DNA of 64,000 bases from Bugula neritina (taxonomy: Eukaryota > Animalia > Bryozoa). Positions 1 through 64,000 of the stretch are shown piece by piece (the first letter of the stretch is position 1; every line of letters starts with the position of its first letter). The notes beneath the pieces were generated by a model, which saw only the letters and a program-made list of their open reading frames with translations, did not search any database and was not told the DNA's origin. A program made the position numbers and the translations under genes. Location of the stretch: assembly GCA_964035545.1 (NCBI GenBank), contig OZ037773.1, positions 9,577,751 to 9,641,750 on the forward strand. Reading direction: 5' to 3'.

Positions 1-649
1 TAGCTCGAATACTGTACACATGCATAATTAATGTTTTCATGAACATAGTTATGCATTTTGCACCTAACTCCTTCAACCTATACCATAATAGTTTTTTTCC
101 AAAATATTCCTTTTTTGCCAGAAACTAGTTTGGTAAAACCTATTTTAATTATTAGTTTATAAATCTGTGCATATTTTATTATTTGTAGGCTAAAAATAAT
201 AATTTCCCTTGAGCCATTCTCACACCTGTGATTACTTGATAAGAAAATTACCCAGGCTGTGCATCAAGAAGAACCTATCTATACCTTGCTTTCATTGAAT
301 GATAGGAGTTTGGCTATTTCCATGTACTTGGCTATTTAGGTAAATTTATGGTCATACCAATGAAGTTATCTGTAATTTACACACTGTATATGAGTGAATG
401 CACAGGTGCCACTATGTGAACTTATTGGTAGGTTGGTGAGCACAACTCTGATTATTTGAAGCTTGTAATGTTTGAAAGGAGTATTTAATACATCACCTAT
501 TGCCTTATAATAGTGACCAAACTTTTCAAAAAGTTTAAAGTTATAGTTTATAAATAAAAATAAATAAGCTATGCACTAATAATGTTATATACAAAGTTAG
601 GTCAAAATCTACATTATATCAATAATTGTTTAAAAAGTGTAATATTTAG

Positions 650-2140
650 CCGTTTGAAGTAAGTTATTGGAATTAAACTGGAAGTTGCTTACCCATTTCC
701 CCATTTTTTTGTTAGTCATTTTTATAGTAAAATGTACATGATTTAGAAGTTGCCCACCTATTTTTTCAAGTTTCCAATTACTAGTCATCCTTATAGAACA
801 GTATGTGTGAAGTTGAGGTCGCCCACCTATGATCAGACATTATTGTTTATAATCATTATAGCAAAATGTAGGTGAAGTTGCCTACCTATGTTCCAACTGT
901 TTTGCTAGTCATCTTTTTAGTAAAACTAGCATAAATTCAAGCTTGCACACCCAATTCCAAACACTATTGTTGTAGTCATTTTTATAGTTAAATGTACACA
1001 AAATTTATATTAAATTGAAGGTACCCACCAATCTCTGAACAATCTTTTTTATATTTATAGTGAAATGTAAAATAAGTAAAAATACCCACCAATATCTGAA
1101 CAGTCTTGTTTGCCATCTTGATAGTGAAATATACAAAAAGTTAAAGTTGCTTACCCATATTAAAAACATTCTTGCTAGTACTCATGTTTATAGTGAATTG
1201 TACATTAAATTGAAGCTACCCACCAATATCTAAACAGTCTTGCTTGCCATCTTTATAGTGAAATATACATAAAATTGAAGTTGTCCACCCATTTCTGAAC
1301 ACCCTTATTTGCCATCTGAATAGTGAAATGTACATAAACTTGAAGTTGCCCACCCATTTCCTAATTTTATTGCTTGTCATCTATGGCAAAATGTTCATAA
1401 ACTTGAAGTTGCTCACCCATTTTCCAATGTTCTGTTAGTCATTTTCATAGTAATATGCACATGAAATTGAAGTTGCCCACCCATTTAAATTTTTTTGCTA
1501 GTTATGTTTATAGTGAAATGTAAATACAATTGAAGTTGGCCAGTCAATTACCAACTTTCTTGTTTGGCATATTATTTTATGGTGAGATGTACATAATCTT
1601 GAAGTTGCCCACCCATTTCCTAATTTTATTGTTTGTCATATTTATGGCAAAATGTTCATAAACTTGAAGTTGTCCACCCATTTTTCAATGTTCTGTTAGT
1701 CATTTTCATAGTAAAATGTACATGAAATTGAAGTTGCCCACCCATTTAACTTTTTTGCTAGTTGTTTATAGTGAAATGTAAATACAATTGAAGTTGGCCA
1801 GTCAATTACCAACTTTCTTGTTAGTCATATTATTTTATGGTGAAATGTACATAAAATTGAAGTTGTCCACCCATTTTCCAACTTTCTTGTTAGTCACTTT
1901 TATAATAAAATCTAAGTAAAATTGAAGTTGTCTGCCCATTTTAAGAACTGTCTTGTTTGGGATCTTTATAGCAAAACTTACATAAACTTGAAGTTGTCAC
2001 CTATTTCTGATCACCCTTGTTTGTCATTTTATAGTGAAATGCACATAAGGTCGAAGTTGCCTAACCATTTAGGAATATATCAAATTTTTTTGTCATCTTT
2101 ATAGAAAAATAAACAAAAATTTGAATTTGCCCATCCATTT
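650..2140. repeat. Tandem satellite, ~60-65 bp unit (~TTGAAGTTGCCCACCCATTTCCAACTTTCTTGTTAGTCATTTTTATAGTGAAATGTACATAAA), >20 diverged copies
   Basis: GAAGTTGCCCACCCAT...TTTATAGTGAAATGTACAT recurs about every 60-65 bp. 1340-1598 and 1599-1856 are near-identical 4-monomer blocks. Confidence 0.9.
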
Positions 2141-2939
2141 TCACAACATATTCTTAAACACGACTTCATTTTACCACAGTTTATATATACATTTACATTG
2201 AATGTTTTTTTGTTTCTAGTCAGTATTCTTGTTGCTTTGTAGGTGGTCACCATCTCGCTGTAAAGAACAGCAAGACTTTGAAGCTTTAAATATATATTTT
2301 GAGGAAAAGAATGAGCAGACTGAATTCATAGTCTTCAGAAGCCTATTCTGTAACATTCAGCTGGACCTCAATTTTGGATGAAGCTTAATAATTAGAAAGC
2401 TAAAATAACTTTAAATCTCCAAAGCGTAAATAAAGCTCATTGCTAATGTTCAGCTTTGGATATAAAGGGATTAGCGTTCTAAAATAATAATTTGTATTAT
2501 TCCGTTTACTTGCTTATATACAGAAATGTTTTCTTTGTTGACTGCTAAATAGCTATGTTTTGAATCAACATTTGTAAATTAGCTTTACTTTTTTGGCTGC
2601 TTAAATTTTTTGTGCCTTTCTTATGACCTGTTGCTATCTATAATTTTTGCATTAGCTTCAAAATGAATTTATTTATCTACTTATTAGCCACATTTTTTTA
2701 TATGTAATTTGTTTTAGCTCATTTAAATTGACAAATAAGTCTTTATATTAGGTTGCATATGTTTTTTTAGTAACAATTATTTTTTGTAATTATTGCTCTT
2801 CACTTTTAAACAATAAAGTTATCAATACACAATATAAAACTTCCACTTGTATATATTATACTGCTATATATACTTTCATATAGCAATGGTTATGTAAACC
2901 TTGCCAAATAATTCTAATAACCTAAATTTGCAATGCTGC

Positions 2940-3412
2940 ATAGAGTTTATGCAACATTATAATAACATTTATGAAAAGTTGTTTATAGAACGTTTTAGAT
3001 AAAAAAGCTAAATAACGTCTACATTTAAACATCTAGATAACGCTTGTTTTGCAACATTATAAAAACGTTGCCGAAGCAAGGTTATGGCAACGTTTGTATG
3101 ACTTGTTTATGAAACGTTGGTAAAATAGTTTGCAGAAAACGTTGTTGCCTAAACGTTGTGCGAGACAAAGAGATACATTTAAATTTAAACATTTAAGCAA
3201 TGTTGGATCGCAACCTTTCACCAACGTTGTATGAAAAACATCTACACAACGTTATGCGACGCAACGTTTATGAAAGGTTGGTAAAACGTTTTGCGATAAA
3301 CGTTCGTTTCAAACGTTGTATATAGTACAAAAATGTGTCGACATTTAAACATTTAATAAACGTTTTTTCCAACGTTTATACAACGTCATATCAATGTAAA
3401 TTGTTAGTGGGG
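2940..3412. repeat. AACGTT-rich repeat, probable non-autonomous DNA-element (MITE-like) remnant
   Basis: Dense cluster of palindromic AACGTT/AACATT motifs, CpG-rich relative to the flanks, ending in TTGTTAGTGGG. No matching left terminus found. Confidence 0.55.
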
Positions 3413-3676
3413 TATATGGCCATATATATGCCTGTAACCCAAATAAAAAAACTTACAAAATTACAAAGCCATTTGATACAAAGCTTACAGTTCAGTTATT
3501 TCTCATCGCACTTTATGTGCACATAAAAATAGTGTGCATGTTAACAGCGTTTAACTATGAGATTGCAGCCATTGTAAAGCAAATTCAGCCAATCCAATGA
3601 CAACAGAGTATAGCACAGTAACTCACATATAAAAGATCATTTTTACATTTGAATTCACAGTGTACCTGTAACTTCC

Positions 3677-6600
3677 ATGGATTTGAGTTTCAAAATTATG
3701 TCAGAAGCAAGAATCGTGTTTCCATCAGATGATGGATTTACAGGTTTACCAGAGCTCATTCTTCGGGCTATCAACAATGAACATGAAGTTCAGGCAAGAA
3801 TACGCCTTACTGAGGCAGTGACAAATAAGCTTACTGAAGTAGTGGAACAAGTTGTAAAAAATATTTCCGAGACTAGTTTGTTTAACATTCTCGGTATAGA
3901 AGATGATAGTGGTAACACACTTCTTCACTTGGCGGCTTCGTTAAATCGCACAGAAATAATTGCTGTACTAGTGGGAGGTGTGTCACCTGGGAACCAGCGC
4001 TATTTATTAAAGTTGAAAAACAGAGATGGTAAGACACCTCTTTTATTAGCAATCACCCAAATGCATTTTGAAACTGCTCAATGGATTTTGAACTTGCCTC
4101 TACCCCATGATGATATGAAGGACATTGTAACTATTTCAAGCAAATTTGGCATTACAGCTTTGTCAGCTGCTACAGCTGCTGGCTCAACTGTTTTAATGAA
4201 ACGACTAATTGAAATTTTGGGAGATGGCTTGTATAACCAACTTTTGGTAACAGATCGTCAAAGAGATAATGTTTTGCATATTGCTGCAAACAACGGAAAA
4301 GGGAAAATTGCTCTATGCTTGCTACAGCTTATGGATAGAATTCAGGCAGCCAACATTCTTCAAATGGGGAATAGCAAAGGTTTAAACCCCATTGCATGTG
4401 CTAAAGATCAAGGAGAAGATGATTTTGTATCTGCTATTCAAGAATACCAAGGAAAAATGGAAATCACAACAAATGGTGAGCAAAACAAATTGTACGTTGA
4501 TAAGTATAGATAGATAATAATGTAGATGAGTATAGCATTATAAATATAACATTTTAATAAATTACTGCACAATTATTTTTGTAGATTTGTTGTGCATAAA
4601 ACAATTGTTTTTATATAAATTAACAGCAAAATTGAGGCTCAGTGATAGAACACTGGCCTAGTGAACATAAGGTCAGTCGTTCAAGTCTAAGTCATAATTG
4701 CTCTTGCGCCACATTAGAGAAAGTTCTTATATAGCCAGCTTGAGAAGAAACCCTTTTCATCACAGGTTCTCACAGGGGTATTGACAAATTTTTTTGATGC
4801 AAATTGTATAACATTTAAATAAGCTATACTAACTTTTAGCATGCTTTTGCAGGTTTCTATAGTATGCAAACAATGATGAAATAAGTTTTTAGATTTTGTG
4901 GTCAATTTTCATCAAGAGTTACAAAAATCTGGATCAGTTGATCTATATAGAGCAGTGGTCCTCAAGCTTTTTCACACTATCTTCCCTTTCATACACGTTT
5001 ACTATTAATTTTCTCTTTCAAAAATTGCAACTTATGTGTAGTTTAAAAATACTGACGTACTGTATGATACAAATTTATATTTTTCTATTATATTCTATAA
5101 TAATATATTGGTTGCAAGATTATTATACGTGAAAACGCACAGAGCAGCTCAATTAGTAATGTTATGGCTGCAGCGTATGCTTTTGCGCCAGCTTGCTCAG
5201 TATGGCTCTCTTTTTGACAGGGCACATCTCAGGTTACTAAGCAAGTCAAGCCAGTCTTTCATTTCACTTTGAATAGTTAGCATTGATGAGATTCTCACCT
5301 TCCATAGATGGGTTGTGCACCAGATTTTTTGGTTTGTCAGCTATGCAAGAATAGATTTTGCTTGTTGAAACCCATAGGTCTTCTTAATTGGTAAAGATTT
5401 TATTGTGAAATTATCAAATATGTCGATTAAATCTTTTCAACAGAGCATTGAAATAAGCCATATGTTAGTTTAAGAATCTTCTCCTTTTCTAACAGTATCT
5501 CTCTGAGCTATCAATCAAACTCTGTTAAGATTTTAGAAAGATGCTCAGAGATGTTTTGAAAGAGAATGTGGAACAGTTGCTTTTCCTGGTAATTTATTGA
5601 ATGTGGGGAACGACATCATATTTTTATATGAGCTGTGTGTCTGTTGCAACTTCAGTTTAAATTTGAAAGCATTGATGCTGCTATATGAAATGCAATGATA
5701 AGACTATTTTAATCATGGTTGTATTTATTACAGAACAAGTTCCGGCTGCTGAGCAAAAAAGAACTGAAAATGAAATTGATGGTGAGTTGAGTCGAAAAAA
5801 TACAGTTTTTGATTAAAAGGGTGCTAAACCAAATATAGATTAGATTAAAATAGATGCCGGTGCTTAATATTAAGTGGCGATATTCCAATTTTGCAAGTTT
5901 AAAACTTACTTTAATAATTGTTCACCTATTTAAACATTTGTAAATGCTTATGATTATCAGCAGCTTAATAATAACCTCTGCCTGAGTCAGCGGGCCCAGC
6001 TCATATATTAAAACTTTTAGAAAAAAGAGACATTTTTAATGAATTTAAAGTTATATCTGCTTCAGAATTCACTTTCCTCAACGTTAGTTTTGCTCTAACG
6101 GCTAACCAGTCATATCCTAACTATAAGCTAATTATCCTACAGTAATATTTTAGAACTTTACTTTACTTAACTTTACTCTGCTTTACAAACTTAAAAAGTA
6201 TATTCAGCTAAATAGTCATATAAACATGGCCATCAAAAGTCTCGCAAAAAAGTTTTTGGAAGTCAAGTCTCTGCACAAAACTGAATTCAAATTTTAAACA
6301 GCTCTGACCAAACTCAACACTCAATATAGTTGGCTTGTTTGTTGTACCAGTGGGCTTCAGCAACAGAAACTGCTTAAATTGTTTTAACCAGTTCATCAAG
6401 CTGATAAATGCGCATTAATTTGGCTAGTAAGAAAGTGTAAGATAACAAGCCGCAATATACGAGAAAGTAAAATAAAGTCTATAAAAGCAGTCATAGGTAC
6501 ACACGCACACGCTGCATCAGTCAATCAATTGTGTTTAAAATTTGTTGAAGAAATCGAGAATAATCTTTTATTGCTCAAAATGAAATTCATGTTCTCAAAG

Positions 6601-9600
6601 TTTGAAGTATTTGATATTACCTTAAAGTACACTAAATATTAATTTTTATAGAAAAATTGTGTGTTTTAGAGCTAAAGAAAGTAGAGATTATAGAGTGGAT
6701 AGGCAGTGGTTCACAAGGCAATGTGTATAGAGGTACTTTATCAGGCAAAGTTGTAGCCATTAAGAAAATACCACTATTCAATTATGGAAAATGTTTCAAA
6801 GAAGCCTTGGAAGATATCGGGGAGTATACAGTTTTGAAGTAAGTGTGGGGAACAAACTCAAATTTAAACTCAAAACTTTGTTATGCTATATATACATGTA
6901 GTTGTATTAATATAAGAGTAGCTATACTTTTATTTGGTTCACAGTAACTCTGCAGTGTTAAGTTTCATTATGAGAACCCAAGGAGTCATTCAACAGCATT
7001 TCAAAAATTTGCTAGGGTTACCCTATCTGTATCATTGTAATTATAAAAAGAACTGCATGTTTTTTCCCAAATTTCCAAGTAAAAAGCTTACTTTAATTTA
7101 CATAATTATGTTGACCGATTAGTAACAGAAGTAAAAAAAAACTTTGCTCAGTTAATCTAGATTTTATTGTACTTGCAACGAATTAGAAAACTGTCACCAG
7201 TTGTGTAATAATTAAACCACTTGATATCAGTATAGATGAACGAGTATGTAGGGATAACTTCCTATATATTGAGTTTGCGTCATTATAAAATGAACCAATG
7301 GTGTTGTAAAATAAACCATATTGCACAATTGATTCTGCTGTATTAGAAATATAAATTCAATAAATAAATAAACTCTGTGATGTCATAAGAAATATGTATA
7401 TTGATGAGTCATAAACCACTACCACTTAGTCTACTTGAAAGGCTCTCCGGCATATTTTCAGGCAAACATAACCTAACAGTCTTTATCTTAGGGTTCTCCC
7501 AGAAAATAATTATACGCAATTATTATTTTGTGTTTTTTCTGAAAAAAGTACAATAGCTTAAAATATAGATTATCTGATTTTATTTTAGTTATTTTTTAAT
7601 TCTATGAAACTTTTTAGAAAGTTATCCCATCCAAACATAATTAAGTTTCTTGGTCTAAAGCTATATCAAGGTGACGTTGGTTTGGTCATGGAGTATGGGG
7701 ATCAAAACTTGAAGCAATTTTGTGAAGAGCTTCACAACAACTCTGATTCTATGGTATGTTTATTTTATTCTATTTATATTTTAAGTTTTCATTTCCTCCT
7801 TTCAAACTATAAAAATAATATTAAAACCTCTTTGGTAACAAATTTTTTTTTGAGTGTAAGCTGGTTTCTGTTTTTAAGTTTAGGCCTTTACATTGAGCTG
7901 AGGATTTTTAAACACAGAAGCTGTTTAAACTGTGTTCTATATAACCAATTTATTTTTATGCTTTTTTGGTAAAAACAAACAATATAAAACAATAGTTGCG
8001 AAAACTGGTATATATACAAGATACAGTCTACTGTTTTTTCTAGCACCAACTATATATGCATGCAAACTATCTAATGGTTGCAAGTTTCAACTTCATTGCA
8101 TGTATACATATAATGTTGCAGGATAAAGTTTTGAAGGTTATAAAAGATTGTTTGAATGGATTAGACTATCTTCATGGGGAGAGAATGATTCACAGAGACA
8201 TCAAACCGCAGAACATTATGGTGAGCACAATGTTGGTTTTTATTATGTGATCATCTTTCAACTGTTGCAATAAAAGATTTTACCACAGTCTAGAACTAAT
8301 TGCAATAAAAACTAATACTTATTTTTACCTGAGTTCTATCTCATTTACCATTACACTATTATTTGAGAAAAATTAGTGAGAGGAAAAACGATTAGGAATT
8401 TATTTGAAAAAATGGAAATGATATATAAAGTTTGCACTTGAAAATTTTACTGTCGCCACCTATGCTGGCTATAGTTAATAACATATATAATCAGAAAACA
8501 AATTTCTTATTTTGGTATAGCTGTTAATATTAGTACATCTTTAGCTTGAGTTCTTTAGAATAGCTTTAGCTAATGTTCATTTAAATTTTAGCAGCCCATG
8601 CAGTTATAAAAATGTATACAGCACGTTAGCACATTTCGTTAGTATACTATATATATTTTCTATCTAAAATTCCCAGATGCAATAATAAAATAATACGAGT
8701 GTTACATTATAAAAAATAACGTACTTTGCCAAAAATAGCAACTGAAGACTTAGCAATGAGATCATTTTCAAATTCTTGAGACTATATAGTAGCCTCAAGA
8801 ATTATAGATTTTGGGTTTGGGGTTTGGGTTATGTAACAGGTTTCATAACATAACTATTATGGTATAACTATAATTCCTGCTATACATTGTAACAGTTTGT
8901 AAAGCCTCTTGCTGATAAAGTATAAACTCAATTTAATTTAATTTGAATAAGTGCATGATTTATTGTTTGGGTTAGAGACTTATTGCATGACATTAGCTCT
9001 GACAAATTGTTTTTATGGTGCAAAAAGCTCAATAACTTGTCACCTCAGCCAAGCTTCATTTTTGGCGAAAGCCCATGAAGGTATAAACACACTTTTACAA
9101 TAACATCATAAAATGTCATTACATTATATTTTTGATGCGTTTACCAAAAAACTTACCACATGTAAGTCCAACAGAAATATGCCAATAACTTTTATCCAGT
9201 AACTCTTATCTGATTTATTTGTTACAACCTCAGAACATTTTTATTTTTTGTAGCTGAAACAAAATCATTAGCCAACACCAAAACTCAAACTCAGTGAATT
9301 TCATTATACCAATAACTGACTCTGCTAAAATATAGAAATAATGAGAAAAGCTTATAATTACTACTGGCTGAATGAATTATTGTGGAATAAGTGTAGTTAT
9401 AACTAAGTCTGTGGCGTAACTTTCTAACACCTTAAATACTATAGCTATTCTTACACTTTTAGCGTAGTAAGTAGTTAATCCCCTTCCCACAATTACAAGT
9501 TACAATAAGCATACCTACACTTGGATGAGACTAATTTTTGCTGATTCATGTAAACTGACTGTTGGACCGAATTCGGCTCGCGGATGCTGACAGACGGAAT

Positions 9601-12184
9601 GTCGGTTACCAACATGACGAATGTCGACATGCCCTGCCGAACTTCTGGAAGCCCTTTGTTCTGTTAATATAAAAGGAAGCCCATTTTCGAGCTTCAGTCA
9701 CTTGAGGACTGGAGCTCGGACTGGAAGGATCAAGATTATAATAAAGATACAGCACACACACTATTTTAAACTCTCTCTCTCTCTCTTGTCTCTTCTATAA
9801 CCAGGAGTTATGTTTTTTGCCTGCTTTCATTCAATAACCCACAAGTTACTACAATATATATACCTTAACGATATTAGATGTATAGTTATATGGGCTACAT
9901 TGTTATGTTGTATAAATATTTATATATAAAAAGAGCCAGGTTTCCTAATAAAAATATTTATGCGTAGCTAGATGAAATACGCATCATTCAAGAAGTAGCT
10001 TTCATTAATTTAATTTCTTGATGAACTAGCAAAATATTGCACATATATTAGTCAGTTTAAATACTCATGATCCTTTTTACTATTGTGAGTATAGCTTAGT
10101 GAGTATATTGCTTGTTTTAGGTTGTTTCTGGAGTGGGAAAATTGGTAGATTTTGGAATGACTCACGAAAAGGACTGTCTTAGAGACTTGACCAACACTTA
10201 CACCCTGTGGGCAGGTCTGCCTGAATATAATATATTCAATTTCATAGTCAATAATAATAATTATCTCTTTAAGAGATTAAGTTTAATGAAACTTCTTTGT
10301 AAAGTTTGGATGTAAGTTTTAAAAACAAAATAAAAGTTAAATAATTTTAACTGTTAACCAACGTTGCCAAAATATTTCAAACAATTTACTATAATGTGTC
10401 AATGTTACTACTTTTGCTATTGAAACAGCATCTAGACAGTACAGACCACCCGAGCTCTTGCACAAACATGCACCAACCCAGAAATCGGACATGTGGTCTA
10501 TGGGTGTGACAGCACTCGAAGCTTTAACAGGTATAGTATTATCAATCACAAGTTTTTATATAATAAAGCTGCTTATTAATAGACGCCATTTACTTCTCTC
10601 TGGCAAAAGATAGTGATTGATACATTGTTACATCAGTGAGTTTGGTTTTTCCAAGCACATTTACATTGATAAAAGTGACAACCTTTACTTTTTCCTCTGA
10701 AATTTATCAAAATATTGTGGTTTTTGTAAGGAAAAGGTACATGAATTACCGAGCTGGTTTCTAAATATTTTTGATGAGTTGGTAAATTTGTATTTTCAAT
10801 TTAGATATGTCCTTAAAGACATAAACAATTATGAAAAGAAATTTAAAAAGTGTTTGTGCAATAGTTTATAGGAAAAAATATAAAATTGAATTTTTCAACC
10901 AAAGCATATAGTTGTTTGATTGTTATTGTTCATGTCAAATATTTGCTTAAGAGAGTCTTGTAGCAACATGAAATGGTCTGACGTAATTATTTCAATCAAT
11001 AATAATATTTCTCTAAAGACAAGAAAACTCCTGATTCAACTTTGAGTGATGATCTAGTTACAAACTATACTTTTACAGCAATTTTTTTTTCTATTTTGTC
11101 TATATGATAGTGCATTTAATAAATCTAATTATTTTTGATACTATAAAAAAGATGAAAGATTCTTTAAATGTGTTTATATGCTGATAGCTCCTAACTAAAC
11201 CTACCTTAAAGCCTTTGCTTATTAAATATTTCCTAAAAGCCTTTCCTTGTTGAATTTTTCATCATAAATATAGCTTGAAAAAAACTTAAATATTTGATTA
11301 AATAACTTTGCAGGCATTTCAAGACAATGTCTAATTTTTATTAAAAACCTAAAATTTAAATAATATGTGCAAAATACATTATATTTCATTTTTATTTATT
11401 TTATATTAAATTTAAATGTTGAAGTTAGAATCTAAACAGTTCTATCATTAGAAAGTTAGCAGTAACAAGTTTATATCTCAGTTGCATATATAGGCAGCGT
11501 TGGTCCTAGCTCACCCTCTGTTAACTTCTACTTATAGACTTTCTAATATAGTTTGTTTATTTATTCACAATAAAAGTGGCAAGAGATTCCTTGATTGACG
11601 CAAGTGAAAAGTTCTAATATAAGTAATGCATTAGAAAAGGTAAATGAAAACTGGCAGGTGGGGGGTTTGGGGTTTTTAAGTTTTTAGCCTCTTACGACTT
11701 TAAATACTTTTCTTTCAATTCTACAAGTTGAAAAAATGTATTTTTGTAATACTTTGTACGTTAAACGTTTTTAGACTCAGGAGTTCCCAAAAACAGTATT
11801 TGAAAAAATTAATACTTTTTAAAGCCGCCCTATATGAGCATGATATCACAATGCCTCGATGTTATGATGGCTTTTGTTGCCTCAAGAAGGAAAAAGCAAC
11901 TTTAATTGTTATTACAATTTTAAAAACTCCTTCCTAATTTTAGGCTAATGCTTGTGGTTATTACAGGAGAAGCTCCTTATAAAAAGCTGGCATTTATTAA
12001 ATTAAAGAAGAAGGGGCCAAAAGGTTTGCTAGAAGAGAAGCTTCCTGAAACTCTTCAGAATTTGTCAAAGGAAAATCAGGGTATTTTTAAACTGGTTTTA
12101 AAGTTTGAACCTATTCACAGATTATCAGCAAAAAAGTGGCTCATGGTGTTTGAAAATTTCCAAATAGAAAATTTGAAAACATGA
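3677..12184 (+). CDS. Ankyrin-repeat + Ser/Thr protein kinase (~560 aa, 8 coding exons)
   Basis: Exons 3677-4475, 5734-5781, 6652-6838, 7618-7753, 8122-8220, 10121-10214, 10429-10530, 11967-12184; all GT-AG and phase-compatible (1683 nt). Exon 1 has 5 ANK-like repeats (GNTLLHLAA, GKTPLLLAI, GITALSAAT, DNVLHIAAN, GLNPIACA). Kinase motifs: GSGSQG, VAIK, HPNII, HRDIKPQN, DFG, YRPPE, SDMWSMG. Confidence 0.9.
4633..4785 (+). mobile_element. tRNA-derived SINE-like copy (internally deleted)
   Basis: A-box-like GGCTCAGTGATAG and B-box-like GTTCAAGTC. Shares AGTCATAATTGCTC...AAACCC...TCTCACAGGG with 14035-14250. Confidence 0.55.
4953..5640 (-). mobile_element. Decayed hAT (Buster/Charlie-like) transposase fragment with terminus, in kinase intron 1
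   Basis: The minus strand translates, with stops and a frameshift, to ISEHLSKILTEF..., EDLWVSTSKIYSCIADK and SMLTIQSEMKDWLDLLSNLRCALSKREP/ILSKLAQKHTLQP*H. This resembles the Charlie/Buster C-terminus (..DLRxALS..P..L...QxSH). TIR-like CAGTGGTCCTCAA at 4953. Confidence 0.7.
9392..9853 (+). mobile_element. Candidate solo LTR (~460 bp) in kinase intron 5
   Basis: Begins TGTAGTTATAACT and ends AGTTACTACA (TG...CA with short inverted termini). GC/CpG-richer core and TATA-like AATATAAAAGG at ~9666. TSD imperfect (ATAAG/ATATA). Confidence 0.5.
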
Positions 12185-13665
12185 ACTGATAAGGCAACCT
12201 AAACCTTTTTGCTATAGCATGGTGGAAGATAGACTCCAACATTTATCAATTTTTTGATACCATAAGCTATATTTCAGCTTTTTTGGTTATACTGTTTCGT
12301 TGCATGAACTTGCTGCAATCAGAGATAGTTTAATCCTACTCTTTTACTTTTGGTGATATAAAATATCTGTAACCGCTGGTATGATTAAGCTACAAAGTGT
12401 CTTTTATAAAGATGTACAATTTAAATGGTCTATATAATAATATTCTATAACATTGTTATTTCTTTATTTACCTTTATTATCATTCAAAATTTTTCCTATA
12501 TCATTTAAAATAACATACATCTTTGATTAAATTAACAGCATCCATGTTAGTAGAGCAGCTTCTGACATCATGCACATCACGGAAAAATAATATTTGATAA
12601 AATACTATAAAAAATACACTATTGCTAGTAGACCCATATATTAGCATCTATTGCTTTGAGCCATTTCAAATGATAATGTAGTAGTCGAACTAATATTATG
12701 TAGTTGTACCAAATGTATTTTTGTATAATCATACTTTGTATGTTGAACATTTTTAAACTCAGAAGTTCCCAAAAACAGTAATTTAAAAAAATTAATACCT
12801 TTTAAAGCCGCCCTATATATGAGCATGATATCACAATGTCACAATATTATGATGGCTTTTATTGTCTCAAGAAGCAAAATGGAACTTTAAATTTTTTTAC
12901 AATTTTAAAAACTCTTTCCTAATTTTAGACTAATGCTTGTGGTTATTACAGGGCAAGTTCCTAATAAAGATTCAAAAAGGGCGGTGCCAAAAGGTTTGCT
13001 AGAAGAAAAGCTTCCTAAAACTCTTCAGAAGTTGTCAAAGGAAAACCAGGCTATTTTTGAACTGGTTTTAAAGTTTGAACCAACTCACAGATTATCAGCA
13101 AAAAAGTGGCTTATTGAGTTTGAAAATTTCCAAGTAGAAAACTTAAAAGCATGAACTGATAAGGCAACTTAAACCTATTTGCTATATATAGCCTGATGGA
13201 AGATTGACTCCAACATTTCCCAATTTTCTGATAGCAAAAGCTATTTTACCTTTTTTGGTTACTGTATCTCTGTATGCATGCTGTAATCAGAGATAATTAA
13301 ATCCTACTATTTTACTTTTGGTTATATAAAATAGTAAAAAAGGCTGGTATGATTGAACTACAAAGTGTCTTTTATAAAGGGGCAATTTAAATGATCTAAA
13401 GTATTCTATAACATTGTTATTTCTCTACTTACCTCTATTATATCATTCAAAATTTTCCCTATATCTTTAATTGTAGTAAAACAACGGCATCCATCCATAT
13501 GTTAGTATAGAGTAGCTATTCTGACAACATAATGGATAAATAATATCTGATAAAATATTATAAAAATACACTTTTGCTAGTATACTCAGATCAGCATTTA
13601 GTGCTTTGAGCTATTTCAAATGATAATGTAGTAGTCGCACTAATATTATGTAGTTGTACCAAATG
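11734..13665. repeat. ~0.97-kb direct tandem duplication covering the last intron end, last exon and 3' region of the kinase
   Basis: Unit 1 is 11734-12710 and unit 2 is 12711-13665. AAATG occurs at all three boundaries. Confidence 0.9.
12952..13154 (+). CDS. Duplicated, possibly alternative, terminal exon of the ankyrin-kinase (GQVPNKDSKRAVPKGLLEEKLP...ENLKA*)
   Basis: Paralogous to 11967-12184 with the same acceptor context (GTGGTTATTACAG), the same phase and an open frame to TGA; 5 codons shorter. Confidence 0.75.
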
Positions 13666-14034
13666 AGCTATTGTAGTTTGAAACAATGCACTCGTACTTT
13701 TAAAATGCTATAAGTCTTATATCATTACAAAGTATTTTTGAGGCATTTACACACTACAATGTGAAGGTAAAAATTAATAAAATTCTTTGATGAATACAAA
13801 ACAGAGTGAAGAATTTGAAAAACTACAAAGACAGGCTTCTTGTCTATAATACTTGTTACAGCCAAAGTGAATTATGCTGAATTAACAAAAGGCTCTATTT
13901 ATAAATTCAGCAAATTCTGAAATAATCATTAATTTATATAGCCGTCTATGATTTTCCATAAAAATCATACAAAATATGTGTAGTGAGGAATCCACAACTT
14001 ATCATCTGGCAGTGATAATATATTATGGTGAAGG

Positions 14035-14250
14035 GAGCAGGCGTAGTTTAGGGGTTAGAGCGTTTGCTTAGTAAACACTAAGTTACGGGTCCACAACCCA
14101 GACAAAGGTCATTGGTGATGTTAGGAAGAGCATCTAGTCATAATTGCTCCTGTGCCTCATTTGAATAAGTCCTTAGCCAATTTAACAAAAACCCCTTCCA
14201 TCAGGAGTTTCTCACAGGGATAGCGACTATAAACCTTGCGTGAGTATAAT
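14035..14250 (+). mobile_element. tRNA-derived SINE-like element (most complete copy)
   Basis: GGCGTAGTTTAGGGGTTAGAGCG tRNA-like head, central GGAAGAGCATCTAGTCATAATTGCTC block and AT-rich tail. Related copies at ~4633, ~20414 and, reversed, ~50415. Confidence 0.6.
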
Positions 14251-16089
14251 TATGGTAATAGTAGTGGTGATAGGCTAGTGTTTAACAGCACAATATTTTG
14301 CATATCAAGAACTGTATGACTTGTTGCCTTTGTGCCAATATTTGATGAATTTACGCTAATAATATAATACGTAAGAATTGGGACATGTTCTTCAGCTAGA
14401 ATTGCTTTCAATGAGCATGTTTTTTGGGCTGGTAAGGAACTATAAGTTTCACCATGGTATTAGCATAACATACTATACTGTTACCTTCTTTATCAGGTTA
14501 TACCATAAATTATTGGCACAATATGAAATAGAAAATTGTAGACTACTAAAATAATTACTTATGAAACTAACTAACAAATTATGCAACTTATGATCTAATA
14601 TCATAGCAGTTGGTGCAAGGGCCACAGCTTCACATGCAGTGACTTGGGGGCATGTATAATATTATTATTATTGTATATTGTTTGCTGTATTAAGAGAATG
14701 TAACTCCAAATGTGCTCTATAAGACTGCATTTATTATATCTAAGCTATAGTACAATCAAACTTGCACTTAGCATTTGTAAAGGCAAAGGGAAACAATAAG
14801 AAGCATTCAGAGTTTCAATTCTACTTATAACATATTTTAGTGTTTTCATAATGTCAGCTGAGACTTTCGGAATACTTGCAGGAAAATATTCACTGCAAAG
14901 CAAAGCATTCATAGCTCATCAAATCTTGAATGCAATTTGTTTTGCCACGTTTTACACCGTATTGTGACGAAGTTGTCTGCCCCATGCCAGCACACTCTTC
15001 AATTCTCTTTAGATAGAAAACACGTTTTTATGAATCTCAGATACAAAAACATAACTATAGCAGATGTAGTGTTTGGAATTAGAATTGTAGACCAAATTTT
15101 CGATTTAGTTCAGTATTGCATTCATATTCTGAAAAAATTTGAAATAATTGTAATAAAATTGTGCTTTTATATAAAAATCTGTTACATAATACTTGAAATT
15201 GAAAATTGATTGAAACTAGTATAAAAATAGCAATTTTTTATGTTTTTTTTAATAAAAACCTCAACTTTCCACATTATTATAATATAATTTCTGCATGTAC
15301 TATTTTTATGGTATTTTAGGATACGATTTTTTTATAAATCTGTTATAGTAGATAATAGAAAAATAATTGTGCTCTATTATACGAGTGTTGTTGAAAAATA
15401 TTGGGAAAGAAGAGAAGCGTAGCAGTTATCTAAATATAAGTAGAAAACACAATTATCTGAAAAAAGATTTTTTGCTAAACACTATTTTTAAGCCTAAATA
15501 AACTACTCAATCGATTGTTAGGTTTATAAACTATATATTTATATAAAAAGATGCTTACCTATGCTTAAGAAATGCATTCGGACCAAAATTATTTAAGTTA
15601 TAGTATATATAAGCATCAAATATACATGTACATAACAAAAATGTTGCCTCAACTTTGAAAAGAATTGTTGGTGCAAATAAAATTAATGTACTGCCATTTA
15701 TATTTATAATTCTATCATTGAAATTGACAAAAAGATTGGATTGGTCAAAACCAGAGAAAATATAAGGTGTGCTATGAAGAGTTATAGCACTAAGATGCTA
15801 TAAAGTGTCAAGTTTCTAAGTCTGATAAAATAGGATTCCAAGTAAAGTGAAAAAACTTGCATGTTCATTTGCTAAGAGATTGAAGTACAAAAGCTTTAAT
15901 TATTCACTTGCTTTGGCTTCTGACAATTCACAAAGTTTTTTTGTTGAAGTATGCAATTTACTACATGATCATTGACTCCACATATTGATGTAAATTATTA
16001 TAGCATTGTTTCTATACAGGCTTTCAGAGAAAAAGCTATGATGAACAACTTGCAGCTAAACAACAGTCTTTTACGTACCTACTGATTTC

Positions 16090-16451
<362 letters not shown>

Positions 16452-17965
16452 CTACAAAATTAATTAACATGTCTAGCGTAAAATAAAAACATATTTATCA
16501 TAATCCTATGCATATAAAACTATTGGATGCAATGTGAGATTAGGGTTTAATGTCAAATGCTTGCAGGTTGCCGAAAGGTTAACACTGCTGAGATGTGTCA
16601 TATGGTTATGTATTTATGAAAAGTATTATGATACTCATACTAATAATTATTATAAACACTAATTCTTGGATATTGGCTAATGTGTAGTTACATGAAATGA
16701 CACACTAGAGTCATTCAACTTGTTGACACTTTATGTAATTCTATTTCTAGTTTATGCTGGTGCACTAGCTTAAGCTCCAACCACCACTAAGCATCCTCTC
16801 ACTAAAATCTAATCAAGTTGAAACTTGTTTTGCCACACAGACTACAGTTAACAAAGCCGCTATAATTGACAGCTGCTACAGCTACTACAGCTACTAGTAA
16901 CTCAGCAGTACATGTGAGTCATCATCAAGTGGAACTCAATAAGTATGACTAGAGCTTGCCATCTGTACAGTTATTGAGGTGAGTCAGTATTGTTATTTGT
17001 GTAGCTATAAGAATTAACTATATAATGCCAACCAATCAGCTTTCTTGTATAGCAAATATTACTAACAGTATTATGCACAGTATTGTATCATTGTATGACA
17101 GTTTATTTTCTTAAACAACATTTTAATTGCTTTTGTGCTGATTAGTAAAGAAAATATTCTAAGCATTTATAATGTATAGTTGTGAAAATTAAAAAAAACC
17201 AGCTGCCTGTTTCGCATTACTTTGTATACAGAATTTTCTCCTAGCTACTCTCTTTTATTGTGTTTTTTCTCCTTTTTATTATTATGGTGTGATTGGGTAT
17301 GTGATACTTTTCTAGAAACATTTGAGTTTAGGTTTTAGAGTATTTTTAAATTTTTTACAATTCAGCCTATTTATTTATCTTAAAATAAAAGTTCAAGAGC
17401 ACTATAAAAATTAGCATATAATTAAACTATATTACAGCATAACCAATACTCATAGTGATTTGAAAACTCAATTACTTTTTACCTCCTGCTTAAAATAAAC
17501 GTATATAATTTTGCAATGTGTAGTTTTAAGTATCAACTGCATACTTATATATAACTTTATTCCCAATTTAAAGCTTCGATATACACATATACGTGCATGT
17601 ATACAAAAAATAAATATTTTATAAATTTCTACTTTGCTATTTCTGTTTGTGAAAGCAATATTATATTATGTTGAAATTTCCAACTCTTAGCTGTTAATAT
17701 CTTTGCGTTTTGTTTATTTGTTGCAAAATGTTTTCAAAGTATTATAATATGCACTCCATATAGCGTTACTGTGGCATGCAGTGGTACCTAATAAACTGCA
17801 TTTGTGTTAAATTTACTAATTTTATCAGATTTGTGTCAAATCAAGTTTCTAACTCTTTACAATGTTCCTCAAAAAAGCAATTTCAATAAGTTTTTAAAAA
17901 TTGATATACTTATACTTACTTTATAGGCTGAATAATTTTGATTTTACTAGAAAACAAAGCAAAGA

Positions 17966-18122
17966 ATGACTCAGTACTATAAGAACTATCAAGACCGAAG
18001 GACTGTAGATTATTACAAGCAAAGTAGAGGGGCGAAGGGTTACCCAGACAGTAAAGTTGTTGATTACTACGACCAGGGTAGAGGGCTACACAAACAGAGA
18101 CATAACAAGTATGGATTCAGAG
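17966..18122 (+). CDS. Candidate first coding exon of a small Tyr/Gly/basic microprotein (MTQYYKNYQDRRTVDYYKQSRGAKGYPDSKVVDYYDQGRGLHKQRHNKYGFR...)
   Basis: Acceptor TTTTACTAG at 17950, donor AG|GTAACT after 18122, higher GC than flanks, and an internal peptide repeat VDYYxQxRG. The downstream exon is uncertain; 19001-19038 would give GIQNYYYSAQFY*. Confidence 0.55.
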
Positions 18123-20413
18123 GTAACTTTAAAATATATTTTAAGATTCGATATCTTATGTCAGTGAAGGACAGACGTATGTCAGTAATGTGACTTCATA
18201 TATATAACTAGTCAGGTACCGTAGTTTAGTATTGGTGATGCAATCTCTAGTTTGTGTAATAAACAGCATTTCTTGTCAACTGCATAAGGTGACCTGAGGT
18301 TTGATACTGAAGTAGCTTCAGGTACATTCCAAGGTTTTCCCGTTCAGGTGTGATGATATGTAGAAATTTGCAACCGTACTCTGTCACTCATTACACATGC
18401 GTGTGGAAATGTTGAAGTACCAAATCAACCGGTTTATTGTTTTCCGCAACTATAAATGAAATTCTATATATCTACAAATAAGTTATTATTCTAATTATAT
18501 GAATACTATAATTCAAGGTGTAAATTCATTTCAGAATTATTTTGCTTTTAACGTTAGTTTTTGTCTTCTCTTTTCTTTTCTATACAACACATTATTATTA
18601 GGGTTCCCCCGGTAATATATTATGGAATTTGCTTTCCATTTTTTTCCACTGTTTTCTAGCTCAGTGTGAAACTTAGAGTTATGTCCACCTATTGTAGGAT
18701 GCTAAAGCAGCAATACATCGGCCTTTCTTTTTAGTTGTTACAGTTTTTATACTTATTTTATACTTAAAGGAGAAGCCAGTTGTAGTTTTTATGATTTAAA
18801 AAATCCCGCTAACCTGTGAACTAGGAGTTTGAAGAGGTGTGGATATGTGAATTTACAGCTTTAGTGCTTGTCAGCAGTGTGGAGCTTCCCTCTGCATATG
18901 ATGCCTAAAAAGCAATATTTTGAAAACTAAACACATGACACATGCAATGGTATAAACAAAATGTCGTTATAAAGCTTTATATTTTATTTATGTTTGACAG
19001 GTATACAAAATTATTACTATAGTGCTCAATTTTATTAATATATTTTAAATGTTTTGGTTGATGCCAAAAAAGTTGACAGAAATTTATATGAACAGTTTTT
19101 TCCTTTCTAACAAAGTCTATGATTTATGCAGAAGGATAAAACATTCCTATATATAAATGTGATTTGGATGCTCCAATAGTAAACCCTGGACTTTTGTCAA
19201 GTGGGATATTCTCTTTTCACGTCACTTGGCAGCTTATACTCTGTACTATAATATATATTATACACTATATATTCTACACTGTAAACTATAATATGCACTA
19301 TATTTACTATGTATATTATATACTCTATGGTATATAGTCTATACTCAAGAATTAAGCTGTTGATTTACAGAAGTTATAAATCCTATAGCAAGTAGCATTA
19401 TGGACGATAGTAGCTTCAGACATTTATTCTAGCGTACTGCAGCATCAGATAGCCAGCTATAATATTCCTCAACCTTGCAACTCACTTCTCTGTCTCTCAA
19501 TAGCAGCCCTGCATCACACTGGTGTACCTGTAGACTAACCTCAATAACTATACAGCCCACATGTAGGTATGAGGACATAAGCTAGTCCCCAGTACAGCCA
19601 GCTATATAATCATACATTCATTTCTAGCAAGGTATTTCATCATAACCAGCACAAAATTAAACTGAACTGGTTTACTCTGTTCCATAACTCTTTGAAGTAG
19701 CTCTTGATTAAAGTGCATATACAGTACTGTATATTGTTGTCTATCCTTTGATTGTTCACAGTTGAATTTTCTTACGGGTTGGAAAAACCAAAACTTGAAT
19801 AAAATTTTATGCTGAAAAGTATGTTTGCTGTTTATTGTTTCCAACTTAAGGGATTTGATTGATTTGATTTCAATTACCCTATATGCAAATAAATAATGAG
19901 TGGACATCAGGGGGACTTTATCTCCATAATGCCTATTAGGAAACCTGACAATCTACTTATATACTAAGAGTGATGCAAAAGCTAGGAGTATTTAGGACTG
20001 TTGACTTATTTTACATTCTGCTGCGAGAGATGATAGCAGGCATTGACCTTAGTGTAGGTTTAAGAGCCCACTTATTTGATACCTCAGATGGCTATAGCAT
20101 GTGACCCATAATATTCATGGCAGTAATATCTCATAAATTATTCGTAAAGTGAAGGTGCCAAGTTACCAATTGTACCAAATCTTCACACCTGCATGGACTC
20201 TGAATATCAACTCATAAATCTATGGTTGCCAGGAATTTAGTGAATTTAAATTAGTGCTGCACCAGTTCCTTAGAGTACTGGTTACTCAGTAGAACTCACC
20301 AACTACTTCTAACTCTGTAATGCTGTAGATATAGATGTCCTAGCTTATGCATCTGTAGATATTATGTGGTTTGTGAAACTATTTATATTGCTTAGAGTTG
20401 CCTTCTAAAACCG

Positions 20414-20580
20414 GAGCGGTAATCTAAAGGTTAGAGGACTTATTAATTTAGTAAACGCAAGCTCAGTGGTACACATCTTAGTAAAGGCCATTGGCAATGT
20501 TCATATCAGGCCATAACTCCTTAGCTCTTTTTCTATCAGAAGTTCGAACAGGGATGGTGACCGTTATAGACCCACATGGG
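20414..20580 (+). mobile_element. Degenerate copy of the SINE-like element
   Basis: GGTTAGAG..TTAGTAAAC..AAAGGCCATTGG..CATAA..CAGGGATGGTGAC..TATA parallels 14035-14240. Confidence 0.45.
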
Positions 20581-23416
20581 TTTTTTAAGATTGCTTCAAA
20601 TAATGTACAATTAGTGCAACAAAATTCCTCATCTTTGATTAGATACAACAATTAATAAATATTAACTTGTCCATCTCTAATTTCATTTACCAGCTGAGCT
20701 GGTTTGATCTAGTTGATGCATAAATTCCTTTCCACTTGGTGAATCAGCATGCACTGCACGCACAGGTGAAGCACGTGTAGACTGGTGTAACCCACCATGG
20801 GTCTTGTTACATACCTACACTCTTTCCAATTCTAGTCTATAGATTGTAGCTACCACCATATATACTGGTAAAGTGATAGTAGTGGTGGCAATAGCAGTGG
20901 CAGTAGTGGTATCAGAATATCACTAGTATCAGTAGTATCACTAGTATAATAGCCATGTAGTAAAAGTATCATTAGCAGTAGTATAGTATCAGTATCAGTT
21001 ATAGTAGTAGCAGTAGCAACGTTAAAAGCAGTAAAATAGTTGTAACAATATCAACTATGCGATAAGACTAATAAACAAATAAATACAATTTTTACTCAGC
21101 ATGGCCAAAACTTCACTAGGATTTCTGATGATCCTAAAATATAAACTAAAGTTTTTTAAAGGAAATATACACATACAGGTATGCAGATGTGTGCTAAGAA
21201 AATATGCTTACATAACCTCAAAAATAGTTTAGTATAAATAAACTTACCTATACATAAAATTAGCATGCTTTAATTTATTGCAATCTAAAGTACGGCATAG
21301 TTATTATATAGTATATTAGTATAATTATATAACATTTTTTGCATTAAATCATTTGCCTAAACTCAAGAGCCAAGGCTGAGTGCAGAATGCATCGTTCATT
21401 CTACCTAAAAAAATTACGTTATATGAGTTTATAGCTACTATAGGTTATTCTAGAAGTTTTGACGCAGGTGTAGATCTCCAGCCACATTATCTAATTTTAT
21501 CACAAGTGACTGCGTTGTTTACAGCAATAGGAATTATTATTTAACAAAGACTCAGAACTTCTTATTTTCTGAAAGTTCGCAGAAAAACACACTTATGAAA
21601 CATCAATAATGTCACGGAACACTTGTTATACGCTGTCAGGTTGCTAAAGGCTATATGAAATGCCGTGACATGTGACATTCAGCAAATGCCAATATATTAT
21701 TTAGCTATGTGGTAAGGAAGTTGTACAAAAGTTGACAATAAATCGTTTTTAGCAGTGATTTGCAAATAAGAAAATTTGTTTTAATAACACATTGGCAATC
21801 CATTCCGTTTGGGACTTTGCATATGATTAGTGTATTATACTGATGCATACACTGATGTGCAATTAAAGAATCGAAGGCAGTGGATAGTGAGCAGTGAATA
21901 GTGCAAAGTCAATAGTTGCTTAACAAATAGTGCATATTAGCTGGTGATAAGTATATCTTAAAATTGAAAAAACATATTATAGTTGAATTAAAGAAATATC
22001 TCCTAGATTCATTATAAACACTTGCTGTATTGTAAAAGTGCTTGCAGTGTCATAATAACAAATCCAATTGAACTCGTTTCAAATAATACTGGGTGTATCT
22101 GCATTTGCAAAAGGAATACAAAAGCAACTATATTATGGTATTTGGCTGGTGCTAAAATAATTATAAAGAAGGTAGAACTTAAAATTTTTTGAGTTTATTT
22201 TCAGAACATTGTATAAAAGCTATAATACTCTTTAAAGACTTCGAAGACAAATTAAATTGGTTGCGCTGTGAAAAATGTTTTTAAACTTACAGATGGTTCT
22301 CAATATCAAAGCCACTTCTTATCTCGTTTTATGCCTAGAAATTCAGTCTTCAGGCCAAATGCTGATATCTCACTAATTGACCAGTCAGCTTGAATCTAAA
22401 AAATATCTTCAAGTAAAGTTTTACAGGTATACACAACTGCTATTATTAACAGTAATTGGAATATAAATATAGGTCAATTAGCCGTAGCTGATAAAGAATA
22501 GCTATTCATATGTCAACTCAGCAACTATGCATGGGAAAGACGCATCTGTGACAATATAGCCATTAGTAGTTTAAACTTTAGCAATGTTGTGCATTCAATG
22601 AACAAAAACGTAATAACAATACAGATGTTGAATCTTTGCATTTTACTTAAACTAGCTTCGAGTTTCATTCGAAGTAAATATGTACCCAAGAATGTTGTGC
22701 TTCAACGACCAGCATCTTCTAGTTAGCGACTGTACGAGAATCACTCTAATTGGTCAATACGTACATTCCACACTGCAATGAGTTCTAAGGGTTAGTACAG
22801 TCAAAAGCAAGCTGTGCCTCTCACATAAGAAGAGGTATCACGGATAGTGAGAACGTCTTAACACACTTATAACCATCTGTGAGTGTCAACAAGCATTTGT
22901 GTCTACTTGAACCAATATTAGCTCAAGCTGCTTCAAGATTTGATCACTATTAAAGGTGAGTAGACTAAACAGCAAGCTGTTGGGAATATTTCTCCTGCAC
23001 GCTTTTTTATAATAGACCCATTTTAATTGGTTTTTGATAACGAGTGCTCATCCAGTTGTGCGAAGTTACACACAGGTATAGTTCGTCTTTACACACAATT
23101 CAATATCAACTGTGGGTTTGTCAACAATAACAGTTTTCCAATAGTCTGAAAAAGTGCTACTTTGCTGTCTACAAAAGTTTTCAACACCGCAGGCTGGTTG
23201 TATAATAGAGCTAGACTAAGGTTATTGCACTAATTGAACGTTTGTACCAGCATCTGTGACGGCACACTCCCGGCTTTTGGTGTCACATGTTTCATGTGAG
23301 ACTGAGTAATAACTCGAAATCTCGTATTACCATTAGCGGCACAGCATACACTGTTTAACTCGGCACTACTCTACATTGTATAAAGTGAAAAGTCAGAAAG
23401 AAAAGATAGACATTGA

Positions 23417-24340
23417 ATGGGAAGGGTGTTTAAAATCCCACCAGAAATGGAGTTAATATACGATAAAGACAGTGACTACGAAGCTTACTGCAAACAGCTG
23501 TCTGACGACAAAGATTTGGCCGTGGAGCCGCCATCTTTTGCTCAGAGAGCCAAGAAATGGGAAATTTCTTTATCAAATACCAGACAGATAAACGATGCTT
23601 TTTATGGTAAGGCAAATGTTGTTGCTGGGTAGAGTTTGTGTCCAAAATTGCTGCAAAACATATGGCATCTTATATACACAATATTTACAGGGTGATAGCA
23701 CGAAAGCCCCGTATTTGTGTCTTATATAGTTAGGTTCTGAGTGTCTAACTTAGGTTTTCATTTATTATGAATTCAGATATCTTAAATTCAATAATTTTCA
23801 TTTGTGTTAAAAGATCATTGGGTTTAATTATAGCAGACTTACACACTTGTGCATTACTTACCCATGTCTGAAACTTACACATGTTTTAACCTCCGCTTAT
23901 ATGCACCCTGTGTATACACGTCTGCCAAATTAGCTACGACTAACACTAAAGTAGTAACTCCTGTGGCATCTTGGGTACAAAAACTTGCTGGAATGTGATG
24001 AAGATGTTTATCTGTGATCACTGCTACATTTTAAATCATGTAAAAGTAGATATCATGACTTTGTTATATAACTTGATCTGTATAAATTTGGTATTTTACT
24101 GCTAGCCTTTGCCGTATTGTTGGAATTGTATATTAGGTTTAACCTGCCCCAATTCTTCACAGATATACAGACTTTTTCTGGTTTTGTTTCATGAAGGAAC
24201 TATTCTCAATAAGACTAGGATTAAGTTGTTTCAACATACATAGAATTGGCAAATTTATGCAAGCTAGGATGAAGTTATTAAGGTCAAACCACATGTCTTT
24301 AATCTTTATTTATTTGACAGGAAAATATAAGTTCTGGTGA
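23417..24340 (+). CDS. Candidate 69-aa microprotein (MGRVFKIPPEMELIYDKDSDYEAYCKQLSDDKDLAVEPPSFAQRAKKWEISLSNTRQINDAFYGKYKFW)
   Basis: Exon 23417-23606 ends at a strong donor TATG|GTAAGG. A phase-1 acceptor TTTATTTATTTGACAG gives exon 24321-24340 ending in TGA. Protein-like composition. Confidence 0.55.
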
Positions 24341-27300
24341 CAAAACGCATATGCAACTTTAATGTAACCAGCAAAGTGTACCCATGCTTTTATGATGTGT
24401 TTCTAATTTTATGGAATAGCAGTTATATAAGAGAAGTTGAAAAACAATTATGTTAACAAAAAACGATCACTGCATGTGTTATAGTTGTTTGGTTGACCTG
24501 TTATGCAAGATCAAAACTTATGACTAGTGTTCAGAGAAAACTTTCTCAGTCTAAATCTGGCGTCTGAACTCTCAGTTACTGCAACTTCTTGACTTTAAAG
24601 TCATTGGTGTTGTCCATGACTCGACAGAATTGAAACTTCACAATAAATTTTACATTGTTGCTCAGAATTTTAGTTGTAAATAACTTCAATGAATGTGGTT
24701 AGCATTCAGTTGCTCTAGAGTCTAGATTATTATATTATTATATATAGTAGTGGAAATGGGAGTTTGGTATAAATTGACCTATTAAGATCTAGATAACATA
24801 TTTGTTATTTATTACCTTGTTTCTGCTTACTACTTACAAGTTGCAATGTGCCGGGTGCGTGGAAAAGAAAGCAATGAATTTCATAAAGCCCAGGTCTTAT
24901 CTAAAACTTAGATATAAATGAAATGGCTAAGTTGGCATTCGCTAGGGTTGATCAGCATTTTATTTTAAATCATTCATCCATTCAGTAAGTGTGTGTTTGA
25001 TGTTCATTGAGAATTGTGAGAATAGGGTTAGCCTGGTACATTGTATAGTGACCATTAATCAACTCCATCCTTATGTCTGTCACTTAATATGGAGGTGCGT
25101 ATTGCACAGGGCCATTTATCTTACGCCTCTGCATAACACCAGTAGAAGGTTGAAATTGGGAACAGTATTGTATAGTCAAAACAAGGTCTCTGCTAGTTTG
25201 ACTATTCCTTAAATAAATTGAAAGTTTATATAAATATGGCTTTCTCAAGCATATATTGTAACAATACATTGTAATTTAATTTGCATATTAATAGAGATTA
25301 ATACCAGATATTTTCACAGATAAGTTATGATTGTTTAACTCAAGACTGCCCATTTTTTGTCCAACAATGCTTGTATAAAATATTCTATTCTTTAGCCGTC
25401 AATTGAAAATTCGTTTTAGAAAGAAATGAGATAACTAAATCAACTCTGAGTATAAGTCATGCTGGTATGTTTGGGTGAAATATGATATCTGGGTTATCGC
25501 CCTTTAACTTAGAACACAAAACAGATGACCAGTTGAAAGGTGTTGGTAGATTAGGTGATGAATCTAGCTTAAAATATTTAGCAGAAACATTATCTTTGCC
25601 AAACAACAGTTTCACTTAATTTGTAAAAAGAAGATTCTAGATAGAAAAATAGTGACTTAGCTTCTGTGTCATGCTTATATATTAGGTATCTCATACATAT
25701 GATATTTCAGATTATAGAGGTTAAAAATTAGATCCTTGAGTTTGAAGTTACAGCCTAAAAAATTAATTGTTAATTAACAATGATAAAAACAAACATAACT
25801 CTTGTTTTTATAAGATTAAACTATCTCTTCTATGCTCATAAAAGCCAAACCTCTAGAATAAAGTTATGGCTGAGCTTATATAATTCACACAGTCTTGTCT
25901 ACCTGAAATATTTATTGCTACCTTTGATGTTACTCTGTCAACTACCAGCAGATATACTCTTTGGTTAGCAATGTGTGGGTGTTTCATAACAGAGCCGAGG
26001 CAACTTTGTAGCTCCGTAAAACTAGGTAAATGTTTTGGTTTAGAGTTCAACAAATGGCAGCTGATTAAAGACCAAGAATATTACCAACTTCTAAGATGCC
26101 AAACCTGCACTTCACATCAACTGTCAATAAGTGTCCACCCATGAAAGTCTCAATTAGGTCAACCTGTCTGTAAACTAAATATTAGTTTATCCTCCTTCAT
26201 GTCCAGTTGTGTACTGATCCAATCAATTTATTATAATTTAAATTATCACAAAGAATGTAACATGAAATGAAAATGAGAGCAACAACTTTAAAATGTAATT
26301 AGGCTAAATTAATTTCTTGCTTTGTACTGTATGCAAACTCCTTTTGTGTCAAATGAATGATAATGCTTTGTTGATACTTTAAAACTTCCAGATAAATTTA
26401 TTTTTGAAGTTGTATAGTGTGAGTTATGCATAGAACTTTTATACTGCGCAAATGTTATGATACGTTGTAAAACCAAATTATAGCCGGTTTGAAATTTCCT
26501 GAGAGAAAACATTAACAAACTATACCAGCTTATTCCAGAAATAAACTGACAGAATTGTCACTTTGGCAGAGCTGGAGGTCACTTACTCTTATTTTAAGTC
26601 ATGTCATAATTCTACAGGCTTTTAGACACTTTAATTAATCAGAGGTTGACAAGGAAAACCTTTGAAGTTAGGAGTTTGGAGATGACCAATAGACAGGATT
26701 CATCTGTTAAGAAGTATAACATTCCTTCAGTACCTTCTATATGTTATAGCAATTTTTCTGTGAATTATTTTGAAAGCTCATCAAATTGAAAATTATTTTG
26801 AGAAGTTTATTTTAAGTTGCATGTTAGTCAATGACTTCAATGCTCCCAAAATACTATTTTATACCAGTAGGCTTGCTTGCTTGGTCATATTGCATAACTG
26901 CTTTTATATCAAGCTGCATATGTCTTTGAAATCAGCAGGAACCAATTTCGACTGGTTAAGGTGTCTCTATTCAATGAAAATAGTTGTGGTTTCGATAAAG
27001 TATTCCATAATCGTGATAAGCATAAGAAGTCAAAAAATATATTTCAGGCGCAAGGCAAATTCCAATACTTAAGTTCAGTAGAAATTGCAAACACACTGTT
27101 TCTATGGCAACCAATTGAAATGCTCATTAGTTATATCTTAATCAGTCTCAGTCTTTGCTACCCACACAACTATGCCACGTATGGTAATTCTTTCTCATAA
27201 CTTTATGATAGGTTCTGGTTCTTCTCTCAGGCTGGGTAACCTTTGACCAATGCTATGCTAATAACCGATAAAGTGGCTTAAGGCTCAGCGTGTGGTTACA

Positions 27301-29111
27301 AATTAGAAATATGCTAATGAAGCTTTACCTTTGGTTATATAAGGAAGTTTGTTTCGCAGTTTAATAAATTTAAACTGATTGTACGTTGTCCTTAACTAGG
27401 TTAACGTCAGCTTACAAACATTTCCAACCATTTTAAAGTCACACAGACTTTTTAATTGTCGAATAGTTTTCCTCTAAAGTTTTCACAGAACAAAGCAGCA
27501 TAGTGTTATATAGCCGATGCTTTAAGTCTGCTGAGCTGTACATCTTTTTTGAACATGTTTTCGGACGGCCAAAGGTCTTTAAAATTAAACTATTGCAGTA
27601 GAATATTATAGTCAGTAGTACACTATATAAAGTACTGTTATAGCAAAAAGTTTTTGAATTTCTCTTCTCCAGCTTGTATAGGAAATATGCAGAGTGGGTA
27701 CATGTTTATGGATCATCAAGTAAGTAAGTGTAAATGAGGTTTTCTCAGCAGCTAAATGTAAATCCATACTGAACAACCACCATTCCAACTCCTAACTATT
27801 CAAACTCAATCAGTGATCAGGCAACATAAAACGATCTTTAAAGTAGATAGTGTTATAACCATTAAATATAATCTAAACCTATATCAAAATGATCAACATA
27901 AACTTCATGCTGTCAAGTTAAGTACTTTGGTTCATGGAAAAATTAACATAAAAGTTATAATAACATCATAAAGTTGTACTGAAATAGTAAAGCAAAAGGT
28001 AAAGGTAAAAAGTAGTCATAAACTCAGGTAAATTTAGATACCTGACTCAATAACTTGGTATTGACTATGGCGGTACCCTGACTATATACCACACTTTATA
28101 TTATATATTATACTTTGTTATAGGGTTGTATGTTCATATTATACTGTAGAGTGTATAGCCTCTACCTTCAGAGATAGCTTGTAGGTGGTTAGAAACATGC
28201 AGTAAACTGCTATAACATATCGTAAACTGATGTACCAAATACAAAAATATAAACAGACTTAAGAGAGCACACTTACATGTATGCCCTTGTACTATAGAAC
28301 ACAATATAAAGTGTTGAAGTTGATTTTATAAGCTATACAATTTAAACACACTACTACATTACAGAATAATTACATATTTTTGATAAGAGATGAGTTACAT
28401 ATTGTATTAAACCCTACAGAATTGAATAATCATAGTTAATAAATGACGTTATCAACAAAGGAAATTATAACTTTATGTAACTGATAACAATCAATGAGGC
28501 AGAAAATCTTATTATTCTAATGACAAGCAATAACAAATGAGTATTTATTGTAAGCTGCGGTATTTTAAGTTGAATATTTGTGACCTGAATGAATCCACCC
28601 ATGATAGACTAAGAATTAAGGAAACAAATTTGGTGTATTTATACCTTTGACCTTCCAAGCGTTTTTTCCTTTACTGAATAAATTAGAATAAGCAGGTTAC
28701 ATATACACATGGCTTAACCAACAACATAAACACACAATTGCTGATGTTTACAAAGCACAACTATAGTGAAACTTTGTCATTTTTCTTTTTAAATATAAAT
28801 GTAAGGTTAGCTTGTAATTATCGTTAGATGGAGGAGATGAACCACTGAAATGTCTTATGCCTCATTAGCTTTTTTGGATAACTGAGAGGTAACATTATAT
28901 ATGCTTCAATGTAGCTGTTGGAGTGATCCAAGCTTTCTAAAATATAGCTGTGACATATTCTCTCCCAGCTAGTGATCTTCTACCATCATATGAGCACACT
29001 TGAAGTTGTAGCTTCAACTCAGAGCCACATCAAACAGAAGTCATGTGGCAGTGAATTCATTTCACTCTCACTTGTTCACGCAATCAGTACGTCATCTCTT
29101 TTGTAGAAGAA

Positions 29112-32100
29112 ATGACAGACTCAATCAGCGAAGGAATCGTCACACCACAAGGAACTTCCACAGACTATGACTGTCTGATAAAGTTTCTCACACTTGGTAA
29201 GTTATATTCATTTAGCTCACTTAGGCAATCAGCAGCAGTTTTACTAGTTTCTAGTCAGCAAAACTCTAAAGAATCTAAGAGAGTGGTAAAAGAAGAAACT
29301 GTATTTCATTACTTAACTAGTTTAAAGGGTCTAGGCAGTTCTGTTGCAGTTCCAAGTTCCAAAAAGTGAACTTTAGCTAGATAGTTTGTAGGAACTGATG
29401 CTAAATTGTAGATTGGTTCAGATATCTGTTTAACAACATGTAAGCTATTGGAAGATAGTATATAACTGTTAGATTCACCAATTGATATAAAATAACTAGA
29501 GCTAGCTTGAGTTATATATCACCTATTGTGTACCTTTACCATACAGTGTGTTGATGTTTATACATTTAAACACAAATAACTATAGTACTATTAAAAATAT
29601 GTATTTTACTTTCTCAAAACAGTTACTATAGATTTAATATCAATAAACAAATGTTTCTGAGTTTTTATTGCTGCGGTAGTGTTATGTTTTTAGTCAATCT
29701 AACTTTTTACCTTGTGGATATGTTGCTACAGAGACAGTAATTTCAAGCATACCTCAATCAACCTTTTAATTAAAACATAATCTGAGTTATTTCAAAATGG
29801 TCTAAAATGCCATATAATCTAAATATAGTTCTTGTCGCTTGGCTGGCACTTGGTAAAGCAATAAATTTGCATGAATATTATGATTTACGTATGATTTTAT
29901 TATGTAAACAAATGTTGCACTTTTCAAAGCCCTTGGGGCAAAAACTCCACATAGGTTCCAAGTTTACTCTTCGAAGGGGAGTACACACGTTTCGTATTTT
30001 TGTTTGTAGGTGACTCAGGTGTTGGCAAAACCAGCTTCCTCTGCAGATATACAGACAATATGTTTTACCCGACTTTTATATCTACGGTTGGAATAGACTT
30101 CAGAGAAAAGAGAGTGGTAAGTTCGTGAGATATTGGATAGTTTTGGTGATTCATTTAATATAAATAATTGCTCTTGATTGCAGACTCAAAGCTCTATAAT
30201 GAGAACAGACGTTTTACAATAATTTTCTATCTGCATGCTAGTTTTAGCATAAGTTAGTAGCTTTCTGTTTAACTACAGACCCTTAGTTTGCTTTTCTTCT
30301 CACCAAGTATATAAGTAAGGGACTTGCTAGTAGCTGTACAAAGGTATCACTTCAATAACCTGTACACCTGAATTCCAATGATACTTACTAGATGAATATT
30401 CTAAAAGCTGCTGGTATTGCTATATATACGGCTTAGCTGCTTGGTAAACAGTTGTGAAATTGTTTATACTGTAATCTTTTACTAAATGAGAAAAATAATG
30501 ACTAACATAAGAAATATCTGCAGCTGAAAAAATAACATAAGTTTTCCTATACAACAGCTCAAAATAGTTTTGTGAAATTTGTGCTAAGTGCATGAGTAAG
30601 TTTTCAACCTACAGTTATTTCTCCAAAATATATAGATACTGCAGAAAAAGCTACCATATGTTAGACTAGTATTTTTAACTGCTATAAATGTCTGCAGATA
30701 GTATAAAATAATTCATTGGTAGATTTGCATTTAATAATAATAAACTTATTGTTTAATTTATTAATATTAATATTGTTGAAGGGGGGGGGGATAGGCATTA
30801 GTCTATTGTATGCTACAGACATTTGTCAGATTGACTTTATACTTTATTATTGATATCAGTAAATTTTTAAATAATAAACAAAATGGTTAAAAACTGTACT
30901 AATTCAATGATTAAGAAGCAATAACCTAAAGGGTAGGTGATACATTTTACGAACTGCTTGTTGTAGGTGCACAAGCCTACCGGGGATGATGGGAAATCTA
31001 CTGGACAGTCACACAGAATTCATCTACAGTTATGGGACACAGCTGGACAAGAGAGGTAACTCCTTACTCTAAATGAAAATATTTTCACAGTACAGAATTT
31101 GTGAATTACCAGCTAAGAATTTGGTCGCTGGTTGAAAATGTACAGCATCTATATAAAATATTTCATTTATCAACATGCAGCTATTTAGTTGATATTAGAA
31201 GATTCTACATGATAAATGAAAAGTTGTGTTCACTTTCTGGCAGCATCATTTTATCAAGATTAGCAAATGAGCTTCTTTAGGGCTAAAATATCCACGATCA
31301 ATCCTTGAATTCAAGTTTAAGCGTTTTTTGTGACTCATTGATTATATTATTCTGCAGTTTTTTACTCCTCATACTTAAAACCCATAGCAAAAGTCCACAG
31401 TAGTTATAGTTACTGTTGTTATAACATCAGGGTTATATTTACACAAAGTCAAACAGTGTAACTGTCATCCTATTGCCAGGATTAACTAGATATATTAGCT
31501 GCATGCTCTAGGGATCAAGTCCTGTTTGTTTAGAACAGACCCTGTTTAATTGACATTTGGCCCAAGTCATGGAGATAAATCAATGGGTATCTCCAACACT
31601 CCGTACGTTATAACTGACTCTTCAGATGAGTTATTCATCACCGGCTGTCATGTTGTTACAGTCTACTGCGTGTCCCAGATAATCTCTCAAGCTTGCATCA
31701 TGGGCTACCCGCACAAAACTAGTAGATTTAGTCATTTAACTTTTTATAGTACTAGTAAGTTTATATAGACCTGTTGTTCTTCAACCTGATTTTTCAATTT
31801 TTTCTAAAAATAAAAGCATCAATTAGGTGCTGTTTTAATTTGAAGACAAATTGTAGGATTTTATCATAACTTGTGCAATTGCAACAATTAGTCTGTTAGC
31901 ATAAAATGATTTTTAAAATGGGATGAATTCTAAAAAAATAATATATCAAATCTAATTATTGACACTGTTATAATATACAAAACTTTGTTGAAAAAAGATA
32001 TACATATTTGTGTTTCAAGAGCAGTTTGAAGCAAGTTAAAAGTTTGAAAAAAAATCACTTTTCAAAAATGATATAGAATTTCAAATGGATACGTGATATA

Positions 32101-33623
32101 AAGTATGGATAGCCTCATGTCTACCACCATCAGTTTTAAAATTAAATTATGCCTTAATTAGAAATAGCAAAAATGTCCTACTCATAAAAGTCATGCCATA
32201 TATATGATCTTGTGCAGTTTTAATTCAATGTATTCGTTGAGTTTCTTTAGCTTCACAAATCATGATACATTTCCAGCTAACTGCTGTATACCAAGTAAAA
32301 TTATGATTTTACCCGACAAATCATTTCAGTTTGTTACCACTTTTTGCCATTATAACTCCTGACCACCAGTACCAGCCCTTCTCAAGTCATGGTGAATCAA
32401 CAACCCACTTATTTCAATCTCCTAATTACAAACTGATTCACTAAATTACATGTATTTGTGATTCAGGTTTAGAAGTCTGACTACTGCCTTCTTCAGAGAT
32501 GCCATGGGATTCATCTTAATGTTTGACCTGACATGTGAACAGTCGTTTGTCAACGTACGGAACTGGCTTGTGCAGCTGCAAACTCATGCCTACTGTGACA
32601 AGCCAGATGTGGTGCTGTGTGGTAACAAGGCAGACAAGGAGAGAGAAAGAGTGGTGGATGAGTCCCGGGCACAGAAACTTGCCAAAGAGTTCAAGTGAGT
32701 GGCTGCTATGTAAATAGAATAGACTGAGAAAAAACTACAATAAGGATATTTTTTTATAAGATGTTTGCATAATATTCTACCTGCGATTGTCACTATTTAT
32801 AATGTTGCTATATATGAAGGTACAACACAACTATTTTTATAATAATGCTACGATTAAAATCAAAAGCTGTTGACTGTAATAATCAGCTCATATCTTTATA
32901 ATTTAGGATCCTTTGATATGCCACCAGTTAATTTTTTTTATAATTCTACAGTCACGAAACCACAAAACTCATGGCTGTTATGACATTATAGTTTATATTA
33001 TTTTGGTTTCAAAACTGAAGGTATAAATTGTTGTTTTCATTGGAGTAAAATAGTTTGATGGTTTTGATGAAAATGTGGGAATCTAATATATTCACATCAA
33101 TAACTGTTAAGGGTAACACATGTAGTTTAGAAATGGTAAATTAGGAAGTCATTGTAGTAGCAGTATTCCTGCAGTTTTCTCATTAGCTCCTAAGAAGACA
33201 ACTGCTAAAATAAAAATCGTAAATTCTCTTGATATTTTAAACTGTGATTAAAAGAATTTCTGTTTGTTGAACTAATTTTGATAAGTTTAGCAGCCTATAA
33301 TATAGTTTCATAGTCTTGAATACATTACTAATTGAGCAACATTTACCTGCACCCACGTAATCTACCTGCATAATCTACCTACGTAACCTATAACCTGTAT
33401 CATGTACCTGCATCATTTTTGTAGCATGAAATACTTTGAAACTAGCGCTGCAACTGGACATAATGTGAGCAAGGCTATAGAAACTTTATTAGATCTTGTG
33501 TTGGAGAGGATGGAAAACAGCATCGAACACCAAATGTTGCATAATAACAACGTAGCCAAGGTAACTTTGAACGCACACAAGGCTATCAGCAGTGACACTA
33601 ACAAAAAGACATGTGCTTGCTAG
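29112..33623 (+). CDS. Rab27: Ras-related protein Rab-27 (235 aa, 5 coding exons)
   Basis: Exons 29112-29196, 30010-30116, 30967-31055, 32467-32694, 33425-33623. Motifs [70 protein letters not shown] and a C-terminal CxC prenylation motif. Confidence 0.96.
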
Positions 33624-34276
33624 TGGCTAAAATGCTAACATTCTATAAAGTGCTCTGTAACCATAGCAACAACAAACCATGTATAAATCTCTACATGACC
33701 AAGGGAAAGCAACTCTAAACATTGTAAATAGTTCTCAGTTCAAGTGCAATAATCACCTGTAGTTTTCTGCTAAGTTAAGTTTAAAGATAGTGTAGAAAAT
33801 CACAAAATAGTTTTATTAGTCTCATTTATTTTTGATCATTATATTGAAGCCATTTTTGCATATTTTAATTGAAGCTGTATGTTTTTTGTGCAACTGGTTG
33901 AAGTAGTATTAGTCAAATTTTATATCAAAAAATTTATGATATTTTTACTTTTATATCCAGGGTTACTGAGTTATGAATTTATTATCACGCCGGCTGTCTC
34001 AATGCAATAAGTCAGTATGTTTAAATACGTTTATTCTTTGATTTCTTTATTACTACAATGATGTCAGACGTCTTGCATGACACTAATATGTTATAAAGTT
34101 AATCATTAAAATACAGAGCTAGTTGAAAAACAGCGAGTCCATTAATTAACTTCTAAGCAATCATGAACATAAATCAATGTAATTATAATCTCGCTATCAG
34201 ATGGATACGAGTTAATGTGTCCACATAATGCCAATGTTACTGACTGCTGGTGCCGGTATTGCTGATGCACACCAAC

Positions 34277-37200
34277 TCAGAATCCGGAGGGAGAGTGTCG
34301 ATCAGCATTCGGCCCGAATATCTCTTTACTGATGGACACGACTTTCTTCACTTCCTGTTTGGAACTGGTCGGGCGCGAACTGACCTCCGCAGCAGGATTT
34401 TCTGAAGACTTGGAACTTTGGGAAGGCTGAGTGATGGGTGGTAATGTAGGTGACTTAGGGGCAGCAGACAGAGCAGGTATGCTGGCAGCACTGGCGGGTT
34501 TCACCTGAAAATGAGACAGCATTTGCATACTTTCTTAACAGCTTGGGTTTTATATAAAGTTCCCACATGATCTCAGCAACATCTAAGAACTTAGGCTATA
34601 AAGAAGTGAAGGCAAATACTACAGAAATGGTGACTGAGTACTGATTCACCACCATTAAGGGTGTGACCCCGTCATGTGATACAGGGATATTATACTAGGA
34701 AACTGCACAGCAAACTAGTCAAATAACTGAAACTGGTTTAGGAGGTGGATGTGACTGGATACACCTGATTGACAGGTGACAGTAAGTTGGTAAATAAATA
34801 TATTGAGTTAATGTGAAAATTTAGTTTGTAAAAGTGCATCCAGGGTTTCACAGTGTGTTTAGTAATTAGAAAAAAAATAAGTAGATTTTTGTAAAAATTT
34901 AAAATGACTGAAATACGAATTAAACTGCTTATAACTTGTTATCCCCCTTGGCTAATCATTTAGGAAATACTGCTGAAGGTCGAACCTTAATGATTGTATG
35001 CCTTCTAAACATTGGACCACCACCAGTGCCACCTGATTTACTCACAGTAGCTGGCAGCTGATTGGATGTCCCGTTCTGATTGGTTTTAGTAGCTGATAGC
35101 TGATTGGATGGCCCACTTTGGCTGCTCAAAGTAGCTGCTAGCTGATTGGATATTCCACTTGTAGTGATTTTATTAACAGACCTTCTATTAAATGTTTCAC
35201 TGATACTACTGATAGCTGTCGAAAGTTTCTCAGATGATCCACTTCGGCCATTTCTGTCAACTGGCAGCTGATTAAACGTTACTTTGCTTCTATTTTTGGG
35301 AGCTGAAAGTTGATTGGGTGTTTCACTCTTACTAGTTCTAGTAACTGCAAGTTGATTGGACTTCGTGTTGGTTATAGTATTTGGCTTTGCTTGTTGCCTG
35401 GCAGACAGGAGTCTTGTAGGAGTAATCTACACAACATTTAACAACAGAACAAGTTATGATTTGTCATATCAGCTTCATTTCCATCATAATTATTTTTAAA
35501 AAATAAGAAAACATAATAATTTAAGTCAAAACAACATTTTGTGAGTGGATTAGGAGATGAAATAAAACAGACAGATAGAAACCTTTGGGAAGATAACTAG
35601 ACACAGTTTGACTGACTCACCAGCCTATCCGGACTCTCCAGGGGACCCCCTTTCTCCACCACCACAGTAGTTGGGTACAGAGTGACACCAGAGGGGTGAT
35701 GGTAGGGGATGGTGTCCTCCAACGCATTTGGTAACTTCAACTTACGGACACATCTCTCTGATGATTTCCACTCTCCAAGAATCTATTTAACAAAGTATAC
35801 TGCATAGGAATATCTACAGAAATTATACCAGAGGTGAAATCTACAGATACTATACCCAAAGTGAAACCTATAGAAAATAAATTAGCGCACAATTTACAAA
35901 AGTTAAACAATAAGTGAAAGAAGTAAGCAGAACAGGAGCCTTACTGACAACACGCTACAACTGTATTTGGTTGCAAATATAAAACCATAAAATATTGCTA
36001 AAAGTCACCAGGTGACCTGTAGGGACCCCAGGTGAGACCATAGTGACCCCAGGTGACCTGCAGTGACCCTAGGTCTTAAAGTGTGTACCGACCTGCAGCG
36101 ACCCCAGGTCTGAAGGGTTGACAACTTCTTCGGTGTGAATCTGTGCCGTAGAAAGAGGCTGAGGAGACACTGGAGTTGCCTCCTCTAAAGGCAGTTTATA
36201 CTTGAGTGGTCTCATGCACATCTCCCCAGTCTTGCTCTCTCCTAGTACCTGCAGGAGTTTAATATTCATAACTTGCATAGACAATCATATGATGAAACAA
36301 GAGCTTTTCATGTCTCTTGCAGCAGGTAAAGTGGAATTATCTTCCCTGTGAGCACCAACAACCTAACTATGAGACATAAACAACTGCAATGATGTCTAGC
36401 TGAACTTTATACTATGTCTAGCTTTATCAGAATGCAAGAGAAGAGATAATGGAGCTGGTTAAGGTTTTCCTCAACAGATTTCAAACCCTGATGGGTCAGA
36501 AAACATTATAACTATTATTGACCATTATGTATAGTTGTTCTATCATGATTAGCGTTAATACCGCATTGTACTGAGCTAGCACAGAACTGGTCCACAACTA
36601 GGCAAAGGTCAAAGGTGAATCATCGAAAGTTATTGGCATTTCAAATTCCAAATTATTTTCCTATTTCCACAAATCAGACAGAGAATAACAATGCAGTGAT
36701 GAGTCATAGTAGTGACAGGAAGTAACCTCTATTGGCGGCACCGCGGTGGCTGTATCTGAGCCAATCACGGAGCCAAAATTCTCTCCCTCATAAATGAGCA
36801 TCCCGGGCTTCTCGTTGATCATTGCGATGTGACACACTTCCAAGGCTTCGTGTGATTGGATAGTAGCTACAGAGAGTTGCTCAGCCTGGGCCTTGACCTC
36901 GGCCTTGACCTCGGCCATCTGCAACAGAACCCAAAACTTAGTTAAAAGTGAAGCAAACTTTCAACTCAAAACGTAAACGTAGAATACAACAGTTTGACCT
37001 CAACGGGCCTCTGAAGGTCAAAGTATAAATGGCAACTGAGTTTTACTATGAATAAAACTGCGAGAAACATATTCAACAATCTTACTATAAAAACAGACTA
37101 CATTATAAACTAAATCTCTTTACCCCCTAAAGGAGGCAAGGGACAAACTCCCACACTTCGCTACATGATTATGTATAGAACTGTGGCTAGTTTAACTTAA

Positions 37201-40200
37201 CGTAGACTAGATACTATTATCAACATAAACATTTACTTGTGTGACTTCAGCTGGGAGAGCTTCAGATGTGACAAAACTCCGAATAGCCGCAGTTTCTGCA
37301 ACATCTCTAGTGATAGTGGGGGTGACACTGGCCACCCCCACACTGTCCAACTGGGCCACAGTCTTGAGTGAAGTTTTCTCTTTCAGTGGACGTAGGCAAG
37401 CTCCGTAGCCTAGCGGCTCAATGTACTGTAGAAATAGAATTGTGAGAGTATAGCAACCTGAGTCTGATACAGTGCAATGTGCTTATTGAAATGATTTCAT
37501 ACTTGCAATTCATTAGATGAAAGTCTTACATATGAAACAACAAACATATTTGTTTTCGATTAGATAGTTAAAATCATATACACAACTTACACATGTACAT
37601 ATACATATACACATGTACATATACACTTACAGGAAGTGATTCTGAGTCGATTACTTCAGATTTATCTTCTGCCAAAACTTCAGCTAAAATAAACGCTATA
37701 TATAAACATATTAAACAGTAATAATATATAAACACATTAAATAGTAACCATATATAAACATATTAAACAGTAATAATATATGAACATATACAATACTTGT
37801 ATTCCAGCTATTGAAACTATTTCATACATTTAGGCATTTCTTTAGTTTGATTTTTGAAGCAATAAACAAAGAAGTAGAGATAATGTAAATACTGAGATAC
37901 TCATTCATAGACACATAAAACATGAGATGAAAATTAGCCAATCAGAACAGCTGATACAAGTTACTGACTAATAGCAGGAGACATGGAGACACGCCTCCTA
38001 TGCGAGCCTTTTCTTCGTGTCCTGTTCTTTTTGAGAAGAGATTTCAGTGGTTTCTGCTGACTCTGTACGACAGCGCCATCAGATATAGCCATCTGCAGAG
38101 GAGGCTGACTAGAGAGAGCGTGCGGGGAGGGAGTAGTACGTGCAGACACCGGTACTGAGTATATCTGTCTAGGAACTGGGCTAATGTTCTGCTGGGTCAA
38201 GGACAACGACCTCTTCTGGCTGAGTTGCTGACTCAGATTAGTTGATAACCGACTGGACCTCTAGAGATCAAATGAGTATGAGTTTAGAAAAGATCAATGT
38301 AAGTGAAATATGAGTGTACTAATAACTATGAGTATACTAATAACTATGAGTATACTAATAACTGTGAGTATACTAATAACTATGAGTATACTAATAACTA
38401 TGAGTATACTAATAACTGTGAGTGTACTAATAACTGTGAGTATACTAATAACTGCACTGACTCACCTCGGGTGTTGCTTGTTGAAGTACTATGGACGGAG
38501 TTCTCGCTTCACTCCTGCCAACAAATAGATATGATATTGTCAGGACACAGTAATTGCATTGCGGTAAAATGATAATCTGTGAATCCTTCATAATAAACCT
38601 CCAAAGAAATGCTAGTTAAGATGTGGATATCATTACTAACTGCATGTGTTACTATTGTCAGTTTTCTACTAGTAGTGTTAGTAAGTTTAATAAGATGTGG
38701 AGCTTAGCCTTAGGTCTAATAGTATTCTAACAGCACCCAGCTACAACTACGTAGTATGTAGTTTATGCAGAAAACGAACTGATATAATATATTCGTTCAT
38801 TTTATTATATTATATTATAGTGCTGTGAAGAGAAATATAAATATTCCTTAGAGGTGTGTGGCGTCAGCACAAACGTGAGGTATTTGAAAGTCTTACGAAA
38901 TTATTATTTAATAAAAAATCTTCTCTTTCAGCAATTTAAATAGATTAAATATAAAACAGTTAGCATTGATAGGACAAAATTCCAGATTAGTTTCCCTCAT
39001 CCTAGCCAGAGAACTAGTAGTATAGCCTACAGATCTACTTACATCGTCATAGACAGTGACAGATCAGGAGGGGTGGACGGCCGAACGCTTCCCACTGACA
39101 TCAATCTATCGGCAGTCTTTCCTTGTAAGGATGAATTCTGTTGCAACTGAGAGAAGTTTCCTGAAAGAAACTGAAATTATGAGAAGTTATCTTCTCCAGA
39201 GCAGAGGTATGATGAGACAACTCCCACTAGAAAGGCTGTAAAGCAGCGGCAGAATTAAATGTATAGGAGGGATTTTCACATGCTAGCAATTTCAAGCTAC
39301 AGAGAGGTGAGACAGTGAGGTGATACAGTGAGGTGGGACAGTGAGGTGGGACAGTGAGGTGGGACAGTGAGGTGATACAGTGAGATGATACAGTGAGGTT
39401 AGACAGGGAGGTGATACAGAGAGGTGGTACAGAGAGGTGGTACAGAGAGGTGGTACAGTGAGGTGGTACAGAGAGGTGATACAGTGAGGTGGGACAGTGA
39501 GGTGATACAGTGAGATGATACAGAGAGGTGATACAGTGAGGTGATACAAAGAGGTGATACAGTGAGGTGATACAAAGAGGTGATACAGTGAGGTGGGACA
39601 TTGAGGTGATACAGTGAGATGGGACAGGGAGGTGGGACAGTGAGGTGGGACAGGGAGTTGATACAGAAAGGTGGGACAGTGAGGTTAGACAGAGAGGTGG
39701 GACAGTAAGGTGGTACAAAGAGGTGATACAGTGAGGTGATACAAAGAGGTGATACAGTGAGGTGGGACATTGAGGTGATACAGTGAGGTGGGACAGGGAG
39801 GTGGGACAGTGAGGTGGGACAGGGAGTTGATACAGAGAGGTGGGACAGTGAGGTTAGACAGAGAGGTGGGACAGTAAGGTGGTACAAAGAGGTGGTACAG
39901 TAAGGTGATACAGTGAGGTGGGACAGAGAGGTGGTACAAATAGGTGAGGCAGGGAGATGATACAATGAAGTTCAGGCATGACATGAGACATAGCAGCAAG
40001 TGAATAGATGATGTCACAGGAAGTCTTACCAGCTGCAGACGACTTTCTCAGTGACGGTAAAACAGCTTCAACTGGTTTCAAGGGTCCCTGTTTACTGCTT
40101 TGGATGCCAGAGTTCTTAGACAGACCTCTGGTAAGTCTGCGGGGTGTTACAGACCCCCTTGAGAATGCTTTCTCGGGCTTTTCTGATGACTTCTGTAAAT

Positions 40201-41005
40201 TTTGAGTTGCTTCAACAGGTTCCCCTCCAGCTTGTTCCACCAGGTCTGTATTACCAATCTGGTCGCCAGATGATTCCAACGCAGGCTCCTGTTGACCTGC
40301 CATGTTCACAGTCTTAGAGCCGCTCCGTTCCACTCCTTTCTGGTTCACACCGTCACTTCCATCTCCTTGAGGATCTTTAGTCATGGAGGGAGAATCTGAG
40401 TCAGCAATCGGCTTCTCAACAACTGAAGAGAAATGTCTAGCTGGTTTCCACATTGGAGACTCGTTCTGAGGTCGGGAGGAGAGAAGAGCACCCTTCCCGA
40501 CGGCCTCTTCATCAGCAGACGTTCTGCGCAGAGCATCTAGTGGGTTTCCTTGACCTTGAAATGGCCTTGACTGAGGTCGAACATCAAAGTGTTGCGGTTG
40601 ACCTAACAACACAGACAGCTAGTTTGAAATACTCCCTCAGCACGCTAATCATGTATTTAAATTTATGTTGACTTAAATATGAGTCATAACTGTCTAGCAA
40701 ATAATTAGTGAAAGACTTTACAGGTACACCAACAACGCTCATGCAATAAACATGACTTTGCTGTTTTAGTATACGAATTGAGCAGATTTTAGCAAAACAT
40801 AAATTGTGATACTAGAGGGTTGCTGAAAAATACTCAAGTTTTAATAAAATACAAGTTCTTTTACAAACTAAAGAAAAATCCATTGCCTCAAAATAAATGA
40901 ATATACAATCATATCACTTACTTCTGAAACAAGTAGTTAAGTGAAGGTAAGTAAAGATAATAACTTACCTAAGCGCTTGGGGCCACAGCTGGGTGTACAA
41001 CCCAT
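34277..41005 (-). CDS. Uncharacterised ~809-aa Ser/Pro/Gln-rich, probably disordered protein with N-terminal MGCxxS acylation motif (12 exons)
   Basis: Exons (minus) 41005-40969, 40602-40030, 39160-39043, 38514-38466, 38260-37969, 37683-37631, 37425-37237, 36918-36727, 36248-36093, 35782-35621, 35426-35046, 34504-34277. All GT-AG, phase-consistent, 2430 nt with no internal stop. Confidence 0.8.
38309..38455. repeat. 18-bp intronic minisatellite (TATGAGTATACTAATAAC) x~8
   Basis: Direct inspection; lies next to the donor at 38465. Confidence 0.95.
39297..39960. repeat. 13-bp intronic minisatellite (CAGTGAGGTGRKA) x~50, with a 169-bp higher-order duplication
   Basis: Direct inspection; 39548-39716 is repeated at 39717-39885. 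Confidence 0.95.
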
Positions 41006-41551
41006 AATTAGAGACTGGAATGTAATTACATACACTAGACTACATGCTGTGAACAATCAATATGGAGAATATTCAACATTTCAAGTGAAATATTACAACA
41101 CCAGATGACTTTGTGTCTAAAGAACTCGAGGCATTACTACAACAATACAGTAAAGGTTATTATAATATAGATACAAGCTCCGGCCAATCATTGTCTTGCT
41201 TACATTATCAACACTTTTCAGATTAAAAATCATATTTTTTTATTAAATTCTCGAGACTATCATTTCAAAATAACATTGTAACCAAGAAATGTCATTTAAT
41301 ATGTTCGTATGATTTGCAAAATAATAAAAAAACACTAGTTTTGTGAAGAATTAGCCAATAAATTTATATAATTTAATGCAATAACTGTAACTTATGCCTA
41401 AAAGACAACATGTATGCCATGTTAAAAAGCTCCACCAGCACATAAGCTAATCAACTGAGCTTTACTGTACAATTGTTCGGATTCACAAAGCTAATAGCTT
41501 TCATTATATCATTCCATCACCGGGAGGGTCTAACACCACTCCTAAAGTTCC

Positions 41552-44500
41552 TCAACCCTGCTCTAAGGATTTCAGTCTGAGGCTTTCTTTCAGCTCCCTA
41601 ATTCTTTCATCAATTTCTGTGAGTGACATATCCTGAAGATAAACTATCCAATCAGCTTGCAGCAGAGAACTCGGTATATTGTACAGTAGAATCCACAGTA
41701 TATTATATAATAGTATATAACACATTATAGTACATACTATACTGTACATTATATAGTATGTATATCACATAATAGCCTATGGCATCTATTATATCATATA
41801 ATATATTGTAAAATATACATTTATTCATATATTATATTTATCAGATAAACTTTATCATTATAACAGGGATTAGTGCATACTAATATACATAATATATAAT
41901 ACTCTAAACACAAGAGAGGGAACAACTCTAAACACAAGAGAGAGAACAACTCTAAACACAAGAGAGAGAATAACTCTGAACATAAGAGAGAGAACAACTC
42001 TAAACACAAGAGAGAGAACAACTCTAAACATAAGAGAAGGAATAACTCTAAACATAAGAGATGGAATAACTCTAAACACAAGAGAGAGAACAACTCTAAA
42101 CACAAGAGAGGGAATAACTCTAAACACAAGAGAGAGAACAACTCTAAACACAAGAGAGGGAATAACTCTAAACACAAGAGATGGAATAACTCTAAACACA
42201 AGAGAGAGAATAACTCTAAACACAAGAGAGAATAACTCTAAACACAAGAGATGGAATAACTCTAAACACAAGAGAGAGAACAACTCTAAACACAAGAGAG
42301 GGAATAACTCTAAACACAAGAGAGGGAATAACTCTAAACACAAGAGAGGGAACAACTCTAAACACACAACTGTTGAATATTACTCACCCTGGTGCTGGCT
42401 GCTATAGAAGGTGTAGAGTTGTTATTCTTAGTCTGAGATTCAACTTCCTGTAAGTAAAGATGTATAATTAGTCGCTAGGACACCCTATACTGTGTACAAT
42501 AGAATATAGGAATCATTACTATATCTCTTTGTGCTTCACATTTTCTCAACAACAAATTTAATATCTGGTTGCAGAGGCACAGCCACACAGAGTAAAGGCA
42601 CTGCCACACAGAGTAAATGCACTGCCACACTGAGTAGAGGCACAGCCACACAGAGTAAAGGCACTGCCACACAGAGTAAAAGCACAGTAACACAGAGTGA
42701 AGACACAACCACACAGAATAAAGGCACAGCTACACGGTAAAACTATAACTCACTGATGAGTCCTCTGAAGCCCTGGACACATGAGATTTGATGTGAGGAT
42801 TAGTGAAATATTCAGGAGTTATGCTCTCCAGGTGGAGAATTCTGTCTTCCAGTAGTTTTATTCTCTCTATTACAGAATGGTTGGAGCCTACAGAATATAA
42901 TGAATATGATATTGGCAGTGTAGTTAGTGTGTAGTTATTGTGTAGTTAGTGTGTAGTTAGTGTGTAGTCAGTGTGTAGTTAGTGTGTAGTTATTGTGTAG
43001 TTAGTGTGTAGTTAGTGTGTAGTCAGTGTGTAGTTAGTGTGTAGTTAGTATGCAGTTAGTGTGTAGTTATTGTGTAGTTAGTGTGTAGTTAGTGTGTAGT
43101 CAGTGTGTAGTTAGTGTGTAGTTAGTGTGTAGTTAGTGTGTAGTTAGTATGTAGTTAGTGTGTAGTTAGTGTGTAGTTAGTGTGTAGTTAGTATGTAGTT
43201 AGTGTGTAGTTAGTGTGTAGTTAGTGTGTAGTTAGTATGTAGTCAGTGTGTAGTTAGTGTGTAGTTAGTATGTAGTTAGTGTGTAGTTAGTGTGTAGTTA
43301 GTATGTAGTCAGTGTGTAGTTAGTGTGTAGTTAGTATGTAGTTAGTGTGTAGTTAGTGTGTAGTTAGTATGTAGTTATTGTGTAGTTAGTGTGTAGTGGT
43401 CGAATGACTATTAGCTCAACTCACTCGAAATCTCACAATGATTCTCCAAATCACGAAGTCTACCTTCGATGTTAACTCCAACCTGATTGGCTTCTACATT
43501 GCTAGGTACTCCCTGATTGGCTGCTTCTTCATTGGCTATAGTCTGTGGCCCAAATTGGTTGTGAACAGAACTAACTAAAAAGAGGAACAATATTCAGTCA
43601 CACAGACAGACAATCTACGCTGATGTAGTGATGAGTGAAGGTGAGACGCATACTGAGCATGTAAATCGCTACCAGATACCAGACTGGCCTTCTGTAGTTA
43701 CTTGGAAGAACTTATTTTAGCTATATGGACAGCTCAACTTTAAACAAGAAAAGCATGAAAAACGTTGACTAAAGATACTAAATGAATAAATTACTTGACT
43801 ATCATGACCAGATTAAGGAACTAAAATTAAGATGCCAAATCACTACTCATGCAACTCTACCTTTGAATCGACTCTTGCCGTGTACAGGAAATCTTGTGGC
43901 GTCAACTCTTGCGCAGGAGGTATGATTGGCCGGCCAAGCATCAGTTTTGGGAATCTTAACACCACAAAATACCTCTATGTTCCTCTCATCAATCTGGGCC
44001 CGTTTCCGGGAGCAGAACGCATTTATTCTAGCGTGCATCTACAAAACATCACCACGGTAACAACTAAACAATATGTAATGTAGTTTAATATAATACTCTA
44101 GGCTATAGATAGACGGAATTTGGAAACTATAAACAGGTTGTTTAAATAATAAAGCAATCAAGGGCAGGCAACTATTACAGACTCAAGTGAAGTAAGTTAC
44201 TATCAGACAATAAGCCACACACTGGCAAGCTGAAAAAGAAGAAAGAGCATTCATAGACACATACAAATTTGTATTAAAATGAGAGGAAACTCTTCAACAG
44301 AAGTGCGACTGAATTCCATGTTGTTTAAATATAGTAAAGCACATACACTATTATATAATCTAGTAATATGCACACACTCCTGCCCATATATACACACCGC
44401 AAGCGCACGCACACGCACACACCTATATATGTATGTATTTTAGTATATCATTGTCAAACCACTTTGATATAATAGCTTTCATTGACCAGCCGACTAGACA

Positions 44501-44569
44501 TGTTAATCTGCTAACCTCTTCTCTAGTAGCATGTATTTGAACATAGTCTTCATTGGTCCCATCTTTCAT
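41552..44569 (-). CDS. MBIP: MAP3K12-binding inhibitory protein 1 homolog (ATAC complex subunit), ~218 aa or longer at the N-terminus
   Basis: Exons (minus) 44569-44516, 44038-43861, 43574-43425, 42887-42754, 42447-42388, 41632-41552. Motifs VQIHATREEMHARINAF..KRAQIDERNIEVFC, SCARVDA, KSRFKVSSVHNQFGPQT, IEGRLRDLENH, ERIKLLEDRILHLESITPEYF and IDERIRELKESL match MBIP as I recall it. The start codon is uncertain. Confidence 0.88.
41898..42366. repeat. 24-bp intronic minisatellite (AACTCTAAACACAAGAGAGRGAAY) x~19
   Basis: Direct inspection; inside the last MBIP intron. Confidence 0.95.
42572..42737. repeat. 21-bp intronic minisatellite (AGAGTAAAGGCACTGCCACAC) x~8
   Basis: Direct inspection. Confidence 0.9.
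42918..43397. repeat. 11-bp intronic minisatellite (GTAGTTAGTGT) x~43
   Basis: Direct inspection; fills most of an MBIP intron. Confidence 0.95.
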
Positions 44570-46602
44570 TGTGATTCCTGGCAAGTGAGAGTCTGTAGCA
44601 ATCGCATGAGACTGAAATATCCTTCAGATGCTTACCCTAAAATAAAAATAAAACACAACTAAAATTTTAATACAATCTAAATTAATAACTTATATAAGAT
44701 GAAGCAATCGATAAAAATTACATTGATTGAAAAAAATCAATATATTAAGGGCAATATTTTTTAGTAAACGATAAAATTAAAACTTTCAATTGATTAGAAA
44801 TTATGAACAAAATATTTCAATATAATTCTACGGTATGAGCATAAGATATAGTAGTAGCAACACTAGTTAGTTGTTATATATACTGAAAATTGCATTGTTA
44901 ACCCCAAGTTAAAGTATGATTTTGCTGAAATAAATATATCATATATGAAGAGACACGTTATAATAAAAATGATGGTCCCCAAAGCATTATTCAGATTGAC
45001 TGTCACACTCGAATTTTATTCTTTGTTCGACATCCACACATTCACTGTGTTATCACTGTGACGGTCAAATTCAATAACTTTTTCATTATTAGTGTAGGGA
45101 ATTACTACAATATTCATACTGATAGTGATCGTTATGCTACCTGCAGTTTGAGAACCTGACTTAGCTCTCTAACTAGCAGTCAAAGTTGTTCTTATTCTAA
45201 CAACCATTACGACCCACTATAATTTACTTATTACATTGTTATAACTATTATAAGTGATAGTTGCAATTGAAAAAAGCAATAATTTATTTTACTCCAAGTC
45301 CAACACCAACAGTAAGTGTAACTGTAAGACTAACATTATTAGTAACACTAATAGTGAGTGAGCAGCTCACAGTGTCAATTGACGTTGTTCTTAATAACTA
45401 CTAAATTACTATTATTATTACTAATAGTAATAGTATTAGTATTATTATAACTATTAGTATTTAGTATTATTATTTAAACTACAACTGTAACTTTAAGACC
45501 AAATCACTATCAGTAAATGTTAGTAACTGTGTTACTCACACTTACTAATAGTGATTACTAACACTAACACAGTAAATGTAAATATAAGTCAAAGAGTAAC
45601 AGTAAGTGTAACACTAACAGTAACACCAACAGTAACACTAACACTAACAGCAACACTAACTCAGTAAGACTAAGTGTAACTGTAAGAGTTACACTTACAG
45701 TTAGTAAGTGTAACGGTAACTCTTAGTTATACCGACACTCAGACTCATCAACACACTCACAGACAAACAGAAAAAATACATTACTAGAAATATTACTACC
45801 ACTAAAAGTAATATATTGTTAGATAAATTATTAAATATAAGTATAACCCAGTCGAAGACCAACTCAAAGTCGATGTTTGAAATAACTACATATGTGATTT
45901 ATGCTTGCTTGACATAGCATGCTTTTATTGGGTTATTGCGGATTTATTATGGGCGGTTAGTGTTACACCCTAGCAGCGGCTTTGGAACTTCGATTTGTAA
46001 TAAGCTGTAGAAATCGCTAGAAACAGCACAAAGCTTGAAAGTCACTAAGTGCAATGTTTGCATAAGCGTATTATTATGCGAGCTCCCAAACTCATGCTCC
46101 AAACCACTGCTCTCAGCGACCACAAACTTGGTGCTTCTTTAAGCAATTTCTGTATTGTTCAGCCCAACTTCAAGATTCATACCTTATTAGTTATTAGGTT
46201 TCTGTAAGGGTAATAAATTAAAAACGAAATAGTAATTTTAAAATTACTTCAATTTTACTAATAGTTGCTATTTTACTAATAGTTACTAGTAATATCATTA
46301 AAGTTTTATTGGCATAAGTATAAGAGTATAACTATAACTAATAGTAATAACTAAATTAAAATAAGTATGATAAAATTAAATCAATAAATGAAAGGCATTT
46401 TTATTTAATATTTTAATTTTGCAGCTACAACTACAAGTAAACGTAAATTCAATCAGTCATATTTTTATTTTGATTCAGTTTCACATTGTCAATCAAGTTT
46501 TCACAAATAGATATAACCTATAAATAGATAATAGATAATAACCTATAAATTAATAATTTGAAGTTGAGTTCGTATGCATCCAAAGCTAAGATCTTATTTA
46601 AC

Positions 46603-46663
46603 CACGTGCATATTTTGGTCACGTGACCGGTGACTGTCAGTGGTCATGTGACTGCCATGTGAT
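46603..46663. promoter_or_regulatory. E-box cluster including a perfect CLEAR-type palindrome GGTCACGTGACC, upstream of the galectin
   Basis: CACGTG at 46603, GGTCACGTGACC at 46617-46628, GTCATGTGAC at 46643-46652 and CATGTGA at ~46657, in the divergent MBIP/galectin intergenic region. Confidence 0.5.
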
Positions 46664-47387
46664 TCAACCTATTAATCTTCATCCTACATTATTTGATGTA
46701 GCTAGAGCCACCCACATACCTATGAAGAGATAACGAAGTGGAGCTAGACTGTGAGCTGATACGACTTGTACCATTGTACCGGGTGATTATCACTACTCCC
46801 CAAGCAACAGTTCTCTTGAAATTTAGTCTATTTAAGCTTGATAGCCTTTTCCATAAAGCCGGTTGGCTGCATATTGTAACTTATCTATACGGTTACACAC
46901 AACTGGGTGGTTAGGTGATTACAGTTGAGTCCTGAAAGGTTAGTAACAGCTCTGTATGTGATACTTCAATCTCAGGTGTGTAACAGCATTATATTCATTA
47001 AAATATAAGCTTTCATTCTAAATTGTATAATCATTCTGAAATGTTGAGCATTGATGCATGCCTAACATGTATCTTTTTGAGGAAGCTAAATTGATTTAAA
47101 CGAATCTTTTGGGACTAAGTCAGTTCTGTTTTCCAAGAAAATTGGGATATAAAATTATGTGTCATTGTTTTATAGAAATATACACACTGAGATTTGCTTA
47201 TTGCAATTATTGCTAATGCAGTTACCAGGGTTATTCATTATTGTAAACAACTTTGATAAGACACTTGACTTGTGACATATCCAATGACACACCAGGTCAT
47301 GTTCTCTAGTGCCTGCTGTATATATAAACACGTCTCTCAATGCATTGTGATATTCTTGTAGTCCAGGGAGTAGAGAATAGAGCAAGC

Positions 47388-50300
47388 ATGTCTTACACTG
47401 TAGAGAACATTGTGAGTATGGATATGTTGTTGCATGTATTCATTAATAGTCTATAGTTAAAGCTATAGCACACATCTACTGCAGTAATTAAGCTAGAGAT
47501 AAAATCTTGATTAGGTATTTGCTGTTTATTGCAGCAGCTTTCATACTATATAACCTGTATAACCTATATATCCTGTATGGATAGAAATAAACGACTCGGT
47601 TTTATGTATCTCTTAGATTTATAGTTTTATAGTAAAAAAAGATTTTGTTGCATGTAAATCTATAGATTATTCAGTGGTGTTTTAATGCTGTGTAGTTTTA
47701 GCTAGTGCTAGCATTCCCTAGTCTGAGATTCAGCCTCTCTCTAGACAGTATATTCAGAGTAACACTCTTGTAACCTGTGGCCTGTTTCAGTTAAATAACT
47801 AAATGTAGAAGTATAGTCTTATGAAGATGTGAACTAGTAACTGGTGCATATATTTGCATACTTCACATAAAATTACTGTAACTGCTAATATATTTAGAAT
47901 ATTTATATCTCACATTCTACTTCCGCATTCTCCTAGCTGGTTGTTATAACAGAATAGCCTTAATCCTACCTACTAATAATACTTAGGGTTACTAGAGGAG
48001 GGCTTCCCAAATTTACTAAATTTCTAAGTTACAGATTACTTGTCATGTTTTGTCATGGTTCACTCATTTTTATCAAAATGAGTGATTTATGTTTAACCTC
48101 TTGACTACAAGAATCAGCAGTTACCATATGTTTATGTATGTGCATTACAGTATGTATATACAGTGTGTTACCTACAACATAGTATATACATTACAGTGTA
48201 TTACAGTATGTATAATTACAGTGTGTAGTGAAACTGTATACATGTATAATTACAACATGCAGATGCTATTCTTTTGCTGTTCATTGCATAGTCTAGTATC
48301 TTAAGCCCATCAGTAAATATCACTATACACAGTGAACTTAAGGGTGTTTACTTATTCCCTACTCTATGCATGCTAATTGGCTGAATGGGGTGGGTGGATC
48401 CCTGTATGTACAACCATTATGATTATAAGTTAGTTATGGTTATAAGTTATAGTTATGTCAAGCTAGTGCAGGTGAGATAGTCTCATATCTTCTGGAGTTA
48501 TTCCTTTAAAGATGCACTTAGTAATAGGTTGACCTCCATTTAAATCTGTGACCTTTCACAATCATCCTTGACCCTTCAAATTATTCCTTGACCTTTCACA
48601 TTAAACTTGGCATCAATATTTTTTGTTTATTGTTGCTAATCTACCACTGCCTGTTGCTATAGTAACAGCAACTTACTTCCTGTATTCTACTTCCTGTATT
48701 CTACTTCCGTTTGCAGAGTCTGCCATTTTGTCAAGCGATACCAAACAACCTCGGTGTTGGAGATGAGGTGGTGGTGAGAGGAAAAGTGAAGAAACATGCA
48801 GAGAGGTGAGACAGGCTTGTATAATGTGTAGCCTCTATCATCTTACTACATTATGCAATGTTATGTAATATTATAATATATGCATTATGTAATATTATAA
48901 TATCTGCATTATGTAATATAAGAATATATGCATTATGTAATATAATATAATATGCATTATGTAATACTATACAATGTTATATCTACTCATATAATACAGT
49001 TAATAAGCTTATAAGTAGTTAATGGTGAAAGATTTAAATATGCTGTTCGTGTATGTTTTATGTCATATAAAGTAAAGCACAGGACAAAGTGCTCAAGTAT
49101 TTATGCTGCAAAGTAGGTTGATGTGTGACTCACATAGCACTGTGTGTTACACCACGCAATGCGCTGAAGAAGGTCTTAAATGCTGCACTGCTAGGAGTGG
49201 TTGTAGAGTTATCTTATCAGTTGACGTCTCAATAGAGGATGTAGAAAGCTAATTTAACCACTCGGCCAGTGTCTTATCTCACAGTGTTGTCCCATCAGAC
49301 TCAGTTTATTGTTTTATAATCGGATGTTTGATATTGTAACCCAAGTTCTTGTTATATATACACATTGGTGTGTGCGGCTAGGTATCGTCCCTATCTTTCA
49401 CTGTATATTCAATGCTATAGTTAGATTTATGACTCCACCTTCAGGCATTTCACCTCTCAGCTTATGATCATTGCTCCATTTTAGAGATTTATTTACTGCT
49501 GTTGTCGTTTTGCAATATTCATTTTAGAATCTTGTTAACTAGCAATTCTCTTTGGTATATGTTTTGCCACGGATTTGTTCTTTTTAAAAGTTCTGCATGA
49601 TTCATCTTTTCTGCTGTAGATTTCACGTGAATCTGCAGACATCAGATGGTGACGACAGCGATAACGTGTCCTTCCACTTCAACCCTCGTCAGAACCAGGG
49701 GGAGGTAATAAGGAATTCCCGAGTGGACGGTGAGTGGGGAGAAGAAGAGACTGACACCCCCGACTTTCCCTTTGGTCCTAAGGCTAGCTTTGAGATTAGA
49801 ATCATATGCACTGAGTGGAACTACGTGGTGAGTTTATCGATTTGAGTTGTACTTGGTTGAATGAGTCATACTTGATTAACAGAGCCATACTTGATTACCA
49901 GAGTCATATTTGAATAACAAAGTCATACTTGATTAACAGAGCCATACTTGATTAACAGAGCCATACTTGATTAACAGAGTCATACTTGTGTATGCAGGTG
50001 TATGTGAATGGCTCGCACTTCTCTAACTATGACCACAGAGTTGTACTTGATTGACTTGAGTTATGCTTGGTTGACTTGAGTTGCACTTGATTAACAGAGT
50101 CGTACTTGTGTATGCAGGTGTATGTCAATGGCTCGCACTTCTCTAACTATGACCACAGAGTGGACTTGAGATCTGTCTCCCACATCTTTGTTGACGGAGA
50201 TGCCAAATTCACCGACATCGGCTTCAAGGCCCACTTTGTAAGTGTCTATACTCTAGAGTATATTTATATGTACATGTAACCTACTCTGTAAGTGTCTGTA

Positions 50301-53300
50301 TGTATACAGGTAACCTACTTAGTAAGTGTCTGTATATGTACATGTAGCCTAATTTCCTACTTTTTGTACACAAGATTGGAGCAGTAGATCAACCTCTCCC
50401 CTCTGCTTCTGCTCAATTATGATTGGATGCCCTTCGGCATACCATAACCTGGTGACAGCGGCCATTTATTTACTTATTTATTACGTAATATCTTCTCATC
50501 ATCTGCTGACACTAGAAGGTGGGAGCATTCATTACATCGGCTAATAAGTAGTGCCAGTCCAGATCTACACCTTTCTAGGGAGTTGCCTTTCCAGTCACAA
50601 TTGGCCATGTCTGTGACATAGGACTGTAGTTGTGGTGATTCAACTAGTTCAAGGCAAGGCAGAGGATAAATAAAGCGGAATTTGTTTTTAAAAATGAAGT
50701 CTGGGCCATAGAATTTGTCTGCCTATTGCTTTGGAGTTTTGAAACTAGGGACTAGCATGTTTTCCCTGTATAATTCTGTTTATTTAACTTGACTGATGGG
50801 TTTGTTAGCAGCATTCTAATACATAGGTGTATAGGTTTAGTGTAACCTGGTAAATATGCAAGACTATAACATTATGATATGGCTACATGAAGTTTCTCAT
50901 GTAATAAACAGAAATTGAACTTTTTGTGTTATTTTCGACACAATATTTTCGATACTAAATTTCACAAGATTTTGGGTCCAAAAGAAAGTAGCCTACTAGT
51001 TGATGTGTTTTTCTTATCACTTATAAGCATCACTACATGCTTCTTTCAGGGTGCTAGATACAAGAGTATCATTCCACACGAGTTGGTTCCAGGATCCTGG
51101 GTTATGGTTACCGTGGCAACTCACCAAACGCCTCACAGGTGCAGTATTTTACCTTCTCAATATCAGCCAACTTTTCGCGACTGATTAGCAGTTGTCTTAT
51201 CAAGTATAAGTGTGTCTGTTGATTGGCAGATTTGATATAAACTTGAACAACGAAGACGGAGATGAAGAGAGGGCCCTTCACTTTAACCCCCGCTTCTACC
51301 AAGGTGAGACGGTGAGGAACAGCAAGCTAGGCGGTGACTACGGCGATGAGGAAACAGACGGAGGTTTTCCCTTCGAGGCGGGAAAAGTCTATGACATCGG
51401 CATTCAAGTTCAAGAAGAATATTACAAGGTACGTGCCTTCATGGTGTCTTCATGGAACTGAGGTGATAACTCCTGAATCAAGCCTTCGTATATTCTCTAG
51501 TTAATAGTAACTCTGGATATAGTTTGCTCGCTGTCGTTATATGTTCTATTTGTTGTCTTTACGCGCTAGTCGCTGTCTCTATACTCTAGCTGCTGTCTTA
51601 ATACTCTAGTCAATGTTTCTATCCTCTAGTCAATGTTTTTATATATTCCAGTTGCTCTCTGTACACTCTTAACTTATATTGGTATTACATTTACCTGTCC
51701 AGGTGTACGTGAACGGGGAGCCATATGTCTTGTATGCCCACCGAAGTGCTCCTTCCGACGTGCACTTTATGACTGTCAACGGAGATGTCTCTGTGCTGGA
51801 TGTCAGATTCCTCGGTGCCTTCGTAAGTGTCCTTTGTGTGTGGAGGTTAATCATGTTCTGTGCCCACTCTATACTCACTAGATCCCATTGTGTAGGAGTA
51901 TATTATGTTATGTGAACAGGTAGATAATACATAATAATCTGGCATAATAATATTTTCATTAGATATATACCGTATGCCTACCTGAAAACTGGATAGATTT
52001 TATCATTTCTAATTTGTGTAAAGAAAGAAAATATCCCAAAGTGTAGAACACTTTGGATGCTCTGATATATTCAGCCGCTGCCATAGATGTTACGCTGTCT
52101 CTGTTTACTCTGTATCTACGCTGTCTCTGTTTACGCTGTCGTTTATTCACACAGGAAGACAACACGTACCGCCCAGTTCCAGGCCTCAAGGCTGGTGATC
52201 AGGTGACCATCATTGGCTCCGTACACGATGATCCTGAAAGGTATGCACTTCGACCAATCATAGCAAGTATAAAATATCACAGAGCTTCCCTTACATTGGC
52301 TGTTACTTTATTACCTCCTTTTTTCACTTCCTTTTCTCTGCTCACACAATAGTGGCTCTCAATGTTATTGGGACTTTTCATCTCTTGCAAGCTGCTGTTT
52401 ACCATCTTCTCTTGTGTTTATATTCTCAAATGAGCATTTTTGATAATTAAAGTATGATTATCATAGTAGCAGCAGCAGCAGTAGCAGTAGTAGCAGTAAT
52501 AGTGGTAGTGGCTGTGGTAGTAGTAGTGGTAGTAGTAATGGTTGTGGTAGTAGTAGTAGCAACACTATTTTAGTTGACTTTCTGCTCTGTTGACAGAATT
52601 GTGGTGAATCTTCAAGGTAAGACACCTGATGAGTCATCTTCTAGCTCAGACGAGGAGGAGAGACACACAGACATCCCTCTGCACTTCAACCCTCGCTGGG
52701 ATGAAGGTTTGTAAGGCCTCTTGTCATTGGCTAGTAACATTGTGTCAGTGTACCAAACTACTCTACACACATTTACTAAACTACTGTACATACATATACT
52801 AAACTACTGTATATACATGTACCAAACTGCTGTACATACATCTACTAAACTACTGTACATACATGTACCAAACTGCTGTACATACATGCACCAAACTGCT
52901 GTTCATACATCTACCAAACTACTGTACATACATCTACCAATTTGTTGTACATACATGCACCAAACTGCTGTACATACATTTACTAAACTACTGTACATAC
53001 ATCTACCAAACTGCTGTACATACATCTACTAAACTACTGTACATACATGTACTAAACTACTGTACATACATCTATACCTGATACACCGAGACTCATGTTG
53101 GAATCTTATGCCTCAGGTGAGATAGTGTTGAACACGTTTAAGAATGGAGAGTGGGGGGACGAGGAGAGATACCCCCTACCCGAGGCGTTCTATCCGGGCA
53201 GACAATTCCATATCATATTCAATGTCGGAGACGACGACTATGAGGTGAGAAACTCGGTCTATTGCTAGATGATTTGTAATTAGCAGTTGAATTACCTCTG

Positions 53301-53627
53301 CTTTGTTTTTAGTTCTCTAATGCCTAGCACCTTCTCATTGCATTATTAAGAGGTTATTTTTGTATTTCAATGTATAAAATGTTTAAAATAAGGTACAAGC
53401 TGTATGCTATTCTCTGTACTAGAAACAGTCTGTTTCAATATATAATTATATAATATTCGTGCTATTTTTAGATATTTGTGAATGGAGAGTATTTGGCCAA
53501 CTACGGCCACAGAATAAAGTCAAAGAAAGTCCGGTTCATCCAGCTGGCTGGTACAGCTTACTTCAGCTCCGCCAAACATTCTCAGAACGCATATTACATC
53601 AGCGATAATGGCTTCCTTTATCGATAA
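47388..53627 (+). CDS. Galectin with three tandem CRDs (442 aa, 11 coding exons)
   Basis: Exons 47388-47411; CRD1 48717-48805, 49620-49827, 50118-50237; CRD2 51050-51138, 51230-51428, 51703-51822; CRD3 52155-52240, 52597-52706, 53117-53244, 53472-53627. All phase-consistent (1329 nt). Each CRD has HFNPR, VxN, [WY]GxE and [YF]VNG..YxHR. No signal peptide. Confidence 0.92.
49845..50117. repeat. 19-bp minisatellite (ACAGAGYCATACTTGATTA) containing a partial duplicate of galectin exon 4 and its acceptor
   Basis: 49982-50040 is nearly identical to 50102-50160 (120-bp offset). Confidence 0.9.
52749..53076. repeat. 23-bp intronic minisatellite (CTACTGTACATACATCTACCAAA) x~14
   Basis: Direct inspection; occupies most of the CRD3-specific intron. 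Confidence 0.93.
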
Positions 53628-54447
53628 ACTGTCAGCAATAATGGCTTCCCTTATCGATAAACTGTCAGTGACTATCGATAGAATAGCAGACATAAGTTTA
53701 CTATTTTCAGTTAATTGGTTTCCTTAATTTTTATTTTTGTTAATGAAATGTAGCAAAAAGCATATACATTTGATGATTATAGTACTTAGAGTTGTCTATA
53801 CATGGCGGGTTAGTTCCATGTGGCTTAGTTTTGGTTACAAATCACTCATAGTCTTGTAGATTTTTTTTATTTTGAGAACTATTTGAACAAATAAATTACT
53901 CTTTTAGGATTCTATATAAATAAATGTTTGTTTATTCCAGACATATATATCTATTATTACAGACAACATGGTTATATAATTTTAGGCTATCCATAGAACA
54001 ACAAAAAGGGAGCCAAGAAATTTAAGAACAATTTTTTTTTTTAATTTAATCCATATTCAAGAACAACATAAAATTTATATAATGCATATAACAGTTCAAT
54101 GATATATTTCATAGATATTAGAAGCTTCCATATCCTTGCATTCATTTAGCTGTCACAACAAACAAGTTGAATAAGGTATGACTACACATCACTAGGAAAT
54201 ACCACAAAGTATATAAACCAACCAATCAGAATTTTTGTATTTTGAAGTTTCGCAAAAGGTTATAGTGCCTGCCTTTCTTAAACAAAAGCATTTGAATGGA
54301 CAGAAATGATGAAGAACCATGACAGTTGAAATAAAATGATTACAGTTAGATCTTTTTAGATAATGAATTGATATAGAAAGCAGTGATATTTAGTTAGAAT
54401 AAATTGCTTGGATACCATATCTAGATTTTCATCAACAGCAAGACGGA

Positions 54448-56443
54448 TCAGCAGGTTGAAGGGTGGCCAGAGCAAGTCTCTACTGACTCCACACGTAGCT
54501 CTTCTATGAAAATGTGGAAGGAAGAATAATACCCAGTCTGCACTGTAGAGTAGCCATATTGGTTCTCAACTGCATACGATATTTCCTTTGCCCCGGACAG
54601 TAGGCCGTGACATATTCCACTCACTAAAAGTACTTTACAGTTACAAAACAAACTTTGACCTTTGAAACATCTAATCGTACAGTGAACCATAATTAGCTAA
54701 ATTGAGTAGAGATCAAGATGCTATGGTATAGAGTTGCTAAGAAACTGTTGAATGGTTAACATATGAATACAACTCTAGCAACAAAGTAACTGCTTCGGTC
54801 CAGTAAATAGTGTAGTACAAATAGAGTTTTCTTCTGTTTTGTCAAAATATAACACAGTCAAAGAAACCAGATTCGATTCTTCTGTTACCTTGCATGGGGT
54901 GGTGATAAGCCGTAGTATGATCAAAGTGATTCGTTCCTTCTATTTTGCCAGGAGATGGACAATCTTGTCTATTAATTTTAAAGTACCTGCAACAGTAATG
55001 TATCGTTACCACTCAGGTTAAAATAGATTGAAAGATTTAGTAATGATTTTGCCAATATAACATACCCAAAAATAGTATTTGACTATATGAGATGCAACTA
55101 ATTTATATAAATTATTTCATTTAACTCATTAATATGTTTAATTTATTAGCCCACCATGATGTCTAGAAAACTAGCCATTAAAAATAAAATAATCATTCAA
55201 AAAATCAATTAAGTATACATTGATTATTACTATTATTGACATCTAGTTTGTGAAACTATTAGCAAACCAATGAATCATGTTTCAGGGTAACTTTCATGAA
55301 AATAATGACAACTAAAACAAACCATCTGACTGAAGATGCAGGTGACACCGTACTCTCTCTAGTCACGTGATTGCCGCTTGCTGTTAGCCTCAATGCCGTG
55401 TCGGAGTGATATTTGTTGTAGGTGAAGGTCATTATGTCACCTAAATTTATATCGAAGTTGGCTTTCCACCAGTGATATCTTGTCAAATAACCACTGTGTG
55501 TTCTGTACAGCTGACTACCAACTCTAACTATAATATACAATAACGTTAAGATGAATGCATCTCTCCTTCTAGATCTTTCTATTTACATTCTGACTGCTGA
55601 AATTCAAGTCTATACAATACAAGGCATTTGTCAATTAAAATATTTGTTACGAGCAAAAATTTCTTTCTGACAAAATGCATCAAATAAATTGTAAGGTTCA
55701 TGCACATAACATTATCATATGTTAAATATTATAATTATAGTGAGTATACATGAAAACCTGCAAGGCTATATTAAGAGCATTGCACAATGATATAAAACAA
55801 CAATAATGAGTCCTATAAAAACAACATTTAAATAAAGAAAACTGCCAGAGCCGGGTATGAGCATTTCTAGATAAACTAATGAGGTATTAATACAAGGAAT
55901 TATTTAAAGAACTCTTTAAAATAAACCTCCATCTACAGCCTGCTTCAGTCTGACTTCCTCAATGTGGAGGTTGGACACAGAACTTAGTCCCCCGGTTAGT
56001 ATTGGAGTCGGTTGAAATCCAGCGACGTCCGTACACTGGCCAATTTTCACACTCAGAGAATGAACACCAGCTTCTAATACATTGTCGCAAATCCCTTCAG
56101 CTGAAACCAGAAGTAAACTAGCTGGGATGAAAGGTCAACAAAGAAACATCAAATTTATTCATCTCTTACAGGCAATTTGTCATGGCTATTGAAACTTTTG
56201 TCAAATTTGGTTTTAATGTAAAAATTATATTATTTTTAGGCATCTATATTATACAATAAATTTTCAGCTTTAAATAGTTAGTTTTAGCTTTTTTGAAACA
56301 AATTATACTGTATATGAACAAATATAATCATTAGTATATTATGATGATTGTTTAATAAATTATTAGCTTTTAATCAACTATGTGGCCATTAATTTAAACA
56401 AGGGGGAAAAATTGAAAATAACTAATTTTTATTTCTAAGTAGC

Positions 56444-56480
<37 letters not shown>

Positions 56481-58481
56481 TTAAATTACAAACCTATATA
56501 TAATTATGTTTGCTGCATTTATTTCAGATCTATATTAATTTCTGTAGAAAAGCACTAACCTGTTCTCACTCTCCCGTGATCTTTCCAGTAGCTGTAGCGA
56601 TTGGTGGATAAATGAGAGATGATGTAATCTAGCTGAGGGTTACATTCCATGTCATCTATTGTAATGTACCTGACAGCAATGCGGACACAATCTCAGTGAT
56701 TAAATCAAATAATCAAAAATGTGTTGCCAAAACCTGCATTTCCCAGAATGCATTATGATTAGTTTTGTGTTAGAAAAACCGCATTTCAGCCATTTATCAG
56801 AGCACAAAATTTGTGTAGTAAAACATAATCAATTATTAAACATCTCTGTGTTTCAAATAATTATATGCTTGTTTTTCTTACCTTTAACAATAAATATGTC
56901 GAAAAATTATCTATTGTGTTACAATAAAACAAAGAATATTTTATGTGAATGCCACACATCTAAATATATGGAATTGTCCCACTAAATACGCAGCTAATGA
57001 TAGGAAGTTGTTTCCTTTAAATAGAAGTTGTAATGTGTTTGTGTTGCAAACAATGTAGCTAAATATATTATAAGTAGCTGATAACCGGTTTATAAAGCTA
57101 AATAATTATAACAGGAAATGTATGACATCAGAGCTATAGTAGCTAGTAGCTAATAGCTAGTAGCTAGAGCTATTAACAGCACAAAACTGCCAATATCCAA
57201 CTCCTTACATACTGCCTGGTGGGTTACTCACCATCGAGCACAGTGTAAGCTGTTAGAGGACTTAAGGCTGATCGATGTCAAGGCACTGAATTTGATTCGC
57301 AAACTGCTGTCATCAGCCATCTTTTCAAATGTAACAGTCTAAGAATTGAAACAGGTGTCATGTAATGTGTACATTATATGTTTTATAAATTAGACATTTA
57401 TTAAGAGATATTCAATGTATTAGGTTATAGGTAATATGAAATAGCTATGTGTTGTATAATAAGCAGTAATATATAATATTATTTATTTTGCAATAATTTT
57501 GTATGATGCAATAATGAAATTATTGGTGTAATATAATCATATTTATGCATTATTTATTAAATATATTTAATGTAAATGATATACTTAATGTAAATGATAT
57601 ACTTAATGTAAATGATATTCCTAATGTAATTGCTATGTAATTAGTATGTAATTTAATCCTTGGAAATAGTAAAGGAAATAGAAATGTATAAAATGGACCA
57701 GTAAGTCAGCGTAAGAAAGTCTCTAAACTCAGTGAGTTACAAACTTCAAGTATAGAAGGGTAGATAACTTCTTAGTCAAGATTGTATGCATAACAAGCCT
57801 CTTTATAGTTTGCTGTATAAACAAATCAATTTGATAGCAATACTAATTGGAAGTGACTTGCAAATGTGCAATTAACACTAAAATAGTTTCATGTATTTTT
57901 ATTTCTTAAAGTCAATAACTACGTGATGCTAAGTGAGTAGATCTTTATAGTTTCGATCAGAAAGATTTGAGATGTTGTCACAAATTATGACAATAATACT
58001 TTGATAGTAATATTACCCTGACAGCTGTATGATATTATTACCTTGACAGTGCGATATTACCTTGAAATTGATACTACCTTGATAGCTAGTATGATATTAC
58101 CTTGACAGTATGATATTACCTTGACATTGATACTACCTTGACATTGATATTACCTTGACATTGATACTACCTTGATAGCTAGTATGATATTACCTTGACA
58201 GTGCGATATTACCTTGACATTGATATTACCTTGACATTGATACTACCTTGATAGCTAGTATGATATTACCTTGGCGGTGTTATATTACCTTCAGAGTGAC
58301 GTTAGTCAGAGACAAATCTTCGCTGCCAGCAATTAGCTCTGTCCAAGTGTAGTACTGGTAGTTAAATACATTCAGCAGAGGACAAGGCTTTGCCAAACCA
58401 GCTGCAATATGTGCTTTATATGAACAAATATTGTACCTGCATAGTCTGAGCTGTGCTTTATTTCCAGTATATATTTTAGCC

Positions 58482-58526
<45 letters not shown>

Positions 58527-61500
58527 ACGTATGTCACATCACTAACACATATGTAATGTGTCACATGACTAACATGCATGTCACATGACTAGCATATATG
58601 TCACATGACTTGCGCATGCGTAATATGTCACATGATTACCACATATATGTAACATGACTAGCCTATATGTCACATGACTAACTAAGGTGACAGATTTGTT
58701 CTTGCATTGTATAGGCAGTGACTATAGTAGTATTGTATTGTGTATAGATTCTATAGTAGTATTGTATATTGCTAAGATGAAAACAATTGAAATACTTTCA
58801 AGACGTTGAGATGTGACTTCCATAAGCAGCATGGTTCTGGCGTACCTCCAGCCAGTTAGAGTAGGGGAGGTTGAGTAACCTGAACAATGACCAACCACAA
58901 CGTCAACCTCTATGTTCCCCGCCTCCAGACCATAACAGGTTCCGTCAACTAAATCAACAGAGGGGGATAACTTACAACCAAGCTTCAAAACCAGTTCTAT
59001 ATAGAATGTAAAACTATGGCAACAATATATTATTGATGTCTGATTTGAGCCTTTTAATTATTTTCTTGTGAATCAGTTCAGGTTCTGCTATAATAGACTA
59101 TATCAGCGCCCAATACGTAGTATGCCAGTATTATTAATCAAATGCATAGCTTAGCTAATAACTATAAATAATAGTAATAAACATATTGAATCCACATGCT
59201 TCGTGATGAGGTTGTCATTTTCACTGATGGAGTCTCTATATATCAGGTCATATATTGCAAAAACCTGTTAAGATTGTAATAAATATATCACTATTTTATT
59301 TAAACCATTTGGGCAGTTACATAAGTGATCTAGTGTTTATATTTAATGTGCTTTTCAAAATGCATGAGTTACTTTAGCACATCATGAGTCCAACTGCTGC
59401 TAATGAAACCTTTATGGCAACAGACATTACAACTTCTAGTCTATTTGTGGTAGAGTTAGAGTCTTTAATTCTTCAATGAGAATAAAGTGCTTGTGTATTT
59501 GTAGGAGGTTAATTAATTTATATAGATATACTTTTCAACTTAGAAAAACTCTAGTCATGAGATATTGTTGCAGCTAAGAAGTTCATTCATAACTCAACTA
59601 TATATACAAGCATTTTTCTTACTGTCAATACTCCGGTAGAGTCTTCCGGTGTCGGCAGTATAATCCAGAAACTCAATAGATGCAGGGTCAGAGCAACTGT
59701 GACCATCAAAGGTCAAGTACCACCTGTAGCACCCTGCATAGCCGAGGTGGGCGCCAACCACCATGTGTAGAGTTACTCTTAGTCCCGAGTCGTTGGATCT
59801 TTTGGGATACGTCAAACTCTAAACACATGTATTTGTAACTTTACTAATTTTATCTTTTCCAGTTTACTAGCAAATCTATGGGCATATTATAACTAATGCT
59901 GATAAATGTCGAAGTATGGCAAAAACACTGTTTGCTGTAAAAGTTGGTAACAAGAATATTATCACAAATTGATCACTAGAGTAAAGTTTCGTTTATACCT
60001 CTGCTATAAAACAATGAAAGTGAACATTTGAAATTGAGAAATAACAAGATGGTGTACTGCAGCTACTAAAAATTAGAATATTATTTAATTTAATTGTTTT
60101 AGGCTATTTTTTATTCAAGAAAAAATATGATTTACTGCTTACAACTATATGAGTCATGAATTACCAAATAACGTCTGACGAGTATTTGAATTTGAAAAAC
60201 TTACCATAACCTTGCCTGAGTTGGTGGTGTCTGCCAAACTGGCCCAGTAATGTCTCAGATTCTGGTACTCTTGGAGAGCGTCACATTCACTTCTACCATG
60301 TTCAGCTAAATATTATACTTATAAGTAGGCCATGATATTTGCTTATAGTTTGATTCATGTCAGCTAAATATAGTATACAGAGAGTGACATGATATGTCTT
60401 TAGTCATTGGTTCATGTTTAGCTAAATTAAGATTATATGATTTATCTACTAAGTTTGGTTTATGTAACAATAGAGCGCATACAAACAGAATATACGAAGT
60501 AGAAAAAATTTGGGGGGTACGAAGCAACAGTCCTGTTGCTAGTCAGCAGAAATGAATGAAAAGATTAAAGAAAAACAGAAATTACCTGCAAGATATGTTT
60601 TAGATTCAGCATAAAACATGAAGTTAACCGTCCAGACACTAATTGTGGGAAACTCACCAACACAAACTGGAGAAGTTAGTTCTTCTTCCATTGAACCTTT
60701 GAAACAGACTTCCTGCTCACTGCATTCCTTTCCGTCACAGTTGTCATGCTATATATTAAGATAAAATATTTGCTATTGCTAGTCTACTATAATAACTAGT
60801 CTGTATATTGGAAGGTGTTCAGATATAGTCATTGGTATTAAAAAAGCTAAAAATGAAGTGAACGTTACATTGTTAATTATATAAAGCTTAGATATATATA
60901 ACTCAAATAGCTTTATTTTATGAAACATGGATGTATATAGATTAAAAAACTGCTATTTAAAATAAGTTGTAAGGTATAATATACTAAGCTAGTTATTTTG
61001 TTTGTAACTTAGTTGAAATACAACAGAAATCCTGTGATGCAACAATTATTTGGTAGATTTCTTTCAATTTTATGGATGTTTGCTCAAAATTTTACAATGC
61101 AGCTTAAAATAAAATCACAAATTAAATATGCTTTTATGCATGAGTTTGCTATAACATTTTAGTTGGTAGAAATATTTAGATATATTTAAATTAGTTTCAA
61201 AGTTTGGTCTGGGTAGGAAACCCTCCTCAAAGTAAAGCAATATCCTGAGGATACAGACTTAGAACTCAAACCTGGCCTGACGTAAAGTACTCAATCAAAT
61301 CTCCTGTTACAAGAAACTCAGTCTCAGAGTCAGAGTCAGTCTCAGAGTCAGGTTTGTGAGGCATAATCTCGTAGCATTTTCCTAAAAGTATTCAGTATTA
61401 TTTTACAACTATAGGCTATAATAAAATACGTATAATATGTATATAATATTAGACAGCTGTTGTGGTTGACAAGACAAGTGGTGTTTCAGCTCTATCTATA

Positions 61501-63719
61501 CATGCATCAACGTTTCATAGTGTTTTCTTAAGAAAAATCCTTAGCTAAAAGATTTTTAATCATAATATTAATTACGTGCACCTCTAAAAGATGCATTCTG
61601 TATATAGTGTTATTTGGGATGTTATAGTCGTGAAGTAGTTTACAATTTATATTCGCTTAGCATAATTAGTAAATTAATAAACTTATAATGCGTTTGTAGG
61701 ATATAAAATAATTGTCTTTCTTATTTGAAATGATAAATAAATGTTTACGGAAAAATACATATCACATGGCTGTGATGTAAGTTATTATAATGAATAAACT
61801 CATAATGAAATGACGTTGATGCAAAACTCTTGCATTTGTCGAAAGTCAATTCACCAAAAATCAAAAGCGATAAGTCACTTTAATGGCTACCAAAAGATGT
61901 GAATTGATTTTTTAAAATTAGTCTTTTATAAGCTGCAAAAATTGTATAATCATTAGTTGACAATTCTCTTGAAGTGTATGGATTAAAAATGCTTATATAA
62001 CTCTAATGTATTGAGTAACTCTGAATAATTTATAAGATAAAAACTTAATGATAAGACTCCAAATAAAGTGACATGTTTGTAACTCTATTTAACATTGATT
62101 TTTGAGAAATGTAAGTATTTATTGTATCTTGTATTCTTAGCATTTGGCTGTTGGTGTTTCAATAGAAACTATTGACAAGTTTAGCATATATACGTAAAAG
62201 CTGCGTAATTGTTAAGTTTTAAACAAACTCTATCATGGTAATATAAGATGCCCCACAAGCTAATGGCATAATTTGTACTGTATATCCTGTTTCTATAATC
62301 TTATCAATCCACATATAGTAATAAAAGTTAAAATAAACTTTTAATTTGAATCATTTTATAGGGTTTAATAATGAGTTTTAAATTTTATTCAACAACAATA
62401 GAATTCACAAAACTGTAATAATGTAAAACCATGATATAGAGATAAATTAATTAAAAAAATAAAATAGCATAAACCTTTCAAATTCCTCATAGTTAAAATA
62501 ACGTCAAAAGGAAATTTTGTCTATTGTTATATATATATTACAAATTATTGGTTGCTTTATCTCAAATAATGAGGTTTCCAAATACTATAATAAATGAGCC
62601 ATGCGGGTAAATGCTAAAATTATACAATTAAACTGCCAGCAACGCAAAACACATAAAAGTCATCTATAAAAGCTAATTAAGTATTGATTATATAATTATT
62701 TTAAAACTGTTTAATTTGTATATTTCTAATATTTTTGCATTTAAAAACTGTTTTAAAAAATTAGAAACCATGCAACTGCTTTTTATGAGGTTGACCTGCA
62801 GAAAAATTAATTTATATCTGACTACTTTTTGCAGCAAAAAACCTACAAATTTTTGCTAATTTCTGCAAGTTTATTATATATATTATACAAGTATATAAAC
62901 GTATTGCGACTTTTATTACTATAATGTATTCTGCTTTACTATTATTTCTGAAACTAATATAACGAAAAGCTCTATACGTACCCCATTGATCTTTTATAGC
63001 TCTACTGCACTCCAAAGATGACCTCCGACAGTTAACAGCACACTCAACCAAACTTCTAGTGGTAGAGATCTTGTTAACAGCAGACGTAGCGATAGTTAGA
63101 CTAATGTCCTTAGTCACATGACCAGTTTTAAGTTCGGGTAAATCTACCAATATTACAATATACTTGTAACACGTACAGCCCAATTTATTAGTTTTTTGTC
63201 AAAAAATTTATATTTGTAAATATCAAAGGATTAGAATGAAATGCACCAAATGCACAAATATAACTAATTATATAACGAAACTATATGTTCTATAATATAA
63301 ACAGTGATTATAAATTAGAGCCAATAATTTTCTATGCAATATATATGGATAATAACACAAGAAAACTACATTGTACAGTATAATTGATGCTGACGTAGAT
63401 CAGGTTTTTCCTAAAAATTGACAAACGACTTTGAGTATCTTATATTATAAATTTAACACTTGATAATAGTCATACAATAATTATTGCTAATTTAATCAAA
63501 CATTTAAAAAAAAATAGTTAGTTCCTATAACTGAATGTTTTGTTGTGGCTTTTACTACTTTAAAAGCATTATAATCCTTACAAGATGTTAATGTTATATT
63601 ATAAGAAACAATTATATACAGTAATTATTTTTTGTTATGACATACTTACACTGAATACTTTCAGCTGCTTCAATTCTTGGAAATACCAAGAAAATAACAT
63701 GGAAAACCAACACCAGCAT
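54448..63719 (-). CDS. Secreted protein: signal peptide + PAN/apple-like + follistatin-N-like + 3 x CTHRC1 C-terminal domains (~621 aa, 14 exons)
   Basis: Exons (minus) 63719-63650, 63143-62982, 61381-61272, 60748-60658, 60305-60205, 59818-59623, 58948-58796, 58401-58289, 57338-57232, 56669-56560, 56100-55927, 55527-55323, 54986-54889, 54623-54448; phase-consistent (1866 nt). Signal peptide MLVLVFHVIFLVFPRIEA; RSLVECAVNC..C..KCY; CDGKECSEQEVC..PVCV. Three copies of T[YF]xK..[DS]..LR....RWY[LIF]x[FI][DN]..C....G.C......TG......E, resembling the CTHRC1 C-domain. Confidence 0.85.
58008..58290. repeat. ~17-22-bp minisatellite whose unit (minus strand CAAG|GTARTATC) copies the adjacent 5' splice site, ~14 copies
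   Basis: The true donor CTGAAG|GTAATAT at 58289/58288 is followed in the intron by repeated TGTCAAGGTAATATC and ATCAAGGTAGTATC. Confidence 0.9.
58486..58682. repeat. (TA)n followed by a TGTCACATGACTA-containing minisatellite
   Basis: Direct inspection; another (TA)n lies at 56447-56476. Confidence 0.85.
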
Positions 63720-64000
63720 TGTTGCATTAGTTTATGGTGAGGTTCTGCAAAAATCTAATAAACATAAGGAATTAGGCTTCATTTAAATATCAGAAAAGTA
63801 TTGATTTTGAGAAATTTCCTATGTAGTTGCAACATGGGAAGACAATTCTTAACTGATTAATTTGCATAACATTATGAGTAGTTATATTAAATAGTTAAAA
63901 TGGAAGGCAGGCAATAAAGGAAGTTGATTCTTTGACACTGACGTTTGTTTAAACCTTTGGTTTGTCTAAAGTATCCATTATACTTGTGATGATCTCTGGT

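Follow-up and report, generated by a model that had tools for sequence, protein, structure and literature searches.

Gene structure and transcript support

We analysed a 64,000-nucleotide stretch of the Bugula neritina genome (GCA_964035545.1 OZ037773.1:9577751-9641750), referred to here as the window. Positions 47388–53627 on the plus strand contain a galectin gene whose 11 coding exons were re-derived from the window sequence and are separated exclusively by GT-AG introns; with a non-coding 5' exon, the gene comprises 12 exons (Table 1). The model translation is 442 amino acids long, has a single terminal stop and contains three carbohydrate recognition domains (CRDs) connected by spacers of 6 and 5 residues. 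An earlier note, made from the DNA alone, had described three complete CRDs in one gene with almost no linkers, and three PF00337 domains, spacers of about 6 residues and a spliced contig bear this out. The phase-0 introns that it placed at the CRD borders (...KAHF/GARY... and ...LGAF/EDNT...) and the exon sizes that it gave for CRD1 (89/208/120) and CRD2 (89/199/120) were exact upon re-derivation. The middle exon of CRD3 is interrupted by an extra phase-1 intron (110 + 128 nt) which, like the non-coding 5' exon ending at 46938, adds to that description.

Alignment of the Logan contig L008 (SRR21130501, 1383 nt) to the window by blastn produced breaks coinciding with every predicted exon boundary, indicating a single spliced contig that takes in every exon from the 5' UTR to the stop; the run is taken to be RNA solely on the grounds that L008 is intron-free. 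The contig thus contains three CRDs, with neither a fourth CRD nor separate genes. P0174, the protein encoded by L008, matches model residues 1–442 without gaps at 98.6% identity. A bacterial-code gene finder had extended P0174 upstream by 11 residues, beginning with an 'M'; this start was rejected, since the codon concerned lies in the 5' UTR and is a TTG, with CTG at the equivalent place in the window. Two proteins from other species have the same ends where they overlap the model: P0173 (JGI, 443 aa, full-length) is 79% identical to it, and the fragment P0098, encoded by contig L003 (1079 nt), is 80% identical and aligns without gaps over residues 167–442 to the same stop, beyond which L003 continues for ~250 nt of non-coding sequence. 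P0173, P0098 and the Watersipora protein P0175 all retain the C-terminal tail and end at the equivalent stop. We therefore regard the locus as a single expressed gene of a cheilostome (Bugula-like) bryozoan that encodes a real galectin.

Table 1. Features of the galectin locus, in window coordinates
Feature	Position	Strand	Evidence and remarks
5' non-coding exon	46912..46938	+	blastn of L008 nt 1-27 vs window, 96%; GT donor at 46939; 5' limit = start of L008, true 5' end may lie further up
Rest of 5' UTR and first 8 codons (MSYTVENI)	47362..47411	+	ATG at 47388; coding 47388-47411 (24 nt); L008 nt 26-77 aligned to 47360-47411
CRD1 exon a	48717..48805	+	89 nt; profile tiling and L008
CRD1 exon b	49620..49827	+	208 nt; HFNPR...IRN...WGEEET; last canonical Arg = Thr; PF00337 positions 29-93, E=5.8e-18; alignment to galectin-9
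Decoy partial copy of exon-4 3' splice site and start	49997..50050	+	within intron 3; L008 87% here vs 93% at real exon; unused in transcript
CRD1 exon c	50118..50237	+	120 nt; end ...KAHF; profile and L008
CRD2 exon a	51050..51138	+	89 nt; start GARY...; L008
CRD2 exon b	51230..51428	+	199 nt; HFNPR...VRN...YGDEET; Tyr for stacking Trp, Thr for Arg; PF00337 E=4.1e-16
CRD2 exon c	51703..51822	+	120 nt; end ...LGAF; profile and L008
CRD3 exon a	52155..52240	+	86 nt; start EDNT...; L008
CRD3 exon b1	52597..52706	+	110 nt; Ser/acidic loop insert and HFNPR; profile and L008
CRD3 exon b2	53117..53244	+	128 nt; VLN...WGDEER, fully canonical site; PF00337 E=5.4e-07
CRD3 exon c, 13-16 residue tail and stop	53472..53627	+	156 nt incl. 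stop; TAA at 53625-53627; L008
33-bp tandem repeat, 2.1 copies	53599..53668	+	spans stop codon

Domain architecture, sugar-binding residues and selection

Pfam and database searches were conducted with single exons as queries, steps requiring a whole protein used natural database proteins, mainly P0174 as a proxy, and the joined model translation was used for local BLAST, MAFFT, HMM and tree work. In the exon-by-exon Pfam search, the model exons tile the 132-position PF00337 profile three times, with middle-exon scores of 65.1, 59.1 and 29.6 bits for CRD1, CRD2 and CRD3, respectively (curated cut-off, 22.1); P0174 also carries PF00337. A tblastn search that used the three Bugula CRDs and the CRD4 sequences from seven relatives as queries revealed no further galectin sequence in the 64-kb window besides the 54-nt decoy, which extends the earlier observation that intron 1 and the region after the stop hold no fourth CRD. 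The N-terminus, MSYTVENISLPFCQAIPNNLGVGDE, lacks a hydrophobic core when read by eye, indicating that there is no classical signal peptide. In the AF2 model of P0174 (pLDDT 87.5, pTM 0.67; last 10 residues at pLDDT <50), the chain folds into three beta-sandwiches, each of which matches solved galectin CRDs with TM 0.86–0.94 and rmsd 1.1–2.7 A.

Of the canonical sugar contacts (H-N-R / V-N / W-E-R), all eight are present in CRD3 and six in each of the other two domains, CRD1 having a conservative V to I change and R to T, and CRD2 having W to Y and R to T. The Trp-to-Tyr change in CRD2 is conserved across the bryozoans compared. Because the full canonical set is found only in CRD3, trivalency can only be inferred; different or weaker binding is probable for CRD1, with its Arg to Thr substitution, and for CRD2, with Trp to Tyr and Arg to Thr. 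Purifying selection is nevertheless strong on all three CRDs: comparison of the model with L008 gave dS 0.25, dN 0.0058 and omega 0.023, with values per CRD of 0.009, 0.035 and 0.030 for CRD1, CRD2 and CRD3. Against L003, synonymous sites are saturated, so that no dN/dS value is given.

Relationship to four-CRD galectins

The best full-length match to the model is Lingula galectin-4 X1 (P0008), with 38.7% identity between model residues 8–430 and P0008 residues 31–440. Whole-length alignment places the model colinear with CRD1–3 of the four-CRD galectins of Lingula, Owenia, Patella and scallop, and an MSY... N-terminus is common to the model and the four-CRD galectins of Patella, Owenia and P0022. 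The spacers in these proteins are equally short (6,6,6 in Lingula and unk4a; 7,6,6 in Patella; 5,6,7 in the scallop Ylistrum), whereas in most other three-CRD proteins they measure 7–60 residues. Exon-by-exon resolution of the Lingula four-CRD gene (L007) gave 24/[69]/89-205-120/89-193-120/89-205-120/89-205-114, so that the Lingula and Bugula genes have in common a first coding exon of 24 nt and an 89/~205/120 cassette with phases 0/2/0. Scallop galectins, too, have S3-F4 middle exons (PMC10343441).

A phylogeny of the individual CRDs, suggested in the earlier note, was calculated as an unrooted tree of 38 CRD rows and 133 columns, reduced from 73 CRDs by leaving out chelicerate, vertebrate and unnamed two- and three-CRD proteins as well as the long-branch rows P0081 and P0048. 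Each Bugula CRD groups with its positional counterpart: CRD1 is paired with Lingula CRD1 (86/67) within the CRD1 clade (85/72), CRD2 lies inside the CRD2 clade (84/86) and CRD3 inside the CRD3 clade (93/95). The CRD1 and CRD3 clades together form a starred clade (96/86), outside of which lies the CRD4 clade, with no bryozoan member. Support for the positional clades is moderate, CRD1+CRD3 being the only starred grouping. In pairwise comparisons with Lingula, Bugula CRD3 is ambiguous (CRD4 84 bits, CRD3 77, CRD1 75); in the AU test, placing CRD3 with the CRD4 clade was rejected (p=0.012). Considering that each Bugula CRD groups with its positional counterpart, the domain missing from the protein is CRD4. 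A relic of CRD4 was found in none of three bryozoan loci, i.e. downstream in the window, in L006 and in Watersipora L009. The tail sequence ...YYISDNGFLYR was considered as a remnant of the 'VYVNG' exon of CRD4 and not adopted, its basis being a forced MAFFT placement only. The Bugula genome contains only three galectin loci, none of which (0/3) encodes four CRDs. Since it has three CRDs, and CRD4 sequence is absent from the window, L006 and L009, the Bugula protein was classed as a derivative of the four-CRD lineage.

Origin of the three-CRD arrangement

We estimate a probability of about 70% that the locus encodes one expressed 442-aa three-CRD tandem-repeat galectin, without signal peptide, that arose from the four-CRD lineage by loss of CRD4. 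The ancestor would be a member of the lophotrochozoan 'quadruple-domain' lineage of galectins (Lingula, Owenia, Patella, scallop), with the Bugula protein representing its CRD1-CRD2-CRD3. Loss of the C-terminal CRD4 most likely preceded the divergence of the sampled bryozoans, which are cheilostomes, and left no relic, while the short spacers and the 89/~205/120 cassette would have been inherited rather than newly made. Of the two origins offered in the earlier note, loss of a CRD from a four-CRD ancestor is thus the better supported, by colinearity, spacers, cassette, tree and AU tests, and duplication of a three-exon cassette the less so.

That the change was a loss rather than a gain is inferred, and depends on the rooting and on the place of Bryozoa among the phyla with four-CRD galectins. 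An unrooted tree and the undetected CRD4 relic would be compatible with three ancestral CRDs to which brachiopods, annelids and molluscs added a fourth after bryozoans had branched off, nothing having been lost. We consider this improbable, as bryozoan CRD1 and CRD3 are nested inside the CRD1+CRD3 clade while CRD4 lies outside it, which makes CRD4 older than the CRD1/CRD3 split given any root outside these clades. Moreover, four-CRD genes were found in three phyla, and on most published phylogenies the phyla with four-CRD galectins form no group that excludes Bryozoa.

We also think it unlikely that a two-CRD tandem-repeat galectin acquired its third domain by duplication of one three-exon cassette inside the bryozoan lineage. 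Among the three Bugula domains, CRD1 and CRD2 resemble each other most closely (38% identity) and have exons of near-identical size; however, CRD1 is 48% identical to Lingula CRD1, and exons of such sizes are present in all four Lingula cassettes, so that the likeness in size is no sign of a recent duplication. A sister relationship of CRD1 and CRD2 was not formally rejected by the AU test (p=0.09), but the constrained tree was 14.3 log-likelihood units worse, and a single clade of all bryozoan CRDs was rejected (p=0.002). The positional grouping described above argues against such a duplication as well, and the two-CRD paralogue from the same genome groups elsewhere in the tree. Although the first model came from DNA alone, it is highly improbable that neighbouring galectin genes were read as one or that a fourth CRD was missed through assembly or annotation error, given the spliced contig covering all exons, the same ends in P0173 and P0098 from other species, and the non-coding sequence after the stop in L003.

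Other multi-CRD invertebrate galectins cross-link or recognize glycans in immune recognition. By family membership, the Bugula protein would likewise be expected to function in glycan cross-linking or recognition. A more specific, tentative possibility is a galectin with divided labour, in which the four-CRD protein was remodelled in cheilostomes into a three-CRD protein acting as a heterovalent adaptor and not simply as a trivalent cross-linker. CRD3 would then provide a canonical beta-galactoside site beside a conserved, possibly phosphorylated Ser/acidic loop, CRD2 would use a conserved Tyr where the stacking Trp is otherwise invariant, and CRD1 and CRD2, which lack the last Arg, might have acquired new, non-lactose specificities. 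With its conservation and the strong purifying selection acting on it, the CRD2 Trp-to-Tyr change poses a small, testable question on galectin specificity.

Comparison with known galectins

A full-text literature search combining galectin with bryozoa found no study of a bryozoan galectin, and the Bugula protein appears to offer the first look at one. Searches for galectin with the wording 'three carbohydrate recognition domains' gave no match, and 'triple-domain' nothing useful. The earlier suggestion that the protein lies outside the known galectin classes does not hold: a three-CRD galectin, AjGal1, has been described in sea cucumber (PIK56913; PMC10343441), rare lophotrochozoan cases are in the literature, and three CRDs are found in 51 of ~170 related proteins (173 sequences, i.e. 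150 representatives, 22 cluster members and the model), with database entries from scorpion, horseshoe crab, spider, holothurians, scallop, snail, frog and fish. The picture of the galectin family is unchanged, and the Bugula protein is a fairly ordinary additional member; its value is as a clean, transcript-backed case in which domain number has changed within the lophotrochozoan multi-CRD lineage.

Vertebrate galectin-4, -8 and -9 and nematode Tl-gal (PDB 4HL0) have the same CRD fold, the best solved matches being 3VKL, 4HAN, 3WV6 and 4HL0, but they contain two CRDs, which in the vertebrate proteins are joined by long linkers. The inter-domain geometry of the P0174 model does not superpose on solved two-CRD galectins (rmsd 7–12 A over two domains).

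Other three-CRD galectins (AjGal1, PIK56913; Holothuria P0024 and P0038; chelicerate P0018, P0025 and P0037; scallop P0028) resemble the Bugula protein in having three PF00337 CRDs in one chain of ~440–510 aa. In contrast to Bugula, their CRDs group among themselves, pointing to a separate origin; in the trees, CRD1 and CRD2 are sisters in the holothurian proteins and also in scallop P0028, and the linkers of these three-CRD galectins are longer (7–54 residues). As judged from these groupings, the AjGal1-type and Bugula arrangements have the same domain count by independent origin. A predicted protein of the snail Candidula unifasciata (CAG5115697.1, P0040, 414 aa) also has three CRDs, spacers of 6 and 6 residues and membership in the four-CRD lineage; unlike those of Bugula, its CRDs group with CRD2, CRD3 and CRD4, so that the first domain rather than the last is missing from this gene prediction. 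Three CRDs would thus have arisen several times and by different routes, through loss of the last domain in Bugula and apparently of the first in the snail prediction, and by internal duplication in the holothurian and scallop proteins.

The Watersipora subatra '32 kDa beta-galactoside-binding lectin lec-3-like' (P0175, NCBI) is an orthologue with 71% identity over model residues 108–442, including the CRD2 Tyr, the CRD3 insert, the C-terminal tail and the stop. It differs in the first 80 residues of the predicted protein, which are not galectin-like; since exons a and b of CRD1 were not found in 24.8 kb upstream, Watersipora CRD1 is either mis-modelled or truncated.

The four-CRD lineage was represented by Lingula anatina galectin-4 X1 (XP_023933621.1, P0008), Owenia CAH1791780.1, Patella KAK6181409.1 and Ylistrum balloti XP_060077888.1; characterized relatives named in the reference lists of PMC8878817 and PMC5877582 are the quadruple-domain galectin of Argopecten irradians and the oyster CvGal. 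The four representatives are the best sequence match to Bugula (29–39% over the whole length, 48% for CRD1) and have in common with it the S3-F4 type middle exon, spacers of ~6 residues and the lack of a signal peptide. The Bugula protein is set apart from them by its three CRDs, with CRD4 absent without relic, by the extra intron and Ser/acidic loop insert in CRD3, by a Tyr at the stacking Trp position of CRD2 and by a C-terminal tail of 13–16 residues.

Gene structure and transcript evidence

Splicing of the interval 47000-54000 with a local script yielded 11 coding exons with sizes of 24 / 89-208-120 / 89-199-120 / 86-(110+128)-156 nt, separated by introns that are all GT-AG, and a translation of 442 aa whose only stop codon is terminal. 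This reproduced the gene model of the earlier note, with three CRDs joined in frame by phase-0 introns (KAHF|GARY and LGAF|EDNT at the inter-CRD junctions) and near-identical exon sizes for CRD1 and CRD2. PF00337 tiles its 132 positions three times across the exons, the middle exons giving E = 5.8e-18, 4.1e-16 and 5.4e-07; Pfam and database searches used one exon per query, the joined translation being kept for local comparisons. Pairwise identity among the three CRDs is 32-38%. A tblastn search of the 64-kb window, with the three CRDs and with CRD4 queries taken from seven proteins (four-CRD galectins or relatives), found no further galectin sequence beyond a 54-nt decoy of the start of exon 4 within intron 3, in agreement with the absence of a fourth CRD reported from the first reading. 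Minisatellites with 19-20-bp units (49863-50092) surround the decoy; the reading frame continued from it reaches a stop after ...HRVVLD, and the downstream copy of the duplicated exon start is the one used by the L008 transcript. At the 3' end, the second copy of a 33-bp repeat carries the last codons and the stop again, within the 3' UTR.

Exon 3 was queried against a library of 1.84 billion representatives, and the fragment P0098 then served for a word search; together these retrieved three products. P0174, the product of L008, aligns gaplessly to residues 1-442 of the model at 98.6% identity, and the breaks in the blastn alignment of L008 to the window coincide exactly with the predicted exon boundaries. 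The same alignment revealed a non-coding 5' exon and a 5' UTR intron, so that the TATA-like tract at 47320-47330 is intronic rather than a promoter. P0174 begins with 11 additional residues, which were rejected as the true start because they stem from a 5' UTR TTG that gene calling with the bacterial code took for an initiation codon; this codon is CTG in the window, and the ATG at 47388 therefore stands as the start. The C-terminus and stop of the model recur in P0173 (79% identity) and in P0098, which matches residues 167-442 at 80% identity without gaps, and orthologous exons 2-4 and 8-11 were found on two genomic contigs of an ENA metagenome, L004 and L006.

Coordinates and sources of the features (plain numbers, window positions; G000:C9, contig OZ037773.1, the window being G000:C9:9577751-9641750)
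Feature	Position or source	Details
Non-coding 5' exon	46912-46938	followed by ~420-nt 5' UTR intron to 47362; basis, L008 blastn
Exon-4 decoy	49997-50050	partial duplicate of intron-3 3' splice site and first ~43 nt of exon 4; 120 bp upstream of real exon
CRD3 loop insert KTPDESSSSSDEEERHTD	52615-52668	exon b1, just before the HFNPR strand
33-bp tandem repeat	53599-53668	2.1 copies, 94% match; contains the galectin stop codon
Two-CRD galectin paralogue	G000:C9:248784-251796	L001 5785-8800
Weak galectin stretch L002	G000:C9:8273443-8273778	PF00337 35.7 bits; two internal TAA stops
P0174 (locus L008)	Logan contig SRR21130501_841861, 1383 nt	453 aa
P0173	JGI contig, 1823 nt	443 aa
P0098 (locus L003)	JGI contig, 1079 nt	276 aa
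Watersipora orthologue locus L009	Watersipora subatra OY755159.1, 77044643-77083374

Conservation and other galectin loci

Comparison of the model with L008 gave dS 0.25, dN 0.0058 and omega 0.023, indicating that L008 comes from a sibling lineage and not from the same individual. Omega is low in each domain (CRD1 0.009, CRD2 0.035, CRD3 0.030), which implies that all three are conserved by selection. Among named relatives, the one closest to the protein is P0175 of the cheilostome bryozoan Watersipora subatra, a predicted protein that retains CRD2, CRD3, tail and stop. The first 80 residues of P0175 show no likeness to galectins, the NCBI model spans 26.7 kb, and a search within 24.8 kb upstream did not find exons a and b of CRD1; either the NCBI model is in error or this species has a decaying CRD1.

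The Bugula genome contains only three galectin loci, all on the same contig, and no four-CRD galectin is among them. The two-CRD paralogue has a near-canonical CRD-A (WGQEEK) and a degenerate CRD-B, in which FNYGQ replaces FNPR and Y replaces W. The weak stretch L002 may be a pseudogene or a diverged CRD split by an intron. The window itself has the AT-rich composition of eukaryotic DNA. Elsewhere in it, a 278-aa ORF with ankyrin repeats (3677-4513, plus strand; PF12796, E = 1.2e-18) is unrelated to the galectin gene, and a GC-richer block at 38000-44000 (up to 42.5%) shows strong positive GC skew. Several long overlapping minus-strand ORFs in this block have no Pfam match, and the block resembles coding sequence that is repeat-rich or of low complexity.

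Domain structure and sugar-binding residues

Galectins usually lack a signal peptide, and none was seen when the N-terminus of the 442-aa protein was read by eye. An AF2 model, calculated for P0174 as a natural proxy with an alignment of 36 sequences, shows three beta-sandwiches (pLDDT 87.5, pTM 0.67), with the last 10 residues disordered and the CRD3 insert at lower confidence. The pTM may point to a fixed arrangement of the three domains. Taken singly, the CRDs of the model give good superpositions on solved galectin CRDs; in two-domain matches the inter-domain geometry differs, and the comparison with solved galectins returned no structure with three CRDs. The CRD3 insert, which resembles an acidic phospho-serine cluster, is kept in P0173, in P0098 and in Watersipora P0175, and every four-CRD relative lacks it; among the sequences compared it is bryozoan-only.

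The eight canonical contact positions, aligned to galectin-9, are occupied by H N R I N W E T in CRD1, by H N R V N Y E T in CRD2 and by the fully canonical set H N R V N W E R in CRD3. The CRD2 Tyr is present in 4/4 other bryozoan sequences, Watersipora included; Trp is retained in 16/16 CRDs of the Lingula, Owenia, Patella and scallop four-CRD proteins and in 4/4 of P0022, an unnamed four-CRD galectin. The last Arg position is variable throughout the lineage. In galectin-1 mutagenesis, losing that Arg reportedly weakens lactose binding strongly, the change from Trp to Tyr being milder. Together with these effects, the unequal contact residues suggest that the protein would be a multivalent glycan-binding protein with three non-equivalent sites, its trivalent sugar binding being putative.

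Three-CRD galectins in other animals

The earlier note had placed the protein outside the known galectin classes, a claim that did not hold. AjGal1 of sea cucumber is a published three-CRD galectin (PMC10343441, section 3.2), and rare cases in lophotrochozoans are described as well; a further source on the subject dates from 2018 (Dev Comp Immunol 82:7). By our own HMM count, three CRDs occur in 51 of 173 sequences (150 representatives, 22 cluster members and the model, itself among the 51). Named examples come from a scorpion, horseshoe crabs, a spider, Holothuria (two proteins), a scallop, a land snail, frogs and a fish; PF00337 was confirmed three times over in eight of the proteins, of which seven have a named source (scorpion, horseshoe crab, spider, two Holothuria, scallop, snail), the frog and fish cases resting on the HMM count. 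The bryozoan protein is thus not a new class. The same search also revealed chains with 9 to 26 CRDs; galectin-repeat giants (P0001-P0007, P0010, P0013-P0015) of 1100-3800 aa contain 7-21 matched CRD stretches, and the HMM count per chain goes up to 26 in the set.

Origin and relation to four-CRD galectins

Two origins had been proposed, duplication of a three-exon cassette and loss of one CRD from a four-CRD ancestor. The near-equal exon sizes of CRD1 and CRD2 might appear to favor duplication; however, the Lingula four-CRD gene (L007) has the same cassette and phases, with exons of 24 / [69, isoform-specific] / 89-205-120 / 89-193-120 / 89-205-120 / 89-205-114, so that this likeness is uninformative about recent duplication. 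Two quick per-CRD trees and a careful tree of 38 rows, an analysis suggested in the earlier note, agreed in placing each of the three CRDs with the CRD of the same position in four-CRD galectins: CRD1 groups with Lingula CRD1 within the CRD1 clade, and in the careful tree CRD2 falls within the CRD2 clade (support 84/86) and CRD3 within the CRD3 clade (93/95). CRD1 and CRD3 there form the starred clade (96/86), and no bryozoan sequence falls within the CRD4 clade (83/87). AU tests rejected grouping CRD3 with CRD4 (p = 0.012) and a single clade of all bryozoan CRDs (p = 0.002); CRD1 and CRD2 as sisters were 14.3 log-likelihood units worse, without formal rejection (p = 0.09), leaving cassette duplication the less supported option. 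No CRD4 relic was found downstream in the window, in L006 or in Watersipora L009. Descent of the bryozoan three-CRD galectin from a four-CRD ancestor by loss of one CRD is favored.

The best full-length match is the Lingula (brachiopod) four-CRD galectin P0008 (38.7% identity, model 8-430 versus its 31-440), followed by four-CRD proteins of Patella, Owenia and a scallop; in a multiple alignment the model is colinear with CRD1-3 of all four. The N-terminus is likewise shared, reading MSYQVNRISAP in Patella and MSYTVENISLP in the bryozoan protein. The description of the protein as having essentially no linkers was correct, with inter-CRD spacers of 6 and 5 residues, as projected from HMM coordinates. 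Spacers span 7-60 residues in most other three-CRD proteins and have a median of 30 in two-CRD proteins. Four-CRD galectins have the same short spacers (Lingula and P0022 6,6,6; Patella 7,6,6; scallop 5,6,7), which argues that the short linkers were inherited.

What the first reader, a model, noticed from the sequence alone, without database searches (positions are those of the whole stretch)
54448..63719. Collagen-less secreted protein with three tandem CTHRC1 C-terminal domains plus PAN- and follistatin-N-like modules
Seen: a 14-exon ORF with a signal peptide, a PAN/apple-like segment (RSLVECAVNC), a follistatin-N-like Cys motif and three diverged domains, each with the RWY.[FI]..C, G.C and TG..E pattern. 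There is no Gly-X-Y run. Known: canonical CTHRC1 has one such domain after a short collagen helix that trimerises it, and it acts in Wnt/PCP signalling and matrix remodelling. Inference: three domains on one chain could form a single-chain, asymmetric pseudo-trimer head that no longer needs the collagen helix. I do not recognise this architecture.
Basis: partly seen in the sequence, partly recalled or inferred. Interest (0 to 1): 0.85.

Follow-up and report, generated by a model that had tools for sequence, protein, structure and literature searches.

The report
Single-chain triple CTHRC1-head secreted protein
This is a real 14-exon gene of a bryozoan-type genome for a secreted protein that has no collagen stalk but carries three different CTHRC1 head domains on one chain, which structure prediction on two relatives packs into a C1q-like three-part head; it is one of about 35 such genes here and the same design exists, uncharacterised, in a brachiopod.

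Summary
I rebuilt the minus-strand gene on my own: 14 GT-AG exons from 63719 to 54448, giving 621 aa. It has a signal peptide, a PAN/apple-like module, a small Cys knot and three full CTHRC1_C domains. There is no Gly-X-Y run. Paralogues moved four exon borders, which lie at the two inter-domain junctions.

No RNA run exists, so the single-transcript claim rests on comparison. Eight paralogous loci keep open frames and phase-1 donors and acceptors at both inter-domain junctions. Neither D2 nor D3 has a start or signal exon of its own.

The architecture is not unique:
- about 33-36 paralogues lie in tandem clusters in this genome, and the scan's first readers noted the family in five other windows of this contig;
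- a Bugula neritina GenBank contig has it, annotated incompletely as "CTHRC1";
- at least four Lingula anatina RefSeq "uncharacterized" proteins have it;
- one 611-aa uninterrupted ORF sits on a public contig.

Verdict: a new variant of a known kind, of moderate interest.

The parts
63650..63719 (-). Exon 1: ATG and hydrophobic signal peptide (MLVLVFHVIFLVFPRIEAAESIQ), phase-1 donor GTAAGT
   Evidence: Paralogues have signal-peptide exons with phase-1 donors in the same position.
62982..63143 (-). Exon 2: first part of the PAN/apple-like module (…RSLVECAVNCRRSSLECSRAIKDQW)
   Evidence: The own genome holds 21 paralogous exons. hhalign against the PAN region of the Lingula relatives gives 89.9% probability, E 1.7e-6. 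Pfam on this exon alone finds no PAN.
61272..61381 (-). Exon 3: rest of the PAN/apple-like module (fourth Cys, KCYEI…) and an acidic linker
   Evidence: Frame and GT-AG sites. A counterpart is seen in paralogue L001.
60658..60748 (-). It has 4 Cys here and 5 in the paralogues.
   Evidence: The own genome holds 20 paralogous exons. Alignment A7. No FOLN or EGF Pfam hit beyond a weak Pvs28 EGF match at E 0.005.
60205..60305 (-). Exon 5: start of CTHRC1_C domain 1
59623..59818 (-). Exon 6: core of domain 1 (…CYRWYLTFDGHSC…)
   Evidence: Pfam PF25815 E 2.6e-7, 31.4 bits. Profile A1 of this exon finds the family in the public protein library.
58796..58948 (-). Exon 7: end of domain 1 plus the first half of the D1-D2 linker; phase-1 donor AAA|GTATTT
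   Evidence: Pfam E 3e-7. The donor was placed by comparing 8 paralogues.
58289..58401 (-). Exon 8: second half of the D1-D2 linker and the start of domain 2 (…PCPLLNVFNYQYYTW…); phase-1 acceptor TTGCAG|
   Evidence: Its donor AAG|GTAATA is the first unit of the minisatellite at 58036-58291.
57232..57338 (-). Exon 9: domain 2 (…SLRIKFSALTS…HCAR-W)
56560..56669 (-). Exon 10: domain 2 (WYITIDDMEC…)
55927..56100 (-). Exon 11: end of domain 2 plus the first half of the D2-D3 linker (…HIEEVRLKQAVDG); phase-1 donor GAG|GTTTAT
   Evidence: Pfam E 0.022. The 'AVDG|GT' donor is conserved in 8 paralogues and in B. neritina. The genome holds 34 such exons.
55323..55527 (-). Exon 12: second half of the D2-D3 linker and the first half of domain 3. 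Phase-1 acceptor TATTATAG|; an alternative AG lies 6 nt downstream at 55521.
   Evidence: Pfam E 2.2e-5. The acceptor position and phase are conserved in 8 paralogues. With 55527 the linker is 22 aa, the same length as I counted in Lingula P0005.
54889..54986 (-). Exon 13: domain 3 (WYFKINRQDCPSPGKIEG…)
54448..54623 (-). Exon 14: end of domain 3, the C-terminal tail …EELRVESVETCSGHPSTC, and the stop codon
   Evidence: Pfam E 0.02. The genome holds 36 such terminal exons.

Best explanation
The locus is one gene for a secreted protein of about 621 aa. Its order is signal peptide, PAN/apple-like domain, small Cys knot, then three diverged CTHRC1_C domains (23-27% identical to each other) joined by linkers of about 19 and 22 residues.

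Proposed mechanism:
- Each CTHRC1_C domain is a C1q/TNF-type jelly roll.
- The three fold back on one another around a pseudo-threefold axis. This gives a covalently linked, asymmetric 'heterotrimer' head.
- That head is the equivalent of the homotrimeric head that the collagen stalk assembles in canonical CTHRC1, so the stalk is no longer needed.
- The PAN/apple domain adds a second binding module.

The gene belongs to a lophophorate family. It is present in the brachiopod Lingula and in bugulid bryozoans, and here it has grown to about 35 tandem paralogues. The triplication predates that expansion.

The most likely role is a soluble extracellular recognition or bridging protein that binds glycans, microbial surfaces or matrix and cell-surface ligands, like invertebrate C1q-domain proteins.

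Shown here: the gene model, the domain content, the family and its conservation, and purifying selection on the domains in three close paralogues.
Predicted for relatives only: the pseudo-trimeric packing.
Inferred: that this copy folds the same way, that it is expressed, and its ligand and role.
For: Gene model: 14 GT-AG exons give an intact 1,866-nt ORF.

Domains:
- Three CTHRC1_C domains by Pfam on exon pieces and by a local HMM on the spliced protein, at 101, 65 and 68 bits.
- No Gly-X-Y run.

One transcript:
- Seven loci of the same genome and two B. neritina genes share the same exon order.
- Both inter-domain junctions keep an open frame and phase-1 donor and acceptor in all 8 copies compared. 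The linker motif EEVR…AVDG is conserved.
- Signal-peptide exons occur only upstream of the PAN exon.
- Ka/Ks is 0.08-0.31 for D2 and D3 between three close paralogues.

Family:
- The genome holds at least 117 CTHRC1_C exon hits, 21 PAN exons, 20 knot exons, 34 D2-end exons and 36 D3-end exons.
- D1, D2 and D3 are each monophyletic across the bryozoan copies, with SH-aLRT support of 98, 99 and 100.

Relatives:
- Lingula XP_013395411.1 (603 aa) aligns end to end with this protein at E 1e-42. Pfam gives it PAN_1 plus three CTHRC1_C domains.
- A 611-aa uninterrupted ORF lies on a 2.6-kb public contig.

Structure:
- AlphaFold2 of two relatives gives pLDDT 82 and 80, pTM 0.75 and 0.78.

Functional analogy: the bivalve protein HcC1qDC6 has three tandem gC1q domains, and each binds bacteria, LPS and peptidoglycan (PMC5519582).
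Against: - No RNA run holds this locus, so splicing and expression are unverified.
- The structure was predicted for relatives about 27% identical to this protein, with shallow alignments for D1 and D2. AlphaFold has seen C1q/TNF trimers in training.
- A three-chain complex test with controls gave no verdict.
- D3 of this copy has lost two conserved cysteines and the conserved Trp of the TGW motif. The knot has also lost one Cys. This copy may therefore be drifting.
- PAN is not detected by Pfam in the window's own exons.
- The ligand and biological role rest only on analogy.
Confidence: 0.7

Rival explanations
1. One gene, but the three CTHRC1_C domains are independent beads, or each pairs with domains of other chains (domain-swapped oligomers). 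There is then no intramolecular pseudo-trimer.
For: No experimental structure of any CTHRC1_C domain turned up in the PDB by sequence search. The complex test with the domains as separate chains gave no verdict. The alignments used for D1 and D2 were shallow.
Confidence: 0.12
2. One reading: a PAN-plus-D1 gene followed by separate single-domain CTHRC1_C genes.
For: Reading through the first plausible donor after D2 reaches a stop after 12 codons, which looks like a natural C-terminus. There are no RNA data. The B. neritina GenBank model KAF6026444.1 joins only D1 and D3.
Against: The exons that begin D2 and D3 have no in-frame ATG and no signal-peptide exon upstream. The sequence after 'EE' is conserved and ends in a phase-1 donor, matched by a phase-1 acceptor, in 8 of 8 paralogues. 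Full-length three-domain proteins exist in Lingula and as one uninterrupted ORF.
Confidence: 0.05
3. This particular copy is a decaying or silent paralogue, a young pseudogene, in a large tandem family.
For: D3 has lost both cysteines of a conserved pair and the Trp of TGW. The knot has lost one Cys, and the PAN exon lacks the N-terminal Cys that several paralogues have. No expression data exist. A minisatellite of donor-like units abuts exon 8.
Against: All 14 exons are open, with canonical splice sites and no frameshift over 1,866 nt. The two D3 cysteines are lost together, as expected for orderly loss of one disulfide rather than random decay (inference). All three domains still match a family HMM over nearly their full length.
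Confidence: 0.1
4. Same structure, but the role is developmental signalling like vertebrate CTHRC1 (a Wnt/PCP co-factor or TGF-beta/BMP modulator), not recognition or adhesion.
For: Homology of the head domain to CTHRC1. The vertebrate roles are summarised in PMC7058181.
Against: About 35 rapidly diverging tandem paralogues at 46-59% identity, together with an added PAN/apple module, fit a diversified binding repertoire better than a conserved signalling ligand. This is inference; nothing was tested.
Confidence: 0.15

Closest known systems
Canonical CTHRC1 / Cthrc1 family (vertebrates, cnidarians; Leclere et al. 2020, PMC7058181)
   Same: It is secreted and has the same C-terminal domain family (Pfam PF25815), which that paper modelled as a C1q-like jelly roll that trimerises.
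   Different: The canonical protein has one head domain behind a short collagen Gly-X-Y helix that trimerises three chains. This protein has no collagen, three diverged heads on one chain, and an added PAN/apple domain and Cys knot. It fails the paper's own definition (CTHR plus C-terminal domain).
Lingula anatina RefSeq 'uncharacterized' proteins
   Same: Same order end to end: signal peptide, PAN_1, Cys knot, three CTHRC1_C domains. The D2-D3 linker EE(V/T)RL…AV is conserved. BLASTP gives E 1e-42 over aa 28-604.
   Different: Only about 27-31% identical. Lingula has a handful of copies found here, against about 35 in this genome. Lingula lacks the C-terminal …TCSxxPxxC tail. I found no description in any paper beyond a footnote on collagen-less forms.
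Bugula neritina KAF6026444.1 'CTHRC1' and its locus (VXIV02002276.1)
   Same: The locus holds two tandem genes with the same exon order, and the same D3 tail (…CSGRPVTCS).
   Different: The deposited 321-aa model skips the PAN part and all of D2. It is about 32% identical to this protein, so it is a paralogue rather than the orthologue.
Bivalve C1qDC proteins with three tandem gC1q domains (HcC1qDC6, PMC5519582)
   Same: Secreted, no collagen stalk, three C1q-superfamily heads on one chain, and membership of a tandemly expanded invertebrate family. Each domain binds bacteria, LPS and peptidoglycan.
   Different: Those domains are bona fide gC1q. None of the relatives scanned here hit that Pfam family at E <= 0.01. 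They have no PAN domain. The resemblance is an analogy or very distant homology, not membership.
Engineered single-chain trimers of the C1q/TNF superfamily (PDB 5hkj/5hzf scC1q, 4dou sc-adiponectin, 4zch scAPRIL-BAFF-BAFF, 5kca Cbln1)
   Different: They are man-made fusions with designed linkers and 6-9% sequence identity to the models. Here the linkage is natural and old, and the three units have diverged.

Membership tests
Cthrc1 sensu Leclere et al. 2020 (CTHR + Cthrc1 C-terminal domain) | N-terminal signal peptide | tested here: inconclusive
   The sequence shows a hydrophobic N-terminus, MLVLVFHVIFLVFPRIEA. Paralogues have equivalent exons. No signal-peptide predictor was available.
Cthrc1 sensu Leclere et al. 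2020 (CTHR + Cthrc1 C-terminal domain) | Short collagen triple-helix (Gly-X-Y) repeat before the head | tested here: not met
   No run of 4 or more G-X-Y in any frame of 54000-64000 and none in the protein. No Collagen Pfam hit in the Lingula relatives.
Cthrc1 sensu Leclere et al. 2020 (CTHR + Cthrc1 C-terminal domain) | One C-terminal Cthrc1 domain | tested here: not met
   Three domains are present, not one.
Pfam PF25815 CTHRC1_C domain family | Match above the curated cut-off (27 bits) | tested here: met
   The exon pieces of D1 score 31.4 and 31.3 bits. The D3 piece scores 25.2 and the D2 piece 15.5, as fragments only. The spliced protein could not be sent to Pfam. A local HMM of 77 family members gives 101, 65 and 68 bits. 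Collinear Lingula relatives score 249-260 bits with 3 stretches.
C1q/TNF-superfamily trimeric head (structural class) | Jelly-roll protomers packed around a threefold axis | tested here: inconclusive
gC1q domain family (bivalve C1qDC proteins) | Pfam C1q domain match | tested here: not met
   No C1q family hit at E <= 0.01 in nine relatives or at E <= 10 in the window's exon pieces.
PAN/apple domain (Pfam PF00024 PAN_1) | Profile match and the Cys pattern of the PAN core | tested here: inconclusive
   The window's exon 2 alone gives no hit; the module is split by an intron. Indirect support:
- hhalign of the bryozoan exon-2 profile against the Lingula region gives 89.9%, E 1.7e-6.
- Lingula relatives pass the PAN_1 cut-off at 21.7-25.8 bits against 21.4.
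- The protein has four Cys spaced C-x3-C-x6-C-x10-C.
Follistatin-N-terminal-like domain (FOLN) | Profile match | tested here: not met
   No FOLN hit in the window's exon, in 7 paralogous exons or in 4 relatives at E <= 1. The only hit is a weak Pvs28 EGF match at E 0.005.

The most novel reading that the evidence does not exclude
Lophophorates (bryozoans, brachiopods, perhaps phoronids) have a natural single-chain heterotrimeric C1q-like head built from three CTHRC1_C domains and fused to a PAN/apple domain. In bugulid bryozoans it has diversified into about 35 tandem genes. These would serve as a soluble recognition repertoire for microbes, symbionts or self/non-self at colony contacts. This would be a CTHRC1-based counterpart of the bivalve C1qDC expansion, and it would change the view of CTHRC1 from a conserved signalling ligand to an ancient recognition module.
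Probability: 0.3. Interest if true: 0.7.

Novelty: new variant of a known kind. Interest (0 to 1): 0.55.

Why it matters
- The head of CTHRC1 has no solved structure that a sequence search of the PDB could find. How it trimerises has only been modelled. A natural protein that carries the whole three-part head on one chain would be a monomeric, expressible form in which to solve it. Because the three faces differ, it could also show which face binds what.
- The only family-wide study of CTHRC1 (PMC7058181) counted genes with a collagen stalk. It gave 31 genes in a coral as the maximum, listed bryozoans only by one EST, and put collagen-less lophophorate forms in a footnote. About 35 three-domain genes, roughly 100 head domains, in a 216-Mb genome change that picture.
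- The result shows the collagen stalk can be replaced by covalent linkage. Multi-domain chains also arose independently in a sponge protein and in an unnamed metagenome protein.
- For annotators: the B. neritina GenBank model of a family member is incomplete.

Tried and rejected
- RNA evidence: the one run that holds the locus covers the introns too and is not recorded as RNA.
- The window's own spliced protein could not be handed to Pfam, AlphaFold or the word-based protein search. It has no reference, and I did not type long sequences. Relatives were used instead.
- Complex prediction with Lingula D1, D2 and D3 as three chains gave no verdict. It scored 0.42 against 0.00 for swapped partners, but 0.45 when chain 2 was swapped. 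It is not used as evidence either way.
- The search for homologous proteins with the B. neritina protein found only itself. With Lingula P0005 it found only Lingula and unnamed MetaClust relatives.
- Alignment A6, which mixed full proteins with exon fragments to reach bryozoan full-length models, came out too gappy to use as a profile and was dropped.
- The apparent 'single-exon full domain' at G000:C5:8442583-8442918 was an artefact of an open intron frame.
- The top short hits of the library search (P0001-P0003, P0015, P0165 and others) are genomic exon ORFs that read into introns, not transcripts.
- My first splice choices directly after '…ME' and '…EE' were replaced after paralogue comparison.
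- The follistatin-N label was rejected.
- Literature searches for the accessions, and for CTHRC1 with Bugula or bryozoan, found no description.
- The species was not settled. B. neritina intron repeats match this genome at 94-100%, but the best match of a 3.1-kb gene stretch is only 80%.
Full report
WHAT IS THERE

The window is AT-rich eukaryotic DNA with about 30-35% G+C. It lies at G000:C9:9577751-9641750 of a 216-Mb assembly in 321 contigs.

The result has 14 exons, all introns GT-AG, and an intact 1,866-nt ORF of 621 aa. Pfam PF25815 (CTHRC1_C) hits exon pieces belonging to three separate domains:
- D1: E 2.6e-7 and 3e-7, both above the 27-bit cut-off;
- D3: 2.2e-5 and 0.02;
- D2: 0.022.

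An HMM I built from 77 single-domain family members finds three near-full-length domains in the spliced protein, at aa 159-296, 307-459 and 479-611, scoring 101, 65 and 68 bits. There is no Gly-X-Y run in any frame. The three domains are only 23-27% identical to each other.

ONE GENE OR THREE?

No RNA run holds this locus, so I used comparison. In the same genome:
- the PAN-like exon has 21 copies and the Cys-knot exon 20 copies;
- the D2-terminal exon has 34 copies and the D3-terminal exon 36 copies;
- all of these lie in the clusters where the at least 117 CTHRC1_C exon hits lie: C9 5.3, 7.6-7.7 and 9.1-10.4 Mb, C5 8.1-8.5 Mb, C3 18.8 and 26.06-26.13 Mb, and C6 5.88 Mb.

Seven fetched loci on three contigs show the same collinear exon series as the window.

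Aligning the junction regions of 8 copies corrected my first model. After the '…ME' of D1 and the '…EE' of D2 the frame stays open for 8-10 more codons. The motif EEVR…AVDG is conserved. The extension ends in a phase-1 donor at the same place in every copy, and the following exon starts at a conserved phase-1 acceptor. This gives exon borders at 58796/58401 and 55927/55527.

The exons that open D2 and D3 have no in-frame ATG. Signal-peptide exons with phase-1 donors are found only upstream of the PAN exon. Between three close paralogues, Ka/Ks for D2 and D3 is 0.18-0.31. Every module border except the one between the PAN module and the knot (phase 0) is phase 1, so D2 (exons 8-11) is a 1-1 cassette.

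THE FAMILY OUTSIDE THIS GENOME

A profile of exon 6 searched against 1.84 billion representative proteins gave 290 hits at E <= 1e-3. Several hits had 2-4 matched stretches. Pfam and the source names show the following:
- Lingula anatina XP_013395411.1 (603 aa, 'uncharacterized protein LOC106162620') and at least three further Lingula proteins of 594-637 aa carry three CTHRC1_C domains. Most of them also carry PAN_1 above its cut-off.
- P0006 (611 aa) has the same architecture. It is an uninterrupted 1,836-nt ORF on a 2.6-kb Logan contig of run SRR32924703.
- The only named bryozoan hit is 'CTHRC1 [Bugula neritina]' KAF6026444.1 (321 aa).

My protein aligns with the Lingula protein from aa 28 to 604 (27% identity, E 1e-42). 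The B. neritina contig holds two tandem genes with the full exon order. The deposited model skips the PAN part and D2.

Repeats in that contig's introns match this genome at 94-100%, but the best match of a 3.1-kb gene stretch is 80%. The genome is therefore a Bugula-group bryozoan. I could not settle whether it is B. neritina itself.

A domain tree puts all bryozoan D1s together, all D2s together and all D3s together (SH-aLRT 98, 99, 100). The triplication is therefore older than the expansion. The three domains of the unnamed metagenome protein P0125 group with each other. The four domains of an Oscarella protein that also has collagen and FN2 fall in one weakly supported group with single-domain proteins. 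Both point to independent multiplications.

STRUCTURE

The spliced window protein cannot be passed by reference, so I folded two relatives that are 32% identical to each other.
- Lingula P0005: mean pLDDT 82.4, pTM 0.75.
- P0006: mean pLDDT 79.7, pTM 0.78.

By my count from the sequences, the linker lengths are close: about 19 and 22 residues here against about 15 and 22 in the Lingula protein. A three-chain complex test gave no verdict and is not used.

WHAT IS NOT SUPPORTED

- The 'follistatin-N-like' label finds no profile support. The segment is a conserved small Cys knot.
- This copy differs from its paralogues. D3 lacks the Cys before 'RW', the Cys of 'GxC' and the Trp of 'TGW'. The knot lacks one Cys. 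The two D3 cysteines are lost together, which fits orderly loss of one disulfide, but decay of this copy cannot be excluded.

HOW IT MOST LIKELY WORKS

Shown: a secreted-type, multi-module protein from a conserved, selected and expanded family.

Predicted for relatives: the three heads form one compact C1q-like pseudo-trimer, so covalent linkage does the job of the collagen stalk.

Inferred: the asymmetric head and the PAN module act as binding surfaces. The tandem expansion at 46-59% identity points to a diversified extracellular recognition or bridging role. The analogy is the bivalve three-gC1q protein HcC1qDC6, whose domains each bind bacteria, LPS and peptidoglycan (PMC5519582). A CTHRC1-like signalling role remains possible.

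NOVELTY

I found no paper that describes this architecture. Leclere et al. 2020 define Cthrc1 as collagen plus C-terminal domain, give 31 genes (a coral) as the maximum, and list Bryozoa by one EST. [quoted passage not shown] The sequences are public but uncharacterised or mis-modelled. The scan's first readers flagged the same family in five other windows of this contig, and their positions agree with my paralogue map.

I rate it a new variant of a known kind. It is moderately interesting, mainly as a natural single-chain form of the CTHRC1 head and as a large unrecognised expansion.

Noticed in passing
window 58036-58291 (intron 8, directly after exon 8): A minisatellite of about 12 units of 17 nt. 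On the gene's strand each unit contains AAGGTAATA, the same sequence as exon 8's own 5' splice site, and the array starts at that donor. Reading past the first donor meets a TAA at once, so only the first donor keeps the frame.
   Followed up: partly
L011 (B. neritina VXIV02002276.1) 6851-16006 and 17645-24005: Two tandem genes with the full PAN, knot, D1, D2, D3 exon order. The deposited protein KAF6026444.1 (321 aa, 'CTHRC1') joins D1 directly to D3 and omits the PAN part. This is either an annotation error or a D2-skipped isoform, which the phase 1-1 cassette would allow.
   Followed up: partly
G000 repeats, e.g. C6:2612365-2612855 and C2:21281271-21281758, versus L011:11779-12258: An intronic repeat of the B. 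neritina locus occurs at many sites of this genome at 94-100% identity. The best match of the gene stretch itself is only 80% (G000:C9:10208098-10211226). Either the repeats are young shared transposons or the 80% match is a paralogue. This is unexplained.
   Followed up: partly
P0008 (Oscarella pearsei transcriptome, 784 aa), P0019 (1400 aa), P0125 (904 aa): Other multi-CTHRC1_C architectures exist. One is signal peptide, collagen, four CTHRC1_C domains and FN2 in a sponge. Another is three CTHRC1_C domains with laminin-G, FN2, PAN and pentraxin. A third is an independently triplicated three-domain protein from a metagenome.
   Followed up: partly
A second lectin-type gene therefore sits next to this one. 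I did not examine it.
   Followed up: no
L010 (G000:C9:9641751-9651750) about 489-3780, plus strand: Just beyond the window's end, upstream of this gene's 5' end and on the opposite strand, there are ORFs with RING- and B-box-like Cys/His patterns followed by a 220-aa open frame. It may be a TRIM-like gene. I judged this by eye only.
   Followed up: no
L001 versus L002 (G000:C5 8.44 and 8.11 Mb): Between these two close paralogues Ks differs by domain: D1 0.10, D3 0.25, D2 0.39. Ka/Ks for D1 is 0.73. This suggests gene conversion or relaxed or diversifying change in D1. The counts are small.
   Followed up: no
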